Below, piece after piece: positions 1-62,136 of a DNA stretch of 62,136 bases. Every line of letters starts with the position of its first letter. Within the stretch, counting starts at the first letter, position 1. The DNA lies in the IMG/VR virus record IMGVR_UViG_3300030090_003965, positions 1 to 62,136 of that record. One strand, 5' to 3'. A program made the position numbers and the translations under genes. The notes under the pieces were generated by a model. It saw nothing but the letters and a program-made list of their open reading frames with translations, did no database searches and was not told where the DNA came from. The DNA comes from a virus. Lineage: Duplodnaviria > Caudoviricetes.

Positions 1-758
1 GCGTTATCTCCAATCAGCGTATTATCTGATCCGGTAGTCACCGCATCGCCTGCTGAATCTCCAACGGCTACGTTATCCGTTCCAGAAGTATTAGCCGTAA
101 GTGCCGAAGTACCAACTGCCACGTTATTGCTCGCAGTTGTCGCAACCAGCAGAGCGCCAGAACCAATCGCTACGTTCGATCCGCCCGTTGTAATGGCCCC
201 TGCCGCGTTGTCACCTACCGCAGTGTTATCGGAACCCGAAGTCACCGCATCAAGCGCGGCCTCACCTATGGCTACGTTGTCCGTTCCGGTTGTTAAAGCT
301 GTGCCTAAGTTGCCAGAACCCAAACCTACATTACCTGTGCCGCCTGTAAGGTCGAGTACATCAGTAACTGCCGCTCCTGAGCCTGCCCCATCCGCCACAA
401 CCATCTTGATTCCACCGTTAGGAATCACAACATTAGCGCCTGTGCCTTGTGAAATCGTTACCTGATAACCTGCACTGTTCTGGATGATCCAAGTCTTGTT
501 GACTGTATTAGGGGCCAGAGTAACTGTATTGGTTGCTGTGGTAGAACCGGTTAGCGTCAGCGAATAAGCCCTTGCCGCATCAGCAGCGCCATCCGCCATC
601 GTGATTGTGTGCGTAGTGCCAGTAATTCCTTCTGAGCCACTGCCCCATGCTTCAGCAATTAACTCCAAATTAGTGTTGGTGGTATCGCCCCATGTGCCGG
701 ACTGTTCACCAGTACCAATTTCTTCTAGTCTTAAATCATTTACGTATGTACTTGCCAT
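1..758 (-). CDS. Tail fibre / receptor-binding protein, N-terminal part (runs off left edge)
   Basis: Not in the ORF track because it is truncated. ATG at 758 gives MASTYVNDLRLEEIGTGEQSGTWGDTTNTNLELIAEA..., then ~14-aa repeats (GTDNVAIG, GSDNTAVG, ASNNVAVG) typical of trimeric beta-roll fibres. Confidence 0.8.
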   Translation of the reverse strand, partial: MASTYVNDLRLEEIGTGEQSGTWGDTTNTNLELIAEAWGSGSEGITGTTHTITMADGAADAARAYSLTLTGSTTATNTVTLAPNTVNKTWIIQNSAGYQVTISQGTGANVVIPNGGIKMVVADGAGSGAAVTDVLDLTGGTGNVGLGSGNLGTALTTGTDNVAIGEAALDAVTSGSDNTAVGDNAAGAITTGGSNVAIGSGALLVATTASNNVAVGTSALTANTSGTDNVAVGDSAGDAVTTGSDNTLIGDN

Positions 759-767
759 AATTTTTAC

Positions 768-1334
768 CTACGCTGCTATGTCTGTCCAGTCCGCGGACTG
801 GGAAGGAGTAACCTCTGACCAAGAGGGCGATTGTGAAGGCGAAACAGCCGACCAAGAAGCATCTTGGTCCGGAATAAGGTTGCCCCAAACAGTGATTGTA
901 CCGAGTTCGGCCGTAGCGGAAACCCCTGTAACGGTATAGTTAGAGTCGCCCCCTGTAACGGCGTTTCCAACGCCTCCCGTAAGTTCGTCAGAAGTAACGC
1001 TGATATTGTTGTTAGTAGAAAGCGAAATGCTGCCCAAAGCACTAGTACCAGCCGTACCAGTAGCAGTAACACTAGCAACCCCACTAACAGTGACAGACCC
1101 AAGAGCAGTAGTACCTGCATTTCCACTTGCTGAAACACCTGCCGCTGCCGAAACGGTAACTGAACCCAGCCCCGTAGTTCCTGCATTACCCGTGGCAGTG
1201 ACTCCAGCCGCCGCCGCAACCGAAACCGTACCAAGGGCAGACGTGCCCGCATTACCTGTGGCAGAAACAGTAACATCAACGACGCCGCCCCACGTAGACG
1301 ATCCGTAAGTGCTGAAACCCCAAGTACCTGCCAT
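768..1334 (-). CDS. Virion structural protein with VxATGxAGTxALGxVxV repeats (tail/fibre associated)
   Basis: G/S/T/V-rich ~22-aa repeats; lies in the tail operon. Confidence 0.6.
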   Translation of the reverse strand: MAGTWGFSTYGSSTWGGVVDVTVSATGNAGTSALGTVSVAAAAGVTATGNAGTTGLGSVTVSAAAGVSASGNAGTTALGSVTVSGVASVTATGTAGTSALGSISLSTNNNISVTSDELTGGVGNAVTGGDSNYTVTGVSATAELGTITVWGNLIPDQDASWSAVSPSQSPSWSEVTPSQSADWTDIAA

Positions 1335-1344
1335 AGTTTATCCA

Positions 1345-1815
1345 TTACGCGATTCTAATAATCGCGTTTGAAGCATCCGCTGCGGGAAAAGTAATTGTAA
1401 AATCACCTGCTGTGGAAGTTTTATCCCCACCAAATGCCAGTACGGCAACAGCCCGATTTGCGCTACCCGCTGTAGTGCTTGAGTTATAAATCAATGCTCC
1501 GTTTGCAGTGATCGTTGATGAACTCCATGTAGTATCAGAAAAATCGGTCAGGGCCGTTGTTCCGCTTGTGCTGGGATCAACATTCGTCAGCGTGTTTCCT
1601 CCAGCACTATAGTTCGTTCCCGAAACCTCATTTGTGGTTGCGTAGGCAGTAGTCGAAGCCGACATCGTAGCCGATGAAGTATAGAGCGCGATTTTGAAGG
1701 TATTGCCCGTACCCGTTGTGGTAGTTGTACCGCCGCCCGATCCATTGTGAAAATTGTGTATCCCCTGTAAGAGTTCGCTCTTAAAAGAAGTACACATTGC
1801 CTGAGTTATAGCCAT
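1345..1815 (-). CDS. Conserved phage virion structural protein
   Basis: MAITQAMCTSFKSELL...FKIALYTS...FTITFP is a common marine phage structural family; operon context. Confidence 0.65.
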   Translation of the reverse strand: MAITQAMCTSFKSELLQGIHNFHNGSGGGTTTTTGTGNTFKIALYTSSATMSASTTAYATTNEVSGTNYSAGGNTLTNVDPSTSGTTALTDFSDTTWSSSTITANGALIYNSSTTAGSANRAVAVLAFGGDKTSTAGDFTITFPAADASNAIIRIA

Positions 1816-2105
1816 TACAGCCTCCGTAAAATTTCGGCCATATCTTTATGGCCCTGCTTAGAAAGAAGATTGTACAGCGTTGTTCTGTCGCTACTAATAG
1901 CGTCTTTACACGCAGCCACAATAACATAGAAAACTCTAGTCTTAAATGCTTCGGCCTGAGCTTTGACCATGGGGTCTGCTCCTTCGGCCACGGAAACTAT
2001 CTTATCCACAGCCCTTTGAGCTATTTCTTCAGGTGTAAATCCTCTGTATTTAGTGGTTTCTACCTGTACGCCACTGGTGTTTGCTTTAACTTCTACTGAG
2101 AACAT
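1815..2105 (-). CDS. Conserved hypothetical phage protein
   Basis: Stop/start overlap with neighbours; RGFTPEEIA motif. Confidence 0.6.
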   Translation of the reverse strand: MFSVEVKANTSGVQVETTKYRGFTPEEIAQRAVDKIVSVAEGADPMVKAQAEAFKTRVFYVIVAACKDAISSDRTTLYNLLSKQGHKDMAEILRRL

Positions 2106-2106
2106 A

Positions 2107-2754
2107 TTACTGTTTCTGCCTTATTACCATACCTGTTCTGTATTCATCTGTAGACTCTCTAGACTCCCCAAGCAGCTTAATAGATACCATGGCTTCGGCG
2201 AACCGCTTTTCGTACTGTTGCATGAGGTCGGGTTCACCTTTCATAAAAGTGTATGCTTCTATAAGACATCCGTACAGTAGTCCTTGTGTAGCATTTATAC
2301 TTAGCCACGTAGTCCCATCACTAGCCCCCGCAGTTAAACTGGCGGGCCTATAAAAATAATGCAGCTCCGAGGTGTAAGAACTGTCCGGTGTAGGTGCAAC
2401 AATAAAGTTATCTACATCAAACTGCGCATAATAGCGAGGACTCCCCGTAGTACTACTGTTGGGGTTAAAAGTTTGTATAAAATTAACATCCTTAAAGTCC
2501 AAAAAGAACTTCTCGCTACCAGAAGTGTACGAAAGCGAAAAAGGAGCTAAAAAATCACTGGGACAAGCTAAATACTGGTTAGAACTGCTCATACCACCAG
2601 ATACGTTTTTACGGAACAGGCTCAAATGAGCATTTTTTAAAATACGCTCTTCCGCGTTTTTTATGAAAATATCTAAATTATTGGTAAACGTGGTTTCGTC
2701 GTTTTCCGTGTAATTTTGTATTGCGGTTTTTAATGTGGCGTAAGTAAAGCTCAT
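2107..2754 (-). CDS. Putative head-tail adaptor / tail tubular protein
   Basis: MSFTYATLKTAIQNY...G-P-YY...PTPD..Y..ELHY pattern; position downstream of capsid genes. Confidence 0.6.
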   Translation of the reverse strand: MSFTYATLKTAIQNYTENDETTFTNNLDIFIKNAEERILKNAHLSLFRKNVSGGMSSSNQYLACPSDFLAPFSLSYTSGSEKFFLDFKDVNFIQTFNPNSSTTGSPRYYAQFDVDNFIVAPTPDSSYTSELHYFYRPASLTAGASDGTTWLSINATQGLLYGCLIEAYTFMKGEPDLMQQYEKRFAEAMVSIKLLGESRESTDEYRTGMVIRQKQ

Positions 2755-3053
2755 GTCGTCGTTACCGTAACCTCACCTAACTGCATAATCCCCTGTAGGG
2801 AGGTATTATCCGGTTGAGGAAAAATTGTTTGTCCCACAAACACATTCATGGGCTCTTTTCTAGCAGGGCGAGGTTCCCACAGAGCTTGCGGTTCATTGGG
2901 CACACGCAAGGTCATAGACTGCGGGGCTTTTGGCTCATAGCACTGGTGACACACCTTGAAGCCTGTCCATTCTTTAAGCAACTTGACGTAGTCAAACTGC
3001 TGTCCACAGCGGTCACAGATGGCTTGGGAATATTTACCTATTGCGTAGCTCAT
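2751..3053 (-). CDS. Conserved phage protein with CxxC...CxxC zinc-binding motif
   Basis: CDRCG and CHQC motifs; overlaps neighbours. Confidence 0.6.
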   Translation of the reverse strand: MSYAIGKYSQAICDRCGQQFDYVKLLKEWTGFKVCHQCYEPKAPQSMTLRVPNEPQALWEPRPARKEPMNVFVGQTIFPQPDNTSLQGIMQLGEVTVTTT

Positions 3054-3958
3054 TAGATTACAGAGTAGTAGTCTCTCCCCGGAGTTAGGCTTAAAGAAGC
3101 TCTGTCGCGGTCTTCAGAAGCCGCCCTTTGAAACTCCTCCTCGTACGCTGCCTTTAACAAAGGCACACGGTCGGGAGCACGTTTTATAGAAAGATAATAC
3201 GATAACCCCGCCACTAAACAAGGATAAAACCTAAAAGGCACTTCTGCAGAGTTAGTAAAGGTGTCGGCATCGTCCATGCGGGTAAGTCTGTCATAGACCA
3301 GCACATATTTGGTACTAGAGTCAGGCATGGGCCACAGCTTTATTACTGGGGTAAGCGAGCGGTCTATGTAGAACTGCGTAGGCTTACCCGTAGTACGCTT
3401 AGACGGTATGCTTATAAAATCATCTCTGCTTACACGCGACATCCGTATGTCGGACTGGCTGCTAGTGTCATTATCTTCCCTAACCACCATAGAAAGCACA
3501 TCAATACTGGCCTGCACATCGGTTAGGTCTACTGCGCTGCTAAGAGTAGTAGTGGCTGCACTGGTACCGCCGGTAAGGGTTTCGCCATTGGTAAAGGTGC
3601 CCGAAGGCACCGTAATAGCCATTGTAGTACTAGAAGGCTTACTGGTAATACTCGCCGTGGCTGCACTGGTACCACCTGTGAGGGTTTCCCCCACGGTAAA
3701 ACTACCACTGGCTCCTACTGTCATAGTAAGGGCACCCAAGGGGTAGTCGGCAATGCTGTCGGCAAGGGTAAGGGTTTTTTGTTCTATAGTCCAGCGGTTT
3801 AAGCCTCTGTTAGACCAGTCCGCTAGTAATAGGTTTAACGACCGCTTGGCCGTTTTCAGGTCATACCCCGTGCGAACCTCACTACCACAACGTTCAAACG
3901 CCTCTTCTATATACTCAGCAACATCAAGGGCAAAGTCTTTTGAACCCGAAACAGCCAT
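3053..3958 (-). CDS. Putative head-tail connector / tail tubular protein with a duplicated TxGETLTGGTSAAT insert
   Basis: IEEAFERCG...AKRSLNLL...GKPTQFY...WP.PD family; internal repeat GETLTGGTSAAT occurs twice. Confidence 0.6.
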   Translation of the reverse strand: MAVSGSKDFALDVAEYIEEAFERCGSEVRTGYDLKTAKRSLNLLLADWSNRGLNRWTIEQKTLTLADSIADYPLGALTMTVGASGSFTVGETLTGGTSAATASITSKPSSTTMAITVPSGTFTNGETLTGGTSAATTTLSSAVDLTDVQASIDVLSMVVREDNDTSSQSDIRMSRVSRDDFISIPSKRTTGKPTQFYIDRSLTPVIKLWPMPDSSTKYVLVYDRLTRMDDADTFTNSAEVPFRFYPCLVAGLSYYLSIKRAPDRVPLLKAAYEEEFQRAASEDRDRASLSLTPGRDYYSVI

Positions 3959-4197
3959 TAGCTATTCGGGCCTCTTATCGACCTGTTAAGGTTCTTAGCC
4001 TGTACAAGACCACCTCCGGACATCTTCACTCTAGAACGAGGAGGAGGAGGAGACATAGGAGGAGGTGTAGGGGAAAGATCTTTCAATTCCTCTTTCTCAC
4101 GTCTTATAGACTCTCTTATCCTTGCTCTTCTTCTACTTTCCGCACGTATACGTCTTCCTTCCTCTCGGTCGGCTTTGGTCTGTTTCTTAGCCATCAA
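3958..4197 (-). CDS. Small basic hypothetical protein (MSGGGLV motif, C-terminal RGPNS)
   Basis: AAGGAG SD upstream; stop overlaps the next start. Confidence 0.55.
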   Translation of the reverse strand: MMAKKQTKADREEGRRIRAESRRRARIRESIRREKEELKDLSPTPPPMSPPPPRSRVKMSGGGLVQAKNLNRSIRGPNS

Positions 4198-4205
4198 TAT
4201 TCTCC

Positions 4206-4367
4206 TTAGCTATTAGGGCCTCTAACAGTCTTACTACTGCTTACTGTGCCTCCCCTAGAATAGCGTTTACGTACCATGCCTCCACCCATTTTATTTTGTC
4301 TGGCGGCAGCGGCCTGTTTTTTACCCTTTTCTGTGTAAGGGTAGTGTTTACCATCTACTACGGGCAT
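4206..4367 (-). CDS. Small basic 53-aa protein (MPVVDGKHYPYTEKGKKQAAAA...RGPNS)
   Basis: Below the ORF-track cutoff and read manually. AAGGAG SD upstream; fills the gap between two genes. Confidence 0.6.
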   Translation of the reverse strand: MPVVDGKHYPYTEKGKKQAAAARQNKMGGGMVRKRYSRGGTVSSSKTVRGPNS

Positions 4368-4379
4368 CTGTGTTCTCCT

Positions 4380-4805
4380 TTAAGATCCCGGAGCTTCATA
4401 GTACTTAAGAAATTCACACCAAACAGTGTATTCATTCCCTGCGTCTGCTGTGGAAGGAACCACAAACAACACATCTCCTGAATACCCCGTAGCTGCGGTA
4501 TTTTTTAAGCCACCTATGTCACTAAAGTCAAAAGAATTATCGTACGCAAGGGTTAAAAACGTAACGTTGGTGTCTGCGTCCCAGTCTAGGGAAGCAGGCG
4601 CATCGGGCGCGCCACTACAGGTATACCATATCCTGTTCAACGACACATGCGCACAAGAACCCCCATTTAACGTGGAGGTGTTTAGTGCAGAAACATCCAC
4701 TAAGGTAGTACTGCTTGCATTACCGTCCGAATAGACAGAGCAATAAACAATTAGCTTTTTTTCTCCATCTAACTGGTTAGTGGGTCCTGTAACTGAGTTA
4801 GCCAT
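4380..4805 (-). CDS. Putative virion structural protein
   Basis: GGAG SD; FDFSDIGGLKN motif; structural operon context. Confidence 0.55.
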   Translation of the reverse strand: MANSVTGPTNQLDGEKKLIVYCSVYSDGNASSTTLVDVSALNTSTLNGGSCAHVSLNRIWYTCSGAPDAPASLDWDADTNVTFLTLAYDNSFDFSDIGGLKNTAATGYSGDVLFVVPSTADAGNEYTVWCEFLKYYEAPGS

Positions 4806-4821
4806 AAGTTACTCCAAAGTA

Positions 4822-4841
4822 AGGTGGGGCTTTAGCCCCAC
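4822..4841 (-). terminator. Possible intrinsic terminator / hairpin
   Basis: GGTGGGGC-TTTA-GCCCCACC 8-bp stem just after the stop of 4860..5417; weak T-tail. Confidence 0.4.
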
Positions 4842-4859
4842 CCAGTTAACAATCAGCCG

Positions 4860-5417
4860 TTACTCAAACGGTGTCGCCAATGTGCCGTCACCATGCAAGA
4901 AAGCCTCGCAATGCCAAACCGCTGCGCTGGTTGCTACTAAGCGAATTACGCCACCTACAAGCCAGCCCTGTGCTGCCGACCCCAAATCAATGGTGTCATC
5001 ATTACTGGCATCAGGAATGAAGGTGTTGTTATCGGTAGCCGTTCCCGGATCAAAGATCGTAGCAAAACCAGAGAACAAGTCACTGGCATTGTCCGTATTG
5101 ATCTGTCCCGCACCAGTAAAGGTGGTTCCAACGATGAACGTGTAGTTCAGGCCAGCCGCTGCCGTTGGCAACGTGACCACAATACCTGCGGCTCGGTTTA
5201 AAGTGTAAACCGTACCTGAATCGGTGGACTCAACGCTCTTGGTAGCAGACGTAATGCTGCTGACGTTGGCATAAGAGGAAACATAACCCGTTGTGGTGAT
5301 ATTACCACTGGTATCGATGTCTAAATTAGTTGTAATTGCGCCAGTGGCAGCGGTTTTAGTTATCTGTTCAAAACCACCCTCTGACCTAACTGGTCCGCTA
5401 AAGGTTGTATTAGCCAT
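4860..5417 (-). CDS. Putative capsid decoration / minor virion protein
   Basis: MANTTFSGPVRS N-terminus; TLPTAAAGLNYTF beta-sandwich motif; directly follows the major capsid gene. Confidence 0.55.
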   Translation of the reverse strand: MANTTFSGPVRSEGGFEQITKTAATGAITTNLDIDTSGNITTTGYVSSYANVSSITSATKSVESTDSGTVYTLNRAAGIVVTLPTAAAGLNYTFIVGTTFTGAGQINTDNASDLFSGFATIFDPGTATDNNTFIPDASNDDTIDLGSAAQGWLVGGVIRLVATSAAVWHCEAFLHGDGTLATPFE

Positions 5418-5484
5418 ATATTTCTCCTGTCTTGGCTAGTGTCTGTCGCACCATGCGACAGTCAGGAAGATAAAACTCTAAACC

Positions 5485-5511
5485 AAAAAGAAGGGCGGCA
5501 CAAGCCGCCCT
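5485..5511 (-). terminator. Rho-independent terminator after the major capsid gene
   Basis: GGGCGGC-ACAA-GCCGCCC stem, followed on the minus strand by TTCTTTTT. Confidence 0.75.
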
Positions 5512-5540
5512 CCGATTCTTTTTACCCAAAAGGGTAAAAA

Positions 5541-6449
5541 TTATGCTCCAGGAGAACCAAACACACAGCGTGGGTCTGAAACTCCGAAAGAATACCTCTC
5601 TCGAGACTTATATCGCACATTGCCTGTCTCGAAATCGCCTTCCATAGAATTGCGAATCGGGGCACGTACAAAGTGCTTAAAGCCGTTAGGGGCATCTGTC
5701 TTAATGAAGAACGCATCCGTATCGGTTAAATAGTTGTTAACTACATAGCCGTCAGGAATCATTCCCATACTTCTAGAAGCATTTATGTCGTTATCTGCAG
5801 TTGCAGGTCTCTGAGCCGAAGCTGTTAACCGTTCTGCTACAAACTGTAATGCCGGTGGAATTATCAGTTTGCGACCTTGAAGAGCAATCTTCAAGCCTCT
5901 TTCGTCAATAAACGCCGCAATATCAATCAGAGATTGTTCTAGCGAAGTTTCATTGAGGTCAGCAGCGGTAGACAGTTCGTTTCTCAGGTCGCCACCACCC
6001 ACGGTTGGATGATCAGTAGCACAAAGCTCCTTACCATCGCCATAAGTAGTACCACTTGAAAACGCATTATTAAGAATAGAAGCAGCCTTCACTTGCTTAG
6101 TGTTAGCCATGGAACGAGCCAGTGCTCGCGTGTATCTAGTACTAAGGCGGTCATAGAGGTTATCCTCTACAGCTTCCTCGGTGATAGAAAACGCCAGCGC
6201 AATCGTCTCATGGGTGTACCTTGCTGTGTAGGCTTCATTAGCAGTGTCATACGTGACCGCTGCTCCTTCTTCCTTAACAGGGGCTTGACCAAACCCAGAA
6301 AGCATTACCTCTTCTTCAAAAGCACGATCAGAGTTCTCGCTTTCAAAGATTTCAGCATGTTGACTGTCGTATCGGTCATACTCCATTCCGAACAAAGCAT
6401 TTAGTCCGGGTTCCAACTCTTTAAGGAGTTGTGATCTTGAAATAGCCAT
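5541..6449 (-). CDS. Major capsid protein
   Basis: MAISRSQLLKELEPGLNALFG...RERYSFG.SDPR...GSPGA is a recognisable marine phage capsid family; strong SD; followed by a terminator. Confidence 0.9.
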   Translation of the reverse strand: MAISRSQLLKELEPGLNALFGMEYDRYDSQHAEIFESENSDRAFEEEVMLSGFGQAPVKEEGAAVTYDTANEAYTARYTHETIALAFSITEEAVEDNLYDRLSTRYTRALARSMANTKQVKAASILNNAFSSGTTYGDGKELCATDHPTVGGGDLRNELSTAADLNETSLEQSLIDIAAFIDERGLKIALQGRKLIIPPALQFVAERLTASAQRPATADNDINASRSMGMIPDGYVVNNYLTDTDAFFIKTDAPNGFKHFVRAPIRNSMEGDFETGNVRYKSRERYSFGVSDPRCVFGSPGA

Positions 6450-6461
6450 AGATTACTCTCC

Positions 6462-7079
6462 TTATATTCCAGCCACTGTACCGTTAGTACTATAACGGTA
6501 GAAGTGGTTGTTGAGCCGAACGATCGCTAACATACCCGCCGCAGAGGTATCAGCGTTTGAGGGAGAATCCTCAAAACCCATAATACGCAAATTAAGCGTG
6601 TTGGTAGTAGCTACAGTACTCACAGCAAGTTCTGCTGTGGAAATTCCTGTCGTGGAATCTCCGGAAGTACCCGTAGCAAAGTTAGCATTCGCATGAACCG
6701 AAGCCTGTGTAACGGAAGCATCGCAGTTGATCAGGAACAGTTGATCCGGATCAGCCGCAACGTGTGCTACAGCTTCGGTGCTTGATTTAACGGAACTCGT
6801 TCCGGGCCACGTATTAGTGAACGTTGGTTTTCCGTTTAGGTCTGTGTACTCACAGCCGAGAAAGGCTCCTAAAAGAGGAACTGTGCCACCAGCGGCAGCA
6901 CCCACAATATCAATCAGACCGTTAGCAAGAGGTATAACAGGGGTTCCTTGGTATATAGTACTGGAAGTTCCTGCCGTACCTGTAGTCTGGATTTTAAATG
7001 TGGTTATCCCATTAGTATTAGCGCCATCCCCCACTGATTTGTACGGTCTTAGACCAAAGGCAGCATCAATGTTTGCCAT
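6462..7079 (-). CDS. Capsid-associated (cement/decoration) protein
   Basis: MANIDAAFGLRP N-terminus; immediately upstream of the major capsid gene. Confidence 0.65.
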   Translation of the reverse strand: MANIDAAFGLRPYKSVGDGANTNGITTFKIQTTGTAGTSSTIYQGTPVIPLANGLIDIVGAAAGGTVPLLGAFLGCEYTDLNGKPTFTNTWPGTSSVKSSTEAVAHVAADPDQLFLINCDASVTQASVHANANFATGTSGDSTTGISTAELAVSTVATTNTLNLRIMGFEDSPSNADTSAAGMLAIVRLNNHFYRYSTNGTVAGI

Positions 7080-7132
7080 GTTGGTTTATCTCCTAACAAA
7101 AAGAATGAAAGTTACTTTTTGCTTTAAAAGAG

Positions 7133-7588
7133 CTAATCATTGCCTCTTTTTCCACCAAAAGTAACACGGGATTGCCGTTCGTTATGAACGGGCATACTAG
7201 GATGTTCTACGCGCAAGTAATCCTGCTCCACAGCCGTTTCTTGGTCTTCGGTTCGAGAACGATAGTAGGCGTTCCTCTCCGCGCGGGTTTCGTTTGGAAT
7301 TCTTGCCAGCAATAACCCTCCTACACCGATAATACCGGCATATTCACCGGTTGATATAGAGGAGTATTTTTTATTTGGATATTCATCCGCGCGAACTAAT
7401 TCAAACCCTTCGCGAAGGCGAGCATGGAGGCCTTTTGCATCATCTAAACCCATAACAGATTCACGAATCCAACGATGTGAGTAACCTTCCGGTGGTGGTG
7501 GAGCGTCCAAACTGGACGGAGGAGCCCAAGGCCGACGACGAGACTGCTTTTCTCGTGTTTTTTCGGCGCGTGTGGTTTTATCTGTCAT
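7133..7588 (-). CDS. Conserved head-module protein
   Basis: WAPPSSLDAP...RWIR...GVGGLLLARIP; lies between scaffold and capsid genes. Confidence 0.6.
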   Translation of the reverse strand: MTDKTTRAEKTREKQSRRRPWAPPSSLDAPPPPEGYSHRWIRESVMGLDDAKGLHARLREGFELVRADEYPNKKYSSISTGEYAGIIGVGGLLLARIPNETRAERNAYYRSRTEDQETAVEQDYLRVEHPSMPVHNERQSRVTFGGKRGND

Positions 7589-7595
7589 AAGTACC

Positions 7596-8666
7596 TCACG
7601 AAGTAGCTTGTCTGTTTTGTAAAATCTTAACGTTTCTTGCGTAATCTTCTAACGATACACCAAGTTTTCTCGCTATTGCAACCTCACTTTGGCTTAATCG
7701 TACCGAATTATTGCTTTTAGTGTCCCTACGAGCCCCTCCTGCAGGAGCTACGCCGCTTGGTCTGCGGGTAGGAGAGGAAGTGTTTCCTCCTATACTCTGT
7801 ACTTGTTCCGCTTTATGAGGAAAGTTTTCCTTTAACTGAGACTCTAGTTTTTCGTAGTAGGCATCTGAAGAAGGAGTATATCCTTCCAAAAGTAGTTCTT
7901 TATGTATAGAAAAAGCGGTAAGAGTCATTGGTTCATCATTACCAAACCACACATTGCGTTCAGCCCATTCCTCTGCTTTAGGGTCAGGCTGTGTCTGCTG
8001 TTGGTTCCATCCCTCAGACGGTGGTTGGGTTTCTGGTTGCTGTGCTGAGTTAGGGCCTGCTTGTTGGTTTGGAGTTTCTGCTTGCTGCGCCGCTTGCTGT
8101 TCAGCGTAGCGTTTAGCCTGAACCAGTTTTTCAGAGTCTAAGGCGTGTTGCGCTATGCGTTTTTGCACTTCCATCTGAGCGTCTACGTCACCACTGTTAA
8201 TAGCTTTTTGTAATGCAGACTTTAAGGCCTCTTCTTCCAGAGTCAATCTGTTTTCGTACTCTGCTAAATGACTGTTTCCAGTAACCTGTGCATTTGCGGA
8301 AATTTCATCGTTTTGCTTTTTCAGACCCTTTGCATAATCAAGAGCAGCTTTTTCTCGCCTTTCGGCCTCGCGCATTCGCTTAGTTAGCTTATTTATCCTT
8401 TTCTGGACCGATTCGCTTTGCCTCGAGAGCTCTTCGTCTTCTGAGTCTTCTTCGGATTGTACTTGGGAGCCTTGTTCTTCGGCGGTTTTTTCGACTGAAG
8501 AGGAGGACTTTTCTTGTTTTCTTTCAGCAGGGTCTTCAATGATTTCCGCTGCGGTTGAGGGGTTGGAGGAGAAGATTTCTTCCTCCACGGGAGCCTTTGG
8601 TAAAGTGACGTCCACAGTTTCGTCATCGTTTTTAGTAATTTCTGCATCAGTTGACCTCGTAGCCAT
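7596..8666 (-). CDS. Capsid scaffolding protein
   Basis: Acidic coiled coil (VQKRINKLT...EAERRE), DPKAEEWA..N.WFG, C-terminal VAIARKLGVSLEDYA. Confidence 0.75.
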   Translation of the reverse strand: MATRSTDAEITKNDDETVDVTLPKAPVEEEIFSSNPSTAAEIIEDPAERKQEKSSSSVEKTAEEQGSQVQSEEDSEDEELSRQSESVQKRINKLTKRMREAERREKAALDYAKGLKKQNDEISANAQVTGNSHLAEYENRLTLEEEALKSALQKAINSGDVDAQMEVQKRIAQHALDSEKLVQAKRYAEQQAAQQAETPNQQAGPNSAQQPETQPPSEGWNQQQTQPDPKAEEWAERNVWFGNDEPMTLTAFSIHKELLLEGYTPSSDAYYEKLESQLKENFPHKAEQVQSIGGNTSSPTRRPSGVAPAGGARRDTKSNNSVRLSQSEVAIARKLGVSLEDYARNVKILQNRQATS

Positions 8667-8679
8667 CGGTTATTCTCCC

Positions 8680-9153
8680 TTAAATATGCAAAATGTCGCT
8701 AGGATCGTTAATGCGAGCAAGTATTTCGTCATCATTGAGCAAACGAACTTCGCCGCCTTCTATCTTAAATCGGCTTCCCGCGTATCTTCCAAAAATAACC
8801 CACTCTTTTTCAGCACACCAAGGGCCATGGGGATATTTTTCACGATCCTCATACGCATCTGGTCCTAATCTCAGCACATAACCACATACAGTGGCTAGGG
8901 CTTCGGTTTGGATCACAGCATCGGGCATAAGAATTCCACCATCACTGACTTTTCTGCCCTGATAGGGCAAAAGCAAAATTCGCCAGCCAGTAGGTTGAGG
9001 TAAACGGTCAATTGATTTAGAAGATAGCTTACTGGGATCTAAGTACAGATCCTCTTTTTCTACGTAAGCCGAATCTAGTGAATCTTTTTCAGGAGGTTTT
9101 TTAGGGGTAGGTTCTTTATAGTAATCAGGTACCAGTAGTGTTGGTTCAGTCAT
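8680..9153 (-). CDS. groES: Co-chaperonin GroES-like protein
   Basis: PTGWRILL, GGIL mobile loop, FGRYAGSRFKIEG.EVRLLNDDEILA. Confidence 0.88.
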   Translation of the reverse strand: MTEPTLLVPDYYKEPTPKKPPEKDSLDSAYVEKEDLYLDPSKLSSKSIDRLPQPTGWRILLLPYQGRKVSDGGILMPDAVIQTEALATVCGYVLRLGPDAYEDREKYPHGPWCAEKEWVIFGRYAGSRFKIEGGEVRLLNDDEILARINDPSDILHI

Positions 9154-9337
9154 CTGTTACTTTCTCCAGCAGGGATGCTATTTCCTGTTCTATTGCTGCA
9201 AGTTCTACGAGCCTAGCTCGAAGTTCCTTGAATGTGGTGAAATCAGGTACAGGCCCTTCGCAAAGGGTATGCCGTATCATTTCTCTCCGTTCGCGTATAT
9301 TCTTTCGTATTTTTTCGTAAATGTAAAGCTCAGTCAC
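9146..9337 (-). CDS. Hypothetical protein
   Basis: Overlaps the groES start; helical. Confidence 0.55.
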   Translation of the reverse strand: MTELYIYEKIRKNIRERREMIRHTLCEGPVPDFTTFKELRARLVELAAIEQEIASLLEKVTDD

Positions 9338-9339
9338 GG

Positions 9340-9726
9340 TTACTTTTCTCTAGAAACATTTTTCATTTTCTCAAAAGTTCTAAGGCCTCCAAGACCTAAC
9401 ATACCCATAAGCACAGTAGACAACTGACTAAAGTCAAATTCGGGTAGGCTTTGTTCAAAGCCTGCTAGGGCAAAACCAAACTGTATGAGAGGAGCCAAAA
9501 TAAAGTGGTAAGCCAAGGCTACACCACATACCCAGCCAACAAAAGGTCGCCATCCCGCAACAAAAATGCTTTTATGCGATGCTTCGGCCTTGTTAACCTC
9601 TAACTGAGCTAAATTAGCATTATGCAAAGACATACTAAGCTCGTGGTTTAGCTTTTCTCTTAAGTCTTTGTCAGGAACCATCTTATCAACGATTCCAGTA
9701 ATAGGTCCAATGAGTTTATCTAACAC
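9340..9726 (-). CDS. Putative holin (3TM holin family)
   Basis: FVAGWRPFVGW and LGMLGLGGLRTFEK motifs with transmembrane segments. Confidence 0.75.
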   Translation of the reverse strand: MLDKLIGPITGIVDKMVPDKDLREKLNHELSMSLHNANLAQLEVNKAEASHKSIFVAGWRPFVGWVCGVALAYHFILAPLIQFGFALAGFEQSLPEFDFSQLSTVLMGMLGLGGLRTFEKMKNVSREK

Positions 9727-9748
9727 AGAGATACTCCTTGTGGTGGTT

Positions 9749-11509
9749 TCAAACGGTAAAAACCTCTAACGGGTCCTTTTTTCCTTTCACTTCTATGGGT
9801 TCCAACGACTTTAACACAAAAGAACATTTTTTTGCAGTAGAAGACCCAACTAATATCTCCTTTCCTACCTGTTTGGTGGATGATTCCAGTCTGGCTGCGG
9901 TATTTACGGGGTCTCCGATCGCAGAATAGTCGAACCTAGAAGCGGAACCCATGTTCCCTATCACTGCTTTTCCTGAATTAACCCCCACCCCGATAGCAAC
10001 AGGTACAGGTAAGACTTCGTTAAGGACTTTTATCTTTTCCTGTATTTCAATTGCGGCCTTTATAGCAGCGTCTTCGTGATCAGGTAGGTCTAGTGGGGCC
10101 GAAAAAATTGCCATACAGGCGTCACCAATGAACTTATCTACCATGCCCCCGTGTTTTTGTATGGTTTCTACCTGTACAGACAAAGTTTTGTTCATTATTT
10201 CGGTAACTTCCTCCGGAGACAGCTTTTCCGACATAGAAGTAAACCCCCTCAGATCAGTGAACAAAAAGGTTGCGTAGCGGGTTTCACCACCTAGGGTCAA
10301 CAGGTCGGGGTTATCTTGCAAGCGTTTTATTTGTCTTGGGTCTAAGTAGTGTTCAAACTGTTTTTTAATCTGCTGGCGTAGTAAATACTGTTCCCTAAAG
10401 TTAAACCAGAACTGTTCCCCAGATAGTAACAATAAACAAATAGCGGGCCAAGTAACATCAACTAATTGATTTTGTTGAATAAGATAGACTCCTAGGCCAT
10501 ATACTCCCGCTAACATTCCTCCTACACTTACAGCAGACCAAGTTACATTACATCTTTGTAGAAGAGTTATTGTAATTGTACATACCAATAAAAGAAGCCC
10601 TAATTCATACAATAACCGGTTTGCAGGAATACTAGGACTGTTTGGTAGCAATAAGCTCTCTGCCAAAGCAGCTTGTATGTAGTGGGGATTTAACAAACCC
10701 GCAGGGGTAGCCAACTGTGGCATTATTCCTGCAGCACTTGTTCCCACAAAAACAAACTTACCTTCTACCTGTGGGTCTTGGTACGAAACCGTAGGGGTAT
10801 CCACCCAAGAGACCCACTTTCGGCCAAACCTATCTGTAGGAATTACCCCAAGTGCCGGTATTCTAAGGCTTTCAATACCTCCTTCATTAGTTCGTATTTG
10901 GTACGTTCCCTCCCCCGTAAGAGCTTTTAATACTTGTGTGGCAAAAGAAGCAACCCAACCGTCAGGAGCTCGAGAAATAAGGGGAATTTGCCTTATAAGG
11001 TTATCTACATCAGTAGGAGCAGAAACAGCCCCCTGTAAAGCAACCTCAGTTAGTTGCTCTATGTTTAAAATAAACCCCTTTGCAGGGCTATAGTTAACAG
11101 GATCTTCGCCAAGAATAACAGTTCCATGTGGTGGAGGATATTCCGCATTAGCAAACTCAGGCATAGCTAATACATTTATCCCCTGAGTTAGGCTTGTGGC
11201 AAAATCTTCATCTCCACCAAAACGGTCCGGTTGAGGAAATAAAACCACCCAACCCACCCCCAGAGCACCTCGATCCATAAGCTCATTTTGTAAAGTAGCT
11301 AAGGTTTGACGGGGGAAAGGCCAACCTCCTTCTCTTGCTATATCTTCTTCAGTTATATCAAGAACTACAAAATGCCCAGATGGAGTGGGTTGAGTAATAA
11401 ACGCATCAAATGTTTTAAGTCGCAACACCTCTAATGCAGACCAGTTTAACAACAAAGGCAAAGCTAAAGCTACAACGGTGAGTAGTCCGACTTTTGTACC
11501 TAGTTTCAA
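9749..11509 (-). CDS. CHASE2-domain class III adenylate cyclase
   Basis: N-terminal TM, CHASE2 (GGWPFPR, DVDNLIR), 3 TM helices, cyclase motifs FTDLRGFT, DKFIGDA, DYSAIGDPVNTAARLE. Confidence 0.92.
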   Translation of the reverse strand: MKLGTKVGLLTVVALALPLLLNWSALEVLRLKTFDAFITQPTPSGHFVVLDITEEDIAREGGWPFPRQTLATLQNELMDRGALGVGWVVLFPQPDRFGGDEDFATSLTQGINVLAMPEFANAEYPPPHGTVILGEDPVNYSPAKGFILNIEQLTEVALQGAVSAPTDVDNLIRQIPLISRAPDGWVASFATQVLKALTGEGTYQIRTNEGGIESLRIPALGVIPTDRFGRKWVSWVDTPTVSYQDPQVEGKFVFVGTSAAGIMPQLATPAGLLNPHYIQAALAESLLLPNSPSIPANRLLYELGLLLLVCTITITLLQRCNVTWSAVSVGGMLAGVYGLGVYLIQQNQLVDVTWPAICLLLLSGEQFWFNFREQYLLRQQIKKQFEHYLDPRQIKRLQDNPDLLTLGGETRYATFLFTDLRGFTSMSEKLSPEEVTEIMNKTLSVQVETIQKHGGMVDKFIGDACMAIFSAPLDLPDHEDAAIKAAIEIQEKIKVLNEVLPVPVAIGVGVNSGKAVIGNMGSASRFDYSAIGDPVNTAARLESSTKQVGKEILVGSSTAKKCSFVLKSLEPIEVKGKKDPLEVFTV

Positions 11510-11572
11510 GGTTTTAGCACTTCCATCTTTTTCTTGCTTGCCATAGATTTTTCTTTTTTCTTAGCCATTTTT

Positions 11573-12370
11573 CTAATCAAATTGGTTAATTGTTACGGTT
11601 TTGTTACAGCTTGAAGTGCAGTTAAATACCGCTGTGTAAGATTTGGCACTTACTCCATTTTGAGTTGCATTTACGGTGTAGTTTCCCTGTTCTACTCGTA
11701 TGTTCCCAACGTGTGCGCCGTCACCTGATTGCGTCAGGTTAACCGTTGAGTTATCGGCAGGGTTGTTTTTGAACTCAATGTCGCCATCCTTTGCGCCGCT
11801 ACCTGATTGCGTAATCGTAGCATCATTATTATTGCAGTTGTTGCAAGATTTAATATAGGCGTTGTGGCTTCCAGAACCAGATTGAGTAATTGTCCACGTA
11901 CTGTCATCTCCAAAGGCGTACATCTTTGCATAATGGTCTCCGGTACCTGTTTGGGATACCTTATAGATGTTGTCATCGCCAGACATATAAATTTCGCCAT
12001 ACATATCGTCACCGGTTTGGGTAACGGTCATCTCATTTGAGTCCTGATCCGCGTCAATATACCCTGTGTTGTCGTTTCCAGTCTGTGTAATCTTATATTC
12101 ATTCCCTGTATGGTTTGTGTACTGGCTATAGGTTTTAGCTAAATTATCGTCACCATTCTGGTCAATATCGATGGTAGCACTACTACAGGTATGCGTTGTG
12201 TATGTTCCATTTGATAGCCCACACCAGACACGCGCCGTATTGCCGGTTCCTATTTGTTCAATATAAATGTTGGTGTTTGTCCCTTTAGTATCTATCTCTA
12301 CGGAATTATCCGCTGCAAAAACAGGCAAACTAAGGAGACTGAACAATAGTAATCGCACTTTCACCTCCAC
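11573..12370 (-). CDS. Curlin-repeat secreted protein (CsgA/CsgB-like)
   Basis: Signal peptide (LLLFSLLSLPVFA) followed by N-x-A/I-x-I-x-Q-x-G repeats. Confidence 0.75.
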   Translation of the reverse strand: MEVKVRLLLFSLLSLPVFAADNSVEIDTKGTNTNIYIEQIGTGNTARVWCGLSNGTYTTHTCSSATIDIDQNGDDNLAKTYSQYTNHTGNEYKITQTGNDNTGYIDADQDSNEMTVTQTGDDMYGEIYMSGDDNIYKVSQTGTGDHYAKMYAFGDDSTWTITQSGSGSHNAYIKSCNNCNNNDATITQSGSGAKDGDIEFKNNPADNSTVNLTQSGDGAHVGNIRVEQGNYTVNATQNGVSAKSYTAVFNCTSSCNKTVTINQFD

Positions 12371-13415
12371 CGTTTACTACCACACCTATTTTTACACCCG
12401 CGGTCAGAATGTCTACGTTGTAGGCCCCACTTTTTTCTAGCTCTAAGTCTACAGTGTTTTCCACTTGGCGAAACAACGTAAGTCTTTCGCCCTCTACAAA
12501 AGAATAAATCTGTAGCTGGGGGTCAAATCCCGGAGTAATTCCTACTAACTCTACTCCGTCTAACTCCGCACCTTTTTCTTCTTTAGCCGCAGCACTTACC
12601 TCTATTACGTCTAACAGATCAGTTAGGAAGTCCACATCTAAAAAGTCCACATCTAATCTACCTATTTCATCTTCTAACTCATCTTTATCCAATTCGTTTT
12701 CATCTAGTTCGGTTTCTTCCAATAGATCTACGTCTAGTATGTTATTGGGACTACTGGCTTGTTCCTCTACGGCTTGTTGAATTTCGTCTGGAGGGTTAAC
12801 AATAAGCAAATTATCTATAAAACCCAGTGTCATGCCCTGTAATAAAACAGGTGGGGTAGGTGGTGTCTCCGACACACTAACCATAGTAGCTTGAAACGGT
12901 TCATTCATCACCACTACACCTGCTTGCGTTGTTACGGTTATTTCCCCACTAGAAGCCCCCGTGGCGTCTGGGAGAAGAATCACCAAACTGCGACCAATTT
13001 CATCCACCGTAGTGGTGAAGTCTGTCCCACGAATGGCAATAGTAGCGGTAGGAGTACGGATACTAATGTTCTCACGGTTAATACGTCCCAATGCGCCTGT
13101 CAAAAAGCGGGCTGTACCACTAGCCATGTTAAGAGCTAAACGGCTTTGAGACGGATCGGGGTCAAAAATGTATTCGTCTATTACAACACTGGAACGCTCG
13201 GTTAGTCGTACTACGCTATCGTCAAGAAACTGAATAGCTAAACGCCCGTTCCCAGTACGTACGTTATCCATACTGGCAATACCCAGTTGTAACTCAGCTG
13301 CTAGGGAATCATCCGTGTTCTGACGTAAGACCTCGCCAATTCCTCTCAATTCAGAAATAGACCCAACTTGGGCACTTGCCACAAAGGGCAAAAAAACTAG
13401 CAACCAGAAGTACAT
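12330..13415 (-). CDS. FecR-domain protein
   Basis: Signal peptide; D.VRTG...IQFLDDS.VRL, IRTPTATIAIRGTDF; acidic linker. Confidence 0.85.
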   Translation of the reverse strand: MYFWLLVFLPFVASAQVGSISELRGIGEVLRQNTDDSLAAELQLGIASMDNVRTGNGRLAIQFLDDSVVRLTERSSVVIDEYIFDPDPSQSRLALNMASGTARFLTGALGRINRENISIRTPTATIAIRGTDFTTTVDEIGRSLVILLPDATGASSGEITVTTQAGVVVMNEPFQATMVSVSETPPTPPVLLQGMTLGFIDNLLIVNPPDEIQQAVEEQASSPNNILDVDLLEETELDENELDKDELEDEIGRLDVDFLDVDFLTDLLDVIEVSAAAKEEKGAELDGVELVGITPGFDPQLQIYSFVEGERLTLFRQVENTVDLELEKSGAYNVDILTAGVKIGVVVNGGGESAITIVQSP

Positions 13416-14116
13416 TGATCTACATCAATAACACCATTAGTCGTAATAGCTACTATGTCTAAAATGTTTTTAACCGAACCCCCAGTACTGCTTTGGTCTA
13501 CGTCGATGTTATTACCATTACCCGTTATATTTGCTTTAATGGAATGGTCGGCATTGTTTACTTGAGTGGTGTCGATATCGTTTGAATCCCCGTCCACGGT
13601 CCAGTCGTTTACACAACCCACAACGTTACAAGTTACGTTGATGTTGTTTGAAGTCCCTGTAACACTAAAGTCTGCGTTCGCAGCGGTCGCTGTTGCAGTA
13701 TTACCTTGTGTGTAAACAAGCACGTTACTATCACCGGTAGCTTCAAAATCAAAATCTGTGTTTTGTACATCACCTGTAGCACCTAAAGCCAGAGTTTGAG
13801 TATTGCTGTCACCAGTAGACTTTAAAGTAAAATTAGCTGAATTAGCTTGTGCCGCCGTCATCGCAATAGTGTTGCTGTCACCTATCTGATCTACATCAGC
13901 CGTAATGGATGTACCCGATAAGCTCACCCTAGCACTACTGGTACCAACAACGTTGCTCGACCCAATCTGGTCTATACTAAGCGTGAGGGCGGTGCTACCG
14001 CCGCCAGCTTGAGTTAAGTAAATATCGTTGTTGGCCGCAAGAACAGACACACAATAGGCCAATGAATATAATAAAAACGCATAAACTAAACAAGATTTAA
14101 TCATTAGAGATCGCAT
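13397..14116 (-). CDS. Curlin-like repeat secreted protein
   Basis: Signal peptide; Q-x-G-x-S-N repeats (DQIGSSN, DQIGDSN, TGDSN, GTSNN). Confidence 0.7.
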   Translation of the reverse strand: MRSLMIKSCLVYAFLLYSLAYCVSVLAANNDIYLTQAGGGSTALTLSIDQIGSSNVVGTSSARVSLSGTSITADVDQIGDSNTIAMTAAQANSANFTLKSTGDSNTQTLALGATGDVQNTDFDFEATGDSNVLVYTQGNTATATAANADFSVTGTSNNINVTCNVVGCVNDWTVDGDSNDIDTTQVNNADHSIKANITGNGNNIDVDQSSTGGSVKNILDIVAITTNGVIDVDQCTSGC

Positions 14117-14117
14117 T

Positions 14118-14978
14118 TTACCTCTCCTCCGGAGACTGATAGTCCCACAAATCTCTTTCTATCCCCTGCATTATAAGCTCATAAACAGCAGCTTCTATAG
14201 CGGACCTTACAGCATACCCCGCTGTCTCGTTAACTGCCACCCCTGTTTCTAGTTCTACGAGTTCTACACCGTTTTCGGTAAATCTAAAAGTGTCTATTCC
14301 CGTAGAAGCACTAAAAATAGTTTTACTAGCTAATACATTTAACAAAACCTCTCCGGTTTGTACCAACACCGCCCTAAGCGAAACCGTGACTTGGTCTCGT
14401 CGGTGTTGCCTAGAGGTACCAATACCTAAGTAACGTGCTCCAACGCCGCCGGTAAATGTATTTGTTGAGTAGGAAATAATTCCTCCTTCCATTAGCAAAC
14501 CAGCAAATAAAAGAGGTTTTAACTGGTTATCGCCTTCGCCATCGTAAGTACTACGGGTAGATATAATTAGTTGACGTTCTCTGGTTAAATGGTCTAACAT
14601 GCCTCGTTCTGCCACGGTAAACCACGTTCCACCACCCGCGTTTTGTAGAGCTTCGATTAAAAAGCTATCTGCTCCCTGAGTTACCGCTGTGCTGAACAGG
14701 GCCATGTTATCAGCCGACTTACGCTGACCGGTTAAGTCTAAAAAGCTATAAACAGCCACCACTGCCTTGCGGGCAGGAGCGGAAAGTTCCACTAAGTCTT
14801 GTAAAGTGGGACGGTCAATACGGGGGCCTTCTGGGCAACGGGTATTGGCTACATCAGCGGGGTCTGCAATACGCGAAGTACTATTACGACACGCTTCAAT
14901 AGGGCCAACTGCCACACAGCCACAAGTGGCAAAAGCCAGAAAACATACAATTAGATACCGCACTCGTCTGTGGAGCAA
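14118..14978 (-). CDS. csgG: Curli secretion channel CsgG-like lipoprotein
   Basis: Lipobox-like Cys; AVYSFLDLTGQRK, STAVTQGA, WF.VAER..L..L..ERQLI, GARYLGIG, D.VTVSLRAV...TGEVL. Confidence 0.92.
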   Translation of the reverse strand: MLHRRVRYLIVCFLAFATCGCVAVGPIEACRNSTSRIADPADVANTRCPEGPRIDRPTLQDLVELSAPARKAVVAVYSFLDLTGQRKSADNMALFSTAVTQGADSFLIEALQNAGGGTWFTVAERGMLDHLTRERQLIISTRSTYDGEGDNQLKPLLFAGLLMEGGIISYSTNTFTGGVGARYLGIGTSRQHRRDQVTVSLRAVLVQTGEVLLNVLASKTIFSASTGIDTFRFTENGVELVELETGVAVNETAGYAVRSAIEAAVYELIMQGIERDLWDYQSPEER

Positions 14979-15427
14979 ATACCGAAACTACCTACAGGAA
15001 TACGTATTTCAGTTATTCCTCCATCAATATCGGTAACTAGGAGAACAATCTCTGTTCCGGTGTTTATAAAGCTAATTTGATTGCCTTCGAGGTCAAATAC
15101 CCCGCCTGACCCTCCGGTTTCAGAGTTAAACAACGATTCCGCTAAATCACGAGACAACTGGCTAAAGATACGACTCTCAAGGTTACGCACAAACTTAGCA
15201 AGGGTGGTGTTTTCTTGTTCACGTAAGAGTTCGCTTGCACGGGACTCGGCGGCTTCTCTTATGTCTTGTTTTCGGCTACGTTCTTGTTCATCTATAGTGA
15301 GATAATGCGCCGACTGTCCCACTCCGTTAAACGAGGGGTTTTTGAACTGAAAAGTTAGCCCAGTAGCCATTGCCTGAGAACAAAAAAGACCCAAAATTAC
15401 TGCACCTACATTACTCTTCATAGTCAC
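14951..15427 (-). CDS. csgF: Curli assembly protein CsgF-like
   Basis: Signal peptide then L.FQFKNPSF.G; F...LESRI.SQLS; C-terminal TEI.IP; directly upstream of csgG. Confidence 0.85.
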   Translation of the reverse strand: MTMKSNVGAVILGLFCSQAMATGLTFQFKNPSFNGVGQSAHYLTIDEQERSRKQDIREAAESRASELLREQENTTLAKFVRNLESRIFSQLSRDLAESLFNSETGGSGGVFDLEGNQISFINTGTEIVLLVTDIDGGITEIRIPVGSFGICSTDECGI

Positions 15428-15653
15428 TCTCCCGTAGCTCGATTACGGTGTCTAACTTTTGTTGAAGTCTAATTATATCGTTATCTAACATCCTAACTCT
15501 GTCTATTAGCGCAATAAGCGTGGTGTTTGCTTCGGCTAGTTTTCGCTTTATGTTATTGGTTATGTAATTCCAAATAAAGTGAATCATGTATAACAAGCCG
15601 GTGGTTGCCACTATAGGGAATCCGTACTCGCCAACTGCTTCGGCTATGCCCAT
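15411..15653 (-). CDS. Small membrane protein, paralogue of 15653..15934
   Basis: GFPI + TM + LIDRVRMLDNDIIR. Confidence 0.65.
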   Translation of the reverse strand: MGIAEAVGEYGFPIVATTGLLYMIHFIWNYITNNIKRKLAEANTTLIALIDRVRMLDNDIIRLQQKLDTVIELRESDYEE

Positions 15654-15934
15654 TAGTCTCGCCGAGCATCTTCTTTACCATTAGCACGGGCAAGTCTTTC
15701 TAGATCAGGGCGTATGCCTACTACGCTACACAAGGTAGCGTCTACACGGATCATATCATGATTCATGGTTTTTATGCGGTTGTCTAGGGCTTGCACAATA
15801 CCGTGAAGCCCATCTACTTGACTAACCACGCTTTCTAGAATGTACTTTATGGTCAAGAAAATAAAAAAGCCTGCAATCAACGCTATTGCAATAGGGAATC
15901 CTACATCTGCAATTAAGGCAAGCATCTCGCTCAT
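15653..15934 (-). CDS. Small membrane protein heading the curli-like module
   Basis: GFPI + TM + LDNRIKTMNHDMIR. Confidence 0.65.
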   Translation of the reverse strand: MSEMLALIADVGFPIAIALIAGFFIFLTIKYILESVVSQVDGLHGIVQALDNRIKTMNHDMIRVDATLCSVVGIRPDLERLARANGKEDARRD

Positions 15935-15942
15935 TGTTTTGC

Positions 15943-16125
15943 CTAACGTACTTTAAAGCCTACCCCTGCAAAAGCGGCACCTTTGCCTTTTGCCTGTTGA
16001 ACGCCTTTAGGCGCAGGAGTTACTTTTACATTAGACTCTTGTTGCTCTGCGTAAGGAACCGTGTATTCCCCCGCAGCGGCAAAAACAGTCATTCCAGACT
16101 CTACTTTATCTGCTTTTTTAGCCAT
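15943..16125 (-). CDS. Small hypothetical head-module protein
   Basis: GAGG SD; C-terminal KGKGAA motif. Confidence 0.5.
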   Translation of the reverse strand: MAKKADKVESGMTVFAAAGEYTVPYAEQQESNVKVTPAPKGVQQAKGKGAAFAGVGFKVR

Positions 16126-16145
16126 AGCTATTTACCTCTTAAGTG

Positions 16146-16925
16146 TTAACCATACATAGCGAACCAGTCGTTAAGTGCCATTCGCCACTCATAAGGACTA
16201 TCGAAATCAAAACGACGTGGCATATTCGGTTTCATAACAGGGGGAACAGGGTCAGGAGTAGGAGCAGCGGGAGCCATAGGTTCTTGATAAACCGACTGTG
16301 GAATAGCCGACTGTGGCTGCGCTTGTGGTTGTTGCATTTCTCCATAGGTAGTAAACCCCTGTGCAGTAAGAGGTACATCTCCCATCATTGCAGACTGTAT
16401 AAAGGGGTCATTACCCCAAAAAGGGTCAGCCGCGCCCGATTGAATTCTTTCTATATTAGCGGCAATGGTTTCGGCCTGAGCGTGAGTGGGGTTTGGGTTT
16501 GCACTATATACCCGCTGATAAGCCGCTTTGCGGTCTTCATCGCCACTGCCTGCACCGCCATAACCACTAGCCCGCCAAGTAACAGTGCCTCCGGCGGGGG
16601 CACCTCCCACAGTGCCAGTGTTAACTCTTAAAGTGTTCTGTTCCATCAAGCCCTTGGGTATTTCAAACCCCATGGGTATACCACCCGTAACTCCTAAGGT
16701 TGGAGCACCATACGCCACAGTAGGCGTGGTGGCTGCATTGCCCGCAGCACTGGTCATACCGCTGGGGCCTCCGGTGGTGGCGGTTTCGGTGTAGGGGTTA
16801 GGGGGTTTAGCAGTAGCAAAACTAATAGGGTCCCAGCTGGAATAGTCCTCAGGCAACAGATCGTATTGGGTAGTAAAGTTGCCTATTCTAATATCGGGGT
16901 CGGCGGGACGCGGGGGAATAGCCAT
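16146..16925 (-). CDS. Pro/Gly/Ala-rich hypothetical protein
   Basis: Start overlaps the portal stop (TAATG); GGAGG SD. Confidence 0.55.
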   Translation of the reverse strand: MAIPPRPADPDIRIGNFTTQYDLLPEDYSSWDPISFATAKPPNPYTETATTGGPSGMTSAAGNAATTPTVAYGAPTLGVTGGIPMGFEIPKGLMEQNTLRVNTGTVGGAPAGGTVTWRASGYGGAGSGDEDRKAAYQRVYSANPNPTHAQAETIAANIERIQSGAADPFWGNDPFIQSAMMGDVPLTAQGFTTYGEMQQPQAQPQSAIPQSVYQEPMAPAAPTPDPVPPVMKPNMPRRFDFDSPYEWRMALNDWFAMYG

Positions 16926-19393
16926 TATTCACCTCCTCCACGTTTTGGAGCATTATGTGTGCGGTCTAGGGCTATGTTAGCTCGTAACTGGGCAATATCC
17001 TCGGTAGATTCTATGCGCTCTCTACCCAGCATAAGGTCCTGTTGTTGCTTTTGTTTATCAAAGTTTAAGCGGTTGCGGTCCTCTTGGGCCTTTCGGGCGA
17101 GTTCGCCTTCGCGTATGTCAAGCTCACGGTTTTTAAGCGATACCAACGGATCATCATCGTCGGTGCCACCCTGTAACTGTTCTTCAACGTCGTTAAACTG
17201 CTTGGTAAACTGGGCAATAAGCTGTGCAACGCGGCCTTCGTATTGGGGGCGCGTTTCTTCGCTGGGTTGTATGCCCTGCTGTTGTAGCTCTTGTGCGGCT
17301 TGGGCTTCGGCCTTGAAGGAAAAGTGCTCATATATATGGCCTACCATCAAAGCGTAAACAGGCATTTGGCTACGCACGATTTTACTTTCCATAAAAGCGG
17401 TATGCGCAGCAATATGGGCATCATGGTCCTGTTCGGCAAAAACCTTTAAAGGATTACCCGAACCAGTTAGCACAAGGGGAGCTCGGCCGTTTTCTACGGC
17501 AGGGTTCTCGGGCTTGGGGTCTTGTTGGGGTTTAAGAATTTCGTCAATGTTGTCTATGCCCAGCGCGGAGTATACGCGGCGGTAGGCTTCGTACATATTG
17601 TGTATGGCAGGGTTACTGGTAGCCATGGTTAGTTGTTCTTGGGCCAGCATTACCCGTTGCGCCATGCTAAAGATGTTTGGGTCGCTTACGGGGAGTATGT
17701 CTATTTCGGGGCCAAAGTCCTCGGCAAGTAACTGGGGATTAGGCCCCTGTGGTTGCGAGGACTGTGCCGTGTAAGGGTACTGCATTTGCTGGGTGGCTAG
17801 TTCACCAAACAAAGTGCCCAGTAGTTTGAGCTCGTTTTTCAGGCTGGCATGTAACCGTTTATGCACAGCCGACATTACCTTACTGCCCCTTTCTAGTAAA
17901 GCTACGGTAGTGCCTACGGGGAGGTCGCCACGGCCTTCGGCAACGCCTATTTCTTGTGTGCCTACGAATTTTTCTGCCGCACTAACCACAAAACCCATTA
18001 AGTTAAACAGCGTAGTACTGGGTTCCTTATAAGGTAGAGGTAGTAGTGACTCTCGTAAATTGTTACTGGGCACGTCTACATCGCGCCACTCTCCGGGTTG
18101 AATGGCACTGTCATCATCGGAAATGCGCATTCCGCGTGTTTTAAAACCAGCGGGTAAGTTGCTCAGGGTACCGGCGTCTACCAACTGGCGTAAAGTACTG
18201 GTGGCCGTGCGAGACAAGTTCCCCAGCAGGTGTATTAGCCCAAAACCGTAAAAACCCATTCCGGGACTAAACTTGTAGTGAACAAAGTATTCTATTTTTG
18301 CCTTCTTAGGGTCTTGTTCCATGTAGTTGCGGCGCAAAGAGAGGACTTCGCCATTGTCTTTACACACCGTAACTATGTAAGGTAGCTTTATGCCGGTGGG
18401 GTCGCCGTTGGGGTCAGTGTCGGGGAATGTTTCTAGGTCCAAGTAGCAGTGGCATTCTAGTAAGGTGATTTCTTGGTCGTTTTCGGCATAAGTAGGACTG
18501 GTGCCTTCTATTTTGTCATAAGCCTCGGTAATCTCGGACCGTTCATCCGCGGCCATAGGCATAATGTTTACGTCGCGGTAAAATCCACTAACCTGTAGTT
18601 TACGTACTTCGTTGCTGGACATTTTAATAAAATGGGTAACGCGTTCGGAAGTTTTAATATCCGTGGCGCTGTAAGGAACCACTAAGTCCTCGGCGGGTAC
18701 AAACTTACTCACAGGACGGCCAAGTTGTTCCTCTTGGTAGACTTTTTTAAACGCACTACCGGCACAGCCCAAGTAGTAGAGCATTTGGTCGAATTCGGGT
18801 TCGTATTCGTCCATTTCGTACATGAGTTGGTAGTTCATGTAGTCTTTTACGCGGTCGGCGCGGGCTTCCATATCAGGGGTGCTTACGCCCATTACCTTGG
18901 TTTTTACCGGCCCGTTGGCCGGAATAAGCTCCTTATATGCTCCTGCCTGAAACTGCGTAACGGCTTCGTTAAGCAGGGGGTGTACCACGCCCGTTGCGCC
19001 GGTAAAGGGTTCGGTGCGCACGTCGTAACGCAGGCCAAGGAGTTCTAGGCCCTTGCTGTAGGTGTCTTCCCAGTCTTCGCGGCTGTTTTTGTCGTCTTCG
19101 TAAGCACTGGTAATCTTTATACTAATGGCACTGAGTTCGGCGGGGTCTAAAAGGTCGGCAAGGTTGCTGTCAAACGGGGCCGTGGTGGGGTCCATAGCGG
19201 GGGCACCACCAAAGTCAACGGTTGCGCCACCAGTGGGGTCATCGTCTAGGGTGACTTCTACATCCACGGGGGTGTCGGTAAACAAGGCGTTTTCTTGCTC
19301 CAGAATGTCGGCCTCCTCTAGGCTGTTAGCAGCCGCAGGGGCGCGGAGCAAGGCTTTGTCTATATTGTTTGTGCTCAGGGGATCACGGGCCAT
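16925..19393 (-). CDS. Portal protein
   Basis: 822 aa directly after TerL; HPLLNEAVTQFQA, GFYGFGLIHL, DAGTLSNLPAGFK, PVSDPNIFS. Confidence 0.88.
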   Translation of the reverse strand: MARDPLSTNNIDKALLRAPAAANSLEEADILEQENALFTDTPVDVEVTLDDDPTGGATVDFGGAPAMDPTTAPFDSNLADLLDPAELSAISIKITSAYEDDKNSREDWEDTYSKGLELLGLRYDVRTEPFTGATGVVHPLLNEAVTQFQAGAYKELIPANGPVKTKVMGVSTPDMEARADRVKDYMNYQLMYEMDEYEPEFDQMLYYLGCAGSAFKKVYQEEQLGRPVSKFVPAEDLVVPYSATDIKTSERVTHFIKMSSNEVRKLQVSGFYRDVNIMPMAADERSEITEAYDKIEGTSPTYAENDQEITLLECHCYLDLETFPDTDPNGDPTGIKLPYIVTVCKDNGEVLSLRRNYMEQDPKKAKIEYFVHYKFSPGMGFYGFGLIHLLGNLSRTATSTLRQLVDAGTLSNLPAGFKTRGMRISDDDSAIQPGEWRDVDVPSNNLRESLLPLPYKEPSTTLFNLMGFVVSAAEKFVGTQEIGVAEGRGDLPVGTTVALLERGSKVMSAVHKRLHASLKNELKLLGTLFGELATQQMQYPYTAQSSQPQGPNPQLLAEDFGPEIDILPVSDPNIFSMAQRVMLAQEQLTMATSNPAIHNMYEAYRRVYSALGIDNIDEILKPQQDPKPENPAVENGRAPLVLTGSGNPLKVFAEQDHDAHIAAHTAFMESKIVRSQMPVYALMVGHIYEHFSFKAEAQAAQELQQQGIQPSEETRPQYEGRVAQLIAQFTKQFNDVEEQLQGGTDDDDPLVSLKNRELDIREGELARKAQEDRNRLNFDKQKQQQDLMLGRERIESTEDIAQLRANIALDRTHNAPKRGGGE

Positions 19394-19438
19394 GCAACAA
19401 GTACTCCCAAAGTTGACGTCAAAACTAACATAAATTTA

Positions 19439-20902
19439 CTAATAATACACGCGTTGTCGGGGTGGGGTATCGTGGGGTTCGTAGTCTTCGGGGTGGCCAA
19501 TAAAGCCGCCTTCTCTAAAACGGCGCAGGGCTTGGGCAACGGTGTCGAGGTAATCGTCGTGTTCTCCAGCCGGAAACGCCGCACACTCCTCTATGACCTC
19601 TTCGGCCCATAGGGTGTCGGGTGCGTACACCATACCGCTCTCAAACATAGGGGCAACACTGTTTACGCGGCTTATTTTGTCATTACCGCGGCTGGGCGTG
19701 TAGTTAGTAACCGGTATACCCATGCGGCGTAACTCCTGCGTAAGGGGCATACCACTGGCTTTGGCTTCTATGAGAACGGTTTCGGGTTCCCAGTAGTTGT
19801 ATTCCTCCATGGTAATGCGGCGCAGTTCGGGAAAGTCCCAGCGGCCACGGCGGGCGTCACACAGTATAAGGGCAGCAGGCTTGCCTTTTTCGGGGTAAAA
19901 AACACCCCATGTGGTTATTGCGCTGTAGTCGGCTTGTTCCTTTTTGCTAAAGGCGGTGTCGTAGCTTTGCATTACGTAATGCAGGTGGGGGAGCTCCTTA
20001 TCGGGCCACTTTTGCCACCAGTCGCGCTTGAGTATTGCGCTGGTTTCGCTGGTGGGGGACTGCTGCCACTGGGCCTCCCATTTGCTTACGCTCAAACTGG
20101 CACGTACGGCTATTAGGTCTTCCTTAGACCAGTACTCAGGCCATAGGGGGTTTTCGGTCTCGGGCATAAGGGCAGGGAATTCCACTACCTCCCATTTATC
20201 GGCCAAGGGGTCACGGGCCATCTGGCGTATTACCTTGCCGGTTAAGTCGTTTTCGGCCCAGCGGGTCATCACTACTACTATGGCTCCTCCGGGTTGCAGG
20301 CGTTGGCGCGGGCCACTGGTGTACCATTCGTAGGCGTGTTCAAGGGCAGTAGTGCTTAGGGCGTCTTGCTCGCTGTGGGGGTCATCGATAATGAGTAAGT
20401 CTGCGCCACGGCCCGTTACCGCACCACCCGTGCCAGCAGCAAAGTATTCACCGCCCTTGGTGGTTTCCCAACGGCCTGCGGCTTGGCTGTCGGCGCGGAG
20501 CTGCACCCCCTGAAACACCTGCATATACTCCTGCGAGTTCATTAAATTACGCACCTTGCGGCCAAAACGGTAAGCTAATTCAGCGGTGTGGGTGGTCTGC
20601 ATAATCTTAAGCGTAGGGCGGCGGCCCATTAACCACGCAGGCAACAGGTAACTGGCAAATTCACTCTTAGTATGGCGCGGGGCCATATTAACTATAAGGC
20701 GCTTAATGTCGCCGTTAGCAACGGCTTCGAACTTCTGGGCCATAATGCCATGGTGCCTGCCCGCAATAAACTCAGGCCACATAGCACGTACAAAATGGGA
20801 AAAATTCTCGCGGCAAGTATCGGCATGTTCCAAAGCCTGCGCACGGCTCAATAACCTAGCGTAGCTCTTAAGGGTTTCTTCTGGGGTAGACTCTAAGGAC
20901 AT
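19439..20902 (-). CDS. terL: Terminase large subunit
   Basis: Walker A NMAPRHTKS, Walker B LLIIDDP, coupling motif MTRW, nuclease SYDTA / IEAKASG / HDDYLD. Confidence 0.95.
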   Translation of the reverse strand: MSLESTPEETLKSYARLLSRAQALEHADTCRENFSHFVRAMWPEFIAGRHHGIMAQKFEAVANGDIKRLIVNMAPRHTKSEFASYLLPAWLMGRRPTLKIMQTTHTAELAYRFGRKVRNLMNSQEYMQVFQGVQLRADSQAAGRWETTKGGEYFAAGTGGAVTGRGADLLIIDDPHSEQDALSTTALEHAYEWYTSGPRQRLQPGGAIVVVMTRWAENDLTGKVIRQMARDPLADKWEVVEFPALMPETENPLWPEYWSKEDLIAVRASLSVSKWEAQWQQSPTSETSAILKRDWWQKWPDKELPHLHYVMQSYDTAFSKKEQADYSAITTWGVFYPEKGKPAALILCDARRGRWDFPELRRITMEEYNYWEPETVLIEAKASGMPLTQELRRMGIPVTNYTPSRGNDKISRVNSVAPMFESGMVYAPDTLWAEEVIEECAAFPAGEHDDYLDTVAQALRRFREGGFIGHPEDYEPHDTPPRQRVYY

Positions 20903-21203
20903 TTAATAAACAGCAATTTTATAAATTTTTCCACCACCGCAAAAAAGGTACTCGCTCCGCACAATGTATTAACAAGCATTTCATGTGTTTACAATTAAAG
21001 TTAAATAAAAGAAACAACGGAGCAAGCACCAAGCAACAGTGTACACAAATAATAAGTCGTGGGGCAAGGAACAATAATCAAGGACTCCTGTAAGGAGCTT
21101 TATAAAAAATGCCCTAGGATTTTTAGCAAAAACAGTGTTTACATGCTGAGCATATAAACACCGTCTCCGCAAGCGGGGGTCACGGGCTTAAATGCGCACA
21201 CAT

Positions 21204-21240
21204 AAAAAAGCCCGCGCTAGGCTAGGTACCTAGCGCGGGC
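21204..21240 (-). terminator. Rho-independent terminator
   Basis: 12-bp stem GCCCGCGCTAGG / CCTAGCGCGGGC plus T6 on the minus strand, 16 bp after the stop at 21257. Confidence 0.85.
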
Positions 21241-21256
21241 CAGTTTGCGCTAGTTT

Positions 21257-21883
21257 TTAACTAGCTGTTGCGCTGCCCTTAACAGCAAGTTTAATTACTG
21301 GCTTTGGTGTAGCACTTGGCGTAATGCTAAATTTTTTGTTGCATGGGCTACCACCACCATTAAGCGCGGCCACTAACACGCAAGGGTTAGTAGTTACCCC
21401 AGTGCATAACCGTATTAGGCTAAAGTATGCCTGTAGGCAGTACACGGGCTGGGTTGCTGGTGTGTGTTTGTATGCCCCACCATGCCGCGCACTGCTACTA
21501 GCCAACACCATTTGCTGTTGTTTTATGTTGGCGTAGCCGTGGCCTACAATACTGTTAACGGCAGTTTGCCAGCTAGGATGTATGCCATACAACAACCAGT
21601 TTAGTTGCGTAGGCCGTACCCCGTTGGGCTTGCCCTTGTAACCGTAGGCTAGTACTTTTTGCCCCGCGCTTGGTGCGTTAGCTATTGCTGCTTTGCCAGC
21701 TGTGGTTAGCTGCCAAGTAACATTGGCTGGCCCACCAACACTGGCAACCCAAGCTGTAATGGCTTGCGCTTTTACCCATTTATGCGGTTGGTTGCCTGTA
21801 CCCAGTACTAGCTGCGGTATTGCTATAGTTGGCGCGTTTACTGTTGCGCTACCTGTAGCGGTTTTACGTTTTGCTTTTTGCAT
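21257..21883 (-). CDS. Basic 208-aa hypothetical protein with no Asp or Glu; paralogue of 23045..23506
   Basis: Likely start is ATG 21883 behind an AAAGGGT SD; it has its own promoter and terminator; motif-level similarity to 23045..23506 supports a real gene. Confidence 0.75.
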   Translation of the reverse strand: MQKAKRKTATGSATVNAPTIAIPQLVLGTGNQPHKWVKAQAITAWVASVGGPANVTWQLTTAGKAAIANAPSAGQKVLAYGYKGKPNGVRPTQLNWLLYGIHPSWQTAVNSIVGHGYANIKQQQMVLASSSARHGGAYKHTPATQPVYCLQAYFSLIRLCTGVTTNPCVLVAALNGGGSPCNKKFSITPSATPKPVIKLAVKGSATAS

Positions 21884-21959
21884 TTGTTTACCCTTTATAT
21901 GGTTAAGTGTTTTGGCTTTATTGCCATGTGGCCAGCCAGCATTGGCGACCACATAAGTA

Positions 21960-21987
21960 ATTATACTTACCTATACAGTATTTACAA
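21960..21987 (-). promoter_or_regulatory. Sigma70-like promoter TTGTAA-N16-TATAAT
   Basis: Reverse complement reads ttgtaa atactgtataggtaag tataat, upstream of the Asp/Glu-free gene. Confidence 0.65.
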
Positions 21988-22130
21988 GTACTTATACAAC
22001 TATTATGTAATGTTGTATTTACAGCTATTATTGTACGCACGGACGCGAATGGATATGAGTAGAATTGATATGATGTGATGATGCATACCACACGCACATC
22101 TCTCTCTTCTAGTTAAATCTAGGTAAATAG

Positions 22131-22329
22131 TTTAGCTTAATCCTATGATAAATGGCTCACTCTTCCTCGTCTGCGACGGTGACGGTGATGTTGCTGAAGC
22201 GCACGAAAACGCCTCCCTCACCGTCGTCGTCGAGCAATTCCTCGAAGTCTACGTCGGTTTCCAGAACCATTTCGCATAGGCGGTTGAAAAACTCGTCGCG
22301 GTTCATTTTAGCTTAATCCTATGATAAAT
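22131..22329. repeat. 23-bp perfect direct repeat TTTAGCTTAATCCTATGATAAAT at 22131-22153 and 22307-22329
   Basis: Read directly; the copies flank the 49-aa acidic ORF. Confidence 0.9.
22157..22306 (-). CDS. 49-aa very acidic protein (MNRDEFFNRLCEMVLETDVDFEELLDDDGEGGVFVRFSNITVTVADEEE)
   Basis: Below the ORF-track cutoff; AGGA SD lies inside the upstream repeat; 16 of 49 residues are D or E. Confidence 0.7.
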   Translation of the reverse strand: MNRDEFFNRLCEMVLETDVDFEELLDDDGEGGVFVRFSNITVTVADEEE

Positions 22330-22404
22330 AGAATATAAACTAAACAGACCAATGCAATCTGCATTGTGATAACTGTTGGTGTTAGTTTCATATGGAATAA
22401 CCAA

Positions 22405-22821
22405 TTAGCAGTAAAAGGGGCGGGTTTCGGGGTAGTTTTTACCTTCGTGTGGCTGGACACACGTTCTTAATGAGCTATGGCCCCATGCGCCGCCGAGCAA
22501 CAGGTAGTTGTCATCTCCGTACCCATCAGGATCGACTCCGTCATGCGGACCATGCCCCATCTTGTATGGGGTGCTGCGCTTGGCTTGCTCTTGCTCTTGC
22601 TTCCAGCGAGTCCACCATTTAAGAGCATCCTCCTCCCGAGTGAACGGGCCAGCCAGACAATGTATAAATTCACCCCTGTCAAACCACCAACCTCCTTCCT
22701 CTGGTCCCCCGTAACAACGGGATACCTCATATTGATTTACAAAATACTTGCCCTTAGTCCCTTCGTCTTCTCCTTGGGGAACATTTGCATAAGGGTTTTG
22801 CGAACTACTGGAACTAGCCAT
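22405..22821 (-). CDS. Conserved hypothetical phage early protein
   Basis: AAAGGAG SD; YGGPEEGGWW and C-terminal YP..RPFYC motifs. Confidence 0.7.
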   Translation of the reverse strand: MASSSSSQNPYANVPQGEDEGTKGKYFVNQYEVSRCYGGPEEGGWWFDRGEFIHCLAGPFTREEDALKWWTRWKQEQEQAKRSTPYKMGHGPHDGVDPDGYGDDNYLLLGGAWGHSSLRTCVQPHEGKNYPETRPFYC

Positions 22822-22864
22822 AACGTACTCCTTTATGTGAATAATTATTAACTACTACCCTTAT

Positions 22865-22893
22865 AGTGTAAAGTCCTTACATAGGACTGGCAA
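22865..22893 (-). promoter_or_regulatory. Sigma70 promoter TTGCCA-N17-TACACT with spacer palindrome GTCCT-N5-AGGAC
   Basis: Read directly; member of a repeated family. Confidence 0.75.
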
Positions 22894-22991
22894 CCCCCTA
22901 AGTAGTCAACTCCATTCATTTCTATTCATAGTTATAGGTAGTATAGACGGGCGTGTTCGTCTCAAGTCTGGGTTAATCTCTCTCAGTAAAT

Positions 22992-23024
22992 AAAAAAGAG
23001 CCAGCGGATACACGACCCGCTGGC
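22992..23024 (-). terminator. Rho-independent terminator
   Basis: GCCAGCGG / CCGCTGGC stem followed by TCTTTTTT on the minus strand, after the stop at 23045. Confidence 0.75.
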
Positions 23025-23044
23025 CCAGTGGCGGCATTCAGTAA

Positions 23045-23506
23045 TTAGTTGTTTTTAGCAACCGATAACTGAACCCAAGGCCCTTGCAGCCAAGCCTTGG
23101 CACTAGGACTATACCCACCATTCAACAGTGCAATGGTGCAAATCATAGTCTGTGCGCTGTGGCCGTCCACCTTACGCATGGCAGCAAGAATGTTGCCAAG
23201 GCGACGGTCGCCCGTTTTGCCATGCCCCTGCTTTAGACCAAACAGGTGGAAGTCATGGTACATGGCCCTTACGCCTCCGGCCCTGCTGTACCCGAACGGG
23301 GTAGGCTTTTGGTCCTTAAGGCGGCAGTTTTCCAACGGCGTTACGACCACGTTGTTAAGCTGCCCGTCCGCGTGTTGAGCTATCCAGTCATGTACCTGCT
23401 TGGCCGTGACTTCTACACCCTTTACAACAGGAAACACCAGAGCTTTGCCCGTGGTCTTTTTAACCACTTTCTTAGCTGTGGATTTTTTACGTACTGCGCT
23501 TTTCAT
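23045..23506 (-). CDS. Basic hypothetical protein, paralogue of 21257..21883
   Basis: AAAGGAG SD, own promoter and terminator; Lys-rich N-terminus; ALLNGGYSP. Confidence 0.75.
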   Translation of the reverse strand: MKSAVRKKSTAKKVVKKTTGKALVFPVVKGVEVTAKQVHDWIAQHADGQLNNVVVTPLENCRLKDQKPTPFGYSRAGGVRAMYHDFHLFGLKQGHGKTGDRRLGNILAAMRKVDGHSAQTMICTIALLNGGYSPSAKAWLQGPWVQLSVAKNN

Positions 23507-23567
23507 ACAATACTCCTTTCTGTGAGTATGGTTACTGTGACTAGTCCAATACCAGCCACTTACCCAT

Positions 23568-23596
23568 AGTATATGCTCCTTAGCTAGGAACTACAA
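23568..23596 (-). promoter_or_regulatory. Sigma70 promoter TTGTAG-N17-TATACT with spacer palindrome TCCT-N5-AGGA
   Basis: Read directly. Confidence 0.75.
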
Positions 23597-23735
23597 GTAC
23601 TATTTAATCATCTTCTTTTATCCTCTTTCCGGGGACTAGAAACGAAAAGACTTGAACCGAAGACAAAGGAGGATTGATGATTATTGACGAGGAAAGGAAG
23701 ACTTGAACCATGCACCGTGGTACAAGGCCAACGGC

Positions 23736-24188
23736 TCAAGGTGTTTCTCTCTCCCTAGGTAAATCTTGTCCTCTCCTTATAGAAGAAAGAAGATGATTGA
23801 GGAACCCTGCCCAATCAAAAGGACTTCCCGAAGACCAGACTGGGGTAAAAGGGGCTTTTTCAGTGGTTAATCCAGCAAGGCCCATGACCTGTTCTCCTGA
23901 AAATAAATTGATAGTCCTCTCTGGGGGATGTCCAACCAAGTTCCAAACGAGTCCCCCATGACTAAAATACTGTGTTTGCCAAGAGATTTGATGTGGTCGG
24001 AACTTTACTGACTTAAGTGTCTTTAATCTGTGAACCTTTAGTTCTAACCAAAAAGGTGTACCGTCTAACAGGCCGTGTAAGTCGGGTACTCCCGGAGCAG
24101 CCCACGACTCTATACGTGTCCACAACACCTGTTCTTTAGTCCCGTCACGTAGCTGTTTCCAAAGCCTGCTTTCCGGTTTACTGGGCAT
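23736..24188 (-). CDS. PD-(D/E)XK nuclease (VRR-NUC / Holliday junction resolvase-like)
   Basis: E..LW, GVPDL, FWLELK, RPHQISW motifs. Confidence 0.8.
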   Translation of the reverse strand: MPSKPESRLWKQLRDGTKEQVLWTRIESWAAPGVPDLHGLLDGTPFWLELKVHRLKTLKSVKFRPHQISWQTQYFSHGGLVWNLVGHPPERTINLFSGEQVMGLAGLTTEKAPFTPVWSSGSPFDWAGFLNHLLSSIRRGQDLPRERETP

Positions 24189-24730
24189 TACTGTTCTACG
24201 GTTTCTACCTCGGTTACGTCTATTACATTGCCCGCACTCACGGCAGCTAGTCCGGGGAATTCCTCTTGGAGGCGGTGTATTTCAGCCATTACTTGCTCGC
24301 GTGACATCTGGTCTATTTTACCGTGCAGTATTTCCTTACGGTCTATGTACAGGCCAGCAGCCTGACCACGGTACTTTTCAGCTGACACAGCGGCAGAAAA
24401 ATTGTTGTTATCAATGGCGGTGTCACGTAGTTCAGCTAGTTTTTGTACGTGGTTTTCAAATGTAACCTCGTATTTTTTAGCCAACTCGCTTTTGACTTCC
24501 CTTACACGGGCTACCACATGGGGATAGTCCCTGCCGTTTAACAATTGACTAGCTATGGCATGGGCACTGGCAGGACTGTAGCCAGCGCGGACTGCGGCTT
24601 CGGTTTGGGTCACATCCTCGCTGCTGTATATACGGCAGAACTCCTCTTGCTTGGGTGTTATCTGCTTTTCGGTACGAGGGTTTGCTACAACGTCTAGTTT
24701 GGGTTTATGAGTTTGTTTTGACTTAGGCAT
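24188..24730 (-). CDS. terS: Terminase small subunit
   Basis: TPKQEEFC..Y....TQTEAAVRAGYS...A...ASQLL HTH; SAAVSAE..RG.AAGLY. Confidence 0.85.
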   Translation of the reverse strand: MPKSKQTHKPKLDVVANPRTEKQITPKQEEFCRIYSSEDVTQTEAAVRAGYSPASAHAIASQLLNGRDYPHVVARVREVKSELAKKYEVTFENHVQKLAELRDTAIDNNNFSAAVSAEKYRGQAAGLYIDRKEILHGKIDQMSREQVMAEIHRLQEEFPGLAAVSAGNVIDVTEVETVEQ

Positions 24731-24860
24731 CCTTAAAAGTCCACACTTTGCTTTATAGATGTGATATTAGCAGAAATGACTTCAAATTAAAAGTCCTAAA
24801 TAGAACTTAAATCAGCGGAAACCTGTTTCACTGTGCAATGACTCTAACCTATATACTGTG

Positions 24861-24928
24861 ATATTGTATATCGGTGAGTACTGGAACTTTTTTAACTCGT
24901 TTTGTACAATATACCATCTATATACAAA
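24861..24928. repeat. Bipartite element ATATTGTATATCGG-N34-ATATACCATCTATATACAAA, copy 1
   Basis: Both boxes and their spacing are identical to 46779-46846. Confidence 0.85.
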
Positions 24929-24947
24929 AGTGCGGAACTTTAACGAT

Positions 24948-25298
24948 TTATTTTACCGCGTACCTGACTAACGTACCCATTGTTGACCCAACCTTTAGTG
25001 CCCGCTGCGGATTGGCTACAAGCACTGTTTCCGTGCCGTGCCACCGATAGTTTGCCGGTAACGTGAGTATGTAGTCGTGGGTAGGTGTTTGTGCTGCGTA
25101 GACTTCTAGGGCAACGCCTTCGTTGCCTGCCCCGCCGCCCGGACTGCCCTGTGGCCGTGGACAGCAGTACACCCTGAAGTCGTTAAGAGTTAGCCCTGCG
25201 TTGATACTGCTTGCGCCTACGATAACAGGTGGAATTTGGCCCACGTGGACTTCAACGCCCTGCGCTACCTGTTGCCATTTGATTGATGGATTTGCCAT
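24948..25298 (-). CDS. Hypothetical protein, paralogue of 27242..27592
   Basis: AAAGGGGT SD and own promoter; EG..LEVY.A.T...DY.L motif. Confidence 0.7.
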   Translation of the reverse strand: MANPSIKWQQVAQGVEVHVGQIPPVIVGASSINAGLTLNDFRVYCCPRPQGSPGGGAGNEGVALEVYAAQTPTHDYILTLPANYRWHGTETVLVANPQRALKVGSTMGTLVRYAVK

Positions 25299-25341
25299 GT
25301 GTTGACCCCTTTATATGAGTATAGGTATTACTTACCCTACC

Positions 25342-25370
25342 AGTATAGGTTCCTACGTAAGGAGCTGCAA
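25342..25370 (-). promoter_or_regulatory. Sigma70 promoter TTGCAG-N17-TATACT with spacer palindrome TCCT-N5-AGGA
   Basis: Nearly identical to 25878-25906. Confidence 0.8.
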
Positions 25371-25838
25371 CTAATTGGTACGTTTTACACTAATCCTTAT
25401 GTACTCAATAAGGGCACTGGCGTGGCTGCACCCGTTGCGGCAGAAGGCAAGGTACACGTAGTCTAAGGGGTTTTCCGCGGGGCTTTCCGCTACGTATATG
25501 GAGTCGTAGGGATAGGGCCAGCAGGAGTACCCATACAGGCAGGCGGTGTCGTATAGGGTTTGCCATACGTCCGTTTTGTACGTGCTATGTGGTCTGTTAC
25601 CTTTTAGGGGAATGTCCGTGGGAGCCATAACACTACCGTGAAGTTCACTAAAGTAGTAGTCGTAAGTGGCCTGTGGGGCGAGTACCGTTTGTACCAGTGT
25701 TTGTATAATCTGGTGCTGCTGTACTGGTGCATTATCGGCTTCTAAGGCTTGTTTTTCCAGTGCCAGTTGCCCCAAGAACCCCTGTGTGTGGTCATTGGTT
25801 TGGTAGGTATACCAGCCGTCTTGGTTTGGTTTTTCCAT
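25371..25838 (-). CDS. Hypothetical protein
   Basis: AAAGGGGT SD and own promoter cassette. Confidence 0.65.
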   Translation of the reverse strand: MEKPNQDGWYTYQTNDHTQGFLGQLALEKQALEADNAPVQQHQIIQTLVQTVLAPQATYDYYFSELHGSVMAPTDIPLKGNRPHSTYKTDVWQTLYDTACLYGYSCWPYPYDSIYVAESPAENPLDYVYLAFCRNGCSHASALIEYIRISVKRTN

Positions 25839-25877
25839 GTGTTACCCCTTTATATGAGTATTGTTTAAGTTACTACC

Positions 25878-25906
25878 AGTATAAGCTCCTACGTAAGGAG
25901 CTGCAA
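25878..25906 (-). promoter_or_regulatory. Sigma70 promoter TTGCAG-N17-TATACT with perfect AGCTCCT-N5-AGGAGCT palindrome
   Basis: Read directly. Confidence 0.8.
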
Positions 25907-25916
25907 CACTACGTGC

Positions 25917-26375
25917 TTAGTCAGGGCGGAGTTCCGTAAGGTATGCGTCTACGTAAAAGTAGATATCAAGTGGAGTACAGCCCATGTTTTCTGCATAGGT
26001 GATGTTAAACAATTCCAGGCCGCTTGGCACCCCCACCCGACGGCCTGACATATTGCTGAGTGTAAACCAGTCTTGCCAAGGTAGGCTTTCTAGCCAGTCG
26101 TGGTCTTGCTGGGTTAAGCTGGCATTGCCAAAGGCGTTTATGGGGTCGTATAGGTGGACGTTATAGGTTGCTTTGAGTTCTACAGCTTCGTCACTGGACA
26201 ACGGGTACAGTAGGTCTATTTGTTTTTCGGCCACTATGTCTTTAATAAACCCGTGCATTAGCAGGGTTACAGAATCGTCCCAAGGATCCCCACTGGTTTG
26301 AAATTCTTTTTCTACATCTACCTTGGGCCATAGCCCGCGAACAAACCGCGATTTTCCAACTTTTACTCTTTTCAT
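25917..26375 (-). CDS. Hypothetical protein
   Basis: AAAGGGGT SD; TATACT box upstream. Confidence 0.6.
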   Translation of the reverse strand: MKRVKVGKSRFVRGLWPKVDVEKEFQTSGDPWDDSVTLLMHGFIKDIVAEKQIDLLYPLSSDEAVELKATYNVHLYDPINAFGNASLTQQDHDWLESLPWQDWFTLSNMSGRRVGVPSGLELFNITYAENMGCTPLDIYFYVDAYLTELRPD

Positions 26376-26467
26376 GCGTTTACCCCTTTCTGTGGTTACT
26401 TATACCCTTTTAGTATAAGGTCTGTTTTTATGAGTGTATAGTACCTGCGTTTACCTCTTTCTGCGGT

Positions 26468-26815
26468 CTAGCTATTGAACAATAGCGCAAGGTCTACCGT
26501 GACGTACTCGCCGCACTCGTAATCCTCCATATCAATGTAATCTCTTACGCTTCTAAAGTAGTCATACCTAGTTTCATACGCGGCTTCTTTGATACCCTTG
26601 GCTTTCAAGTCCTCCACGATTTCCATCAGTGCGCGCAATGTTACTGGCCCATCCTGAAAGCTATACTCCATGTCGTTGTCATATGTTACCCACCACTGAT
26701 TAGAGCGAATTATAGGAAATTCTTTTTTGTTCCAATCTCTTTTCATATCCGCCAATACTTTTGTCTTTTCAGCTCTAATTTTTTGTAAAATCGTTTGACC
26801 CATAATCATCTCCAT
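26468..26815 (-). CDS. Hypothetical protein
   Basis: ORF in the co-oriented early cluster. Confidence 0.6.
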   Translation of the reverse strand: MEMIMGQTILQKIRAEKTKVLADMKRDWNKKEFPIIRSNQWWVTYDNDMEYSFQDGPVTLRALMEIVEDLKAKGIKEAAYETRYDYFRSVRDYIDMEDYECGEYVTVDLALLFNS

Positions 26816-26850
26816 TTAACATGCCCAAGCCTTGTATTCCCAGTAGTCGC

Positions 26851-27237
26851 CTATGGGAACAACTTTAGTTTTTCCGTTGAGTTTTGGTAGGGGTCCATTT
26901 GGCATAGTAGCTGCATTCCGTGCTGGCCACAGTCTGAACTGTAGTAAGGTGGAGTACTGTGTAGTAGCTGGTAGAGTGCTTCTCCTTCGGGAACGGCCCT
27001 ACGCCACACTCGTGTTCCTTTAACGCCAGCCACGGTTTCTTGTCTTTTAACGTAGCGTTGTTTGGTTCCCCCTTGATGTGCGGCAAGTCGTTTAGCGGCG
27101 TGGTCTAATGCACCGGCTATGGTTTGTGGCGTGTATCCGGCGGCAAAAAAGCTGTCGCCCACTTTCATGTGCTTTATAGGGAATTTACTATGTGGCACAC
27201 GCTCCGGCAGAGGAATATTTGTTTCAACTTTAAACAT
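26851..27237 (-). CDS. Small putative DNA-binding protein (IPLP...MKVGDSFF...RVWR family), copy 1
   Basis: Motifs shared with 33388..33663 and 43285..43500. Confidence 0.65.
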   Translation of the reverse strand: MFKVETNIPLPERVPHSKFPIKHMKVGDSFFAAGYTPQTIAGALDHAAKRLAAHQGGTKQRYVKRQETVAGVKGTRVWRRAVPEGEALYQLLHSTPPYYSSDCGQHGMQLLCQMDPYQNSTEKLKLFP

Positions 27238-27241
27238 GCGT

Positions 27242-27592
27242 TTACCCCTTTCTTTTGAACCTAAGTAGTTGCTGCTCCACGAGAGTTGGGTTGGCGTGAC
27301 TCAAAGGTTCTTTGTAAAAAGATTCGTATTGTAGCTGGTGCAGGAGCACGTAGTCGTAGTTTGCGGTGCGGGCCATGTAGACTTCTACGGGTAGCCCTTC
27401 GGTGTGGGGGTGGCAGGGTTTGAAATCCTCTATCGTAAGATGCTGCGGCCCCCACTCGGGGTCGGGGTTTTTATCGGTTTCTGCCACAAACCACTCCTTG
27501 TTGGTGCATAGGTCTACACCCGTACTCAGGGGTTGCCATTGGGCTACGCCTTGTTCAAGTGCCCAGTCGGTGCTGTGTTTTTCTGTTGCCAT
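27242..27592 (-). CDS. Hypothetical protein, paralogue of 24948..25298
   Basis: Shared motifs; AAAGGGGT SD. Confidence 0.7.
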   Translation of the reverse strand: MATEKHSTDWALEQGVAQWQPLSTGVDLCTNKEWFVAETDKNPDPEWGPQHLTIEDFKPCHPHTEGLPVEVYMARTANYDYVLLHQLQYESFYKEPLSHANPTLVEQQLLRFKRKG

Positions 27593-27627
27593 GTGTTCAC
27601 CCTTTATATGGTTACTTATACCCTTTT

Positions 27628-27656
27628 AGCATAAGGTCTACTTACCTGACTAGCAA
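27628..27656 (-). promoter_or_regulatory. Sigma70 promoter TTGCTA-N17-TATGCT
   Basis: Spacer GTC-N9-GAC; shares the block CTTACCTGACTAGCAAC with 45342-45371. Confidence 0.65.
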
Positions 27657-28097
27657 CTGTACGGGTTCCCATTTGGCCTGCATATCGGCAATCGTTTGGG
27701 CGGGCACACCGTGAATATTACCAAAGTCGTTTTGGGTTTCCAAAATAAAGACACCCCAGCGGTAAGTATCTGCTAGTTGTAGGTAGGGGTCAAGTTCGGC
27801 CTGTTTACTGAACGTATTACTCACAATACATCGGTAGTGGTATGGGTGTGCTTCTGCGGCGGCATTTTTCATATAGGCTTCTACTTTGTCTTGGCAATAC
27901 TGGTGAGCTTGCTGTAGCTTGGTGCCGTCAAAGTTGTATTCACCTGTTGTGGGGTCGGTAAAGTATTGGTCAGCCTCGCACAGGAGTGGGGTGTTTAGCA
28001 AATTATATCCAGCACGTATTATCCGCGCCAGTGTAGTTTTACCTGACCCGGGAAGGCCTCGAATCAGGTACAGTACACGTAGGTTTCTGGTAGCCAT
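27642..28097 (-). CDS. P-loop (AAA_33-like) nucleotide/polynucleotide kinase
   Basis: LIRGLPGSGKTT, EADQYF, AH..CQ, VSNTF, HGVP. Confidence 0.8.
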   Translation of the reverse strand: MATRNLRVLYLIRGLPGSGKTTLARIIRAGYNLLNTPLLCEADQYFTDPTTGEYNFDGTKLQQAHQYCQDKVEAYMKNAAAEAHPYHYRCIVSNTFSKQAELDPYLQLADTYRWGVFILETQNDFGNIHGVPAQTIADMQAKWEPVQLLVR

Positions 28098-28099
28098 GG

Positions 28100-28471
28100 T
28101 TATTCCATTACAAAGTTCTGTAGTATCACTAAAGGACCGCGTACATCTCCCCCCGCTTGCTCATTAGGCGGTAGGTCCTTAACTAAGCCACTCTCGTCTA
28201 CTAAAGCCTGATAGCTACCCTGCAACGGTCCTTCTCCGCTTATTTGCACCGTTATGATTTCAAAATGCCCACCATTTAAAAGTTCTTGGAACGTTTCAAC
28301 CGTGGGGCGGTTTTCAAAATGGTATATTTCGTGACCGCCGTCTTCTCTGGCTACCACCATGCAGTAGTCGCCTATGGGAACAACCTTAGTTTTTCCGTTG
28401 AGTTTTAGCTCTTTCCAATGCTTTTTAGTAAAGTGTTCTAGCGGATGCGTTTTACTGACTTCGTATTCCAC
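28100..28471 (-). CDS. Hypothetical protein (DUF3846-like)
   Basis: Q..LNGG.FE...VDESGL.KDLP.N..A....RG..VI pattern. Confidence 0.55.
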   Translation of the reverse strand: MEYEVSKTHPLEHFTKKHWKELKLNGKTKVVPIGDYCMVVAREDGGHEIYHFENRPTVETFQELLNGGHFEIITVQISGEGPLQGSYQALVDESGLVKDLPPNEQAGGDVRGPLVILQNFVME

Positions 28472-28507
28472 GATTAATCCCCTTTCTTTGGTTTAACTTA
28501 CCCTTAT

Positions 28508-28536
28508 AGTGTAGGGTCCCATTACGGGACTAGCAA
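28508..28536 (-). promoter_or_regulatory. Sigma70 promoter TTGCTA-N17-TACACT with spacer palindrome GTCCC-N5-GGGAC
   Basis: Read directly. Confidence 0.75.
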
Positions 28537-28724
28537 ACCGCAGCCTGATGGCAGCTTTCGCTGCAACAGCGTTGGAATTGTACTTGTGGCTTAAACTCGG
28601 TTCCGCACCAAAAGCATTCTTCGGGCTGGTCGCGCCAGCCGTCAGGGCAGCCGTGCTCGTGGCAATAAACACCGTTAATCATTACGGCGTCGCAGCTGTC
28701 GCATTGTGCTCTACAAGTATTCAT
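28530..28724 (-). CDS. Cys-rich zinc-finger protein
   Basis: CDSC, INGVYCHEHGCP, CFWCG, CCSESC. Confidence 0.65.
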   Translation of the reverse strand: MNTCRAQCDSCDAVMINGVYCHEHGCPDGWRDQPEECFWCGTEFKPQVQFQRCCSESCHQAAVC

Positions 28725-28823
28725 TTTTACCCCCCATTAGGTAAGTACCACTGCCTGTATTGGAACACCCCCTACGGGCAGCGGTACGGTCTTACAGCTT
28801 TTCCATTTACTTAGGTGTGTACG

Positions 28824-29435
28824 CTAGGGCAGGTAGGTTTCATAAAACGAACCATGCCCGCCTGTTATGTCCAGCGCGGGTACTAAGTCCCAAACGTAGC
28901 TCCAGTCCCTTTTGTGTTGGATACGTACCACACGCTGTAGGCTATCTCTGTCTTCTTGGCCCCACTTGAAAACTAACACAACAGCTTGGCATTCAGTAAG
29001 GACATTTGCTAAGCCGTTCCACTCTATTACACCGTTTACTTCGGCATCACGGTCGTACATGTTTTGGAACCACTGTTCTCGTCTTGGCTGGTTTTCCCAA
29101 AGGTCCCACAGCTTGGACTCCAAATACCCGTACAGGTTAGGACACTGCTGGTAGACAAGCCCTTGGGTATGCTGTGTAAATTCAACAAAACTAACACCAC
29201 TGGTTTCAAACGCCTGTACACAGAACATAGGTAGATAACCACCCTTTTCTGTTGCGTCGTAGTCGGACCACATATTTAAGTCTAACCCGCCCCCGTAAGG
29301 ATTGATGCGAGCTATCCCCGGATTATAGTTAAAGTAACGGGTTTCCCAGAACTCGTTTAGTGGTTGAGCTGCTGCACTAAGGGGAGCATAGACTTCCGCT
29401 AGTGATTGCAGTTCGCTTTTTTTGTGGCTTTTCAT
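28824..29435 (-). CDS. Hypothetical protein
   Basis: Likely start ATG 29435 after an AAAGGA SD. Confidence 0.6.
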   Translation of the reverse strand: MKSHKKSELQSLAEVYAPLSAAAQPLNEFWETRYFNYNPGIARINPYGGGLDLNMWSDYDATEKGGYLPMFCVQAFETSGVSFVEFTQHTQGLVYQQCPNLYGYLESKLWDLWENQPRREQWFQNMYDRDAEVNGVIEWNGLANVLTECQAVVLVFKWGQEDRDSLQRVVRIQHKRDWSYVWDLVPALDITGGHGSFYETYLP

Positions 29436-29530
29436 AACAATTTCCTTTCTTTGCAATTGTTTATATAATCCCTATCTGTATAGGGGCCTACCTTTATATA
29501 TTACTAAAAAACACTAAGAACAACAATTAC

Positions 29531-29860
29531 TTACTGAAGCAGGGTGTTTTTCCCCCTAGCCCGTTTGAGGTAACTTGTTGCTAGTTGTTCAAGGTTCAGC
29601 AGCTTTAGTTCCGTCATCATTTCTTCATGGGAATAATCTATGTACTTTTCCGTAAGCAGCGAGGCTGCGAGTCCAAAAAGATTATCCACAATTGGTGCCG
29701 AACAGTGATGCTCCATTATCTCGGCAACAAGAACAATTTTTAATATATCAAGGTCGGTCTGGGCGGGTACGTCTTCGTTTTGTTCTGCTGCTTGGTTAAA
29801 GTAGGCACGGCATCGGTCGTAGTGGCTTTCACTCATGCTTTTCTCCAAACGTGTAGGCAC
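29531..29860 (-). CDS. Hypothetical protein
   Basis: Co-oriented, overlapping operon; true start probably the second Met. Confidence 0.5.
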   Translation of the reverse strand: MPTRLEKSMSESHYDRCRAYFNQAAEQNEDVPAQTDLDILKIVLVAEIMEHHCSAPIVDNLFGLAASLLTEKYIDYSHEEMMTELKLLNLEQLATSYLKRARGKNTLLQ

Positions 29861-30062
29861 GGTTCAGTATTTCTTCGTCGGTGGAGGTTTCATATTCCCC
29901 GTTAAAATAGGCACGGCTCAGTCGTGCTTCGTGTTCTACTAGGGTAAACTCTAGTGAGTGTAATTGTGGTTCCACCCCTTGGGAATTCTCCCTAAACAGT
30001 TTAAGCATTTGTCGCACTAAGGTAAGACTCTGTTTTACTTGTGCTCTTCTTGAATTTCCCAT
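29829..30062 (-). CDS. Hypothetical protein
   Basis: Overlaps both neighbours. Confidence 0.5.
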   Translation of the reverse strand: MGNSRRAQVKQSLTLVRQMLKLFRENSQGVEPQLHSLEFTLVEHEARLSRAYFNGEYETSTDEEILNRAYTFGEKHE

Positions 30063-30520
30063 GGTCCAAAATCCCTTTGTTTTGCTAGTTTTAATAGAGC
30101 TTCGTGCATTGGGTATTCAACGTACTGGCCTTCTGTTTGGTTAATGCTAAGGTGTTCAAAATACTTGTCTTTGTCCCTGCACACATTAAAAACTGTACCG
30201 AAGTATTTTTTAAACCAAATATCGGGGTGACTGCTCATACTATATAAGCCAGAATTACTGTTGTCTATCACAAAGCACCTTGAACCCCCCTCCACGGTAC
30301 AGAACTCACCTTTACCCACGACGCCTTCCATAAGGTTAAAGCCATGAGCAAAGTGCTCTTTTGTTATCGGGTTAGTTACCATTGCGTGTACGAGTTTTAA
30401 TTGTGTATTGCCCGACGCATATAGCATTGTACGTCCGGCGGCAACAAAGCAGTCCCCTTTTTGTTTTTTTGAACTGTAGTGCATTTCGGTTAGGGTTTTT
30501 CTGTCAGCTGTAGTAATCAT
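30035..30520 (-). CDS. Hypothetical protein with Cys/His motif (GDCF...LVHA...HFAH...DNSN...GPWE)
   Basis: Cys-His-Asp spacing resembles transglutaminase/papain-like folds; function uncertain. Confidence 0.55.
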   Translation of the reverse strand: MITTADRKTLTEMHYSSKKQKGDCFVAAGRTMLYASGNTQLKLVHAMVTNPITKEHFAHGFNLMEGVVGKGEFCTVEGGSRCFVIDNSNSGLYSMSSHPDIWFKKYFGTVFNVCRDKDKYFEHLSINQTEGQYVEYPMHEALLKLAKQRDFGPWEIQEEHK

Positions 30521-30649
30521 ATACTTGCCCTGTGTTAAAAGCGGGGAACCCCTGCTACGGGTTTTTCACATAAAGGGCTAAAAATGCAGAAGCCCCCCGC
30601 CATAGTAACAGGTTAACCTCCCTTGTAGTGACGTGCAACCTTTAAATAC

Positions 30650-31003
30650 TCACTCTATAATTTGCCAATCGGAGTCACGGTACACATAGCTCTCATGGAG
30701 GTCTATACCGTAGTGCTCGCCAAAGGGACCACCACTTGCCAGTATTTCTGAGCCTTCCCACAGGCGCAGGGGTGTATCTTCACTTGGTACAGGTAAGTCA
30801 AATAAGTCTCCGCTAAAGTCTAGCCAAGACTTCCTTTTGGCCATATATTTCCAAGCCTCGTGCTGTTGAGCCATGTTTTCTATTAGAGCTTCCCCCTGTT
30901 TTAGTGTCCCAGTTCCTATGTCGTAGAAGCGCGGCTTATCGGGGTCGTAAGGGTTGGTCTGTACACCGCGGGGAAATAAACTAAATTCGTATGTTTTTTT
31001 CAT
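30650..31003 (-). CDS. Hypothetical protein
   Basis: GGAGG SD. Confidence 0.6.
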   Translation of the reverse strand: MKKTYEFSLFPRGVQTNPYDPDKPRFYDIGTGTLKQGEALIENMAQQHEAWKYMAKRKSWLDFSGDLFDLPVPSEDTPLRLWEGSEILASGGPFGEHYGIDLHESYVYRDSDWQIIE

Positions 31004-31173
31004 TGTTCCTCCAAAGTAGCGTCAAGGTGTAGGTCACTAACGGCGTCTTGTAGTTCTTCGCGGTGCCATATTTCCCACGCAGGACTTAAAGCCCATCCCC
31101 TTGACCCAAAGAACACCCATCCCCTTGCATTGCCCGAAAGCAGTTCCACTAATTGTCTGTTGGTGGGGTTCAT
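31000..31173 (-). CDS. 57-aa hypothetical protein (MNPTNRQLVELLSG...)
   Basis: Read manually; ATGA overlaps with both neighbours. Confidence 0.5.
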   Translation of the reverse strand: MNPTNRQLVELLSGNARGWVFFGSRGWALSPAWEIWHREELQDAVSDLHLDATLEEQ

Positions 31174-31445
31174 GTTAGGTAAAAGTTTGCATCGTCACAC
31201 AGACTGGCTAGGCCGTCTATGTCTTCGCCCATTAGGTCCTGTAGCGCGCTGTATGCGTGTATTTTTGTTTTAGAAGCCACAGGTGCGTGGGTGCAAGGTT
31301 CTTGGGGGGAATCAAAGGCTCCGCAGCCGTAGGCATAAAAGCTCTTACGGGCAGAATTAAAATTGGCAGCTAGGCCATCTTCAACCATGGTGTGTAGGGA
31401 ATCTACTTCCCATGGTTCTCCGCACTTACCACAATAAATATCCAC
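31170..31445 (-). CDS. Conserved hypothetical protein (DIYCGKCGEPWE)
   Basis: Likely GTG start at 31445 after AAAGGAG; promoter TTGCGG-N17-TACCAT upstream. Confidence 0.65.
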   Translation of the reverse strand: MDIYCGKCGEPWEVDSLHTMVEDGLAANFNSARKSFYAYGCGAFDSPQEPCTHAPVASKTKIHAYSALQDLMGEDIDGLASLCDDANFYLT

Positions 31446-31643
31446 AATACTTCTCCTTTCTGTGAGTTTGCTATTGCTTACCCTTACTATGGTAGGGCCT
31501 AACCCCTTGAACCGCAACTATAAATTACTCTCAATGAGGGCGAGTACTACCAACAACGTTGGAAACCACCGCAGCACAGCACGAGCTTCTTTGCCTTTAA
31601 GACTACAGCAAAAACCACGGCATTTTCGCACGGTGTTCATTTT

Positions 31644-31889
31644 TCATTTACTGGGTCTGGCACCAGACGAAGCACCGTTGTGTTCAAACTCATTGCGGGC
31701 ACTAATGTCAGCGCACACAGGTATTTCAGAGTCTAACCAGTCGGGCTCGGGCTTGTTGTGGCTTTGTTCCATTTTCAGCAGTTTTTTGTAGATCCTGTTC
31801 CATAGGTCTTTGAATTCCTTATGACGCGCTCTTTTCATGACAGTAAAAACGGCTGCTCTTCTGTTTTTCTGCAGATTTAGTATTGACAT
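31644..31889 (-). CDS. Hypothetical protein
   Basis: GGAGG SD; overlaps the upstream gene. Confidence 0.5.
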   Translation of the reverse strand: MSILNLQKNRRAAVFTVMKRARHKEFKDLWNRIYKKLLKMEQSHNKPEPDWLDSEIPVCADISARNEFEHNGASSGARPSK

Positions 31890-32119
31890 CCTTCCTCCCT
31901 CATATACTCATGACACTCTTCGTACAGTTTGTCCCATTCGGTGTCGCTGAGACGACTCTCTAACCACGGTGCGTGTTTTTTCTTAGTAGTTAGTATTTCA
32001 GTAATTTCCACCGTATTAGTAAGATTACCAACATCTGGCTCGGGTGGCCAGTAGTAAAACCTCACTATACAAGGAAAACCATTTAGAACCGTGGTTTCTA
32101 TTTCTCGTCTATCGGTCAT
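31877..32119 (-). CDS. Hypothetical protein
   Basis: ATGA overlap with the upstream gene. Confidence 0.55.
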   Translation of the reverse strand: MTDRREIETTVLNGFPCIVRFYYWPPEPDVGNLTNTVEITEILTTKKKHAPWLESRLSDTEWDKLYEECHEYMREEGCQY

Positions 32120-32376
32120 TGATCATCCATACTATAACCACTACCAATATCATTGCGGTGACGTAAGCCATTTTTCTCCTTTTGCCAGTAGGCTTCGGTT
32201 TTGTTTTTATCTGAATTACTGCGCCAACGACTATACGGTAGTCGTTTTCCCTGTTTTTTAGCGCAGTCTGCACACAGAAACATACTTGTGTGTGGTTTTT
32301 CCAACACTAGTCTTTCTAGTACTGCGGGCCTGTCGGGGTGGGTAGTGCATTTCCCTACGATGTGGCGATTGCTCAT
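32116..32376 (-). CDS. Hypothetical zinc-binding protein (C..HP.R...CADC)
   Basis: ATGA overlaps. Confidence 0.5.
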   Translation of the reverse strand: MSNRHIVGKCTTHPDRPAVLERLVLEKPHTSMFLCADCAKKQGKRLPYSRWRSNSDKNKTEAYWQKEKNGLRHRNDIGSGYSMDDQ

Positions 32377-32621
32377 GGCACGTCTGGTGGTGTAATAACC
32401 GTATCAAACCAAGTAGCGTGTCCCCACTCCTTTGCAAGTTTGTTGTATATCTTGCGTTGCTGCTTTAGTACTGATGCAGCTTTGTCCCTGCTCATGTAGG
32501 GTAAGGAGAACACCGTGGCTAGATCACGGTTGGCTAATTCACCGATTGCGTGTAGGACTTCCTCGTGAGCAACTCTCTCGGAGGGGGAAGGGAATGACCC
32601 TTTGCTTTTAGTACTGCTCAT
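32373..32621 (-). CDS. Hypothetical protein
   Basis: Likely start ATG 32621 after an AGGAG SD. Confidence 0.5.
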   Translation of the reverse strand: MSSTKSKGSFPSPSERVAHEEVLHAIGELANRDLATVFSLPYMSRDKAASVLKQQRKIYNKLAKEWGHATWFDTVITPPDVP

Positions 32622-32934
32622 TTTTTGCTTCTCCTGCGGCCCTAGACCGCGCCTGTTTGTTGGAAAAATACACCGGTTCGGTTGCACCCTTTGCAAGTTC
32701 GGCGCGTTTAATCAGTACATTGTCTACGTAGAAGTGGTAGGTGCGGTCCCCATTGGGGTGATGCCTGTGCGTTACGCAGTGATTAACAAAGTGGTGACTG
32801 TTCTGGGAGCTAGTGCCAATTACTACCTCAACATCGCCCGTTTCCCTAACACCGTAGGACTTTGCACCACGCTCGCCGTTTTTGTAGATACAGGCGGTAA
32901 CTTTGTTCCAAATTGGATAGTGTCTTCCAAACAT
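32608..32934 (-). CDS. Conserved hypothetical phage protein
   Basis: AAGGAGGT SD; YPIWN...C.YK....KSYG motif. Confidence 0.6.
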   Translation of the reverse strand: MFGRHYPIWNKVTACIYKNGERGAKSYGVRETGDVEVVIGTSSQNSHHFVNHCVTHRHHPNGDRTYHFYVDNVLIKRAELAKGATEPVYFSNKQARSRAAGEAKNEQY

Positions 32935-32948
32935 TTGCTTACCTCCTT

Positions 32949-33314
32949 TTACTGTAAGTGGTCACCAAAAGGGTTTTTACAGAGCTTTGGCATACTGGGA
33001 GCGTTACGCATTTTGTCTGCTAATTCGCCTAGCAGTTGGTTTTGGTCCCAGTACATATCTCGTTCTATGGGCAGGTTAAGCGGGCCTCTTAGTTGGCGTA
33101 GCTCGTTTAAGCTAACGTAGCCCAGTTCCGGAAACCCTAAGCCTAGATCACACAGGCCGAACAGGCGGTCGGGGTCGGTGGGGTCCCTTTCGCTAATCCA
33201 CCAAGTGGCTCCTGCGTCGGGGGTAAAGAATTTTACAACTACCTTACGTTCTTCCTCGGGCAGTTGAGCGTTTTTGTCTAGCTGTTTTTCCAGCTCTTTT
33301 GTTAACAACTTCAT
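32949..33314 (-). CDS. DUF2958-family protein
   Basis: VVKFFTPDAGATW..SE...D.LFGLCDLGLGFPELGYVSL.EL...IERD. Confidence 0.85.
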   Translation of the reverse strand: MKLLTKELEKQLDKNAQLPEEERKVVVKFFTPDAGATWWISERDPTDPDRLFGLCDLGLGFPELGYVSLNELRQLRGPLNLPIERDMYWDQNQLLGELADKMRNAPSMPKLCKNPFGDHLQ

Positions 33315-33387
33315 GCGGCATCTCCTTTCTATGAGCCAAACACATTACTATATAAACCTACTACACAGCGGCACGAGCCACAAGGGG

Positions 33388-33663
33388 CTATTCTATTCTC
33401 CAGTGCCGTGAGCCTTCAACACCGTTTTCCACCAGTTCTTTTCCGTAAAAACGCAACCTTTTCTTTGTTTGCCCGTTTTCTAGTTGTTTTTTGGTTAGGG
33501 TGAACAAATACTGGCGAACACAAGTGTATTTAGCCGTTGAGGAGGGAACAAAAAAGCTGTCCCCAACTTTCATTTTGTCTATGGGGTAGCGGGCCGCCCC
33601 TTTATGGTTCCAACTTCTTTTCTTAGGTACAGGAATGTCAGAACGTATTTCATAAACCTGCAT
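33388..33663 (-). CDS. Small putative DNA-binding protein (IPVP...MKVGDSFF...WR family), copy 2
   Basis: Motifs shared with 26851..27237. Confidence 0.65.
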   Translation of the reverse strand: MQVYEIRSDIPVPKKRSWNHKGAARYPIDKMKVGDSFFVPSSTAKYTCVRQYLFTLTKKQLENGQTKKRLRFYGKELVENGVEGSRHWRIE

Positions 33664-33730
33664 AACAATTTCCTTTCTTTTTAACTGTTAATTACAGTAT
33701 ATTTATAACAAACCACTGTAGGATACGCAA

Positions 33731-33967
33731 CTAGGGTTTATCCCACTTTAAGCTGTACACGGGGTCAAGGCACTCGCAACAATAGATATTGTGGCTCTGT
33801 GCAGAAAGGTAAAAGTTATCACCACCGCAGGCTTCACATAGCACTATTTGTATTTCCATGGTGGTGGGTTTCTCTTCTGGAGTAAATCTCTTAGCTACGT
33901 AGTCTCGCAAACTGACAACATTGCCTGTTGCATGAACGGGGGAACGGGACGGTTTTTCCATTGACAT
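33731..33967 (-). CDS. Small zinc-finger protein (CEACG...CCEC)
   Basis: Two CxxC-type motifs; start uncertain. Confidence 0.5.
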   Translation of the reverse strand: MSMEKPSRSPVHATGNVVSLRDYVAKRFTPEEKPTTMEIQIVLCEACGGDNFYLSAQSHNIYCCECLDPVYSLKWDKP

Positions 33968-34386
33968 AAATAAGCCTTCTCTTGCTGGTAATAAGTACGG
34001 TAGGCTTCTACCGCGTTGGTACCCTTATACTCCTCTGGCATGGCTTGTACAAAATCTGTAAGGCCAGTAGCCAATAACTCACTGGGAGGAGTACAAATGG
34101 TGTTGAGTATGTTTTCGGTTTTGTGGGTCTTGTTGTAGCGATACGTGTATTCGTTACAGAGGGCAATACCAAGGTCGTGTAAAAAGCGATAATTGGTAGT
34201 AGTGTTTCCTGCCCACACGGTACAGGGATGGTTTTTGTGCGTGGCTTTATAGGGCGCGGGCGAACCATACCGCCAATGCACAGCACATAGCATCTGTGCT
34301 GTTTCTAAAATCATTTTCACAACGTGCTTGTCTGCGTGGTACTGGGCACATTTGGTAGGGTCAAGGTGTAGTAAAAATATATTCAT
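33895..34386 (-). CDS. Pyrimidine-dimer DNA glycosylase / endonuclease V-like protein
   Basis: MNIF.L......CAQYH.DKHVVKMILE.AQML, HKNHPCTVW, EYTYRY.K.HK, AMP.EYK. Confidence 0.8.
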   Translation of the reverse strand: MNIFLLHLDPTKCAQYHADKHVVKMILETAQMLCAVHWRYGSPAPYKATHKNHPCTVWAGNTTTNYRFLHDLGIALCNEYTYRYNKTHKTENILNTICTPPSELLATGLTDFVQAMPEEYKGTNAVEAYRTYYQQEKAYLCQWKNRPVPPFMQQAMLSVCETT

Positions 34387-34441
34387 AAAAGCTGTAACAC
34401 ATACAGCTATATATTACAGCGCACATAGGCGACCTACAGGG

Positions 34442-34957
34442 TTATTTTTTCATCATATCAAGGGCGTGTTCAAGGGCTTCGTCGGTGCGTCGGTGCCATC
34501 CCTTACCAAAAGTAGTGAAGGTGCTTAGACCTTCGTAAAAAGTTTTTCTCTCCTGAGTAAATCCTTCAAGAACATCGCTGGGGTCGCTGTTGGCCACAGC
34601 CTGTAGAGTTTTAGGGCCAATTGCTCCGTCAGCAGTGACTTTTATGACCTTTTGCAGCGTTTTTGCAGCGCGGCTCGGGCCACCGTTTACGCACCAGTCA
34701 AAAACAAGGTAATCTATTCCGGTGGGTAACTCATCAGCCTTAATTTTGTCCCAATAAAGACGTTTATAGATTTCTTTTACGTCTTCGTCGGGAATATTTT
34801 TTATGTCTTCAACGGTTACGTCTTTACCAAGGAATTTTTCATAAGTTTTTTTAGTAATTCCTTTGTTGGTAGCTCCTCCGGGGTCCTTGGGGTGGTCTAC
34901 AAAGCCTCCTTCGTGTGCTAGGACCAAGTTTAAGCATTCATTAAAGTTTTCTTTCAT
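34442..34957 (-). CDS. Endolysin, glycoside hydrolase family 108 with peptidoglycan-binding domain
   Basis: HEGGFVDHPKDPGGATNKGIT, DGAIGPKTL, FGKGW.RR. Confidence 0.92.
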   Translation of the reverse strand: MKENFNECLNLVLAHEGGFVDHPKDPGGATNKGITKKTYEKFLGKDVTVEDIKNIPDEDVKEIYKRLYWDKIKADELPTGIDYLVFDWCVNGGPSRAAKTLQKVIKVTADGAIGPKTLQAVANSDPSDVLEGFTQERKTFYEGLSTFTTFGKGWHRRTDEALEHALDMMKK

Positions 34958-35492
34958 TGTTTTCTAACTCTTGTATTACTTTTTCTACAGGGGAAAAATT
35001 AGGGTTCTTGGAAAAATTATTTCTTAAAAAAGCTATACCGTTTTCAAAAATAGGTCTAGCCAGTGTGTTGCCTTTTTGTATTTTACCGTAACAGTGTAGG
35101 ACTAACTCTAGCATATCTGCCATTTTACACAGACTTTTGTCTTCATCGGTTATGTAGGTCGGGTAAAAAGTAGAGTCGATTCCTAGGGTTTTTTCGTACT
35201 CGGACTCCACCTTACGGTATTCTTTGGCTAAAAGCGGGTACTTCCACTTTGTAGTGGCGGGCAGGTCACCCAGTTCGGCCTCGGTTATGTCATGGTAGAG
35301 CAAATAAAACCACGCGTTCTTGCTGGCCTCGGGCCACAGGGTATTGAGTATAACCAAGGCTCGCCAAGTGTGTTCGGCTACGGTTTGGTTTTCGCCTACG
35401 TCTGGTCTGGTATGAAACCGCGTAACTTGTCCTCCCAGTAGTCTTTGTTCCAAAAGCCCATACTTTGACAAATCACTCCGATCAGAGTACAT
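34941..35492 (-). CDS. HD-domain deoxynucleotide phosphohydrolase (YfbR/DatZ-like)
   Basis: RFH...QTVAEH...HD..EA..GDLP...K.AD.LE; likely start ATG 35492. Confidence 0.85.
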   Translation of the reverse strand: MYSDRSDLSKYGLLEQRLLGGQVTRFHTRPDVGENQTVAEHTWRALVILNTLWPEASKNAWFYLLYHDITEAELGDLPATTKWKYPLLAKEYRKVESEYEKTLGIDSTFYPTYITDEDKSLCKMADMLELVLHCYGKIQKGNTLARPIFENGIAFLRNNFSKNPNFSPVEKVIQELENNERKL

Positions 35493-37344
35493 TTTTTGCT
35501 TCTCCCCAGTTAGGTCCCAGTTCTGCGTCCACAACGCTGGGAACCTCTAAATCTACACAGGTCTGCATAATTTCCACTATTTTTTTAGCTTGTTCTCTGT
35601 TTTTTACGCTAATGTCTAGTTCGTCGTGTACTTGTATCATAGGAAGTATGCCTTCGTCGTATAGGGCAACCATGGCAGCCTTGGTTTGGTCAGCTGCACT
35701 CCCTTGTATGAGCTTATTGAGTGCTTTGTAGGTAAAAGCTCGCTTTATGCTTGGGCCATGTTCGGCATAGGCTTCTTCGTAGGTGAGGGGTTTCCATGTG
35801 CCGTACTTGGTAGGCTCCCATTTGTTAAATCTGCATCGGCGTCCCAGTAGGGTACGGATTATGCCTCGGTTAGTGGCGCGGTTACTGGCGTAGTCAGCTA
35901 GTTGGCGTACAAAGGGAACCTTGTCGTGATAAGTGGCAAATAAATCTTTTGCCTCTTCTAGCTCTAGTCCTAGCGTAGCTGCCAGTTTGCGCGTACCCAT
36001 ACCGTAGAACAAACCAAGGTTAATGTCTTTGGCCTGTTTACGGGGGACACCTACTATGTCGGCTGCCATCTGGTGGAAGTCGGTGTAGGGGTCTTGGGCG
36101 TATTGTTCGGCAAATTGGTCCGCGCCGGTAAATTCAAGTAACTTTGCGTAATGCACCACTATTCGCGGTTCTTGACTACTGTAGTCAAAGGCACCCCATT
36201 CTTCGTTTTCTTCGGGTAAAAACAGGCTGCGAATCATAGGGCCTATTTCCCCGTGTCTAGCCGGTATTTGCTGTAAATTAGGGTTACTGTAGCTAAACCT
36301 ACCAGTAACAGTGCCCCCGCCGTCGTTACGCAAGCTGTGTGCCTCTGCGTGTATTCTACCATTACATTGGTGGCGCAGTATGGTGTCGATAAAAGTGGTT
36401 CTTGCTTTGTTGTATTCCCGTGCCTGCACTACCATCTGTGGCAACGGATGACTGTGCGTGGATAAAAACGTTTTGGTAAAAGACGGAGCGTTTGTTTTTT
36501 CTGTGTATTTGTACTCTAGTTTAGCGGCATCAAAGGCTTTAGCAATGCTGGCAGCAGCCCATAGGTCTACGGGTACGCCGTAGTCGGCTACTATGGTGTC
36601 TAGGATGTGCTTTTCTTTTTGTTGGAGCTCGGTTTTTAATAGTTCGGCTTTTTCTAAGTCTACACGTACGCCTTTTTGTCGCATGGGTAGCACTACGTTC
36701 AGTACATTAAGTTCAAGGTTAAAAATGTCTTGTATATCCTGTTGTATCAGCAGTCCCTTAAAGTGTTGCCACAAGCGCAGGGTAAGGGCTGCGTCTTGTT
36801 CGGCGTAGGCTCCTACATGGTGTGCAGGGAGTTTGTACATTTCGCTCTTAGCGTTTACGCCAAATTCAGCAGCAGCAACGCGGAGTTCTTGTTCGTTTTT
36901 TCTTTCGCTTAAGTAATCTCTTCCCAGCGCGTTTAGGGCATAGCTCCAGCGGTTTTCATCCAGTAGGGGCGCAACCACCATGGTATCCACTATACGGCCA
37001 CTTAGGGTTAAACCCTCATGTAGTAGCCAGCCTACATCGTACATAGCGTTGTGGAAGATGTAGTCTCTGTCTACGGAGATAACATCCTGTAACCAGCGCA
37101 GGGTGGCTTTATCGTCTAGGTTAGGGCCTATTTCATGTCGTATGGGAAAATACCACTGATTTCCCTGCACGGCTACGGCTACGCCTATTATATGACCATT
37201 GCCCGTGGGCCATCCGGATCCCAGCGTAGTTAGGGCGGGATCGCAGGTTTCTAAGTCTATGGCTATTTCTTTATAAGAACTGAGGTCAGGATAGCTTTGG
37301 GGACAGACCCATTCGGAATCTGTTTTGAACAAACTAGCTTGCAT
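35482..37344 (-). CDS. polA: DNA polymerase family A with 3'-5' exonuclease domain
   Basis: DLET, FHNAMYD, YAEQDA exonuclease motifs; TGRFS, DYSSQEPR, KDINLGLFYGMG, IQGSAAD, QVHDEL. Confidence 0.96.
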   Translation of the reverse strand: MQASLFKTDSEWVCPQSYPDLSSYKEIAIDLETCDPALTTLGSGWPTGNGHIIGVAVAVQGNQWYFPIRHEIGPNLDDKATLRWLQDVISVDRDYIFHNAMYDVGWLLHEGLTLSGRIVDTMVVAPLLDENRWSYALNALGRDYLSERKNEQELRVAAAEFGVNAKSEMYKLPAHHVGAYAEQDAALTLRLWQHFKGLLIQQDIQDIFNLELNVLNVVLPMRQKGVRVDLEKAELLKTELQQKEKHILDTIVADYGVPVDLWAAASIAKAFDAAKLEYKYTEKTNAPSFTKTFLSTHSHPLPQMVVQAREYNKARTTFIDTILRHQCNGRIHAEAHSLRNDGGGTVTGRFSYSNPNLQQIPARHGEIGPMIRSLFLPEENEEWGAFDYSSQEPRIVVHYAKLLEFTGADQFAEQYAQDPYTDFHQMAADIVGVPRKQAKDINLGLFYGMGTRKLAATLGLELEEAKDLFATYHDKVPFVRQLADYASNRATNRGIIRTLLGRRCRFNKWEPTKYGTWKPLTYEEAYAEHGPSIKRAFTYKALNKLIQGSAADQTKAAMVALYDEGILPMIQVHDELDISVKNREQAKKIVEIMQTCVDLEVPSVVDAELGPNWGEAKNVL

Positions 37345-37519
37345 TGTCGGTTAGTATCTTCATAGACATATTGCAAGAACAATAGGGCCATTTATTTTTA
37401 AGCGTTCTGTAGGTAAGGGCTTTTGTGTCTTTTCCACAGGCGCAAACAGCCTTGATAGGGTTGTCTAGCTTAGATTCTCTTTCGGCTTCCTGCTCGTACA
37501 CTACGTGTGATTTTTCCAT
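37334..37519 (-). CDS. Small Cys-containing hypothetical protein
   Basis: CACG...CSC; overlaps both neighbours. Confidence 0.45.
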   Translation of the reverse strand: MEKSHVVYEQEAERESKLDNPIKAVCACGKDTKALTYRTLKNKWPYCSCNMSMKILTDNAS

Positions 37520-37833
37520 AAAAGTAACTCAGACTCAACAAGTAATAAATATCTACGTAAATCTCTAATGTCGTCTATTATACCTTCTTCTGTCTCATCG
37601 TCTGCTTGGTCTTTTAAGGTTCTAAATATATCGTAAGAGTCCCCGCCTTCCTGTGCTTGAAACGTTACTTGGTTTTCTATTCTGTCCCACTTACGGGCCA
37701 GCATCATAAAGGCCCCTACACCGCCCCGTTTTTTCCAACTATTACCGTAGTATTCTTCGGCTTTAGTTAAAGCCTTTTGGTCCTCTTCGAGAATACTGGG
37801 CAGCAGGTATAGGTTACTGTTTGGGTGTGACAT
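37501..37833 (-). CDS. Nucleotide-modification-associated alpha-helical protein (Nmad1/DUF1599, MazG-like)
   Basis: K...YG.SW..RG..G.F....RK.DR...D...DL..Y..L; coupled to the thymidylate synthase-like gene. Confidence 0.7.
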   Translation of the reverse strand: MSHPNSNLYLLPSILEEDQKALTKAEEYYGNSWKKRGGVGAFMMLARKWDRIENQVTFQAQEGGDSYDIFRTLKDQADDETEEGIIDDIRDLRRYLLLVESELLLWKNHT

Positions 37834-38894
37834 TATGGTTTCTCCGCATCAAATTGAACGCCGCCTCTTCTGCTGAGCCATTCGTGCAGGGCTATGGCCC
37901 AGTCTTCCGCTTGAATGCACTGTGCTGTAAAGTCGGCTTGGTAAGTGTTTTTGCCTTTTTCTTTATATAGTTTCCATGCTCTGAGCATTTTTATGGCCAC
38001 ATGGGGGAAAAAGGAATTTTTCCAGTGTGGTTTTAGCCACTTTTCTCTTGTGGGGTCGTACACTGCTCCCACGCTGTCTACACCAAAAAACTGTTCCAGT
38101 TCTTGGTCAAAGGAATTTATGTCATCTACTAAGGGCCTTGGTTGTATTAAACGGCTGCCGTAGGCGTCGTAGTCGGGTTGCATGTTTTCTAGCTTTTTAA
38201 GTGGTTCCAAGTACGCGTGGAAGTTATTGCTAAACTGGGTATAAATACCTACTTTAGTTCCTGTTTTTGCTGCCATATACTCTTGCAATACCGACATGTG
38301 AACGGCATTTGCCCCCAGTGCTCCCCAGATCATATCGTTGCTGCGGTTAACAACAGTCATGTCTAAGTGTTCACCCCTTTTTTGAAAGTAAATCTGTGTG
38401 TTACAGGGATAGTCTTTACCATCGTTTGTTTGTACTAAGTCTTCAGTTGCATCCCACATGGAAACCACGGTGCGTCGGTCGTTTTTGTAGGTAAGCAACC
38501 GGTGAACGGCGTGTTCAAGCTGGTCTTTGCCAAACCAGTATCGCCAGCGGTGGCCATACGCCCCATGAAAGGTTTTGCCATCGTCGCTGTAAGTGTTTAT
38601 TCTGCCGTTAAACTGGCTAATCCAGTCTACGTCGTTACGGCCTTGCAGCATCCATAACGACTCCATTAGGTGAAACACAGGGTTAGCGTCCCGTTGGGGG
38701 TAAAACAGTACTCTTTCGCAAGGGTTGTTATACGTAATAGCTACGGGGGTGTCGAACTCTAGGGCAGGCCCATTACGGGTTTGTATAGTTGTGCCTTCCT
38801 CTTCTAGGGCAGTCTTACACAGGTATAAGGCCTCGCTAACGTTGCGCACGGTAAAGGTTCTTACTCCTTTTAGCCTAGGGGAATCATAGGTCAC
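37833..38894 (-). CDS. Thymidylate synthase-family enzyme, probably dUMP hydroxymethylase
   Basis: GAYG.RWR, RR.V..MWD, catalytic PCN, NRSNDMIWG...AN (RSND plus Asn at the dUMP-specificity position), NFHAY. Confidence 0.85.
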   Translation of the reverse strand: MTYDSPRLKGVRTFTVRNVSEALYLCKTALEEEGTTIQTRNGPALEFDTPVAITYNNPCERVLFYPQRDANPVFHLMESLWMLQGRNDVDWISQFNGRINTYSDDGKTFHGAYGHRWRYWFGKDQLEHAVHRLLTYKNDRRTVVSMWDATEDLVQTNDGKDYPCNTQIYFQKRGEHLDMTVVNRSNDMIWGALGANAVHMSVLQEYMAAKTGTKVGIYTQFSNNFHAYLEPLKKLENMQPDYDAYGSRLIQPRPLVDDINSFDQELEQFFGVDSVGAVYDPTREKWLKPHWKNSFFPHVAIKMLRAWKLYKEKGKNTYQADFTAQCIQAEDWAIALHEWLSRRGGVQFDAEKP

Positions 38895-39823
38895 GGTACG
38901 GCTCCAATAACAGAGGGTTGATCACGAAACACCGGATGTGTAAAGCCATCAAACTTTGACCGAGGCTTGCCTTGGCCTTGGCGTACTCGTTCGTATTTAT
39001 CCCATTCGCACAGGCTGTGCTCTATAGTACGCATGTCTATTTGTTTAACGGGGCATTTTCCCTTGCAGTAAAAAGTTGCTGCATACATAAGTTCTTGCAT
39101 TTCCTGATTAGCCTGTACGTCTTTTATTGATTTTTTTAATGGTCTGTTCTGTAAGCGGTTAAGACCACGCTTGGCTCCGGGACCGGCATTGGCCCAAGAA
39201 AATCTGTCCTGTGCGTGTTGCAACACAGGGGTGTAGTTAAGGTCGGTAACTACTTCGTAGGCCATAAAACCTCCACCACCCCATCCGGTAAAGGTACCCA
39301 GAACTTTGTGTAGGCTCTGTAAACTGTTAGAGATTTTTGCCACTTGTTCCAGAGAATCACGGGCCTCCCAAATGGGGGTTAAAAAGTAATCAGAAACTAC
39401 TTCCGATTTCTTTAGCTTTAGCCCCTGATTAGTAACAATGTAGGCTCCCGTAAAGGTAGGCCGCTTGTTTTGCAAACGGGTTTCTATTACAGCCTTGGTA
39501 TAGGCGGGATTCCAGTTTGTTACCCAACCGTGTTCTTCGGCAAAACCGGAAGTCCCCACACACCTAAACAAGCAGCAGTTAAAGATAATTTCTCCCCATG
39601 GACGGTCTTTGTTAGGTTCTGTCCAGTTTTTCCGCATCCATACGGTTACTCTGTCGTTTTCTCTAAAGGGGTTAGTAAACTTGTATTCCTGTAGTATGGG
39701 GTCTTGAGTCCATGGGGCAGCTTGTCCTGAGGCTCTTCGTTGATAAATGGCGTGTCGTTCGTTTATCCAGCCAAAAAACCTTTCTACGGCTTCGGGGTTA
39801 GCGTGAGCTGTACGGTGCCAGAT
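38891..39823 (-). CDS. aGPT-Pplase1 (PF18723-type) thymidine hypermodification enzyme
   Basis: The frame extends 62 codons above the track's ATG and there contains ERH.IY..R....PWT.DPIL.EYKFTN.FRE.DR; the body has GF.AYE...DL, GPGA.RGL, IEH.LCE.DKY.R. Confidence 0.8.
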   Translation of the reverse strand: MWHRTAHANPEAVERFFGWINERHAIYQRRASGQAAPWTQDPILQEYKFTNPFRENDRVTVWMRKNWTEPNKDRPWGEIIFNCCLFRCVGTSGFAEEHGWVTNWNPAYTKAVIETRLQNKRPTFTGAYIVTNQGLKLKKSEVVSDYFLTPIWEARDSLEQVAKISNSLQSLHKVLGTFTGWGGGGFMAYEVVTDLNYTPVLQHAQDRFSWANAGPGAKRGLNRLQNRPLKKSIKDVQANQEMQELMYAATFYCKGKCPVKQIDMRTIEHSLCEWDKYERVRQGQGKPRSKFDGFTHPVFRDQPSVIGAVP

Positions 39824-39836
39824 AGTGGTCTCCTTA

Positions 39837-40154
39837 TTAAGAGTTTTCGCTAGAGGGAACCAACAGTTCTATTGCTCCTGCCTTTACGGCCAGCTTTATG
39901 TCGGTGCTGCCTCCGGGAGAAACAGTTAAACTTTTTAGTGCCGTGAGGGCTTGGCCTACGGTGTGGGCCTTCATTACCACCCGCATGTTGCGATACCTAT
40001 TAGTACCCTTACGAATAGGTGGTTCATCCATTAGCGATTTAATAATCACGTTGTGCTTAATATGCACCCTGCGCTGTTTAGGCTTTGATGGAGCGGGCTT
40101 TTCTGGTTCATCATAGGAAACAATTCCCCCAAAGGTGGGATCCGTTGTCGACAT
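39837..40154 (-). CDS. Hypothetical basic protein heading the modification operon
   Basis: AAAGAGGT SD; promoter directly upstream. Confidence 0.6.
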   Translation of the reverse strand: MSTTDPTFGGIVSYDEPEKPAPSKPKQRRVHIKHNVIIKSLMDEPPIRKGTNRYRNMRVVMKAHTVGQALTALKSLTVSPGGSTDIKLAVKAGAIELLVPSSENS

Positions 40155-40195
40155 TGTAAGTACCTCTTTCTAGTGTGTGTTTTTGTACTACCTGT

Positions 40196-40224
40196 ATTTT
40201 ACTAAAGGAACAATAGAGAAACAA
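40196..40224 (-). promoter_or_regulatory. Sigma70-like promoter TTGTTT-N17-TAAAAT for the modification/polymerase operon
   Basis: Reverse complement reads ttgttt ctctattgttcctttag taaaat. Confidence 0.55.
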
Positions 40225-40228
40225 TTCT

Positions 40229-41749
40229 TTACCCGTGCGGTATTGAATACCCCGCTGAATACATAGGGTGTATCAAGTGCAGAGCTTGTTTTGCCCGAGT
40301 TAGTCCTACGTAGAAAACTCGGGCTTCGTCATCTTTTTCGGTTTCGCTAAATCGCCACTGGCTGTTAGACCTACCCGTGGTATCGGTTAACAGTAGTACG
40401 TTTTCTGCCTGTGCGCCTTTGGCCCTGTGAATAGTTGAAATAGTTATTCTGGGGTCTTTGGTTAAGTCTTCTCCCTTGCGTAAACAAGCAGAAATGTAGC
40501 GTTTATCTCTGTTTGAAATCTTACCTAAAGCATCGTCCCATGGGGCTTCGGTTAGCAGGCCATAATCGGCTTGTAAGTCTTGTAGGCTGTAAAAGCCTTC
40601 TTCGTTAATGTTAGGTAAGGTTTTGTATCCGTACTGTATTTGTTTGTGTAGCAGCATTTGAGCATAGATCTTACGAACATCTTCCGTGGGTAATTTTCTA
40701 CCCTTACGGAGTTTTTCCCATAGAATAACCGCCTGTAGGGCTTTGCTGTCGCTACTGCGGCTAGACTCATACGTATACAAATGCCCTCGCTGCCTGACTT
40801 CTTCCTCTAACTGATTTGCCCCTTTTGTGGTGCGTGACAACAACAACCATGGGCCTTCTGTCAGGTCTACCTGTTCACTGTGGCGATGCCACTGTAGGGA
40901 ACCTTCATCATCTCTAGGGCTGAATTCTTTGTTATGCCTGTTAGTAATCTTTTGTATAAGACGCTGACTTATTCTATGGTGTTTGGCCGGTATGCGGTAA
41001 CTCTTTGTTAAAACACTAATGTTGCCCTGTAGCTGTAAAAACTTTTCTACATCGGCACCGGCCCAGCGGTAAATGGCTTGGTCATCATCTCCGGCAATAA
41101 ACACATACTGTGCCTTATTAGCCAGCAAGTAGACCATTTTCCACTGCAAAGCGGATAAGTCCTGTGCCTCATCTATAATAACTACCTCTAGCCTAGGGGC
41201 TAGGTCTGCGTTTATAAACTGCGCCAGCATGTCGGTGTAGTCTAGTAAGTGGTATGTGTTCTTGTAGTGACGTAGGCCACGGTCAACGTAGTCAACTAAA
41301 CGCCAGTCGGCCTTGTAGCGCACTCGACTAGAGTTATAGATATCACGCAAGGGAATTTGTGTAATACGAGCCATGTTTATTAGTTCTAGGAACTTATCGC
41401 CATAGCCAATGTCTTTAAAGGGACCTAGGTCGCTTTCTCTGGCAAAAAAGCTCCCTATCTTTAGCCACTTGCTTACCTCGTCGTAGTGTTTACGAGTCAT
41501 TATTTGGCTACGGGTTATACCTAGTTGGCTATAGGCCAGCGAATGCAGTGTACGAAAATAAGGTAAATCGTCTGCGGATAAATTAAACCTAGTCATAGCG
41601 CGGTGCTTGGCTTCTGTATTGGCTCTGCGGGTAAAGGCAAAGTATCCAATTAAACTGGGTGATACTCCTCGTTCTAAAAAACCTTCTACCGTGCGTATGC
41701 TGCTTTCTGTTTTTCCCGTTCCCGGAGGGCCTAGTATTATGTTCAGCAC
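40229..41749 (-). CDS. UvrD/Rep-like SF1 helicase
   Basis: GPPGTGKT, FRTLHSL, IDEAQDL, AGDDDQAIY, STIH.AKG.Q, FYVGLTRAK; likely GTG start at 41749 (TAGTG overlap). Confidence 0.92.
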   Translation of the reverse strand: MLNIILGPPGTGKTESSIRTVEGFLERGVSPSLIGYFAFTRRANTEAKHRAMTRFNLSADDLPYFRTLHSLAYSQLGITRSQIMTRKHYDEVSKWLKIGSFFARESDLGPFKDIGYGDKFLELINMARITQIPLRDIYNSSRVRYKADWRLVDYVDRGLRHYKNTYHLLDYTDMLAQFINADLAPRLEVVIIDEAQDLSALQWKMVYLLANKAQYVFIAGDDDQAIYRWAGADVEKFLQLQGNISVLTKSYRIPAKHHRISQRLIQKITNRHNKEFSPRDDEGSLQWHRHSEQVDLTEGPWLLLSRTTKGANQLEEEVRQRGHLYTYESSRSSDSKALQAVILWEKLRKGRKLPTEDVRKIYAQMLLHKQIQYGYKTLPNINEEGFYSLQDLQADYGLLTEAPWDDALGKISNRDKRYISACLRKGEDLTKDPRITISTIHRAKGAQAENVLLLTDTTGRSNSQWRFSETEKDDEARVFYVGLTRAKQALHLIHPMYSAGYSIPHG

Positions 41750-43275
41750 TAGAGTATTTCCTGTTCTCCGCTTAAGGGTGGTAGGTCTACGCTGATTTCT
41801 TCCTCGCCAAAGTAGGTTTGTGGCAGGCTCCAAACATGCACACCCTTACCTTTAACTCTCCAAAACGTTTTATCTGACTCTAAGTCTCTGAGTTTTAAGG
41901 TTATTTTGTTAGACGTATAGTGCGTAAAGTCGTTAACAGTTAAGTGCTTTCTAAGGTCTTTTACTTGAAAAAACACCTTGTTATCACACCACACAGAAAT
42001 GCCTTGCAGTATGTCCTCTTTTTCCGTGCCCCGTGCTCTTTCGGTACAGAAGCTATGGAGCAGGTCTTCAAACTCACCGGAAAGCGTTGCATCTGGCGGT
42101 ACCTCTACTATGGTTAAAGTGTCTAGTAGGGTTTGTATTCTGGTTTGCCACGCCCGTTGTGTAATTGTAGCGGGAAACTTGTTTATTTGCGAAACGCAGT
42201 CTTTTTGAAATTGCGGCTGACTAATGAGCCCTTGCGTAGACAGTTCCACCCGTTGTTCGTCTACGTTTAGTATCCAAATAGGGGGGTCGCCGTCTATTTT
42301 AGTAAGACTACTCAGCTCATGTGAAATCCCCGCAGGCCCTACGCCGTACTTTCGAGTCTTACACACCTCTTTGTTACAAAAAGGCTTTATGGGCTGGTCT
42401 TCACACTTGTAAAAGTAGTCCTTTTTATGTAGCTGTTTTATAACAGTACCCACTTCCGAATGGCTCAAGGGCGGTACTAGGTGATCTACGTTGTATTTTT
42501 GAACAAGGTTTTCCCAGTTATCGGCGTTAAACAGGCGAGCATACACCCCAAGATTAAACAACGCATTGTTACGGCTGCCTTCGGTAAAGCCTTGTCGGCA
42601 CAAGTGCTGCAAGCACGGAGGGCCTTCTTTTAGAACGGTTTCTTTAGTACCAAAGTTAACGTCTAGCTTTGCAAAAGCTCCGGCAGTTAAGGCACGTTTT
42701 TTAGCGTAAGCAATAAAGGCTTCTGTGGTAAGGCTTTCGCCTTTAGTGTCAAAGGCGTAGCGCACGGTGCGGTCACCGGACTGGTACGGCATGTTTAAAA
42801 AGTTACCGGTATCTCCGCGGTCAACCAGTATGGTCGTTTGTTTGGGAAAAATCTCTGTGTCTGCATAGCCCAGCGCAGCAGCAAGATTGGTCATCTTCCG
42901 TTGCATGTCAGCGGCAGGAATATACTGTTTAACAAATAACCAGATATGTGCCCCGCCCGACTTACTACGCCCCACAATGGCGGGAATTTTGTTTTCTCTC
43001 AGCTTTTTAACTAATAGCTTATGGTCGGTGTCGTAGCTGTCAACATCTATTGCTCCCCACTTACAGGTGTTGTCGCTGCGTATAGGAATAATTCCCAGCC
43101 CTATACCACCTTGTAAGTGTTCTACCCAGTGTTCTAGTGTAGGGGGTTGGCGTAAGACTTTGGCTTGTCCTTGTTTTTTACCGTCTGATCGCTGTTCACC
43201 GTTTACTTGGTACGTTCCATGAGCTATGTCGCTTCCAGAAAAGAGCTCTAAAAACTCTTTAGCTAATTCCTGCAT
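41749..43275 (-). CDS. Primase (AEP/prim-pol type with PriCT-like domain)
   Basis: W.AIDVD, RSKSGGAH.W, EIFPKQ, GNFLNMPY, EGSRNNALF. Confidence 0.85.
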   Translation of the reverse strand: MQELAKEFLELFSGSDIAHGTYQVNGEQRSDGKKQGQAKVLRQPPTLEHWVEHLQGGIGLGIIPIRSDNTCKWGAIDVDSYDTDHKLLVKKLRENKIPAIVGRSKSGGAHIWLFVKQYIPAADMQRKMTNLAAALGYADTEIFPKQTTILVDRGDTGNFLNMPYQSGDRTVRYAFDTKGESLTTEAFIAYAKKRALTAGAFAKLDVNFGTKETVLKEGPPCLQHLCRQGFTEGSRNNALFNLGVYARLFNADNWENLVQKYNVDHLVPPLSHSEVGTVIKQLHKKDYFYKCEDQPIKPFCNKEVCKTRKYGVGPAGISHELSSLTKIDGDPPIWILNVDEQRVELSTQGLISQPQFQKDCVSQINKFPATITQRAWQTRIQTLLDTLTIVEVPPDATLSGEFEDLLHSFCTERARGTEKEDILQGISVWCDNKVFFQVKDLRKHLTVNDFTHYTSNKITLKLRDLESDKTFWRVKGKGVHVWSLPQTYFGEEEISVDLPPLSGEQEIL

Positions 43276-43284
43276 ACGGTACCC

Positions 43285-43500
43285 CTAGCTGGTTCTCCAA
43301 ATACGTATTCCGTTTTCTACTTTTCGTGAAGTAACCCCCCAGCCTTTTTCTTTCATTAACTTATATACATACGTAGCTTTACCGGTGTTTTTTACCAGTA
43401 TTGAGTCCCCTACTTCTGCCTTTGATAAGCGTTCGTACTTACTACGACGAACGACATGGCTACCTTTTGGGGGAATAGGGATATTTTTTTGAATTCTCAT
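43285..43500 (-). CDS. Small putative DNA-binding protein (IPIP...VGDS...RIWR family), copy 3
   Basis: Motifs shared with 26851..27237 and 33388..33663. Confidence 0.6.
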   Translation of the reverse strand: MRIQKNIPIPPKGSHVVRRSKYERLSKAEVGDSILVKNTGKATYVYKLMKEKGWGVTSRKVENGIRIWRTS

Positions 43501-43626
43501 TGTTGTTCTCCTAGAACCTGTTACTAAAGCGGAATGAACACGCTCCTCGGACCCATCATCACGAAGAACGTGCCCACCCCTGCACAGTGGTCTATTAACC
43601 GCTAAGGCTAATAAAGCTGTGTTAAG

Positions 43627-44436
43627 TCAAATAATAGACTCCTCATCAGGGGTTTGTTTTGCCCCAGATTCGTTCTGTTCTGCTCTTACCTGTACCTCAC
43701 CTGCCTTTATACTACGGGCAAAGGCCACAGCTGACTCAAACCATTCCTTACCTTCCGGTGTTTCTAGGTTAAGGCTGCTTTCGCGGGTAATTTCCCAACC
43801 AAACCAGCTACCTTTGTCGTTGCGTTCCTCAACGGTAGCTAACCGGTATACCTGTGACATCATAGGCAGCGTGTATATACCATTAGCCCCTTTAGCAGTT
43901 AAGGACTGCATCTGTGTTAACCACTTACGTGATTTTTTCAGCTGCGTACTGGTCATGGGGACCATTGCGCGTTGTAACCCCTGTGTGGGATGCACATACA
44001 GTACAAAGAACTGTGCTGTGTTGGCCAACAGATTACCGCTTGGTAATATGTCTTCACCACGCTCGTTGCGTACAACGCTGTTGACTATGGGGTCAGTTGT
44101 TTCGTAACTGGCCACGTAGCCCCCGCCCTTTTCTCTAGGGGTCCATTCTACAAAACGCCTGTTGTAGTGTGCGGGTATGACCTGTATGCCAACGTCCCCG
44201 TCATATACTTCGTTCAGTACAGTGTTGTAGAGCATTCCTGCTTCGGCACCGTCTATGTATGCCCCGTCTCGCTTATTGACCTGTGGACTAAGCTGCGCAA
44301 GTATGCGTAAAAAAGGTATAGCTAAGTCATCGGTTTGGACTTCGCTAAAGCCTTCGGCAGCAAATTCTTCCAGTTCTTTATAAACGGCGATCTGATTTTT
44401 AGTCTCATCGACTTCGGCAAGTGCTTTACTAGCCAT
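43627..44436 (-). CDS. Putative ssDNA-binding/annealing protein
   Basis: DLAIPFLRILAQLSPQ, M.STQLK.SRKW, N.KG.W.G; acidic tail; replication module. Confidence 0.65.
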   Translation of the reverse strand: MASKALAEVDETKNQIAVYKELEEFAAEGFSEVQTDDLAIPFLRILAQLSPQVNKRDGAYIDGAEAGMLYNTVLNEVYDGDVGIQVIPAHYNRRFVEWTPREKGGGYVASYETTDPIVNSVVRNERGEDILPSGNLLANTAQFFVLYVHPTQGLQRAMVPMTSTQLKKSRKWLTQMQSLTAKGANGIYTLPMMSQVYRLATVEERNDKGSWFGWEITRESSLNLETPEGKEWFESAVAFARSIKAGEVQVRAEQNESGAKQTPDEESII

Positions 44437-44439
44437 GTA

Positions 44440-44994
44440 TCACCTCTTTGGTTTTATGATCTTAGCCTGTTCGCCAATGTACAGGCTAAATAAATCAGAC
44501 GGGAGCTTGTTACCGGCTTCCACCTGCTCTCGGGCAAACGCTTTAAGCGTCATTGGCTCTACCCACTTACGGGCTGCTGGTTGAAACTGGCGTTCTTCCA
44601 GTTCATCCATTATTTGCTTGGCACTGTCCTCTTGTCCTCGTGCAAAGCTCAAGCTGATTTGGTTTTTAATTAGGTCGCCAAAACCGTTGTCAATAAGCCA
44701 AGAAAAGGCTTCTTCTTGGTTCTTTTTAGTAATACTGGCACCATAGTAGTTCTTAACTGAAATCTGACTACCATCTTCCATTTTAAATTCCCGTATGCCG
44801 TATTCCAACATGGCTGCGGGTAATTTATCTTCGGCTATTTCTCTTAAGTCACGCTTGGCTTGCTTTAGTTCTTCTTCTATGTCTTGTACGCGTCGCTCTA
44901 GTACTAATTGGGTTTGTGCCAGTTTGCCTACGCGGCTTAAGCCTTCTTCGTCTACGGTGCTGAGTTCGTTAGCTACTTCTTCAAAGCTGGTCAT
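44440..44994 (-). CDS. Conserved phage replication-module protein
   Basis: Coiled coil, AF.WL..NG.GDLIKN, V.P.TLKAF.RE. Confidence 0.65.
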   Translation of the reverse strand: MTSFEEVANELSTVDEEGLSRVGKLAQTQLVLERRVQDIEEELKQAKRDLREIAEDKLPAAMLEYGIREFKMEDGSQISVKNYYGASITKKNQEEAFSWLIDNGFGDLIKNQISLSFARGQEDSAKQIMDELEERQFQPAARKWVEPMTLKAFAREQVEAGNKLPSDLFSLYIGEQAKIIKPKR

Positions 44995-45313
44995 TTGTGG
45001 GGCCTCGTGTTGAAAGGTCTACCTGTAAGGGAAAGTACTGCCGTTCTAGCCTGTCCCATTTAAGTAACTGGTAACGGCCTCGGTTAAACTTTGCAGCTAA
45101 AGAAGCCGCTATGGCTACCCCAGCGGGGTCGCCGCCGAGGAGTAGGTAGTCATCGTCGGTGAACTTAGAAAGCACACTAGCCATACGCCTTACAGTAGGC
45201 GCAGTACTAAAACTTACCTGCTCTTTTGCAGGTAATAGGATTTCTAAATTACCAAAAGTGGCTGCGTCGGTAATATCTCTACCACGCATTTCTTGTATTA
45301 TGTATACCGTCAT
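44981..45313 (-). CDS. Conserved hypothetical protein
   Basis: DDYLLL.GDP, LLKWDR..RQY; own promoter. Confidence 0.65.
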   Translation of the reverse strand: MTVYIIQEMRGRDITDAATFGNLEILLPAKEQVSFSTAPTVRRMASVLSKFTDDDYLLLGGDPAGVAIAASLAAKFNRGRYQLLKWDRLERQYFPLQVDLSTRGPTNDQL

Positions 45314-45341
45314 GGCTTTCTCCCCATGCTGCTAATTAAAT

Positions 45342-45370
45342 ACTATAAAACTTACTTACCTGACTAGCAA
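45342..45370 (-). promoter_or_regulatory. Sigma70 promoter TTGCTA-N17-TATAGT
   Basis: Shares a 17-bp block with the promoter at 27628-27656. Confidence 0.65.
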
Positions 45371-45373
45371 CCG

Positions 45374-46660
45374 TTAAAATAAAGCCCCCTGTTCCAACAC
45401 AGGTTGCTCTGTGGAAATACCAAAGAATTCAAGGTTTTTGGCGCAGTTTTCTTTTACCTTGGCACTCGGTGTACCAACACGGCACGGTTCTAAACTGGTT
45501 ACTAATTCTGCATACTGGTTAGCTACGTGGTGTTGGTCAAACCTAGGTAAAAGGGCTTTGTTGGCTCTTTGTATACGGTTCCACTGGTCTTGGTCATGCA
45601 GGGCGTTGTCTATTATCTGAGCAAATTCCTTTTCCGTGGCTGTGTGGGGAATTTCAATGTAGTTTTTATCCTTCAAAAACACCTTACTTCCAGCCATGCC
45701 TAGGTCAGTAGCTACGGGCACCGCGCCTTGAATAATGGCTTCTACAGTGGTGCGGTTAAAGTGAGCTCCATAGCCTGAGTACTTAAGCGACCAACTGGGG
45801 TCTATCTGTAGTTTTACATCCTGTAGTAACTGGTGAACGGTACTATTGGGTATTACACCTTTGTATAACATACCGCTATTTAAGGCCGCGTCCCAGATGC
45901 GTTCACCGTTTTCGTTGTAGTACTGGGGTTTGCATTTATCTATACTGGTCATATAGCGGTATTCAATGCCTGCGCCACCTATTAGTTTTTGTTCTTGGTT
46001 CTGCATGTGGGGTATGGCCTTTACTAAGGTGTGCATACGCTTCCATGCCTTAAATATCTGCACCGCAGCAAACCCCGACCGCTGGTAAAAGGGTCTGTTT
46101 TCGGTGTTGGGTTCTATGTGAAAGGGGTTTAAGATCATAGTACGTGGAATATCTAGGCATTCAGCGGAGTTGTAGGCGGCTTCGTGTACGCACACAGCGG
46201 CCCAGAACTGGTCGGAAACATGCAACAGATGTGGATACAGCTTGGGTAGGTTGCCGTCGTGAATAATGGCAATGTTTTTAGCCCCGTGGTCGTAAAGGTC
46301 TAACCAAGTGGATATGTTTTTATTGTCTTTGTTCAGTGTAGGCACAGGAATATGCCACAGTATGGCGTCGTAAGTGGCGCATTCTTCTTTAAACTGTTTT
46401 CTGGCTGCGTCGTTTAAATAAGGTACCTTGGGTAAACCTGCCCAGCCCCTAGCCTGATGGTGTTTGTATCCCGTGCCGTATATACGGTATTCTTCAATGT
46501 CTTTTATGTTTTGCTTACGTATTGTTACCTGTTTTTTAGGTACTAGCTGTACGAAGTCTACCTCGTGGCCGTTTAGTTTCAGGCCCATTGCAAGGTGTTC
46601 GGCGTGGTTGATTATGCCGCCGTAGTCCTGTATCTGGTACAAAACCATTCTAAACTTCAT
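45374..46660 (-). CDS. GT-B fold glycosyltransferase, possible DNA-modifying enzyme
   Basis: GGI..H...LA.GL...GHEV N-terminus; K.WKR; DPSW...F.RT.VEA...G.VPVA C-terminal motif. Confidence 0.8.
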   Translation of the reverse strand: MKFRMVLYQIQDYGGIINHAEHLAMGLKLNGHEVDFVQLVPKKQVTIRKQNIKDIEEYRIYGTGYKHHQARGWAGLPKVPYLNDAARKQFKEECATYDAILWHIPVPTLNKDNKNISTWLDLYDHGAKNIAIIHDGNLPKLYPHLLHVSDQFWAAVCVHEAAYNSAECLDIPRTMILNPFHIEPNTENRPFYQRSGFAAVQIFKAWKRMHTLVKAIPHMQNQEQKLIGGAGIEYRYMTSIDKCKPQYYNENGERIWDAALNSGMLYKGVIPNSTVHQLLQDVKLQIDPSWSLKYSGYGAHFNRTTVEAIIQGAVPVATDLGMAGSKVFLKDKNYIEIPHTATEKEFAQIIDNALHDQDQWNRIQRANKALLPRFDQHHVANQYAELVTSLEPCRVGTPSAKVKENCAKNLEFFGISTEQPVLEQGALF

Positions 46661-46778
46661 TTAAGCTCCTTAGGGGTAACTTTTTATAATAGTAGTGCTA
46701 TTAACCAAATGGGCTTTTGAAAGTACAGCTATTTTTTGTCCTTCGCGTAGCGGAAAAGGTTCACTAATGTATAGTCAT

Positions 46779-46846
46779 ATATTGTATATCGGGCAGTTGG
46801 TGATTTCAACAACGTCGTTTCGTCCGATATACCATCTATATACAAA
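46779..46846. repeat. Bipartite element ATATTGTATATCGG-N34-ATATACCATCTATATACAAA, copy 2
   Basis: Same boxes and spacing as 24861-24928; lies in the divergent intergenic region. Confidence 0.85.
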
Positions 46847-46947
46847 CTTACCTCCCTATTGTCTACCTAAAAGGGGGGTAAAAAGTGTGTTTTTCCCTTA
46901 ATGCCTTGGTAAAATAAAGTTATACACCTTGGTAGAAAGTAAAGGTT

Positions 46948-48387
46948 ATGAGGTATAAATTTAAAACAACCCCTTATGGGCACCAAATGGAAGCCCTAGA
47001 AAGATCATGGCAAAGCCGCTACTATGCCCTGTTTATGGATATGGGTACGGGTAAGTCTAAGGTGCTGATAGACACCACCGCCATGCTTTACGACAAAGGC
47101 CATATACATGCCGCCATGATAGTGGCCCCAAAGAGTGTGTACCGTAACTGGCTGCGTAACGAAATCCCCCTGCACTTACCCGAACATATTGACCGCAATG
47201 TGGTGGCGTGGTCGCCTAAAAATACACAGAAAAAGAAAAAAGAACTCGAAACCCTGTTCACCGCCACCCCTGAGGAGCTAAAGATTCTGCTAATGAATGT
47301 AGAAGCCTTTAGTACCAAAAAAGGAGTGGCTTTTGCCAAGCTGTTTTTACAACGGTGGAGAACCCTGTTGGCCGTGGACGAAAGCACCACAATAAAAACC
47401 CGAACCGCCAACCGCACCAAAAACCTAATAAAGATAGGAAAGCAAGCCACTTACCGTAGAATACTTACGGGGTCGCCTATTACAAAGTCGCCACTGGACT
47501 TATTTACCCAGTGTGAGTTTTTAAACGAAGGTAGCCTAGAGCAGTCAAGTTACTGGGCGTTTCAGAACAGGTACGCCAAAATGATTCGCCGTAACCTAGG
47601 CAGCCATTCGTTTAATCAAGTAGTGGGGTACCGCAACCTAGAAGAACTCAACAGTATTATTGCACCGTTTAGTTTCCGCGTTAGAAAAGAAGACTGCCTT
47701 GACCTGCCCGCTAAAGTATACGTGCAACGCACCGTAGAGCTTACCACACAGCAGCAGGAGGTCTACGCCACGTTAAAACGTGCAGCCCTAGCCATTATAG
47801 ACGGCACCCTAATAAGCACCCCTAACGTGCTTACACAGATCCTGAGACTACAACAGGTGTGCAGTGGCTACGCCCGCATGGACGACGGCACCGTAAAACA
47901 CATGCCTACTAACAAACTAAAGGAATTACTAAGCGTAGTAGAAGAAACCTCCGGTAAGATGATTATCTGGGCCAACTTTACCCACGACCTACTAACCATT
48001 GAAGAAGAACTAACTAAACTCTACGGCGAAGACTCTTGCGCCACTTTCTACGGTGACACCGCCCTAGAAGCACGACAAGAAATAGTAGAAGAATTCCAAG
48101 ACAGCAGTAGTCCACTACGGTTTTTTATTGGCCAGCCGCGTACAGGGGGCTACGGCTTAACTCTTACCCAAGCTAAAACCGTAATCTACTACAGTAACGG
48201 TTACGACCTTGAAGTACGCTTGCAAAGCGAAGACCGCGCCCACCGCATAGGACAGGAAAACAAAGTAACTTACGTAGACATAGTGGCTGAAGGCACCGTA
48301 GATGCAAAAATACTCAAAGCCCTGCGTAACAAAATAAACATTGCCAGCCAAGTAATGGCAGAAGGCCATAAGGAATGGCTTATTTAG
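46948..48387 (+). CDS. SNF2-family (SF2) helicase
   Basis: MDMGTGKSK, VDEST, LTGSP, L.L.Q..SG, G.GL.LT.A, QSEDRAHRIGQ; the only convincing plus-strand gene. Confidence 0.92.
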   Translation: MRYKFKTTPYGHQMEALERSWQSRYYALFMDMGTGKSKVLIDTTAMLYDKGHIHAAMIVAPKSVYRNWLRNEIPLHLPEHIDRNVVAWSPKNTQKKKKELETLFTATPEELKILLMNVEAFSTKKGVAFAKLFLQRWRTLLAVDESTTIKTRTANRTKNLIKIGKQATYRRILTGSPITKSPLDLFTQCEFLNEGSLEQSSYWAFQNRYAKMIRRNLGSHSFNQVVGYRNLEELNSIIAPFSFRVRKEDCLDLPAKVYVQRTVELTTQQQEVYATLKRAALAIIDGTLISTPNVLTQILRLQQVCSGYARMDDGTVKHMPTNKLKELLSVVEETSGKMIIWANFTHDLLTIEEELTKLYGEDSCATFYGDTALEARQEIVEEFQDSSSPLRFFIGQPRTGGYGLTLTQAKTVIYYSNGYDLEVRLQSEDRAHRIGQENKVTYVDIVAEGTVDAKILKALRNKINIASQVMAEGHKEWLI

Positions 48388-48790
48388 AGTTTACTATTTG
48401 GCGGTTTTTAATGTGTTCTGCGGCAATATCTTCTTTAGACTGCCCATGGTACGGCACGGCATGGCCTTCCTGACACATGAGGTCATTGGCACAATGGCCG
48501 TCTTTATTGATAATTTTGCCGAGAATACGCCCGAATTTACCCCTGCCACTGCCTTTAGCGGTTTCTAGGGTAATTTGGTAGTCTTCGGCTTCGATAAAAT
48601 CTACCAAGAACTGCTTGGCAAGTAGACCGTACTTTTTTTCAACCTTGTCGCGAGTACGAGATTCCGGTGTATCTATACCGTAGAGCCTGATGCGCTGTTT
48701 AGCAAGTATTACCTTAAAACCAAGGTCTATGTCGCAATCGACAGTATCGCCATCAATGATTCGGGTAATTTTGGCTTTGTACTGGTACAT
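48380..48790 (-). CDS. Thermonuclease (SNase-like) family nuclease
   Basis: IIDGDTVD, RIRLYGIDTPESRT, GKFGRILG. Confidence 0.88.
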   Translation of the reverse strand: MYQYKAKITRIIDGDTVDCDIDLGFKVILAKQRIRLYGIDTPESRTRDKVEKKYGLLAKQFLVDFIEAEDYQITLETAKGSGRGKFGRILGKIINKDGHCANDLMCQEGHAVPYHGQSKEDIAAEHIKNRQIVNSK

Positions 48791-51700
48791 CAGCCTAGTA
48801 AGGACATAATACCGCTGCGGTCACGGGCGGTTTCTTTTTCGGCAACGGCCTGTCCTAATGGGTCGTATGGAAACAGGGAAGAATAGTTTTGCATATTGTT
48901 CTGTACGGGTTGTGTACTTGCCTGCGGTACGGGTTGTGTACTTGCCTGCGGTACGCGTAGTTCCGGTACAGTAGTAGGCGTTGCAGGTGCTTGATCTACA
49001 GGGGGAACAGCTGGTTGTGGTTCAGCTGAAGGAAGAGGATATCGATAAACACGGGTTTCAGGTGGCGCTTGTCTAGGAGGATACAGTTGACCATCAACCT
49101 CTACTCTGTCAATGTTACTGGGGTCAACAATGCCTTGTAACCATAGTAGTCTTCTCAAATGACCAGCTTGTTCGTCGGTCACAGAAAAAGCATCGTTTCC
49201 TGAGCGAGTAAGAGTCCTAGCAAATTCTGGATCAATCATTGCTCTTTGTAACATTTGATCCATAGCTCTAGTGTTTCCTGCTCGCCAAGCCTGTGAAGCT
49301 ATCCAAACAGAAGTGGTTCGTGGGCTAACACGACCTTCTAGCATATTGATCATACGTGCAGACCACCCTTGTGGTGTTACACCGGTAACGTCTCCAAAGG
49401 CCTCTATAAGGCCTCCTCTATCTAGACCTCTTCCTATTTGTTGTCTCATACCTAGTTGAAACACTCTTTCAAATCCATCAAGGGTAACTAAGAGATTATC
49501 AAAATGTTCCCTACCCATCACGGTAACAAAGGCATCTTCATTCTGTCCCAGCATGGTAGCAAAGGACTGAAGATCTGACGTTGCAGTAGGACGCCATCCG
49601 GGAGTTAAAATTTCTTCCTTGTTTACTGCTCCTGCCCGTTCTACTTTGTAGATCATTTCCTCGAAAAGTTTACGGTTTAATGCTTCCTGAGCTCCCGGGA
49701 AGGAATCTTTTCCTCTTGTAACAGAAGCCAATGACCGTAAAACAGAAGAATCTTTTGGTCCACCCACACCTAGTGCTCGGTTGATAGCGTACTGGAAGAT
49801 GTTTTCCATACTTTCGTTTTGAAAAATAGTTCGGTCTGTTTGAGACCATCCTTCCGTATTAGCAAACGCCTTAAAATCATCAAGTGCTCGGGTAAGTGAA
49901 TAATCTTCTACTCGTCTTTGTCTGGCCTGTAGTCTCCTTTGCCTAGAAAGAAGAAAACCCAGCCTATTACCTGTGTCGGAGAGTATAGAAGCCGCCGTGA
50001 CCTGTTCCCCCGTCACAGGGTGAGGTACTCTTAAAGTTTCTAACATGGGCCTGTTGTCGGAAATATATTGGTTTAATTTTCCTTCATCCAATTTACCATT
50101 AGTCATAGCACCACTGGCATTTCTTGCTCTATCGAGAACCACATCTCTCATTGCTGTGAGCATTTGAAATTGAGGAGTTTGGCCTCCTGTTCCCGCGTTA
50201 TTTGGTAAAAGTTCTGCCATGTGCATGAACTGGTCAGCGGTGTCGCTGTTTCTGAGAAAAGCCAAGGCCACTTCTTCATCGGGAACAGTGTACTGTGTTA
50301 CAGGGGACAAGGTATCGCCCCAAGGGCTTACTCTTTCTGGAGCACTTCCCGGACCTGTTTGAATAGTTCTTTTTACTGCGGCTCGTTCAAAGGGTAAAAT
50401 CATGTTTTCAAAGTACTGCCACGCAAACTCCTTATAGTTATCTGTAGCAGTACGAAAATGCCCTGCGGGGCCGTACATCATATTATCCAAAACAGTTCTT
50501 AAAGAGGCTAAATCTGTTACATCTACTCCTTCTGCTGATCTCATAGCAGTAGTAACCTGTTGTCGGAATCTTCTCCAGTTTTGGAATCCAAGTGTACCAC
50601 TTTCAGGGTTAAAGTCTAGAAACTCTCTTATCAACTTATGGGTTTGTCTTCCTCCTAGTAAGTCATCCATACTGTGTGTGCCACCTAGGTTTAAAAGACC
50701 TAAGAGCTGATCTCTCACAGCAGGAATAGTCTGCATTTCAGGGGTACCGTCTGGGTTAAGTACGGCTTCAGTTATAATGTTACCGCTTGCATCTGTGGTT
50801 TCCCGTGTAACGGGAATTTGGTGCTCGTTCAGGTAGCCTACAGACCTTCTTTGGTCTATTCCTAAGTCGGTGGCTAACTTATCTGTTGCTGCCTTAGAAT
50901 TATCCCAGAAGGTTTGCCACAAAGTACGTATAGTTCTTCCTGCTTCATCTCTACGAACTTCCTGAGCCCCACCAGCCATTTCTTCTAGTTCTACGTCTAT
51001 ATTACGTAGGTTTGCGGCAAGTTTATCGTTTAATCTTTGTACTCTCCCTGTAACAGAGTCAATTATCATGCTGGGTTCAGGCCAAACAGGTTGCCCATCT
51101 GCATTCAGCATAGGAAGCCCTGTTTCTGGGTCAATAACAGGCATAAACAGTTTTTGTTCAACAAAATCATTCATTATGGCTGCGTTTTTCAGCCCTGTTT
51201 CTCGATACGCAGCGGCAGATTCTTGGTCTAAGCCCGCAACCAATCTAGATTCTTCACGCATTAAAATGGGAGAACGACTTCTCGCCGCAGGACTAAGCTG
51301 TAGCTGTTCACCTGTTATGTTTTCTATCAGAGCTTCTATTTGTTCTGTGCGACTAAGGTAGGCGGCGTTTTCTTGTCTTGTAAGTTCTGCTTCTATTTTA
51401 TCTTCTGTAGACCTTCGTGTTCTTTGTCCCCTATTCCAGAACCTTAACCTATCGCCTGCTTCTCTCCCTGTTCTTGCAGCGGTATCGTATACTGTTCCTA
51501 AAATTCCTTCTCTCCCTGTCTGTGTGTTAAGGTCTGATGCTCTTTCAGAAAACCATGTTGTTGCTCTACCAGAAGGAGACTTGTTAGCCAATGCGCCAAA
51601 GAGGTTAAAAACCCCTCCCATACCTTGCTGTGCTAGTGCAACACCCGCCATAGGAACAGCAAGTGACCATGGGCCAGATCCGGGGATGGCTTCTTCCCAG

Positions 51701-52659
51701 CCTTGGTACCATATTCCACCTATACCACCTGCGCCTATTTCTGCGGCAGCCAGTTTCATGGGGTCTTGCATGTAGCGAGCAGGATAGGCTGTTGTGGTAG
51801 CTAACCGAATTCCGGGAAACATTGTTCCAAGAGGATTAGTTTGACTAAACGGCTGGCTTATTCTTTGTAAGGTTTGCAGTTGAGCCGCTTGGCTTGCTGC
51901 GGGGCCTGCTGCCTGTTCGAGAGCAGGGAAAATACGTCTTGCCAAGGACGCAGTAAGTGCCGTAGTGCCTACACCCATAGCCGCACCTATTCCTAACCCC
52001 TGTCCCATACGTCCCATGGAAGTTTGAAAACCTACTTTATCGCCTTCTCCCCTTTGTCCAAGGGCACTAAGTTGACCCGCTATAAATCTAGTGGGTTGCG
52101 GTACGTAGTTAGTGTCTAAAAAGTCTCTAACAGATTTTGCCCAAGGGGCAGTTCGGATTGTTTCGTAGTCGGAGGCATTTATTATTCTATCGAATATGTT
52201 TCGGGTAACGGGTGTATCCATAGGAAGTACACCCATAGACTTTGCATCTAATATGGCTGCGCTAACCACATAGTCTGGTATACTTGCAATAGCCCCACTC
52301 AGACCACTCACTGTTCCTCTTGCAAGATTACTTATCCCAGAAAAAGGACCGCTGCCATAAGATTCTCCCCCTGCTCTTTGACTAGGCATCACATGCTGAA
52401 CTACGTCTCGGTATGGGGGTTCCCCTGCTGCTATAGCTCCCTCTAGCGTAGCTGGTGGAGGTACTCTAAGTTCGGGTACAACATAGTCGTCTTCTCTAAG
52501 AGCTGCTTGTATTTGTTGAGGAGTTGCGGGGGTAGCGATAATGTTTGGTCTAACCCCTATTGGACGTGGAGGACCATACACCTGTTCTGGGGCAGAGGGG
52601 ATGTAGTCCACCGCTCCTTGGTCACGCATTCTGGTTATTTCTTCTGGAGGAACAGCCAT
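48790..52659 (-). CDS. Large internal virion / DNA ejection protein
   Basis: 1289 aa, helical, last of a set of large genes after the tail genes; C-terminal LFP.DPLG...GIMSL. Confidence 0.6.
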   Translation of the reverse strand: MAVPPEEITRMRDQGAVDYIPSAPEQVYGPPRPIGVRPNIIATPATPQQIQAALREDDYVVPELRVPPPATLEGAIAAGEPPYRDVVQHVMPSQRAGGESYGSGPFSGISNLARGTVSGLSGAIASIPDYVVSAAILDAKSMGVLPMDTPVTRNIFDRIINASDYETIRTAPWAKSVRDFLDTNYVPQPTRFIAGQLSALGQRGEGDKVGFQTSMGRMGQGLGIGAAMGVGTTALTASLARRIFPALEQAAGPAASQAAQLQTLQRISQPFSQTNPLGTMFPGIRLATTTAYPARYMQDPMKLAAAEIGAGGIGGIWYQGWEEAIPGSGPWSLAVPMAGVALAQQGMGGVFNLFGALANKSPSGRATTWFSERASDLNTQTGREGILGTVYDTAARTGREAGDRLRFWNRGQRTRRSTEDKIEAELTRQENAAYLSRTEQIEALIENITGEQLQLSPAARSRSPILMREESRLVAGLDQESAAAYRETGLKNAAIMNDFVEQKLFMPVIDPETGLPMLNADGQPVWPEPSMIIDSVTGRVQRLNDKLAANLRNIDVELEEMAGGAQEVRRDEAGRTIRTLWQTFWDNSKAATDKLATDLGIDQRRSVGYLNEHQIPVTRETTDASGNIITEAVLNPDGTPEMQTIPAVRDQLLGLLNLGGTHSMDDLLGGRQTHKLIREFLDFNPESGTLGFQNWRRFRQQVTTAMRSAEGVDVTDLASLRTVLDNMMYGPAGHFRTATDNYKEFAWQYFENMILPFERAAVKRTIQTGPGSAPERVSPWGDTLSPVTQYTVPDEEVALAFLRNSDTADQFMHMAELLPNNAGTGGQTPQFQMLTAMRDVVLDRARNASGAMTNGKLDEGKLNQYISDNRPMLETLRVPHPVTGEQVTAASILSDTGNRLGFLLSRQRRLQARQRRVEDYSLTRALDDFKAFANTEGWSQTDRTIFQNESMENIFQYAINRALGVGGPKDSSVLRSLASVTRGKDSFPGAQEALNRKLFEEMIYKVERAGAVNKEEILTPGWRPTATSDLQSFATMLGQNEDAFVTVMGREHFDNLLVTLDGFERVFQLGMRQQIGRGLDRGGLIEAFGDVTGVTPQGWSARMINMLEGRVSPRTTSVWIASQAWRAGNTRAMDQMLQRAMIDPEFARTLTRSGNDAFSVTDEQAGHLRRLLWLQGIVDPSNIDRVEVDGQLYPPRQAPPETRVYRYPLPSAEPQPAVPPVDQAPATPTTVPELRVPQASTQPVPQASTQPVQNNMQNYSSLFPYDPLGQAVAEKETARDRSGIMSLLG
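48903..48955. repeat. 24-bp tandem repeat, about 2.2 copies (encodes VPQASTQP)
   Basis: GTACGGGTTGTGTACTTGCCTGCG twice. Confidence 0.85.
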
Positions 52660-52662
52660 GGT

Positions 52663-55554
52663 TTAATCTGTCTTTCGAAACGGAAATTGTGCTCTGGCTT
52701 CATCCGTCAGTCTGCCAGCTTCCCCATATCTGAACCAAATTCCTCTTCTTCCCACTTGTTCAGTAGGTTTACTATACTCTATTCCGTAATATGGTAGGTC
52801 GGGGTTCTCGGGGTCACGCTGTTTTAGTTTTTCTTCAACTTCTTTCTCTTTACCTTCTGGTACTGGGTAAAAGCCCCATTTACCCTCTAACTGTGAGGCA
52901 TTATGATGGTTATTAGAGTTTCTTATCATATCGACATAGTTCCGATGTTCGCCTATATCTAATCTAAAGGGATCACGAATTCCGCCACTTGGAGCCACTT
53001 CCATTGAGTAGTAAGGCTGACCAGTTAGTTCTGCTACAGAGCGAGAATAATCGTTTTGGAGTCCTCTAAGAATTTCTAACATCCTTGCTCTAGCTGCTTT
53101 GGGGTTTCTAAAGAACTGTGCTGGGGCTTCTCCTAAAACATTACGTACGTACCGCACTTGTCCTTCTGGGTATCGCATAGAAGGCACCGCAGCTCTTACT
53201 AAGATTTCAACTAATCTTGTCCATTCAGTAGCCATTTGTTCTGTACCCATGTTCTGGATCCAGTCATCCCAGCGGCTATCATCAGGGATAAAGGCAGCGG
53301 CGTTATTCATAAACATCTGAACACTTGCCGCTGGACCTGTGGCAGATTCAAACCCTGATCTTTCCATAAAGCTCATGAACTCGCGCACTGCGTTTTCATA
53401 GTCCATTACTCCTGTCAGCATACGACTACGAAGACTAGCCTGACCATGAACTGCCATATAGTCCCAGTCAATAGCAGGGGCACCATTCAATTTAGCAAGA
53501 GGATGACTAGAATCAACCCCAAGCTCTTCTGGAGCGTTTAGGGTTAGTACTTCGTTTGTTTCTGGATTGGTAAAGCGAACAACGTGGGCTTTGCCGGTGT
53601 TTTTGTTTACTATGCTGACGACATTATCTTTAACGGCGACTTCCTCAAAGTCTGCCAGTGTTCCCATAGTCCAGTCTTGTTTATTGGAGTCCAGTAGTTC
53701 AAGTCCTCCATCTGGGCCAGTACTTGTGTAGTACAAGGCGTTTGCGGTATCAGCAAAACCGGTGACTTGTTGAGGATTTCCCTGCTCATCAAAAAGTACA
53801 AAATTTGTTCTTGTATACTTTGGTGTTGATTTACCGGTTTGTCCAAGGGCATAGGCATCAGCATCTATGGGGGTTATGTCTTGGGCATCTCCTATGTAGT
53901 TTCCGTCTAGTCCAAAAAGCCCATAAGGATGCATACGCCCTGCGCCGTACCGGCGTTTGTTTTCTGAATCGGTATACATAAAGTACTCTACAGGTGTTGT
54001 AGCGTAGCTCTGCAGCACATCATCTCTGTGTCTTGCGTTAACCCCTTCTGCTTCTGCTCCCAGCTGGGCCAGGACCTGTCCCCAGTTCAGAGAACCACTC
54101 ATTAGTTCGTATTGCCTCAGTTCATCTTGACTTTTATCCTCCTCAAAAGCCTCTATAGCCGCTGACCTGAGGTTTAATTGTATTGTGTTGTATTCGGACT
54201 GTAGGGCTTCTGCCTGTTCGTATGCTCCTTGGGCCATGGCCATTTGTTGCTGGTTTCTGAGGTCCTCTAGCCGTTTGTATTCACCACGGGCGTTTACGCG
54301 GATTTGTCTGTCTATAGCGGACTTTTCCTTGGCCAGTGTACCTATACCGTCTGCTAGTCCGGGAATAGCCTGCGCCATGGCATAAAAAGGATTCTTACTA
54401 CTGGTGGCTATTGCTCCCCCAAACTTGGCCAGTTCTAGCCAGCTTTGGGTTTCTATGTCTTTTTGTATATCACCGTAGTCGCCTTGGTATTCAGCAAGAA
54501 CCTGTTCGTAGTCAGGGTTTTCTACCAAGTAGTCCCCCATTAACTGTTTTTGTTCTTGTATAATTTGTTCTGGTGTTTTTCTCTCAGGTAAATAGTCTGT
54601 TAGTTGGCCTAGTCTTCTATCTACTCTAGCGTCAACACTCTCTACTTTTGGAAGCGCATCGGATAAGGTACCTCTATACTGTTTTGCGTAATCCTGTATG
54701 TCTTGCATCTTTATTTCGGGTGTTTTACCAAAATCAATATCCCATAAGGTTTCCGCACGGTCCATTCCATCGTAAATATCTTTATCAGAGGCATAACTCC
54801 CAGCAGGAATATTCCTAACGTCCACTTGTCCTCTATAAAGAGGGAGAATATCAGGGTCGGTTATTGGAGTAATCGGCCCTAACTGCGCGGCATCTACGGC
54901 CTGCCGCTGTGCGGCATCTACAGCAGCGGAGCTTCCCACGGGAGGAGTTTTTCCTATTGGGGTCAGCAAGGGGTTATTTGCGTTAATGTTTCCATAAATA
55001 GGATTAGTGCCCATAGGGTTAAGGTCATTAAAGCCACCTAGATTAAACCCTACCATGGGGTTAAAATCCGCAGGCATGGGCATAGTAGGAGCAGCTACAG
55101 GGCTGGTGGGGTCGCCAACGGCAGTACCCATTGTTTGTGCTGTTAGGTCTCCGGGATCGCCCAACAAACTACCCAGCCCACCTTGCCCGTTAGTAGACTC
55201 TACCGACTGTATAAGCTGTAAAGTGGTCTGAGTTATAGGCAGTACGCTCTCGGGGGTGGCTTGTGCGTCTTGTTCGCCAACAAGGGCAGCCAGTTCGGTG
55301 CGGGCCTGCTCGGTATTAGTGGCAGTGCCTCCCATGGCAGCCAGCATATCGTCTACGGACTCTGCCGCATCTAGCTGGGCACTGGTAGCAGCTATTTCTT
55401 GGTTCATGGCGGTGTCGACTTCTTGTTGTAAGTCTGTCGTGAGCTGTGTTTCTAGTTCAGGGTTTACTGGTGCGGAAGGTACATCGGCCACGGTACTTAC
55501 AATACCGGAATTCTGCGCCTGATCGTTGAACATTGGTCGGTTGAGAATAGCCAT
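52663..55554 (-). CDS. Internal virion protein
   Basis: MAILNRPMF N-terminus, LA.LVG..DA..TPESVL, coiled coil; ejection-protein cluster. Confidence 0.6.
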   Translation of the reverse strand: MAILNRPMFNDQAQNSGIVSTVADVPSAPVNPELETQLTTDLQQEVDTAMNQEIAATSAQLDAAESVDDMLAAMGGTATNTEQARTELAALVGEQDAQATPESVLPITQTTLQLIQSVESTNGQGGLGSLLGDPGDLTAQTMGTAVGDPTSPVAAPTMPMPADFNPMVGFNLGGFNDLNPMGTNPIYGNINANNPLLTPIGKTPPVGSSAAVDAAQRQAVDAAQLGPITPITDPDILPLYRGQVDVRNIPAGSYASDKDIYDGMDRAETLWDIDFGKTPEIKMQDIQDYAKQYRGTLSDALPKVESVDARVDRRLGQLTDYLPERKTPEQIIQEQKQLMGDYLVENPDYEQVLAEYQGDYGDIQKDIETQSWLELAKFGGAIATSSKNPFYAMAQAIPGLADGIGTLAKEKSAIDRQIRVNARGEYKRLEDLRNQQQMAMAQGAYEQAEALQSEYNTIQLNLRSAAIEAFEEDKSQDELRQYELMSGSLNWGQVLAQLGAEAEGVNARHRDDVLQSYATTPVEYFMYTDSENKRRYGAGRMHPYGLFGLDGNYIGDAQDITPIDADAYALGQTGKSTPKYTRTNFVLFDEQGNPQQVTGFADTANALYYTSTGPDGGLELLDSNKQDWTMGTLADFEEVAVKDNVVSIVNKNTGKAHVVRFTNPETNEVLTLNAPEELGVDSSHPLAKLNGAPAIDWDYMAVHGQASLRSRMLTGVMDYENAVREFMSFMERSGFESATGPAASVQMFMNNAAAFIPDDSRWDDWIQNMGTEQMATEWTRLVEILVRAAVPSMRYPEGQVRYVRNVLGEAPAQFFRNPKAARARMLEILRGLQNDYSRSVAELTGQPYYSMEVAPSGGIRDPFRLDIGEHRNYVDMIRNSNNHHNASQLEGKWGFYPVPEGKEKEVEEKLKQRDPENPDLPYYGIEYSKPTEQVGRRGIWFRYGEAGRLTDEARAQFPFRKTD

Positions 55555-56748
55555 TTATGTTCTATTCCCAAACAAGTTCTGATACCCCTGATACGCCCCC
55601 AAAGCCGCTATACCCGTACCTACCGCAGCACTCATGGGATTAGCTCCCGGAGCCGTGGTAGCCGTAATTGCCGACTCACTACTGGGAGCCCCCTTGTACA
55701 TGTCACTAAGGAACCCTATGCGCTGGAACGGTTCGTAGGCTTCGGCGGTAGCAGTCTGGCGGTAAGCGTCCATTGCGCGTTGCTGGGTTTCTTGGTCTAA
55801 GCCGCCCAGCAGGCTAAGGAACTGGTTTTCGCCTTGTTGTATGGCTGCTTGTCTTGCACCTAGGTCGCCGTAGGCAGTACCCATGCCTCGCAGGGTATCG
55901 GCGGTTTGGCCATACAGGCCTCCTACGCCCATTAGTCCAGCACCGCCTTGTTGCATTCCGGTTAAGCCTAGTTGGCCACCTCGTAAGGCTGCTTGTGTAC
56001 CTAATTGTCCAGCCATGCCCAAGCCTTGTATTCCCAACTGCTGCCCGCGTTGCAAGCGGCCCAGTTGTTGTTCTCTTGCACCCATGCTGGCAGCCAAAGC
56101 CTGTTGGTAGTTACGGCTCATGTCTTCGGCAATCCGCTTAGCCTTAATGTCACTAATGTTGCGCTGGAATTCTTGTTCGGCAACGGCTTGACGTGTACCA
56201 CCAAAAGCTCCCGCAGCTACCCCCTGTGCCCTGATACCCATTAGGTCTTGCTGGGCTTGGCGGTCTATATCCCTTAGGGTCTGCTGGGTGACTTCTCTTT
56301 GGTAGGGGTCCATAAAGCGGGCGGCTTCGTTAGGGTCGTACATGGCAGCACCAGCACCTAAACCACCAACCAAGGTACCAATTCCTCCCATAGTATCTGC
56401 GGCTCGTTGGTCTGCCAGAGCAGCGGCACCATACCCGTACTGGGGAGCACCACGGAAAACACCAGCGGCTTCTGCGCCTAGTTGGCCTATATTGCCCGCA
56501 GCCGCTACGCCACTGCCCAAGGCTCCTGCGGCTCGGTTTAAGTACGGCTGGTAGGAACCCAGTCCCTGTGTGGTACGAGTCATTGCTAACCGCTGCATGG
56601 GGCTTAGGCCCGCTGTTTGGTAGCCTAAACGGCTCATATCAACGGGTATGGCTGCTCGTTGTTTAGCTAGTTCTAATAGACCTAGCTTGTAGGCTTCTAT
56701 TTCGGGGGCTTCCCGTGCAATGTGTGTTTGAACGTTTTCTTCAACCAT
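55555..56748 (-). CDS. Putative DNA ejection / pilot protein
   Basis: Gln/Gly/Ala-rich; FMDPYQ..V, AGAFGG.R..V, hydrophobic C-terminus. Confidence 0.65.
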   Translation of the reverse strand: MVEENVQTHIAREAPEIEAYKLGLLELAKQRAAIPVDMSRLGYQTAGLSPMQRLAMTRTTQGLGSYQPYLNRAAGALGSGVAAAGNIGQLGAEAAGVFRGAPQYGYGAAALADQRAADTMGGIGTLVGGLGAGAAMYDPNEAARFMDPYQREVTQQTLRDIDRQAQQDLMGIRAQGVAAGAFGGTRQAVAEQEFQRNISDIKAKRIAEDMSRNYQQALAASMGAREQQLGRLQRGQQLGIQGLGMAGQLGTQAALRGGQLGLTGMQQGGAGLMGVGGLYGQTADTLRGMGTAYGDLGARQAAIQQGENQFLSLLGGLDQETQQRAMDAYRQTATAEAYEPFQRIGFLSDMYKGAPSSESAITATTAPGANPMSAAVGTGIAALGAYQGYQNLFGNRT

Positions 56749-58348
56749 ATTGTTTACCGTTTTCTAAGTCTCGCATCATACCGTACATACGTGCTGCGCC
56801 TTTTCGTCGATCGCCATTTCCAGCCTTTTCAACGGCCTTAGCTGTAAATACAAATTCACCATCACTTAGCATAGCTGGTACGCTATCGGTGGTGGGGCCT
56901 CCGGGACCGACTATTTCGCCCCCACTGGCGGCAGCCACTACTTGTCCCTGTTGAAACAACGGATTCTGTAACGCAGGGAACATATACGGCCTGTATCCCA
57001 TACTGGCGGGCGCGGGCGGTACGTCTTCTACTAGAAAAGGCCGTGGTGCTTGGTACTGTGCTAACGCACTATGAGCAGCACTCGGCACAAAATCTTGTAC
57101 ATTAAAACCGTAACGGGCAGGGTCTTGTTGTAACAGATCTACCCCTGTGGTTTGTTTTTTCATAAGGTTTTGTGCGGAAGGCTTTGGTTTGTCTTCTTCG
57201 GCAGCGGCACCTAGGTAACTAAGGGCTGCAAGGCCCCCGCTAATCTTAGCGGCTGTGGGGAGTTGGTCTACATAACGGCCTATACCCGCCATGGACTCAG
57301 GTAGTTTAGATTCTAAAAATCCCACCTCCGGCGGAGGTGCTGTTGTTGTTGCTTTAACAATTTCTGCCTCCGATAACGTTCCTATACCTTGTAATCGTTC
57401 GCGTTTACTAATGTTTATTACAGTGCCATCATCTAGCGTAACGAGCTGGTCGGTTGGGAGTGTATCAGTCAGGTTTCCAGTTGGTATTGGTGCCACAGCA
57501 GAGGTTTGTAGGTTCGGAAGCCCACTAACAGCCGAAAGTGCCTTTTCTGTTGCGGCGGCGTTTCTGGCTGCTGCCGCAGACTGAGGCAGGTTTTGATACT
57601 GCGAAAGCCCACTAAGTGCCTTTTGTGTTACGGCGGCGTTTCTGGCTAATGCTCCAGATGCGCCAGTAGGTATCGAAGTCATCGTACGGGGAGTAACAAG
57701 TGCGCTTTGGCCCCCTTGTAAGGCTGTTGTTGTTGAGCCTAGGTTGCTGTAGGTACCTGTGCCTGTGCCTGTGCCTGTGCCTGTACGTGCGCCTCCAAAA
57801 TGCGCACCAGCAGCCGCTAATGCAGCAGCCTTTAGGGCGTCTTCGGTAGAATACCCCGCTGCCTTGGCTCCTGTGCCTGCGCCCACAGCAGACCCAATAG
57901 TAGAACCCCACCCCGCACCGGCTCCTCCCATTAGGTTGTAGCCTATTACTGCGCCTATAACGGGCAGGGCTTTCTTTATGAGCTTACCTACTTTTTTAAG
58001 GGTTTTTTTAAAAAAGAATTCGGGTTGTCCCGTAATAGGGTTAATACTGTTAAGCTCATTGCCCACTATGTAACGCTCGGGTTCAAGGCCGAGTTCTTCC
58101 ATCTGGGTAAAGAGCATTTTCTTAAGTCGTGGGTTGTTTTCCAGTACTTCCATGGGGAGTACGGTTTCGCCTTCGGCGGCGTGTATGATGTAAGTGTCGC
58201 CTTCGCGACCGAACTCAGCCAACATTTCCGCTTGCTTGGGCAAGCTGGCTATGCCAGTGGTGGGCACCATTTCTTCTTCCACTACGCGGTAAGGCAAGCT
58301 GGCTATACCCTGTGGTTGTGCGGCTAGGCTTTCTAGACCCCCTTGCAT
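56741..58348 (-). CDS. Internal virion protein
   Basis: GR.GDT...H...GE.V, NSINP.TG.PEFF, GPG..T.DS.PAMLSDGEFV.TAKAV. Confidence 0.65.
   Translation of the reverse strand: MQGGLESLAAQPQGIASLPYRVVEEEMVPTTGIASLPKQAEMLAEFGREGDTYIIHAAEGETVLPMEVLENNPRLKKMLFTQMEELGLEPERYIVGNELNSINPITGQPEFFFKKTLKKVGKLIKKALPVIGAVIGYNLMGGAGAGWGSTIGSAVGAGTGAKAAGYSTEDALKAAALAAAGAHFGGARTGTGTGTGTGTYSNLGSTTTALQGGQSALVTPRTMTSIPTGASGALARNAAVTQKALSGLSQYQNLPQSAAAARNAAATEKALSAVSGLPNLQTSAVAPIPTGNLTDTLPTDQLVTLDDGTVINISKRERLQGIGTLSEAEIVKATTTAPPPEVGFLESKLPESMAGIGRYVDQLPTAAKISGGLAALSYLGAAAEEDKPKPSAQNLMKKQTTGVDLLQQDPARYGFNVQDFVPSAAHSALAQYQAPRPFLVEDVPPAPASMGYRPYMFPALQNPLFQQGQVVAAASGGEIVGPGGPTTDSVPAMLSDGEFVFTAKAVEKAGNGDRRKGAARMYGMMRDLENGKQYG
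57756..57784. repeat. (CCTGTG)n hexamer tandem repeat encoding a TG linker
   Basis: About 5 in-frame copies. Confidence 0.8.
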
Positions 58349-58444
58349 GAAGACTCCTCTTTATTGAGATCAAACACACGCAGGGTTGCGAACCACTGTG
58401 CTACGCTGGAGAATATAATATATGGGTATTTCATAGTTGGCAAT

Positions 58445-58741
58445 TTAAGATATCGTCACAGTTACACTACCCACACTAACCGTTGCCTCATTACCGCGGG
58501 GATGTGGCTTATTAAGCGCAGTAAGTTTGGCGTAGTTGTCGTGGTTAAAAAGAGCTCCGGTTTCTAAACCTTGGTCATCGGTTTGCAGAGCAGTAAAAAC
58601 AAAAGCGGTGGCACGGCCTTCTCCGGGGTTCTGCGTTTGCTGTAAAAATACACTAAAAGCCCGCACTATTTCCGCTAGGTAACGGGCCGAGTACTCCTCG
58701 GGCGGTACAGGAAAGTCCGGTTGTACAAGGTTACGCGACAT
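58445..58741 (-). CDS. Small tail-associated hypothetical protein
   Basis: TAATG overlap with the upstream tail gene; C-terminal VGSVTVT. Confidence 0.55.
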   Translation of the reverse strand: MSRNLVQPDFPVPPEEYSARYLAEIVRAFSVFLQQTQNPGEGRATAFVFTALQTDDQGLETGALFNHDNYAKLTALNKPHPRGNEATVSVGSVTVTIS

Positions 58742-60639
58742 TACCGCCTGCCATCCGGTCTAACGTCTACACGAGGGCTTCCAAGCCGCCATTGGGTTTC
58801 GGTACCAGTGGTGCCTACCCTTAGTGCAAAAGACCGCCCTCTGAGCCGTACATGCACCTGTGTGGTGTATTGTTCTACGGTGGTAGTGGTACCGGCTACA
58901 GAGCGAGTTATGGTGCTGTCGGTGGTGGTGTCGTAGTTACCTCCGGGAAAATCCCTTGTTTTTAACGTAAACGTAGCCGTGGGAGATGCCGCTGTTGACC
59001 CGTCAAAGGTAATATCCGGTATTAACCGCCGAATAAAAGCGTAGTTGTCGCCTTCGCCTATGTCTATCTGACTAGACTCAATATACGACGTAATAGCCCC
59101 CGCGGGGCTGCTGCTGCCATCATCCATGCCTTTTTCTTGGTTATACAGGTAGTTATCGGTGGCGGCGGCTATGGGGTAGCGGTTAATGCCTCGGTCAAGC
59201 CATGCGGTACGTGCCAAGGTACCTATAGACCATGCCTGCTCCTCGTAGTTGTAGATTACGTAGCGGTCGTTTTCGGTAGAATCGGCACTGGGGTAAAACC
59301 ACCAGATTTCACCAAAAGAACTGTTTAGCGCAGCAAAGGCTTTTTCCTTTTGTTGTAGGTTAAAGTCGTTAAATACATAGGAACGCACCGTACACGGCAG
59401 CTTTTGTACTCTACCGTCATAAACGTAAAAGTCCTCTAGCCCCATCCAAAAAACAATATCTGCCGTGGCTTTTGCCGCCTGTGGAGACATAATGGTGATG
59501 TTATTTGAAATCTGGTTAATTCCAAACGTAAACGGTGGTCCCAAAAACTGCATGGCATGTAACGAAACATCCGTGAACACCAGAATCTGTTGCCGTGTTT
59601 CTACGGCGCATATAATTTCCGACCCCGACCCCAACCTGAATCCGCCTGCGGTATTGTTGGCGGTGCTTATCCAAGTGGTAGCACTCTCTTGGTGGCTAAA
59701 ACGTATCATTAAGGGGTCTTGTGTGCCTATGGCGTCTTCGGGGTCACAGCCAAAAGCCACTATGTGGCGGTCGCGGTCACTTACTAGGACTTGCTTTGCT
59801 AGTGTAGGGGCTTTACCGTCTGCGCCGGTTAGGTCGCTAAGAGCAACAGCACGTGAATACGTAGCAGCTTGGGCACTGGTGTCCCAGTAGTAAATGTTAC
59901 CATCACGTATGTTCATAATAAGGTCTTCGCCAAAATTATCATGGCTCCATAAACGCAGTATCATAGAGATGTCGGCAATAGACGCTGCCGAATTCCATGT
60001 ACCACGGCCCCATGTGCTTGCTCCCCAACCAGTACCCAGTACGGTGGTGTCTAAACCGGTGTTTACCTGATACTTACCCACTACACTGCCGCCTCCGTTG
60101 CCAGAGTCACTACTGTTGGCGGTAACGGTATCGCCGCTGGTGTCTTTTGCAGTAAAGGTATAGGTGTTTACACTGGGCACACTAGCTACTTGGTATTCTT
60201 GGTTCAGCACGTCAGCGGTAATCAACCCACCAAGCGTTGCTGCGCCGCTAAAGGTTACAAAGTCATTAACTACGCAGTCGTGGTTAGTATCGGTTGCGGT
60301 AATAGTGCTAGACCCATTAGTAGCGGCAAAAGTAACATCCCCCGCGGTAGTAGTGGCACGTAAAGGGGTAACGTCATTGTAGCTATCGCCTTCTTTTATG
60401 TAGTACTTAAGGTGTGTGCCTACGCCCATACGCAGGGTGCCATTTAGGGAATCCCAAGCGTGTAGTCCACGGCAAGTACCTAAAAAAGTGTTAGAGGTGT
60501 TCTTTTCCCAACCACCGATTTTTTCCGGTACACCAAAACGGAACCTTATCTTTTCAGCAACAAACCAGCCTCCTTCGTTGGTGTAGGAAGTGGTTTCTCT
60601 ATTTATCCCGGGACGGAACTGTAGTTTTTGTAAAGGCAT
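58741..60639 (-). CDS. Tail/nozzle (head-closure, stabilisation) protein
   Basis: MPLQKLQFRPGINRE.T.Y..EGGW...RFR.G.PEKIGGW...WRLG.PR.D..PDGRR; beta-rich. Confidence 0.7.
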   Translation of the reverse strand: MPLQKLQFRPGINRETTSYTNEGGWFVAEKIRFRFGVPEKIGGWEKNTSNTFLGTCRGLHAWDSLNGTLRMGVGTHLKYYIKEGDSYNDVTPLRATTTAGDVTFAATNGSSTITATDTNHDCVVNDFVTFSGAATLGGLITADVLNQEYQVASVPSVNTYTFTAKDTSGDTVTANSSDSGNGGGSVVGKYQVNTGLDTTVLGTGWGASTWGRGTWNSAASIADISMILRLWSHDNFGEDLIMNIRDGNIYYWDTSAQAATYSRAVALSDLTGADGKAPTLAKQVLVSDRDRHIVAFGCDPEDAIGTQDPLMIRFSHQESATTWISTANNTAGGFRLGSGSEIICAVETRQQILVFTDVSLHAMQFLGPPFTFGINQISNNITIMSPQAAKATADIVFWMGLEDFYVYDGRVQKLPCTVRSYVFNDFNLQQKEKAFAALNSSFGEIWWFYPSADSTENDRYVIYNYEEQAWSIGTLARTAWLDRGINRYPIAAATDNYLYNQEKGMDDGSSSPAGAITSYIESSQIDIGEGDNYAFIRRLIPDITFDGSTAASPTATFTLKTRDFPGGNYDTTTDSTITRSVAGTTTTVEQYTTQVHVRLRGRSFALRVGTTGTETQWRLGSPRVDVRPDGRR

Positions 60640-60643
60640 ATAA

Positions 60644-60880
60644 TCACATTAACACGCCAACTATATGGGTAATGGCAGTGGCAAGTACTGTACCCACCAC
60701 TAACCAAGCCAGTTTTTCCCATCTAGCTGAATGGCCGTTAACCGTAACCCGCAGGGCTTTAAGCTCGTACATGGCCTCTGTCCAACGTTTTCCACATTCT
60801 TCTTCGTGGAGTTCTATTTTTTGTAAGGCTTGTAGTGCTGTTTGCATTGCGGGGTCGTTTTGAACGGTTCTTCTCTTCAT
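60644..60880 (-). CDS. Small membrane-anchored coiled-coil protein
   Basis: HE..C..R motif plus C-terminal TM. Confidence 0.55.
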   Translation of the reverse strand: MKRRTVQNDPAMQTALQALQKIELHEEECGKRWTEAMYELKALRVTVNGHSARWEKLAWLVVGTVLATAITHIVGVLM

Positions 60881-61065
60881 TTTCTACGTCGTTTAACTGT
60901 TTTAGTTGTGTAGGCTTCATTGCGGTCGGGAGTAGTGGGGTCATCCGCTTTGTACTTACCCTGCTTGTTTCTAGCTCGTACGGTGATTTCTTCTCTCCGT
61001 AATACCACCCTGTTAAACCACTTACTGAACGGTACCATCTTTATCAACCTCCACTTTCCAAACAT
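60877..61065 (-). CDS. Small basic hypothetical protein
   Basis: RAR...G.Y.ADDP.TPD.NEAY motif; true start probably the second Met. Confidence 0.55.
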   Translation of the reverse strand: MFGKWRLIKMVPFSKWFNRVVLRREEITVRARNKQGKYKADDPTTPDRNEAYTTKTVKRRRK

Positions 61066-61732
61066 TTAAGTTAGCGGCTACAGTGCGGCGTTCGCCTTCG
61101 CCCTTAAAGGGGTAGACCATGTGCTGTAACCAACTAGGAAACATATAGAGCTTACCGACCTGCGGCTGCAACGATGTGGACTGTGGGGGCCGTAACCGCT
61201 CCACATCCATAAGAGAGTTTCTGCCGTACTGAAATGCCAGATAGCCGTCACAAGCTCCACTGGAGTTGTAAAGGCTGTAGTTTGGTGTGCCTGCTGTAGG
61301 CTGATCCAGTATCTGCTGCGGAACCTTAGTCCAGCAGGTTACTGAAATCCCCATAATGGTTTTAGTGCCGTGGTCATGGATAGGATTGTAGTCACCCTCA
61401 AAGCTATGAACTGACCACAACTCATCAACCTCAACCTTGCGTGTTCCTGCCAAGATGTTTGCAGTCTGCTGGCTAAAGTGCTTGATATACTCGATACCAA
61501 GGCCACAGATAAGATCAGAAAATTCCTTTAACTCAGGAGATTCGTGATTCATCGTCAGTTGCTGACCATGCTGAATCTGTCCTACCAGAGTCCCGGCATG
61601 AGATCGACGTTCTTCGCTCTCAAGCAGTTCGTCCAGATAGCCATTCAGACCATCAACCATCTCTGGCGGCAGATTCGTTTCCAGCATATACGCCGCAGGC
61701 AGTGTCCAGTTCTGAAATTGAATTTCTGGCAT
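61022..61732 (-). CDS. 2OG-Fe(II) oxygenase-family protein
   Basis: W.V....GDYNP.HDH, P..G.L..FPSWL.H.VYPF....ERR..A.N. Confidence 0.85.
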   Translation of the reverse strand: MPEIQFQNWTLPAAYMLETNLPPEMVDGLNGYLDELLESEERRSHAGTLVGQIQHGQQLTMNHESPELKEFSDLICGLGIEYIKHFSQQTANILAGTRKVEVDELWSVHSFEGDYNPIHDHGTKTIMGISVTCWTKVPQQILDQPTAGTPNYSLYNSSGACDGYLAFQYGRNSLMDVERLRPPQSTSLQPQVGKLYMFPSWLQHMVYPFKGEGERRTVAANLNVWKVEVDKDGTVQ

Positions 61733-62064
61733 TAGCTTGGAATCGTATAACTGTTATCAGGCACAGGATTGGATGGCGGATTAGTAATTACACTATCTAC
61801 CTGACTAGCGAATATCGCATCCCACTTGGCTGTCGGACAAATTCCTTCAAGCTCGCTCTTAGTCCAAGAACCTTTAGCTTTCTTGGAAAACACTGTAGCT
61901 CCAGAAAGAGGGTCTACACTTTCTACTGTAGTCGAAAAAGTAGAGACATAATGAGTTGCATCACCTTCTGAGTCATTCTCATACCTCATCACCAAATCCC
62001 ACCTGTGAACCTTGCTCGACTTAACGTACGGCACGGCCTTAGTGAGTGTTTTCGTTACTGCCAT
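61732..62064 (-). CDS. Small tail-fibre-associated protein
   Basis: AAGGAG SD; directly follows the fibre C-terminus. Confidence 0.5.
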   Translation of the reverse strand: MAVTKTLTKAVPYVKSSKVHRWDLVMRYENDSEGDATHYVSTFSTTVESVDPLSGATVFSKKAKGSWTKSELEGICPTAKWDAIFASQVDSVITNPPSNPVPDNSYTIPS

Positions 62065-62065
62065 C

Positions 62066-62136
62066 TTACTCTCCTTGGCATTTACATTTAGGCTGCGCTT
62101 TCAATTCCTCTACTTCAGCAGACAGTTCTTGAACTG
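62066..62136 (-). CDS. C-terminal end of a tail fibre (chaperone-type coiled coil), partial
   Basis: Reads ...VQELSAEVEELKAQPKCKCQGE*, resembling the coiled coil that ends S74 intramolecular-chaperone fibres. Confidence 0.6.
   Translation of the reverse strand, partial: VQELSAEVEELKAQPKCKCQGE

What the first reader, a model, noticed from the sequence alone, without database searches (positions are those of the whole stretch)
21182..22041. 860-bp island almost free of GA/TC dinucleotides, holding a complete transcription unit
Seen: by hand count the plus strand has 0 TC and 2 GA (21577, 21947) in 860 bp, against roughly 100 expected for uniform composition. GA and TC are reverse complements, so the exclusion covers both strands. 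The right edge is sharp, with GA/TC-dense sequence from 22042. The island covers a promoter, an AAAGGGT SD in place of AAGGAG, a 208-codon ORF and a 12-bp-stem terminator. Non-coding parts obey the rule too, so selection appears to act on the DNA and not only on the protein. Inference: lying between terS and terL, it may be the genome end that is packaged last and injected first. It could lack TC (a) to stay unmodified by the phage's own thymidine-hypermodification enzymes so host RNA polymerase can read it, or (b) to evade host defences whose sites contain GA/TC (GATC, GANTC and many restriction sites; DarT-type TNTC/TCT ADP-ribosylation) until a counter-defence is made. I know of no named description of such an element.
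Basis: partly seen in the sequence, partly recalled or inferred. Interest (0 to 1): 0.95.

Follow-up and report, generated by a model that had tools for sequence, protein, structure and literature searches.

The report
Phage gene cassette purged of GA/TC
An uncultured marine phage that carries thymine-modification genes keeps one small gene, with its promoter and terminator, free of the two-letter DNA step GA/TC. This costs the protein all its aspartate and glutamate, an ordinary twin gene lies nearby, and the stretch probably stays unmodified DNA as a result.

Summary
Window 21181-22041 has 0 TC and 2 GA where about 80 are expected. It is the only such stretch in the 62-kb phage genome. It matches one transcription unit: a sigma-70 promoter, gene F (208 codons, no Asp/Glu) and a terminator. 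Selection acts on the DNA. Synonymous resampling of the same protein gives 36.6±4.8 GA/TC against 1 seen, and the non-coding flanks obey the rule too. Relatives with 52-62% island DNA identity keep 848-873 bp with zero GA/TC.

New here:
- F is the recoded twin of an ordinary gene N (23045-23506).
- 11 of 12 related genomes carry one normal and one purged copy.
- The purged-type copy always lies directly upstream of terL.
- One sublineage has relaxed the purge, and genome-wide GA/TC depletion roughly tracks how complete the island is.
- Arrays of TC phased at exactly 5 bp lie upstream of F and N in the window's lineages.

Best reading (about 0.5): the phage's thymine modification is TC-specific, so the cassette stays ordinary DNA. 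The modification context, the protein's function and the timing are not shown. The genome-end idea has no support. This scan noted the same phenomenon before on other DNA (40 notes in at least 35 genomes). I found no paper describing it.

The parts
21181..22041 (.). GA/TC-free island: 0 TC and 2 GA on the plus strand
21960..21987 (-). sigma-70-type promoter of F, TTGTAA-16-TATAAT, with no operator palindrome. The GA/TC-free DNA runs 54 bp further upstream of the -35 hexamer.
21890..21896 (-). Shine-Dalgarno AAAGGGT, a GA-free substitute for GGAG
21257..21883 (-). gene F: 208 codons, no Asp/Glu. It is under purifying selection (dN/dS 0.15-0.31) and is the recoded member of the N/F family.
21209..21241 (-). 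intrinsic terminator of F: 14-pair stem, 10 G-C pairs, then a T run
22042..22078 (-). (TCNNN)x8 array on the coding strand, at the upstream edge of the island. Phased TC arrays are present in 11 of 11 related loci that reach this edge, with different spacers.
22099..22110 (-). AGAAGAGAGAGA purine tract just upstream of the array, followed by an alternating Pu/Py stretch; similar tracts occur in L085, L006 and L022
23045..23506 (-). gene N: the ordinary twin of F, 153 aa, 8 Asp/Glu, 30 GA/TC
23634..23660 (-). (TCNNN)x6 array inside a TC-rich tract of about 90 nt, upstream of the N promoter
22906..22927 (-). (GANNN)x5 array in coding orientation, between N and the next promoter
38891..39823 (-). 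PF18723 / aGPT-Pplase1-family protein, homologue of M6 gp55, YuA gp14, Pam3 gp50 and PhiW-14 gp72
37833..38894 (-). thymidylate-synthase-family enzyme, 353 aa
19439..20902 (-). terL, the first gene after the cassette; F or its relaxed counterpart lies directly upstream of terL in 12 of 12 genomes
24188..24730 (-). terS, for context

Best explanation
The island is one complete sigma-70 transcription unit: promoter, leader, gene F and terminator. Selection on the DNA itself has removed the step 5'-TC-3'/5'-GA-3' from both strands. F is an old, recoded duplicate of the ordinary gene N, 1.2 kb upstream. The phage belongs to the uncultivated HTVC023P-type pelagiphages that carry thymidine-hypermodification genes (a TS-family enzyme plus aGPT-Pplase1). 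Most likely the phage decorates thymines in the TC context. A cassette with no TC on either strand then stays ordinary DNA inside a decorated chromosome. Its promoter and template can be used by unmodified host RNA polymerase whatever the modification state, for example on incoming virion DNA. That would supply a starter version of a protein whose better copy, N (with Asp/Glu), lies in modified DNA. Shown: the purge, its DNA-level nature, its conservation, the twin arrangement and its fixed place before terL. Inferred: that the agent is the phage's own modification, that it is TC-specific, that it hampers transcription, and the timing. The biochemical role of N/F is unknown. It is a small basic protein with a Lys/Thr-rich tail and no known fold.
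For: (1) The purge works at the dinucleotide level, on both strands, and includes untranscribed promoter DNA. In eight further complete or near-complete islands with a promoter scoring at least 9 of 12, the GA/TC-free zone extends 11-69 bp upstream of the -35 hexamer. (2) Conservation: L003/L008 have 0 GA/TC in 873-875 bp; L006 has 0 in 854-856 bp, L009 0 in 866-868 bp and L010 0 in 848-850 bp. These differ from the window's island at 113 to 390 aligned positions, and 33% of possible substitutions would create GA/TC. (3) In 11 of 12 whole genomes there is one normal copy (8-17 Asp/Glu, 30-69 GA/TC) and one purged copy (0-3 Asp/Glu, 0-6 GA/TC). Among 139 family ORFs, 80 are normal, 51 purged and 8 intermediate, and in most purged copies the remaining GA/TC equal the retained Asp/Glu codons. 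(4) hhalign of F family against N family gives probability 99%, E 2e-18. (5) PF18723 is present in 14 of 16 records holding the family and in 11 of 11 records at least 90% complete; the TS-family gene is present. The cultured relatives HTVC027P and DSL-LC04 lack PF18723 and the N/F family, and show no island within 9 kb of terL. (6) Literature: restriction-resistant sites in M6, ViI and PhiW-14 share TG or TC (PMC6449724 abstract and passages). dapT lies mainly at TG and less at TC (PMC13458397 section 45). A phage T-dioxygenase prefers NTC (PMC13229309 section 8). (7) Genome-wide depletion: symmetrised odds ratio rho* for GA/TC is 0.74 in the window and codon-junction observed/expected is 0.54-0.66. 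Depletion is strongest in the genomes with the most complete islands (0.74-0.80) and absent where the purge is lost (0.94), with intermediates not strictly ordered.
Against: No data show any modified base, its context, or an effect on transcription. The window has no BLAST-level homologue of the M6 5-hmdU DNA kinase gp54 or of the transferase gp51. These two searches had no positive control. Its PF18723 protein matches M6 gp55, which Lee et al. found dispensable in vitro (PMC8989533 passages). M6 and Pam3 carry the same gene family but have no dinucleotide-free island of any class over their whole genomes. G010-type phages keep TS, PF18723 and the GT homologue yet have lost both the purge and the genome-wide depletion. 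If the mark protects the phage, genome-wide avoidance of its target needs an added assumption, namely a cost per site. Why one gene of unknown function needs this treatment is unexplained.
Confidence: 0.5

Rival explanations
1. A host factor, not the phage's own mark, reads the bare TC/GA step. Candidates would be a TC-specific DNA deaminase, ADP-ribosyltransferase or nuclease. F would be the antidote or essential function whose gene must stay undamaged, and the rest of the genome lowers its target count as far as coding allows.
For: Genome-wide depletion that varies between lineages and disappears in one sublineage is what host-driven motif avoidance looks like. G010-type phages lost the purge while keeping the modification genes.
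Against: The DarT-type TNTC motif and the sites GATC and GANTC would leave other TC/GA in place, and none remain. That TC-preferring deaminases exist, and that I know of no defence with a pure dinucleotide target on dsDNA, are recalled and come from no call. PADLOC gives no hit for F, N or their neighbours. This reading does not explain the strict link with the TS/aGPT-Pplase1 clade.
Confidence: 0.15
2. Self-exemption. The N/F protein itself binds TC steps (modified or not) and coats or silences DNA. F's own cassette lacks sites so it escapes its product. The phased TC arrays upstream are nucleation or autoregulatory sites.
For: F has no acidic residue and a Lys-rich N-terminal tail. The weak structural matches are mostly to winged-helix domains. 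All three 5-bp-phased arrays in the 62-kb genome lie in the N-F module, upstream of three consecutive promoters.
Against: Structure matches are below any useful threshold (Z at most 5.0) and DNA binding is not shown. Phased arrays are absent upstream of several other purged lineages, including L053/L057, L016/L022 and L021/L023. N, the ordinary twin, is not exempt.
Confidence: 0.12
3. The purge is a cis-acting DNA requirement of packaging or injection, such as a pac region or a leading genome end that must be plain DNA. The gene inside would be incidental.
For: The cassette lies directly upstream of terL in 12 of 12 genomes, also where N has moved elsewhere. Several metagenomic contigs end inside it.
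Against: The limits follow the promoter and terminator of one gene family, not a fixed distance from terL. In partly purged lineages only the coding part is depleted. G010-type phages share 77% identical TerL and have no island. Contig ends differ between genomes.
Confidence: 0.05
4. RNA-level immunity: the F mRNA escapes an endoribonuclease that cuts at GA or UC, by analogy with ACA-less mRNAs that escape MazF (recalled).
For: The transcribed part is free of both GA and UC.
Against: Both complementary dinucleotides are excluded. The exclusion also covers 54 bp upstream of the window's -35 and 11-69 bp upstream of it in the eight scored islands, plus DNA beyond the terminator.
Confidence: 0.04

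Closest known systems
Dinucleotide-context thymidine hypermodification from 5-hmdU (Pseudomonas phage M6, Salmonella ViI, Delftia PhiW-14, Acinetobacter SH-Ab 15599)
   Same: The window has a TS-family gene and an aGPT-Pplase1/PF18723 gene next to PolA. In those phages the marks sit at TG/TC dinucleotides (PMC6449724; PMC13458397). That is the only documented DNA-level agent of this kind whose genes are present here.
   Different: No homologue of the M6 kinase gp54 or transferase gp51 was detected. The chemistry and context here are unknown. M6 and Pam3 have no modification-free island and no N/F gene.
Restriction-site or short-motif avoidance in phage genomes
   Same: A short sequence is removed by selection on the DNA and not on the protein, with weaker genome-wide depletion (rho* 0.74).
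   Different: The target is a bare, non-palindromic dinucleotide. It is removed completely but only locally, over one transcription unit. The cost is two amino acids, and an unrecoded twin is kept.
ACA-less mRNAs that escape MazF (recalled, not looked up)
   Same: The logic is immunity through absence of the target sequence in one gene.
   Different: That case acts on one RNA strand only. Here both strands and untranscribed promoter DNA are purged.
dPreQ0 modification with a strict GA motif by DpdA of Pseudomonas phage iggy (PMC10484667, search listing and abstract only)
   Same: It is a phage DNA modification defined by the GA dinucleotide.
   Different: No TGT/DpdA homologue is present in the window genome, while the control genomes all gave hits.
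Uncultivated HTVC023P-type pelagiphages with TS plus aG/PT-PPlase1 and curli T8SS (PMC9599517)
   Same: The gene content and synteny match, and TerL is about 60% identical to HTVC027P and 023Pt_psg01.
   Different: That paper does not hold the word 'dinucleotide' and does not describe the cassette or the twin genes (its supplements could not be seen).

Membership tests
5-hmdU-derived thymidine hypermodification system | TS-family dUMP hydroxymethylase | tested here: inconclusive
   A TS-family protein is present (PF00303 E 7e-21, phrog_5131 E 1e-106). Hydroxymethylase versus methylase activity cannot be told from these hits.
5-hmdU-derived thymidine hypermodification system | aGPT-Pplase-type / PF18723 protein | tested here: met
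   PF18723 E 8e-51. It is 35% identical to M6 ORF055 and matches records annotated aGPT-Pplase1.
5-hmdU-derived thymidine hypermodification system | P-loop 5-hmdU DNA kinase (M6 gp54 type) | tested here: inconclusive
   There is no match to M6 gp54 at E<=0.01, in a search without a positive control. A 151-aa AAA_33 P-loop kinase at 27642-28097 shares only the Walker A motif with gp54.
5-hmdU-derived thymidine hypermodification system | clade-2 aGPT-Pplase (amino acid:DNA transferase, M6 gp51 type) | tested here: inconclusive
   There is no match to M6 gp51 at E<=0.01, in a search without a positive control.
5-hmdU-derived thymidine hypermodification system | modified thymine in virion DNA in a defined dinucleotide context | not testable with these tools
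   Only assembled contigs of public runs were available.
Restriction-site avoidance | the avoided word is a 4-8 bp recognition site, usually palindromic | tested here: not met
   Every GA and TC is removed whatever its neighbours. CTAG, GGTACC and AGCT remain in the island.
mRNA-level target avoidance (MazF/ACA-less type) | avoidance limited to the transcribed strand and region | tested here: not met
   Both complementary dinucleotides are absent, and so is GA/TC in the promoter DNA upstream of -35.
DpdA 7-deazaguanine modification with GA motif | TGT/DpdA transglycosylase encoded | tested here: not met
   PF01702 gave 0 matches in the window genome and 14 of 14 in the control genomes.
5mYOX thymine dioxygenase pathway (NTC preference) | Tet/JBP-family dioxygenase | tested here: inconclusive
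   PF12851 gave no match, but nothing rang in the controls either. The 2OG oxygenase at 61022-61732 is PF13759.
N/F protein family (unnamed) | motifs PFGY-x-GK-xx-GVR and ALLNGG[YG]SP, and a Lys/Thr-rich N-terminal tail | tested here: met
   Alignments A2-A6 and hhalign probability 99%. There is no Pfam, PHROG or PADLOC family.

The most novel reading that the evidence does not exclude
These pelagiphages run a sequence-patterned epigenetic layer. A TC-specific bulky thymine mark covers the chromosome. One pioneer cassette is written without any TC so that it alone is plain DNA. That would be a new regulatory principle: gene control by the designed presence or absence of modification sites.
Probability: 0.15. 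Interest if true: 0.9.

Novelty: new variant of a known kind. Interest (0 to 1): 0.8.

Why it matters
If the reading is right, the island is a sequence-only readout of which dinucleotide a phage modifies. That makes the context specificity of an uncharacterised hypermodification testable in uncultured, ocean-abundant pelagiphages. It would also show that a base modification can be costly enough for a phage to rewrite a gene, giving up two amino acids and keeping a second copy. It points to a small, widespread protein family of unknown fold as a key player. Finally, it gives a simple genomic signature, a local dinucleotide-free transcription unit, for finding such systems.

Tried and rejected
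- **Protein function.** Pfam, PHROGs and PADLOC gave nothing for F or N. The whole-library phmmer search found only family members (P0005-P0007) and two repeat-protein false hits. The ESM Atlas gave no usable hit.
- **Structure.** The AlphaFold models (F pLDDT 73, N pLDDT 83) gave no Foldseek match with E<=0.001 in PDB or BFVD. VIA-align gave Z of at most 4.4 and 5.0, mostly scattered winged-helix domains. This is too weak to name a fold.
- **Cultured phages.** tblastn of F and N against 50,697 phage records found no match. Megablast of 10 kb around the island found no match.
- **Read evidence.** All 24 listed runs are kept as contigs and no RNA holder is listed. Laying 4 runs gave contigs only, so depth, termini and expression could not be read. 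Contigs break in the variable middle of F.
- **Gene content.** I looked for a gene that co-varies with the purge. One cluster is present in 8 of 10 island genomes and absent from G010 and G011, but it is also absent from the window and from G007, so I rejected it.
- **Other dinucleotides.** No GA/TC-like outlier was seen for the other nine classes. Long CG-, GC-, AT- or TA-free runs occur, but those are rare dinucleotides in these genomes.
- **-35 hexamers.** 0 of 15 promoter-like matches in the window have TTGA, but counts in the other genomes are small and noisy, so I use this only as a side note.
- **Supplements.** Supplementary files of PMC9599517, PMC6449724 and PMC8989533 could not be seen and may hold gene tables or site lists that bear on these points.
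Full report
**What the window is.** The window is a whole IMG/VR virus record: 62,136 bp, 97% complete, classed linear. Nearly all genes lie on the minus strand. Around the finding, in the direction of transcription, the order is:
- terS (24188-24730)
- a VRR-NUC-like gene (23736-24188)
- a 153-aa ORF, here called N (23045-23506)
- a 138-aa ORF and a 49-aa ORF
- the island with a 208-codon ORF, here called F (21257-21883)
- terL (19439-20902) and the portal gene

TerL is about 60% identical to Pelagibacter phages HTVC027P and HTVC023P and to phage 023Pt_psg01. Gene content matches the uncultivated HTVC023P-type pelagiphages described in PMC9599517 (passages read). It includes a TS-family enzyme, a PF18723/aGPT-Pplase1 protein, PolA, an HD nucleotidase, UvrD, an AEP primase, SNF2 and a 2OG oxygenase.

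**The observation.** Window 21181-22041 has 0 TC and 2 GA on the plus strand, where the genome's own rates predict 79.7.
- The three longest GA/TC-free gaps of the genome are adjacent and form the island. The fourth longest is 73 bp.
- Re-encoding the same Asp/Glu-free protein with the genome's codon usage gives 36.6±4.8 GA/TC, with a minimum of 18 in 20,000 draws. One is seen. So the purge goes beyond amino-acid content.
- The 158 bp of promoter and leader hold 1, and the 76 bp of 3' end hold 0, against an intergenic density of 0.088.
- The promoter is TTGTAA-16-TATAAT at 21987-21960 and the terminator is a 14-pair hairpin at 21241-21209. The purged DNA therefore runs from 54 bp upstream of the -35 hexamer to about 28 bp past the terminator stem.
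- The other dinucleotide classes are not depleted.

**Conservation.** Searches with F found relatives at 35-98% protein identity. None has an acidic residue, except one Asp in P0001. At the DNA level:
- L003/L008 (85% protein identity) have 0 GA/TC in 873-875 bp.
- L006 has 0 in 854-856 bp, L009 has 0 in 866-868 bp and L010 has 0 in 848-850 bp.
- L004, L005, L011 and L012 have 0 up to the contig end (361-558 bp).
- The near-identical L002 has 4 and L007 has 1.

The islands differ from the window's at 113 (L003) to 390 (L010) aligned positions. One third of all possible substitutions would create GA/TC. F is a real gene: dN/dS is 0.15-0.31 in four comparisons.

**The twin genes.** BLASTP of F against N is weak (E 0.009). 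Profile-profile comparison of the two families gives probability 99% and E 2e-18, with shared motifs PFGY-GK-GVR and ALLNGG[YG]SP. A search of viral contigs with the N family gave 80 kept loci out of 93 confirmed.
- Of the 89 loci then held, 52 (including L001, the window's own stretch) have a GA/TC-free run over 200 bp.
- Of 139 family ORFs in L002-L089, 80 are normal (25 or more GA/TC), 51 are purged (6 or fewer) and 8 are intermediate. In most purged copies the remaining GA/TC number equals the number of retained Asp/Glu codons.
- In 12 whole genomes (the window plus 11 fetched), 11 have one normal and one purged copy. G010 has two normal copies, and G011's purged copy has 6 GA/TC.
- Each genome has only one such island.
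- The purged copy, or G010's relaxed counterpart, lies directly upstream of terL in 12 of 12 genomes. This holds in G012 and G013 too, where N sits elsewhere.

A maximum-likelihood tree of 73 rows puts most normal copies in one part of the tree. The purged copies form the remainder. The relaxed second copies of G010-type phages (34-41 GA/TC) sit on the purged side as a clade with 98/98 support. This fits an old duplication followed by loss of the constraint in one sublineage. One caveat applies: the shared Asp/Glu-free composition may pull purged copies together.

**Genome-wide signal.** The symmetrised odds ratio (rho*) for GA/TC is:
- 0.74 in the window
- 0.79-0.80 in G012, G013 and G007
- 0.84-0.92 in seven others
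- 0.94 in G010

Codon-junction observed/expected is 0.66 (T|C) and 0.54 (G|A) in the window, against 0.82 and 0.91 in G010. So the pressure acts across the genome. It is strongest where the island is most complete and vanishes where the purge is lost, though the intermediate genomes do not rank in strict order.

**Phased arrays.** Directly upstream of the island, on the coding strand, TC recurs at exactly 5 bp:
- 8 units in the window, L002, L003, L004, L007 and L008
- 6 units in L006, L010, L012 and L013
- 13 units in L009
- 10 units in L011

The spacers differ between lineages. L085 has 6 units about 25 bp upstream of its island, and L038/L077 have a (TCA)n run. The whole window has three such arrays of 5 or more units, against 0.056 expected; 1 of 50 simulated genomes had any. 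All three lie in the N-F module, upstream of the N, ORF138 and F promoters. Other purged lineages lack them. Their role is unknown.

**What agent reads TC/GA.** The exclusion is of the bare dinucleotide, so motifs such as GATC, GANTC or TNTC do not explain it. It includes promoter DNA and both strands, so an RNA-level reading is unlikely.

The genome encodes thymidine-modification genes. PF18723 is present in 14 of 16 records holding the family, and in 11 of 11 that are at least 90% complete; L008 and L009 were not held. Three papers place related thymine chemistry at dinucleotides:
- The resistant sites of M6, ViI and PhiW-14 share TG or TC (PMC6449724 abstract and passages).
- dapT lies mainly at TG and less at TC (PMC13458397 section 45).
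- A phage thymine dioxygenase prefers NTC (PMC13229309 section 8).

No DpdA is encoded. The most economical reading is therefore a TC-specific thymine mark, with the cassette as a mark-free zone.

**Evidence against this reading.**
- No homologue of the M6 kinase gp54 or transferase gp51 was found, in searches without a positive control.
- The window's PF18723 protein corresponds to M6 gp55, which was dispensable in vitro (PMC8989533 passages).
- A small AAA_33 kinase at 27642-28097 shares only the Walker A motif with gp54.
- M6 and Pam3 have PF18723 but neither the N/F family nor any dinucleotide-free island.
- G010-type phages keep the modification genes without the purge.
- Nothing here shows a modified base.

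**Function of N/F.** It is unknown. No family, fold or atlas match is usable. The N model is confident (pLDDT 83, core above 90), so the fold may be new. A weak or missing match does not prove that.

**Literature.** Five full-text searches and passages of the pelagiphage paper turned up no description of a dinucleotide-free cassette or of the twin genes. Subscription journals and supplements were not searched.

**Earlier notes of this scan.** Earlier notes report the same phenomenon on other DNA: 40 notes in at least 35 genomes. Two of them (e1-5952764, e1-6207981) describe a recoded twin in marine phages. I treat these as leads only.

**Verdict.** The modification-free reading is the best supported but is indirect. 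The genome-end idea is unsupported.

Noticed in passing
window 22131-22306: The 49-aa acidic ORF between 23-bp direct repeats is an indel polymorphism. Contigs of runs X4 and X6 join 22130 to 22307, and L003 and L008 lack the ORF.
   Followed up: partly
window 21090-21180, and loci L016, L022, L038, L053, L057, L077, L079 downstream of their islands: A conserved element lies between the F terminator and terL: a C run, then GAGAC, then a GTTTTG...GAATCTTCGA-like box. It may be the late promoter or another control site.
   Followed up: no
window 27642-28097 (-): This is a small P-loop kinase (PF13671 E 1.8e-8) and a possible DNA-base kinase of the modification pathway. It shares only the Walker A motif with M6 gp54.
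   Followed up: partly
window 22865-22893 and 23545-23575 (-): The promoters of ORF138 and of N carry a TCCT-N5-AGGA palindrome in the spacer. The F promoter has none.
   Followed up: partly
window, all ORF-upstream regions: 0 of 15 TTGNNN-N16-18-TANNNT matches have A at the fourth position of the -35 hexamer, so the GA of the consensus TTGACA is absent.
   Followed up: partly
window 21300-21700: The middle of F is the most variable part in the population, and many public contigs break there.
   Followed up: no
L015:2580-2660; window 22082-22098: Alternating purine-pyrimidine tracts, (CACG)n in L015 and TGTGCGTGTG in the window, lie next to the TC-rich tracts upstream of the island. These sequences are prone to non-B DNA.
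   Followed up: no

What the first reader, a model, noticed from the sequence alone, without database searches (positions are those of the whole stretch)
21257..23506. Asp/Glu-free 208-aa protein has an ordinary paralogue 1.2 kb away
Seen: 21257..21883 has no D or E (all GAN codons are excluded). It aligns by eye with 23045..23506: VKAQAITAWVA / VTAKQVHDWIA, AYGYKGKPNGVR / PFGYSRAGGVR, WLLYG / FHLFG, VAALNGGGSP / IALLNGGYSP, VIKLAVK / WVQLSVAK. Each is a stand-alone promoter-gene-terminator unit with a Lys-rich N-terminus. Inference: one copy has been reshaped at amino-acid level to fit the DNA constraint, making it a candidate first-expressed anti-defence, DNA-binding or host-takeover protein.
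Basis: partly seen in the sequence, partly recalled or inferred. Interest (0 to 1): 0.82.

Follow-up and report, generated by a model that had tools for sequence, protein, structure and literature searches.

The report
Phage gene recoded to avoid GA/TC
An uncultured marine phage keeps one small gene, from promoter to terminator, free of the DNA step GA/TC, which costs its protein every aspartate and glutamate, while a normal sister copy sits 1.2 kb away; many related phages keep the same pair, so something in the infected cell must read or mark that two-letter step.

Summary
ORF 21257-21883 (-) encodes 208 aa with no Asp or Glu. This follows from a DNA-level purge. An 861-bp island (21181-22041) covers the promoter, ribosome-binding site, coding sequence and terminator. 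It holds 2 GA/TC steps where about 80 are expected, and no other dinucleotide is depleted.

The protein is a true distant paralogue of ORF 23045-23506 (hhalign 98.8 %, E 1e-16). The same tandem, an ordinary copy followed by an acid-poor copy directly upstream of terL, occurs in 57 of 86 related marine viral loci. The downstream copy is the more acid-poor one in 55 of those 57.

The cassette is under purifying selection as a protein (dN/dS 0.17-0.31). It is also a local divergence hot spot, and none of the 111 substitutions against one relative created a GA/TC step.

The only DNA-modification genes I recognised are a thymidylate-synthase homologue and a 5-hmdU DNA-kinase-family protein. The best reading (about 0.5) is that thymidine hypermodification acts at TC and this unit stays unmodified. 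That is not shown: phage M6 and Pam3 carry the pathway without islands.

The protein's function is unknown. It is basic, has a new fold and shows weak winged-helix likeness.

This scan has noted GA/TC-free cassettes in at least seven other phage genomes.

The parts
21181..22041 (.). GA/TC-free island: 861 bp with 2 exceptions (GA on the + strand at 21577 and 21947). On the coding (-) strand GA is absent throughout 21181-22098.
   Evidence: GA/TC occurs at 1.2 per kb in the island against 47.0 per kb in the rest of the window (ratio 0.02). The other nine dinucleotide classes have ratios of 0.91-1.74. G+C is 47.5 %.
21257..21883 (-). ORF208, the Asp/Glu-free downstream paralogue (FAM2). It is 208 aa with 16 K, 4 R and 5 H.
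   Evidence: Homologues at 54-98 % identity are also D/E-free. dN/dS is 0.17-0.31. The AF2 model has pLDDT 79.9 and pTM 0.80.
21960..21987 (-). Sigma-70-like promoter TTGTAA-N16-TATAAT. Its -35 hexamer avoids the GA of the consensus TTGACA.
   Evidence: Promoters of the same type (TTGTAA, TTGCAA or TTTACA, N16-17) lie 44-77 nt before the start codon in many D/E-free copies.
21891..21896 (-). Shine-Dalgarno-like AAAGGG without GA. The ordinary copies use AAAGGAG.
21200..21241 (-). Intrinsic terminator: 14-pair stem (10 G-C pairs) followed by a T run.
23045..23506 (-). ORF153, the ordinary upstream paralogue (FAM1). It is 153 aa with 6 D and 2 E, and its DNA holds 16 GA and 14 TC.
   Evidence: The family comparison is hhalign 98.8 %. 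The AF2 model has pLDDT 88.8 and pTM 0.82.
22998..23026 (-). Terminator after ORF153 (12-pair stem followed by a T run).
22405..22821 (-). ORF138, an unknown protein between the two paralogues. It is present in only some lineages.
   Evidence: (phrog_7302, E 1.5e-9).
22131..22329 (.). Indel cassette: ORF49 (22157-22306, acidic, 49 aa) flanked by exact 23-nt direct repeats (22131-22153 and 22307-22329).
   Evidence: A 176-bp deletion joint, 22130>22307, is seen in contigs of runs X4 and X6. ORF49 gave no match in L002 or L005.
19439..20902 (-). Terminase large subunit. It lies directly downstream of the island in the window and in the related loci.
23736..24730 (-). Conserved upstream neighbours: a nuclease-like ORF150 (23736-24188) and the terminase small subunit (24188-24730).
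37833..39637 (-). Thymidine-modification genes: a thymidylate-synthase homologue (37833-38894) and a 5-hmdU DNA-kinase helical-domain protein (38891-39637).
   Evidence: PF00303, 7e-21; PF18723, 4.5e-26. (36 % identity, E 7e-26, to phage M6 DNA). (the TS homologue scores far below the equivalog cut-offs).

Best explanation
ORF208 is a real protein-coding gene. It is the downstream member of an old tandem pair of paralogues that sits between terS and terL in a large group of uncultured marine podovirus-like phages (SU10-type portal and adaptor, HTVC023P-type-like).

Shown: its whole transcription unit, from about 55 bp upstream of the -35 box to about 25 bp past the terminator, has been purged of the dinucleotide step 5'-GA-3'/5'-TC-3' on both strands. 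The -35 box, the ribosome-binding site and every codon were rewritten to fit. The loss of all Asp and Glu is the protein-level price.

Inferred: these phages make 5-hydroxymethyl-dU DNA and hypermodify it after replication through a 5-hmdU DNA-kinase pathway. In characterised relatives this pathway acts in dinucleotide contexts, TG or TC. If TC is the context here, the cassette is the one stretch of the genome that can never carry the bulky base.

Further inferred: this lets the unit be bound and transcribed by unaltered host RNA polymerase, or stay intact under modification-dependent attack, whatever the modification state of the rest of the genome. The ordinary copy would then serve when the DNA is in the other state.

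The protein itself is a small, very basic protein with a Lys-rich tail on a compact domain of unrecognised fold. It is most likely a nucleic-acid binder, and it evolves fast.
For: Shown by calls:
- The purge is specific to GA/TC and is at the DNA level.
- Selection for it is continuing. The 85 %-identical homologue in L002/L005 lies in an 875-bp stretch with no GA or TC at all. 111 substitutions separate that island from the window's, although 33 % of all possible single changes in the island would create GA or TC. A metagenome variant, 21578 A>G, removes the single exception inside the gene.
- The pattern is general. 57 of 86 loci hold both copies. The downstream copy has fewer D/E in 55 of 57, has none in 26 of 57, and has neither GA nor TC in 19 of 57. 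At 90 % non-redundancy, 15 of 29 types have no D/E.
- The island always spans the ORF plus roughly 70-160 bp upstream and 65-160 bp downstream.
- Signals are rewritten: TTGTAA, TTGCAA or TTTACA in place of TTGACA, and AAGGGG or AAGGT in place of AAGGAG.
- The gene is coding: dN/dS 0.17-0.31, and 50 of the 91 substitutions within the CDS fall at third codon positions.
- A thymidylate-synthase homologue and a PF18723 protein are present. PF18723 is also present in 3 of 3 complete relatives searched.
- No TGT/DpdA, QueC, N6/N4, D12 or C5 methyltransferase family was found in the genome.
- GA/TC is under-represented genome-wide (symmetric odds ratio 0.74). At codon junctions the observed/expected ratio is 0.66 for TC and 0.56 for GA.

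From papers, passages read:
- Resistant restriction sites in M6, ViI and phiW-14 DNA point to modified T in TG or TC. The authors attribute this to the kinase (PMC6449724).
- 5-hmdU is converted 'in sequence-specific contexts' (PMC8989533).
- A phage thymine dioxygenase strongly prefers NTC (PMC13229309).
- Hypermodification genes are reported in this phage group, and their closest relatives are M6/PaMx11-like (PMC9599517).
- Bulky major-groove groups block bacterial RNA polymerases, probably at initiation (PMC4838386, abstract only).
Against: - No modification has been measured for this phage or any relative, and TC specificity is inferred only from the purge.
- Phage M6 has an experimentally hypermodified genome and Pam3 carries the same gene set. 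Neither has a dinucleotide-free island of any class. Their longest GA/TC-free gaps are 51 and 41 bp, within random expectation.
- One complete relative (G002, locus L033) has PF18723, but both of its copies are ordinary and its longest GA/TC-free gap is 58 bp.
- In M6-type phages TG was implicated as well as TC, yet TG/CA is not depleted in the island (ratio 1.24).
- Genome-wide avoidance of GA/TC is not what one expects for the target of a purely beneficial self-modification.
- Hypermodified phages such as M6 are transcribed by their hosts (my recollection, no call). A total transcription block on modified DNA is therefore unlikely.
- The timing of expression is unknown.
Confidence: 0.5

Rival explanations
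1. GA/TC is the target of a harmful DNA-acting activity that has nothing to do with the phage's own modification. Candidates are a host or rival-phage nuclease, nickase or TC-specific cytosine deaminase. The cassette encodes a product needed so early, or so critically, that it must contain no target at all. The rest of the genome is only partly purged.
For: - GA/TC is depleted genome-wide, as in classical target avoidance: odds ratio 0.74, the lowest of the ten classes in this genome. At codon positions 2-3 and at codon junctions the observed/expected ratio is 0.36-0.76.
- Hypermodifying phages M6 and Pam3 have no island.
- Relative G002 has the kinase-family gene but no island.
- The cassette evolves fast, as arms-race genes do.
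- TC-preferring DNA enzymes exist. One example that I read is the NTC-preferring phage dioxygenase (PMC13229309). TC-preferring deaminases and T4 endonuclease IV are recalled only, from no call.
Against: - 5,760 GA/TC steps remain in the genome, so the activity cannot be lethal at each site.
- I know of no dinucleotide-specific defence nuclease.
- No such gene was recognised in the window.
- This rival does not explain why phages with purged cassettes carry thymidine-modification genes. That link rests partly on this scan's earlier, unchecked notes.
Confidence: 0.2
2. The island is primarily a cis-acting DNA element next to terL, such as a packaging start, a replication origin or a transcription-primed origin. 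It must stay free of modified bases or of GA/TC-binding proteins, and the gene inside it merely had to adapt.
For: - The acid-poor copy lies immediately upstream of terL in every locus that reaches terL.
- The island extends beyond the coding sequence on both sides.
- The divergent tract between the window and L005 coincides with the island.
Against: - The island's limits track a promoter and a terminator, not a fixed distance from terL.
- No conserved non-coding sequence block was seen. The island is the most divergent DNA of the region (77-93 % identity against 98.5-100 % in the flanks), which is unlike a recognition site.
- The protein is under purifying selection.
Confidence: 0.08
3. The constraint acts on the mRNA. 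The transcript must contain neither GA nor UC in order to escape a sequence-specific endoribonuclease, such as a toxin or a defence RNase.
For: - The purge matches a transcription unit.
- On the coding strand GA is absent without exception over 918 bp (21181-22098).
- Coding-strand TC is depleted genome-wide, most strongly at codon positions 2-3 (0.36).
Against: - Both orientations are purged equally. In L002 an 875-bp stretch lacks both GA and TC, which a single-strand reader does not require.
- The island reaches about 55 bp upstream of the -35 box and past the terminator T run, so it includes untranscribed DNA.
- The -35 hexamer itself is rewritten.
Confidence: 0.06
4. Selection acts on the protein. 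An acid-free, extremely basic protein is needed, for example a histone-like DNA condenser, and the DNA pattern is a side effect.
For: - The protein carries 20 K+R and no acidic residue.
- Acid-free relatives are conserved down to 51 % identity and beyond.
Against: - Removing D/E codons leaves an expected 16 GA and 21 TC in the gene. The observed counts are 0 and 1, and 0 of 20,000 resamplings matched.
- The non-coding flanks, the promoter and the ribosome-binding site are purged too.
- In partly relaxed lineages GA occurs only, or almost only, in D/E codons, and TC stays at 0. L018, L024, L035 and L038 are examples.
Confidence: 0.03

Closest known systems
Context-dependent thymidine hypermodification from 5-hmdU (Pseudomonas phage M6, Salmonella phage ViI, Delftia phage phiW-14; PMC5889632, PMC8989533, PMC6449724)
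   Same: - A thymidylate-synthase homologue sits next to a PF18723 / aGPT-Pplase1-type protein near the DNA polymerase gene.
- The PF18723 protein is 36 % identical to M6 DNA in translation.
- In those phages only part of the thymidines are modified, and TG or TC contexts were inferred.
   Different: - No chemistry is known for this phage.
- Only TC/GA is purged here, not TG/CA.
- M6 itself has no dinucleotide-free island. An exempt gene cassette is not mentioned in the passages I read (term searches and one abstract, not whole papers).
Restriction-site and short-motif avoidance in phage genomes, including site-poor leading ends with a first-expressed anti-restriction gene (T7 gene 0.3/ocr; recalled, no call)
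   Same: - A sequence word is removed by selection because a DNA-acting enzyme reads it.
- The purged stretch holds a self-contained, promoter-proximal small gene.
   Different: - The word is a dinucleotide, so avoiding it rewrites the protein (no Asp or Glu), the -35 box and the ribosome-binding site.
- The purge is confined to one unit of about 0.9 kb, and an unpurged paralogue sits beside it.
- The product is basic, not an acidic DNA mimic.
- Its position relative to the genome ends is unknown.
Vertebrate CpG islands (recalled, analogy only)
   Same: A promoter-linked stretch whose dinucleotide content sets it apart from the genome and determines its DNA-modification state.
   Different: - CpG islands keep the modifiable dinucleotide and are protected from methylation by bound factors. 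Here the modifiable step itself is deleted.
- This is an analogy of logic, not of ancestry or mechanism.
Winged-helix DNA-binding and peptide-recognition (RRE) domains
   Same: The best, though weak, structural matches of both paralogue models fall on such domains: 6ec8_A (Z 5.0, rmsd 4.0, 95 residues aligned, for ORF153; Z 4.4 for ORF208), and Fur/PerR, MecI/BlaI and MCM, RPA32 and Stn1 winged helices at Z 2-4.
   Different: - Z is below the level at which unrelated models commonly match, according to the tool's own note.
- There was no Foldseek match at E <= 0.001 in PDB or BFVD.
- There was no sequence match in PDB, Pfam, PHROGs or NCBIfam.

Membership tests
5-hmdU-derived thymidine hypermodification system (M6 / ViI / phiW-14 type) | A thymidylate-synthase-family enzyme that could make 5-hm-dUMP | tested here: met
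   ORF 37833-38894 matches PF00303 at E 7.1e-21. Its NCBIfam thymidylate-synthase scores lie far below the equivalog cut-offs (87 against 174.55 bits), so it is a divergent member. Hydroxymethylase activity itself cannot be tested here.
5-hmdU-derived thymidine hypermodification system (M6 / ViI / phiW-14 type) | A 5-hmdU DNA kinase or aGPT-Pplase1-type protein | tested here: met
   ORF 38891-39637 matches PF18723 at E 4.5e-26, above the cut-off. tblastn gives 36 % identity and E 7e-26 to phage M6. The family is present in 3 of 3 complete relatives searched.
5-hmdU-derived thymidine hypermodification system (M6 / ViI / phiW-14 type) | A hypermodified thymidine is present in virion DNA | not testable with these tools
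   Only assembled contigs of public runs were available. There was no native-DNA signal and no chemistry.
5-hmdU-derived thymidine hypermodification system (M6 / ViI / phiW-14 type) | The modification is confined to a dinucleotide context that includes TC | not testable with these tools
   This is inferred only from the purge and from the TG/TC inference for M6, ViI and phiW-14 (PMC6449724).
Motif avoidance under selection | The word is far rarer than composition and coding predict, and stays absent through divergence | tested here: met
   and 19 of 57 downstream copies with no GA and no TC.
Motif avoidance under selection | An enzyme that reads the word has been identified | not tested
   No candidate beyond the kinase-family protein was recognised.
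7-deazaguanine DNA modification (DpdA type; GA context in phage CAjan, which I saw only as a search listing and otherwise recall) | A DpdA/TGT-family transglycosylase and preQ0 synthesis genes in the phage | tested here: not met
   PF01702 and PF06508 gave no match in the 97 %-complete genome, while the controls rang in 14 of 14 genomes.
Acidic DNA-mimic anti-restriction proteins (Ocr, ArdA; features recalled) | A strongly acidic surface that mimics DNA phosphate | tested here: not met
   0 D/E and 20 K+R.
Winged-helix DNA-binding domain | A significant fold match over a whole domain | tested here: inconclusive
   The best Z is 5.0 for ORF153 and 4.4 for ORF208, with many winged-helix rows at Z 2-4. 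Foldseek found nothing at E <= 0.001.

The most novel reading that the evidence does not exclude
These phages carry a two-isoform switch keyed to their own DNA chemistry. One paralogue is written in a reduced alphabet without GA/TC, so that its promoter, template and terminator can never be hypermodified. It is therefore readable from incoming virion DNA, as a pioneer gene. The ordinary paralogue is readable only from DNA in the other modification state. This would be a sequence-encoded epigenetic exemption in a virus. The purged dinucleotide would also give the otherwise unknown target context of the hypermodification (TC) directly from sequence.
Probability: 0.3. Interest if true: 0.9.

Novelty: new variant of a known kind. 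Interest (0 to 1): 0.8.

Why it matters
- A selective force strong enough to remove two of the twenty amino acids from a conserved protein, in many phage lineages, points to an unrecognised rule of phage-host biology that acts on one dinucleotide.
- If the force is the phage's own thymidine hypermodification, the purged word reveals the modification's target context from sequence alone. That would make the context predictable for thousands of uncultured phages. The 2018 paper stated that the motifs were unknown (PMC5889632).
- The paired copies form a natural experiment on how much chemistry a protein fold can lose.
- The cassette marks a fast-evolving gene of an abundant group of ocean viruses, probably one that matters early in infection. 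It is a concrete target for expression, binding and defence-panel assays.

Tried and rejected
- **Family and fold searches for both paralogues found nothing usable.** Pfam, PHROGs and NCBIfam gave no family. A PDB sequence search with a 54-sequence profile gave nothing at E <= 1. Foldseek on PDB and BFVD gave nothing at E <= 0.001. The ESM Atlas gave no usable hit. VIA-align gave only Z <= 5.
- **Cultured phages.** tblastn of ORF153 and megablast of the region against 50,697 phage records gave no match. HTVC027P shares terL at 60 % identity, but its 13-kb locus has no island: the longest GA/TC-free gap is 65 bp.
- **Expression.** No RNA holder was listed among the 24 runs.
- **Genome ends.** The window has no terminal repeat. 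All four runs laid were contigs, and no place where molecules begin or end was reported. 'First injected' therefore could not be tested.
- **A different purged dinucleotide in lineages whose downstream copy is ordinary.** None was found. GA/TC is still the lowest or second-lowest class there (0.17-0.74), and AT is about 0.5-0.8 in all of them.
- **A gene whose presence tracks the island among the window, G001, G002 and G003.** None was found, and four genomes are too few.
- **Diversity-generating or mutagen-specific hypermutation of the island.** The substitution spectrum is mixed (54 transitions, 57 transversions, no single-base bias). Recombinational exchange of old alleles is the likelier cause.
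- **Rfam.** No family matched at E <= 0.1 in 20500-24000.
- **Tet/JBP dioxygenase.** No match, but the control rang nowhere, so this is uninformative.
- **Literature.** Two full-text searches for a modification-free or dinucleotide-avoiding phage region found nothing relevant. The main text of the paper on this phage group contains none of 'dinucleotide', 'acidic' or 'aspartate'. Supplements were not seen and could bear on gene lists.
- **Complex prediction.** Not run, because I make no binding claim.


Full report
**What the window is**

The window is a whole viral record of 62,136 bp, 97 % complete by CheckV. Nearly all of its genes lie on the minus strand.

It encodes:
- a large terminase about 60 % identical to those of Pelagibacter phages HTVC027P and HTVC023P and of phage 023Pt_psg01;
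- an SU10-type portal and adaptors, and a capsid protein;
- a family-A DNA polymerase, a UvrD-like helicase, an AEP primase and an SNF2 helicase;
- a curli/T8SS block with CsgG, a curlin repeat protein, FecR and a CHASE2-cyclase;
- a thymidylate-synthase homologue directly followed by a 5-hmdU DNA-kinase helical-domain protein, PF18723.

This gene content matches the uncultured HTVC023P-type podoviruses described in PMC9599517. That paper reports both the curli block and 'DNA hypermodification' partner genes whose closest relatives are in M6- and PaMx11-like phages (passages read). The host is not shown. The sequence occurs in contigs of 20 marine or seawater metagenome runs from 12 studies, one of which may be its source.

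**The observation**

ORF 21257-21883 (-) encodes 208 residues without Asp or Glu. With 12.1 % D+E in 32 other genes of the window, the chance of this is 2.5e-12.

The cause lies in the DNA:
- The + strand has no TC for 919 bp (21180-22099). The next longest TC-free run in the window is 187 bp.
- Counting GA and TC together, positions 21181-22041 hold two occurrences, against a genome-wide mean spacing of 10.8 bp. The longest gap elsewhere is 73 bp.
- Inside the island GA/TC stands at 0.02 of its frequency in the rest of the genome. The nine other strand-symmetric dinucleotide classes stand at 0.91-1.74, no GA/TC-free trinucleotide is strongly depleted, and G+C is unchanged at 47.5 %.
- With the protein sequence fixed and synonymous codons redrawn from the genome's usage, the gene should still hold 16.3 +/- 3.5 GA and 20.6 +/- 3.7 TC. 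It holds 0 and 1, and none of 20,000 redraws reached that. All 14 Ser codons are AGY, and no NTC or NGA codon is used.

The regulatory signals are rewritten as well. The promoter is TTGTAA-N16-TATAAT (21987-21960, 10 of 12 matches), so its -35 hexamer lacks the GA of TTGACA. The ribosome-binding site is AAAGGG, where the neighbouring genes use AAAGGAG.

The island begins about 55 bp upstream of the -35 hexamer. It ends about 25 bp past a strong intrinsic terminator at 21241-21209, which has 14 pairs. It therefore corresponds to one complete transcription unit.

**The paralogue**

BLASTP of ORF208 against ORF153 (23045-23506) is marginal: E 0.009, 23 % identity. Each protein has its own family in the metagenomic protein collection. 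The profile-profile comparison of the two families gives 98.8 % probability and E 9.7e-17 over 144 columns.

The shared motifs are PFGY/PYGY..GK..GVR and ALLNGG(Y/G)SP. ORF208 carries extra helices as insertions.

Across 54 aligned members only G72, R80, G130 and G131 (ORF153 numbering) are invariant. No acidic residue is conserved. This explains how a copy could lose all of them, and it argues against acid- or metal-dependent catalysis.

AlphaFold2 models are confident for both proteins: ORF153 pLDDT 88.8, pTM 0.82; ORF208 pLDDT 79.9, pTM 0.80. They share the same core behind a disordered Lys-rich tail.

**How general it is**

I fetched 86 related loci from viral and metagenome collections. 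All 86 hold at least one family member, and 57 hold two full-length members in tandem.

In those 57 loci:

| Property of the downstream copy | Count |
|---|---|
| Fewer D/E than the upstream copy | 55 of 57 |
| No D/E | 26 of 57 |
| At most two D/E | 38 of 57 |
| Three to five D/E | 11 of 57 |
| Six or more D/E | 8 of 57 |
| Neither GA nor TC in the gene | 19 of 57 |

The upstream copies hold 5-15 D/E, 9-31 GA and 14-39 TC.

Collapsed at 90 % identity there are 29 downstream types:

| D/E in the downstream type | Types |
|---|---|
| 0 | 15 |
| 1-2 | 5 |
| 3-5 | 5 |
| 6 or more | 4 |

Islands of 300-875 bp without GA/TC are the longest dinucleotide-free tracts in most of the loci.

Gene order is conserved: terS, a nuclease-like ORF, the ordinary copy, the acid-poor copy, terL, portal. 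The acid-poor copy lies directly before terL wherever terL is reached.

Further acid-free relatives appear in a profile search of 1.8 billion representative proteins. P0023, P0024, P0027 and P0031 have no D/E, and P0026 and P0030 have one D each.

In several partly relaxed lineages GA occurs exactly as often as D/E codons while TC stays at zero. Examples are L018, L024, L035 and L038. This is what a symmetric DNA constraint traded against protein function would produce, because TC can always be avoided synonymously and GA cannot.

A quick FastTree places most upstream copies in one clade, but it pairs the two copies of the L081/L083 lineage with each other. The tree is midpoint-rooted and was not tested further. 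It hints at an old duplication with at least one later duplication or conversion.

**Selection and tempo**

The gene is under purifying selection as a protein. dN/dS is 0.31, 0.17, 0.24 and 0.24 against L002, L006, L011 and L007. Of the 91 substitutions that fall inside the CDS, 50 are at third codon positions.

It is also a divergence hot spot. Against the 64-kb relative that holds L005, the flanking DNA down to 15.4 kb is 98.5-100 % identical per 200-bp bin, while the bins across 22152-21164 are 77.5-93 % identical. ORF153 shows dS of 0 against that relative's sequence (L002, near-identical to L005 here), and ORF208 shows dS of 0.35.

Other close pairs behave alike. For example, L036/L040 have terL 0.993, upstream copy 0.995 and downstream copy 0.918. 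L057/L060 have 0.991, 0.972 and 0.902.

The 111 substitutions between the window's island and L005's have a mixed spectrum, with 54 transitions and 57 transversions. This suggests exchange of old alleles by recombination and not a specific mutagen.

A third (0.331) of all possible single changes in the island would create GA or TC. By my arithmetic about 37 of the 111 should have done so. Yet the L005 island has none and the window has two. A metagenome variant, 21578 A>G, removes the only exception inside the gene.

**What reads GA/TC**

The thymidylate-synthase homologue and the PF18723 protein are the only DNA-modification genes I recognised. I found no TGT/DpdA, QueC, N6/N4, D12 or C5 methyltransferase family. 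The Tet/JBP search was uninformative.

The PF18723 protein is 36 % identical in translation to phage M6 DNA.

From the passages I read:
- Phages of this kind replace T by 5-hmdU and convert it 'in sequence-specific contexts' (PMC8989533).
- The motifs were unknown in 2018 (PMC5889632).
- Restriction-resistance patterns of M6, ViI and phiW-14 DNA point to modified T in TG or TC. The authors ascribe this to the kinase (PMC6449724).
- An unrelated phage thymine dioxygenase strongly prefers NTC (PMC13229309).
- Bulky major-groove substituents block E. coli and B. subtilis RNA polymerase, probably at initiation (PMC4838386, abstract).

The consensus -35 hexamer TTGACA carries a TC on its lower strand, so a TC-directed adduct would sit inside every canonical -35 box. 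This follows directly from the sequence.

My best explanation is therefore that the hypermodification acts at TC, and that this cassette is written so that it can never be modified. The consequences are inferred, not shown. The unit may be readable by unaltered host polymerase from incoming DNA, or it may be spared by enzymes that attack modified sites. The ordinary copy would then serve in the other DNA state.

**Evidence against that reading**

- No modification has been measured.
- M6 and Pam3 carry the pathway but have no dinucleotide-free island of any class.
- Relative G002 has PF18723 but two ordinary copies and no island. Lineages that lost the purge did not purge another dinucleotide instead.
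- TG/CA is not depleted in the island.
- The window's genome as a whole under-represents GA/TC. The odds ratio is 0.74, against 0.90-0.94 in three relatives and 1.21 and 1.34 in M6 and Pam3. At codon junctions the observed/expected ratio is 0.66 for TC and 0.56 for GA, and at codon positions 2-3 it is 0.36 and 0.76. This looks more like avoidance of a harmful target than of a beneficial mark. It keeps alive the rival that an unrelated TC-reading nuclease or deaminase is the agent.

The RNA-level reading and the protein-level reading fit the data poorly, for the reasons given with each rival.

**The protein's function**

Function is unknown. The protein has no family, no significant fold match and no relative in a cultured phage.

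Both models give the same weak list of winged-helix and RRE-type domains. The best is 6ec8_A: Z 5.0, rmsd 4.0, 95 residues aligned for ORF153, and Z 4.4 for ORF208. These values are below the level at which unrelated models commonly match.

Four things make a nucleic-acid-binding role the most likely, at roughly even odds: the Lys-rich tail, the net positive charge, the absence of conserved acidic residues, and the weak winged-helix likeness. The fast turnover would fit a role at the phage-host interface, but that is inference only. The protein is not an acidic DNA mimic.

**Relation to earlier notes of this scan**

After I had formed this reading, look-ups returned eight notes on other genomes. 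They describe GA/TC-free or nearly free cassettes or islands in phages, most of which carry thymidine-modification genes. One of them, e1-5952764, describes a marine phage with a 'recoded twin of a normal gene 1 kb away', which sounds like this family. A sequence look-up with ORF208 found no stored look-alike.

These are unchecked AI notes, and I did not count them as evidence. One of them pointed me to PMC6449724, which I then read myself.

**Verdict**

The proposed function is open.

I could not find the phenomenon in print. Searches found nothing, and term searches in the main texts of PMC5889632, PMC8989533, PMC6449724 and PMC9599517 found no mention of it. Supplements were not seen.

Noticed in passing
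window 22131-22329: A 49-aa, very acidic ORF (22157-22306) lies between exact 23-nt direct repeats. A 176-bp deletion joining the repeats is present in contigs of two metagenome runs, and ORF49 gave no match in relatives L002 and L005. It is a presence/absence polymorphism right at the upstream edge of the island.
   Followed up: partly
window 9749-14978: A curli/T8SS auxiliary block: CsgG (14118-14978), FecR (12330-13415), a curlin-repeat protein (11573-12370) and a CHASE2-adenylate/guanylate cyclase (9749-11509). It matches the block described for HTVC023P-type phages in PMC9599517. It is absent from relatives G001-G003.
   Followed up: partly
window, all genes (32 used): Genome-wide synonymous avoidance of TC on the coding strand. 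TTC/TTT is 85/352, ATC/ATT 73/253 and GTC/GTT 54/249, while C-ending codons are otherwise equal or preferred (AAC/AAT 392/187). GA/TC has the lowest symmetric odds ratio in this genome (0.74), lower than in three relatives (0.90-0.94).
   Followed up: partly
loci L018, L019, L021, L027, L035, L038, L044 and others, 25 nt before the upstream (ordinary) copy; window 23507-23531: The ribosome-binding site of the ordinary copies sits in a short hairpin whose stem arms differ between lineages while staying complementary, for example ACTC/GAGT, GCTC/GAGC and GATGTC/GACATC around GTAGAAAGG. This may be a conserved translational control element. I judged it by eye and did not test it with a covariation tool.
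   Followed up: no
window 45374-46660: A 428-aa ORF with no family in Pfam, PHROGs or NCBIfam. In relatives G001 and G002 its homologue lies next to the PF18723 gene, and it is missing from G003. It is a candidate further component of the modification pathway.
   Followed up: no
window 22152-21164 against L005; other close pairs: The island is the only strongly diverged tract (77-93 % identity) in about 7 kb of otherwise 98.5-100 % identical DNA. The upstream ordinary copy also diverges faster than terL in several pairs. This suggests cassette exchange by recombination between co-circulating phages.
   Followed up: partly
window 48790-55554: Two very large ORFs (1,289 and 963 aa) have no Pfam or PHROG family and are only 21-30 % identical to their counterparts in relatives. 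They sit among virion genes and may be ejection or internal virion proteins.
   Followed up: no
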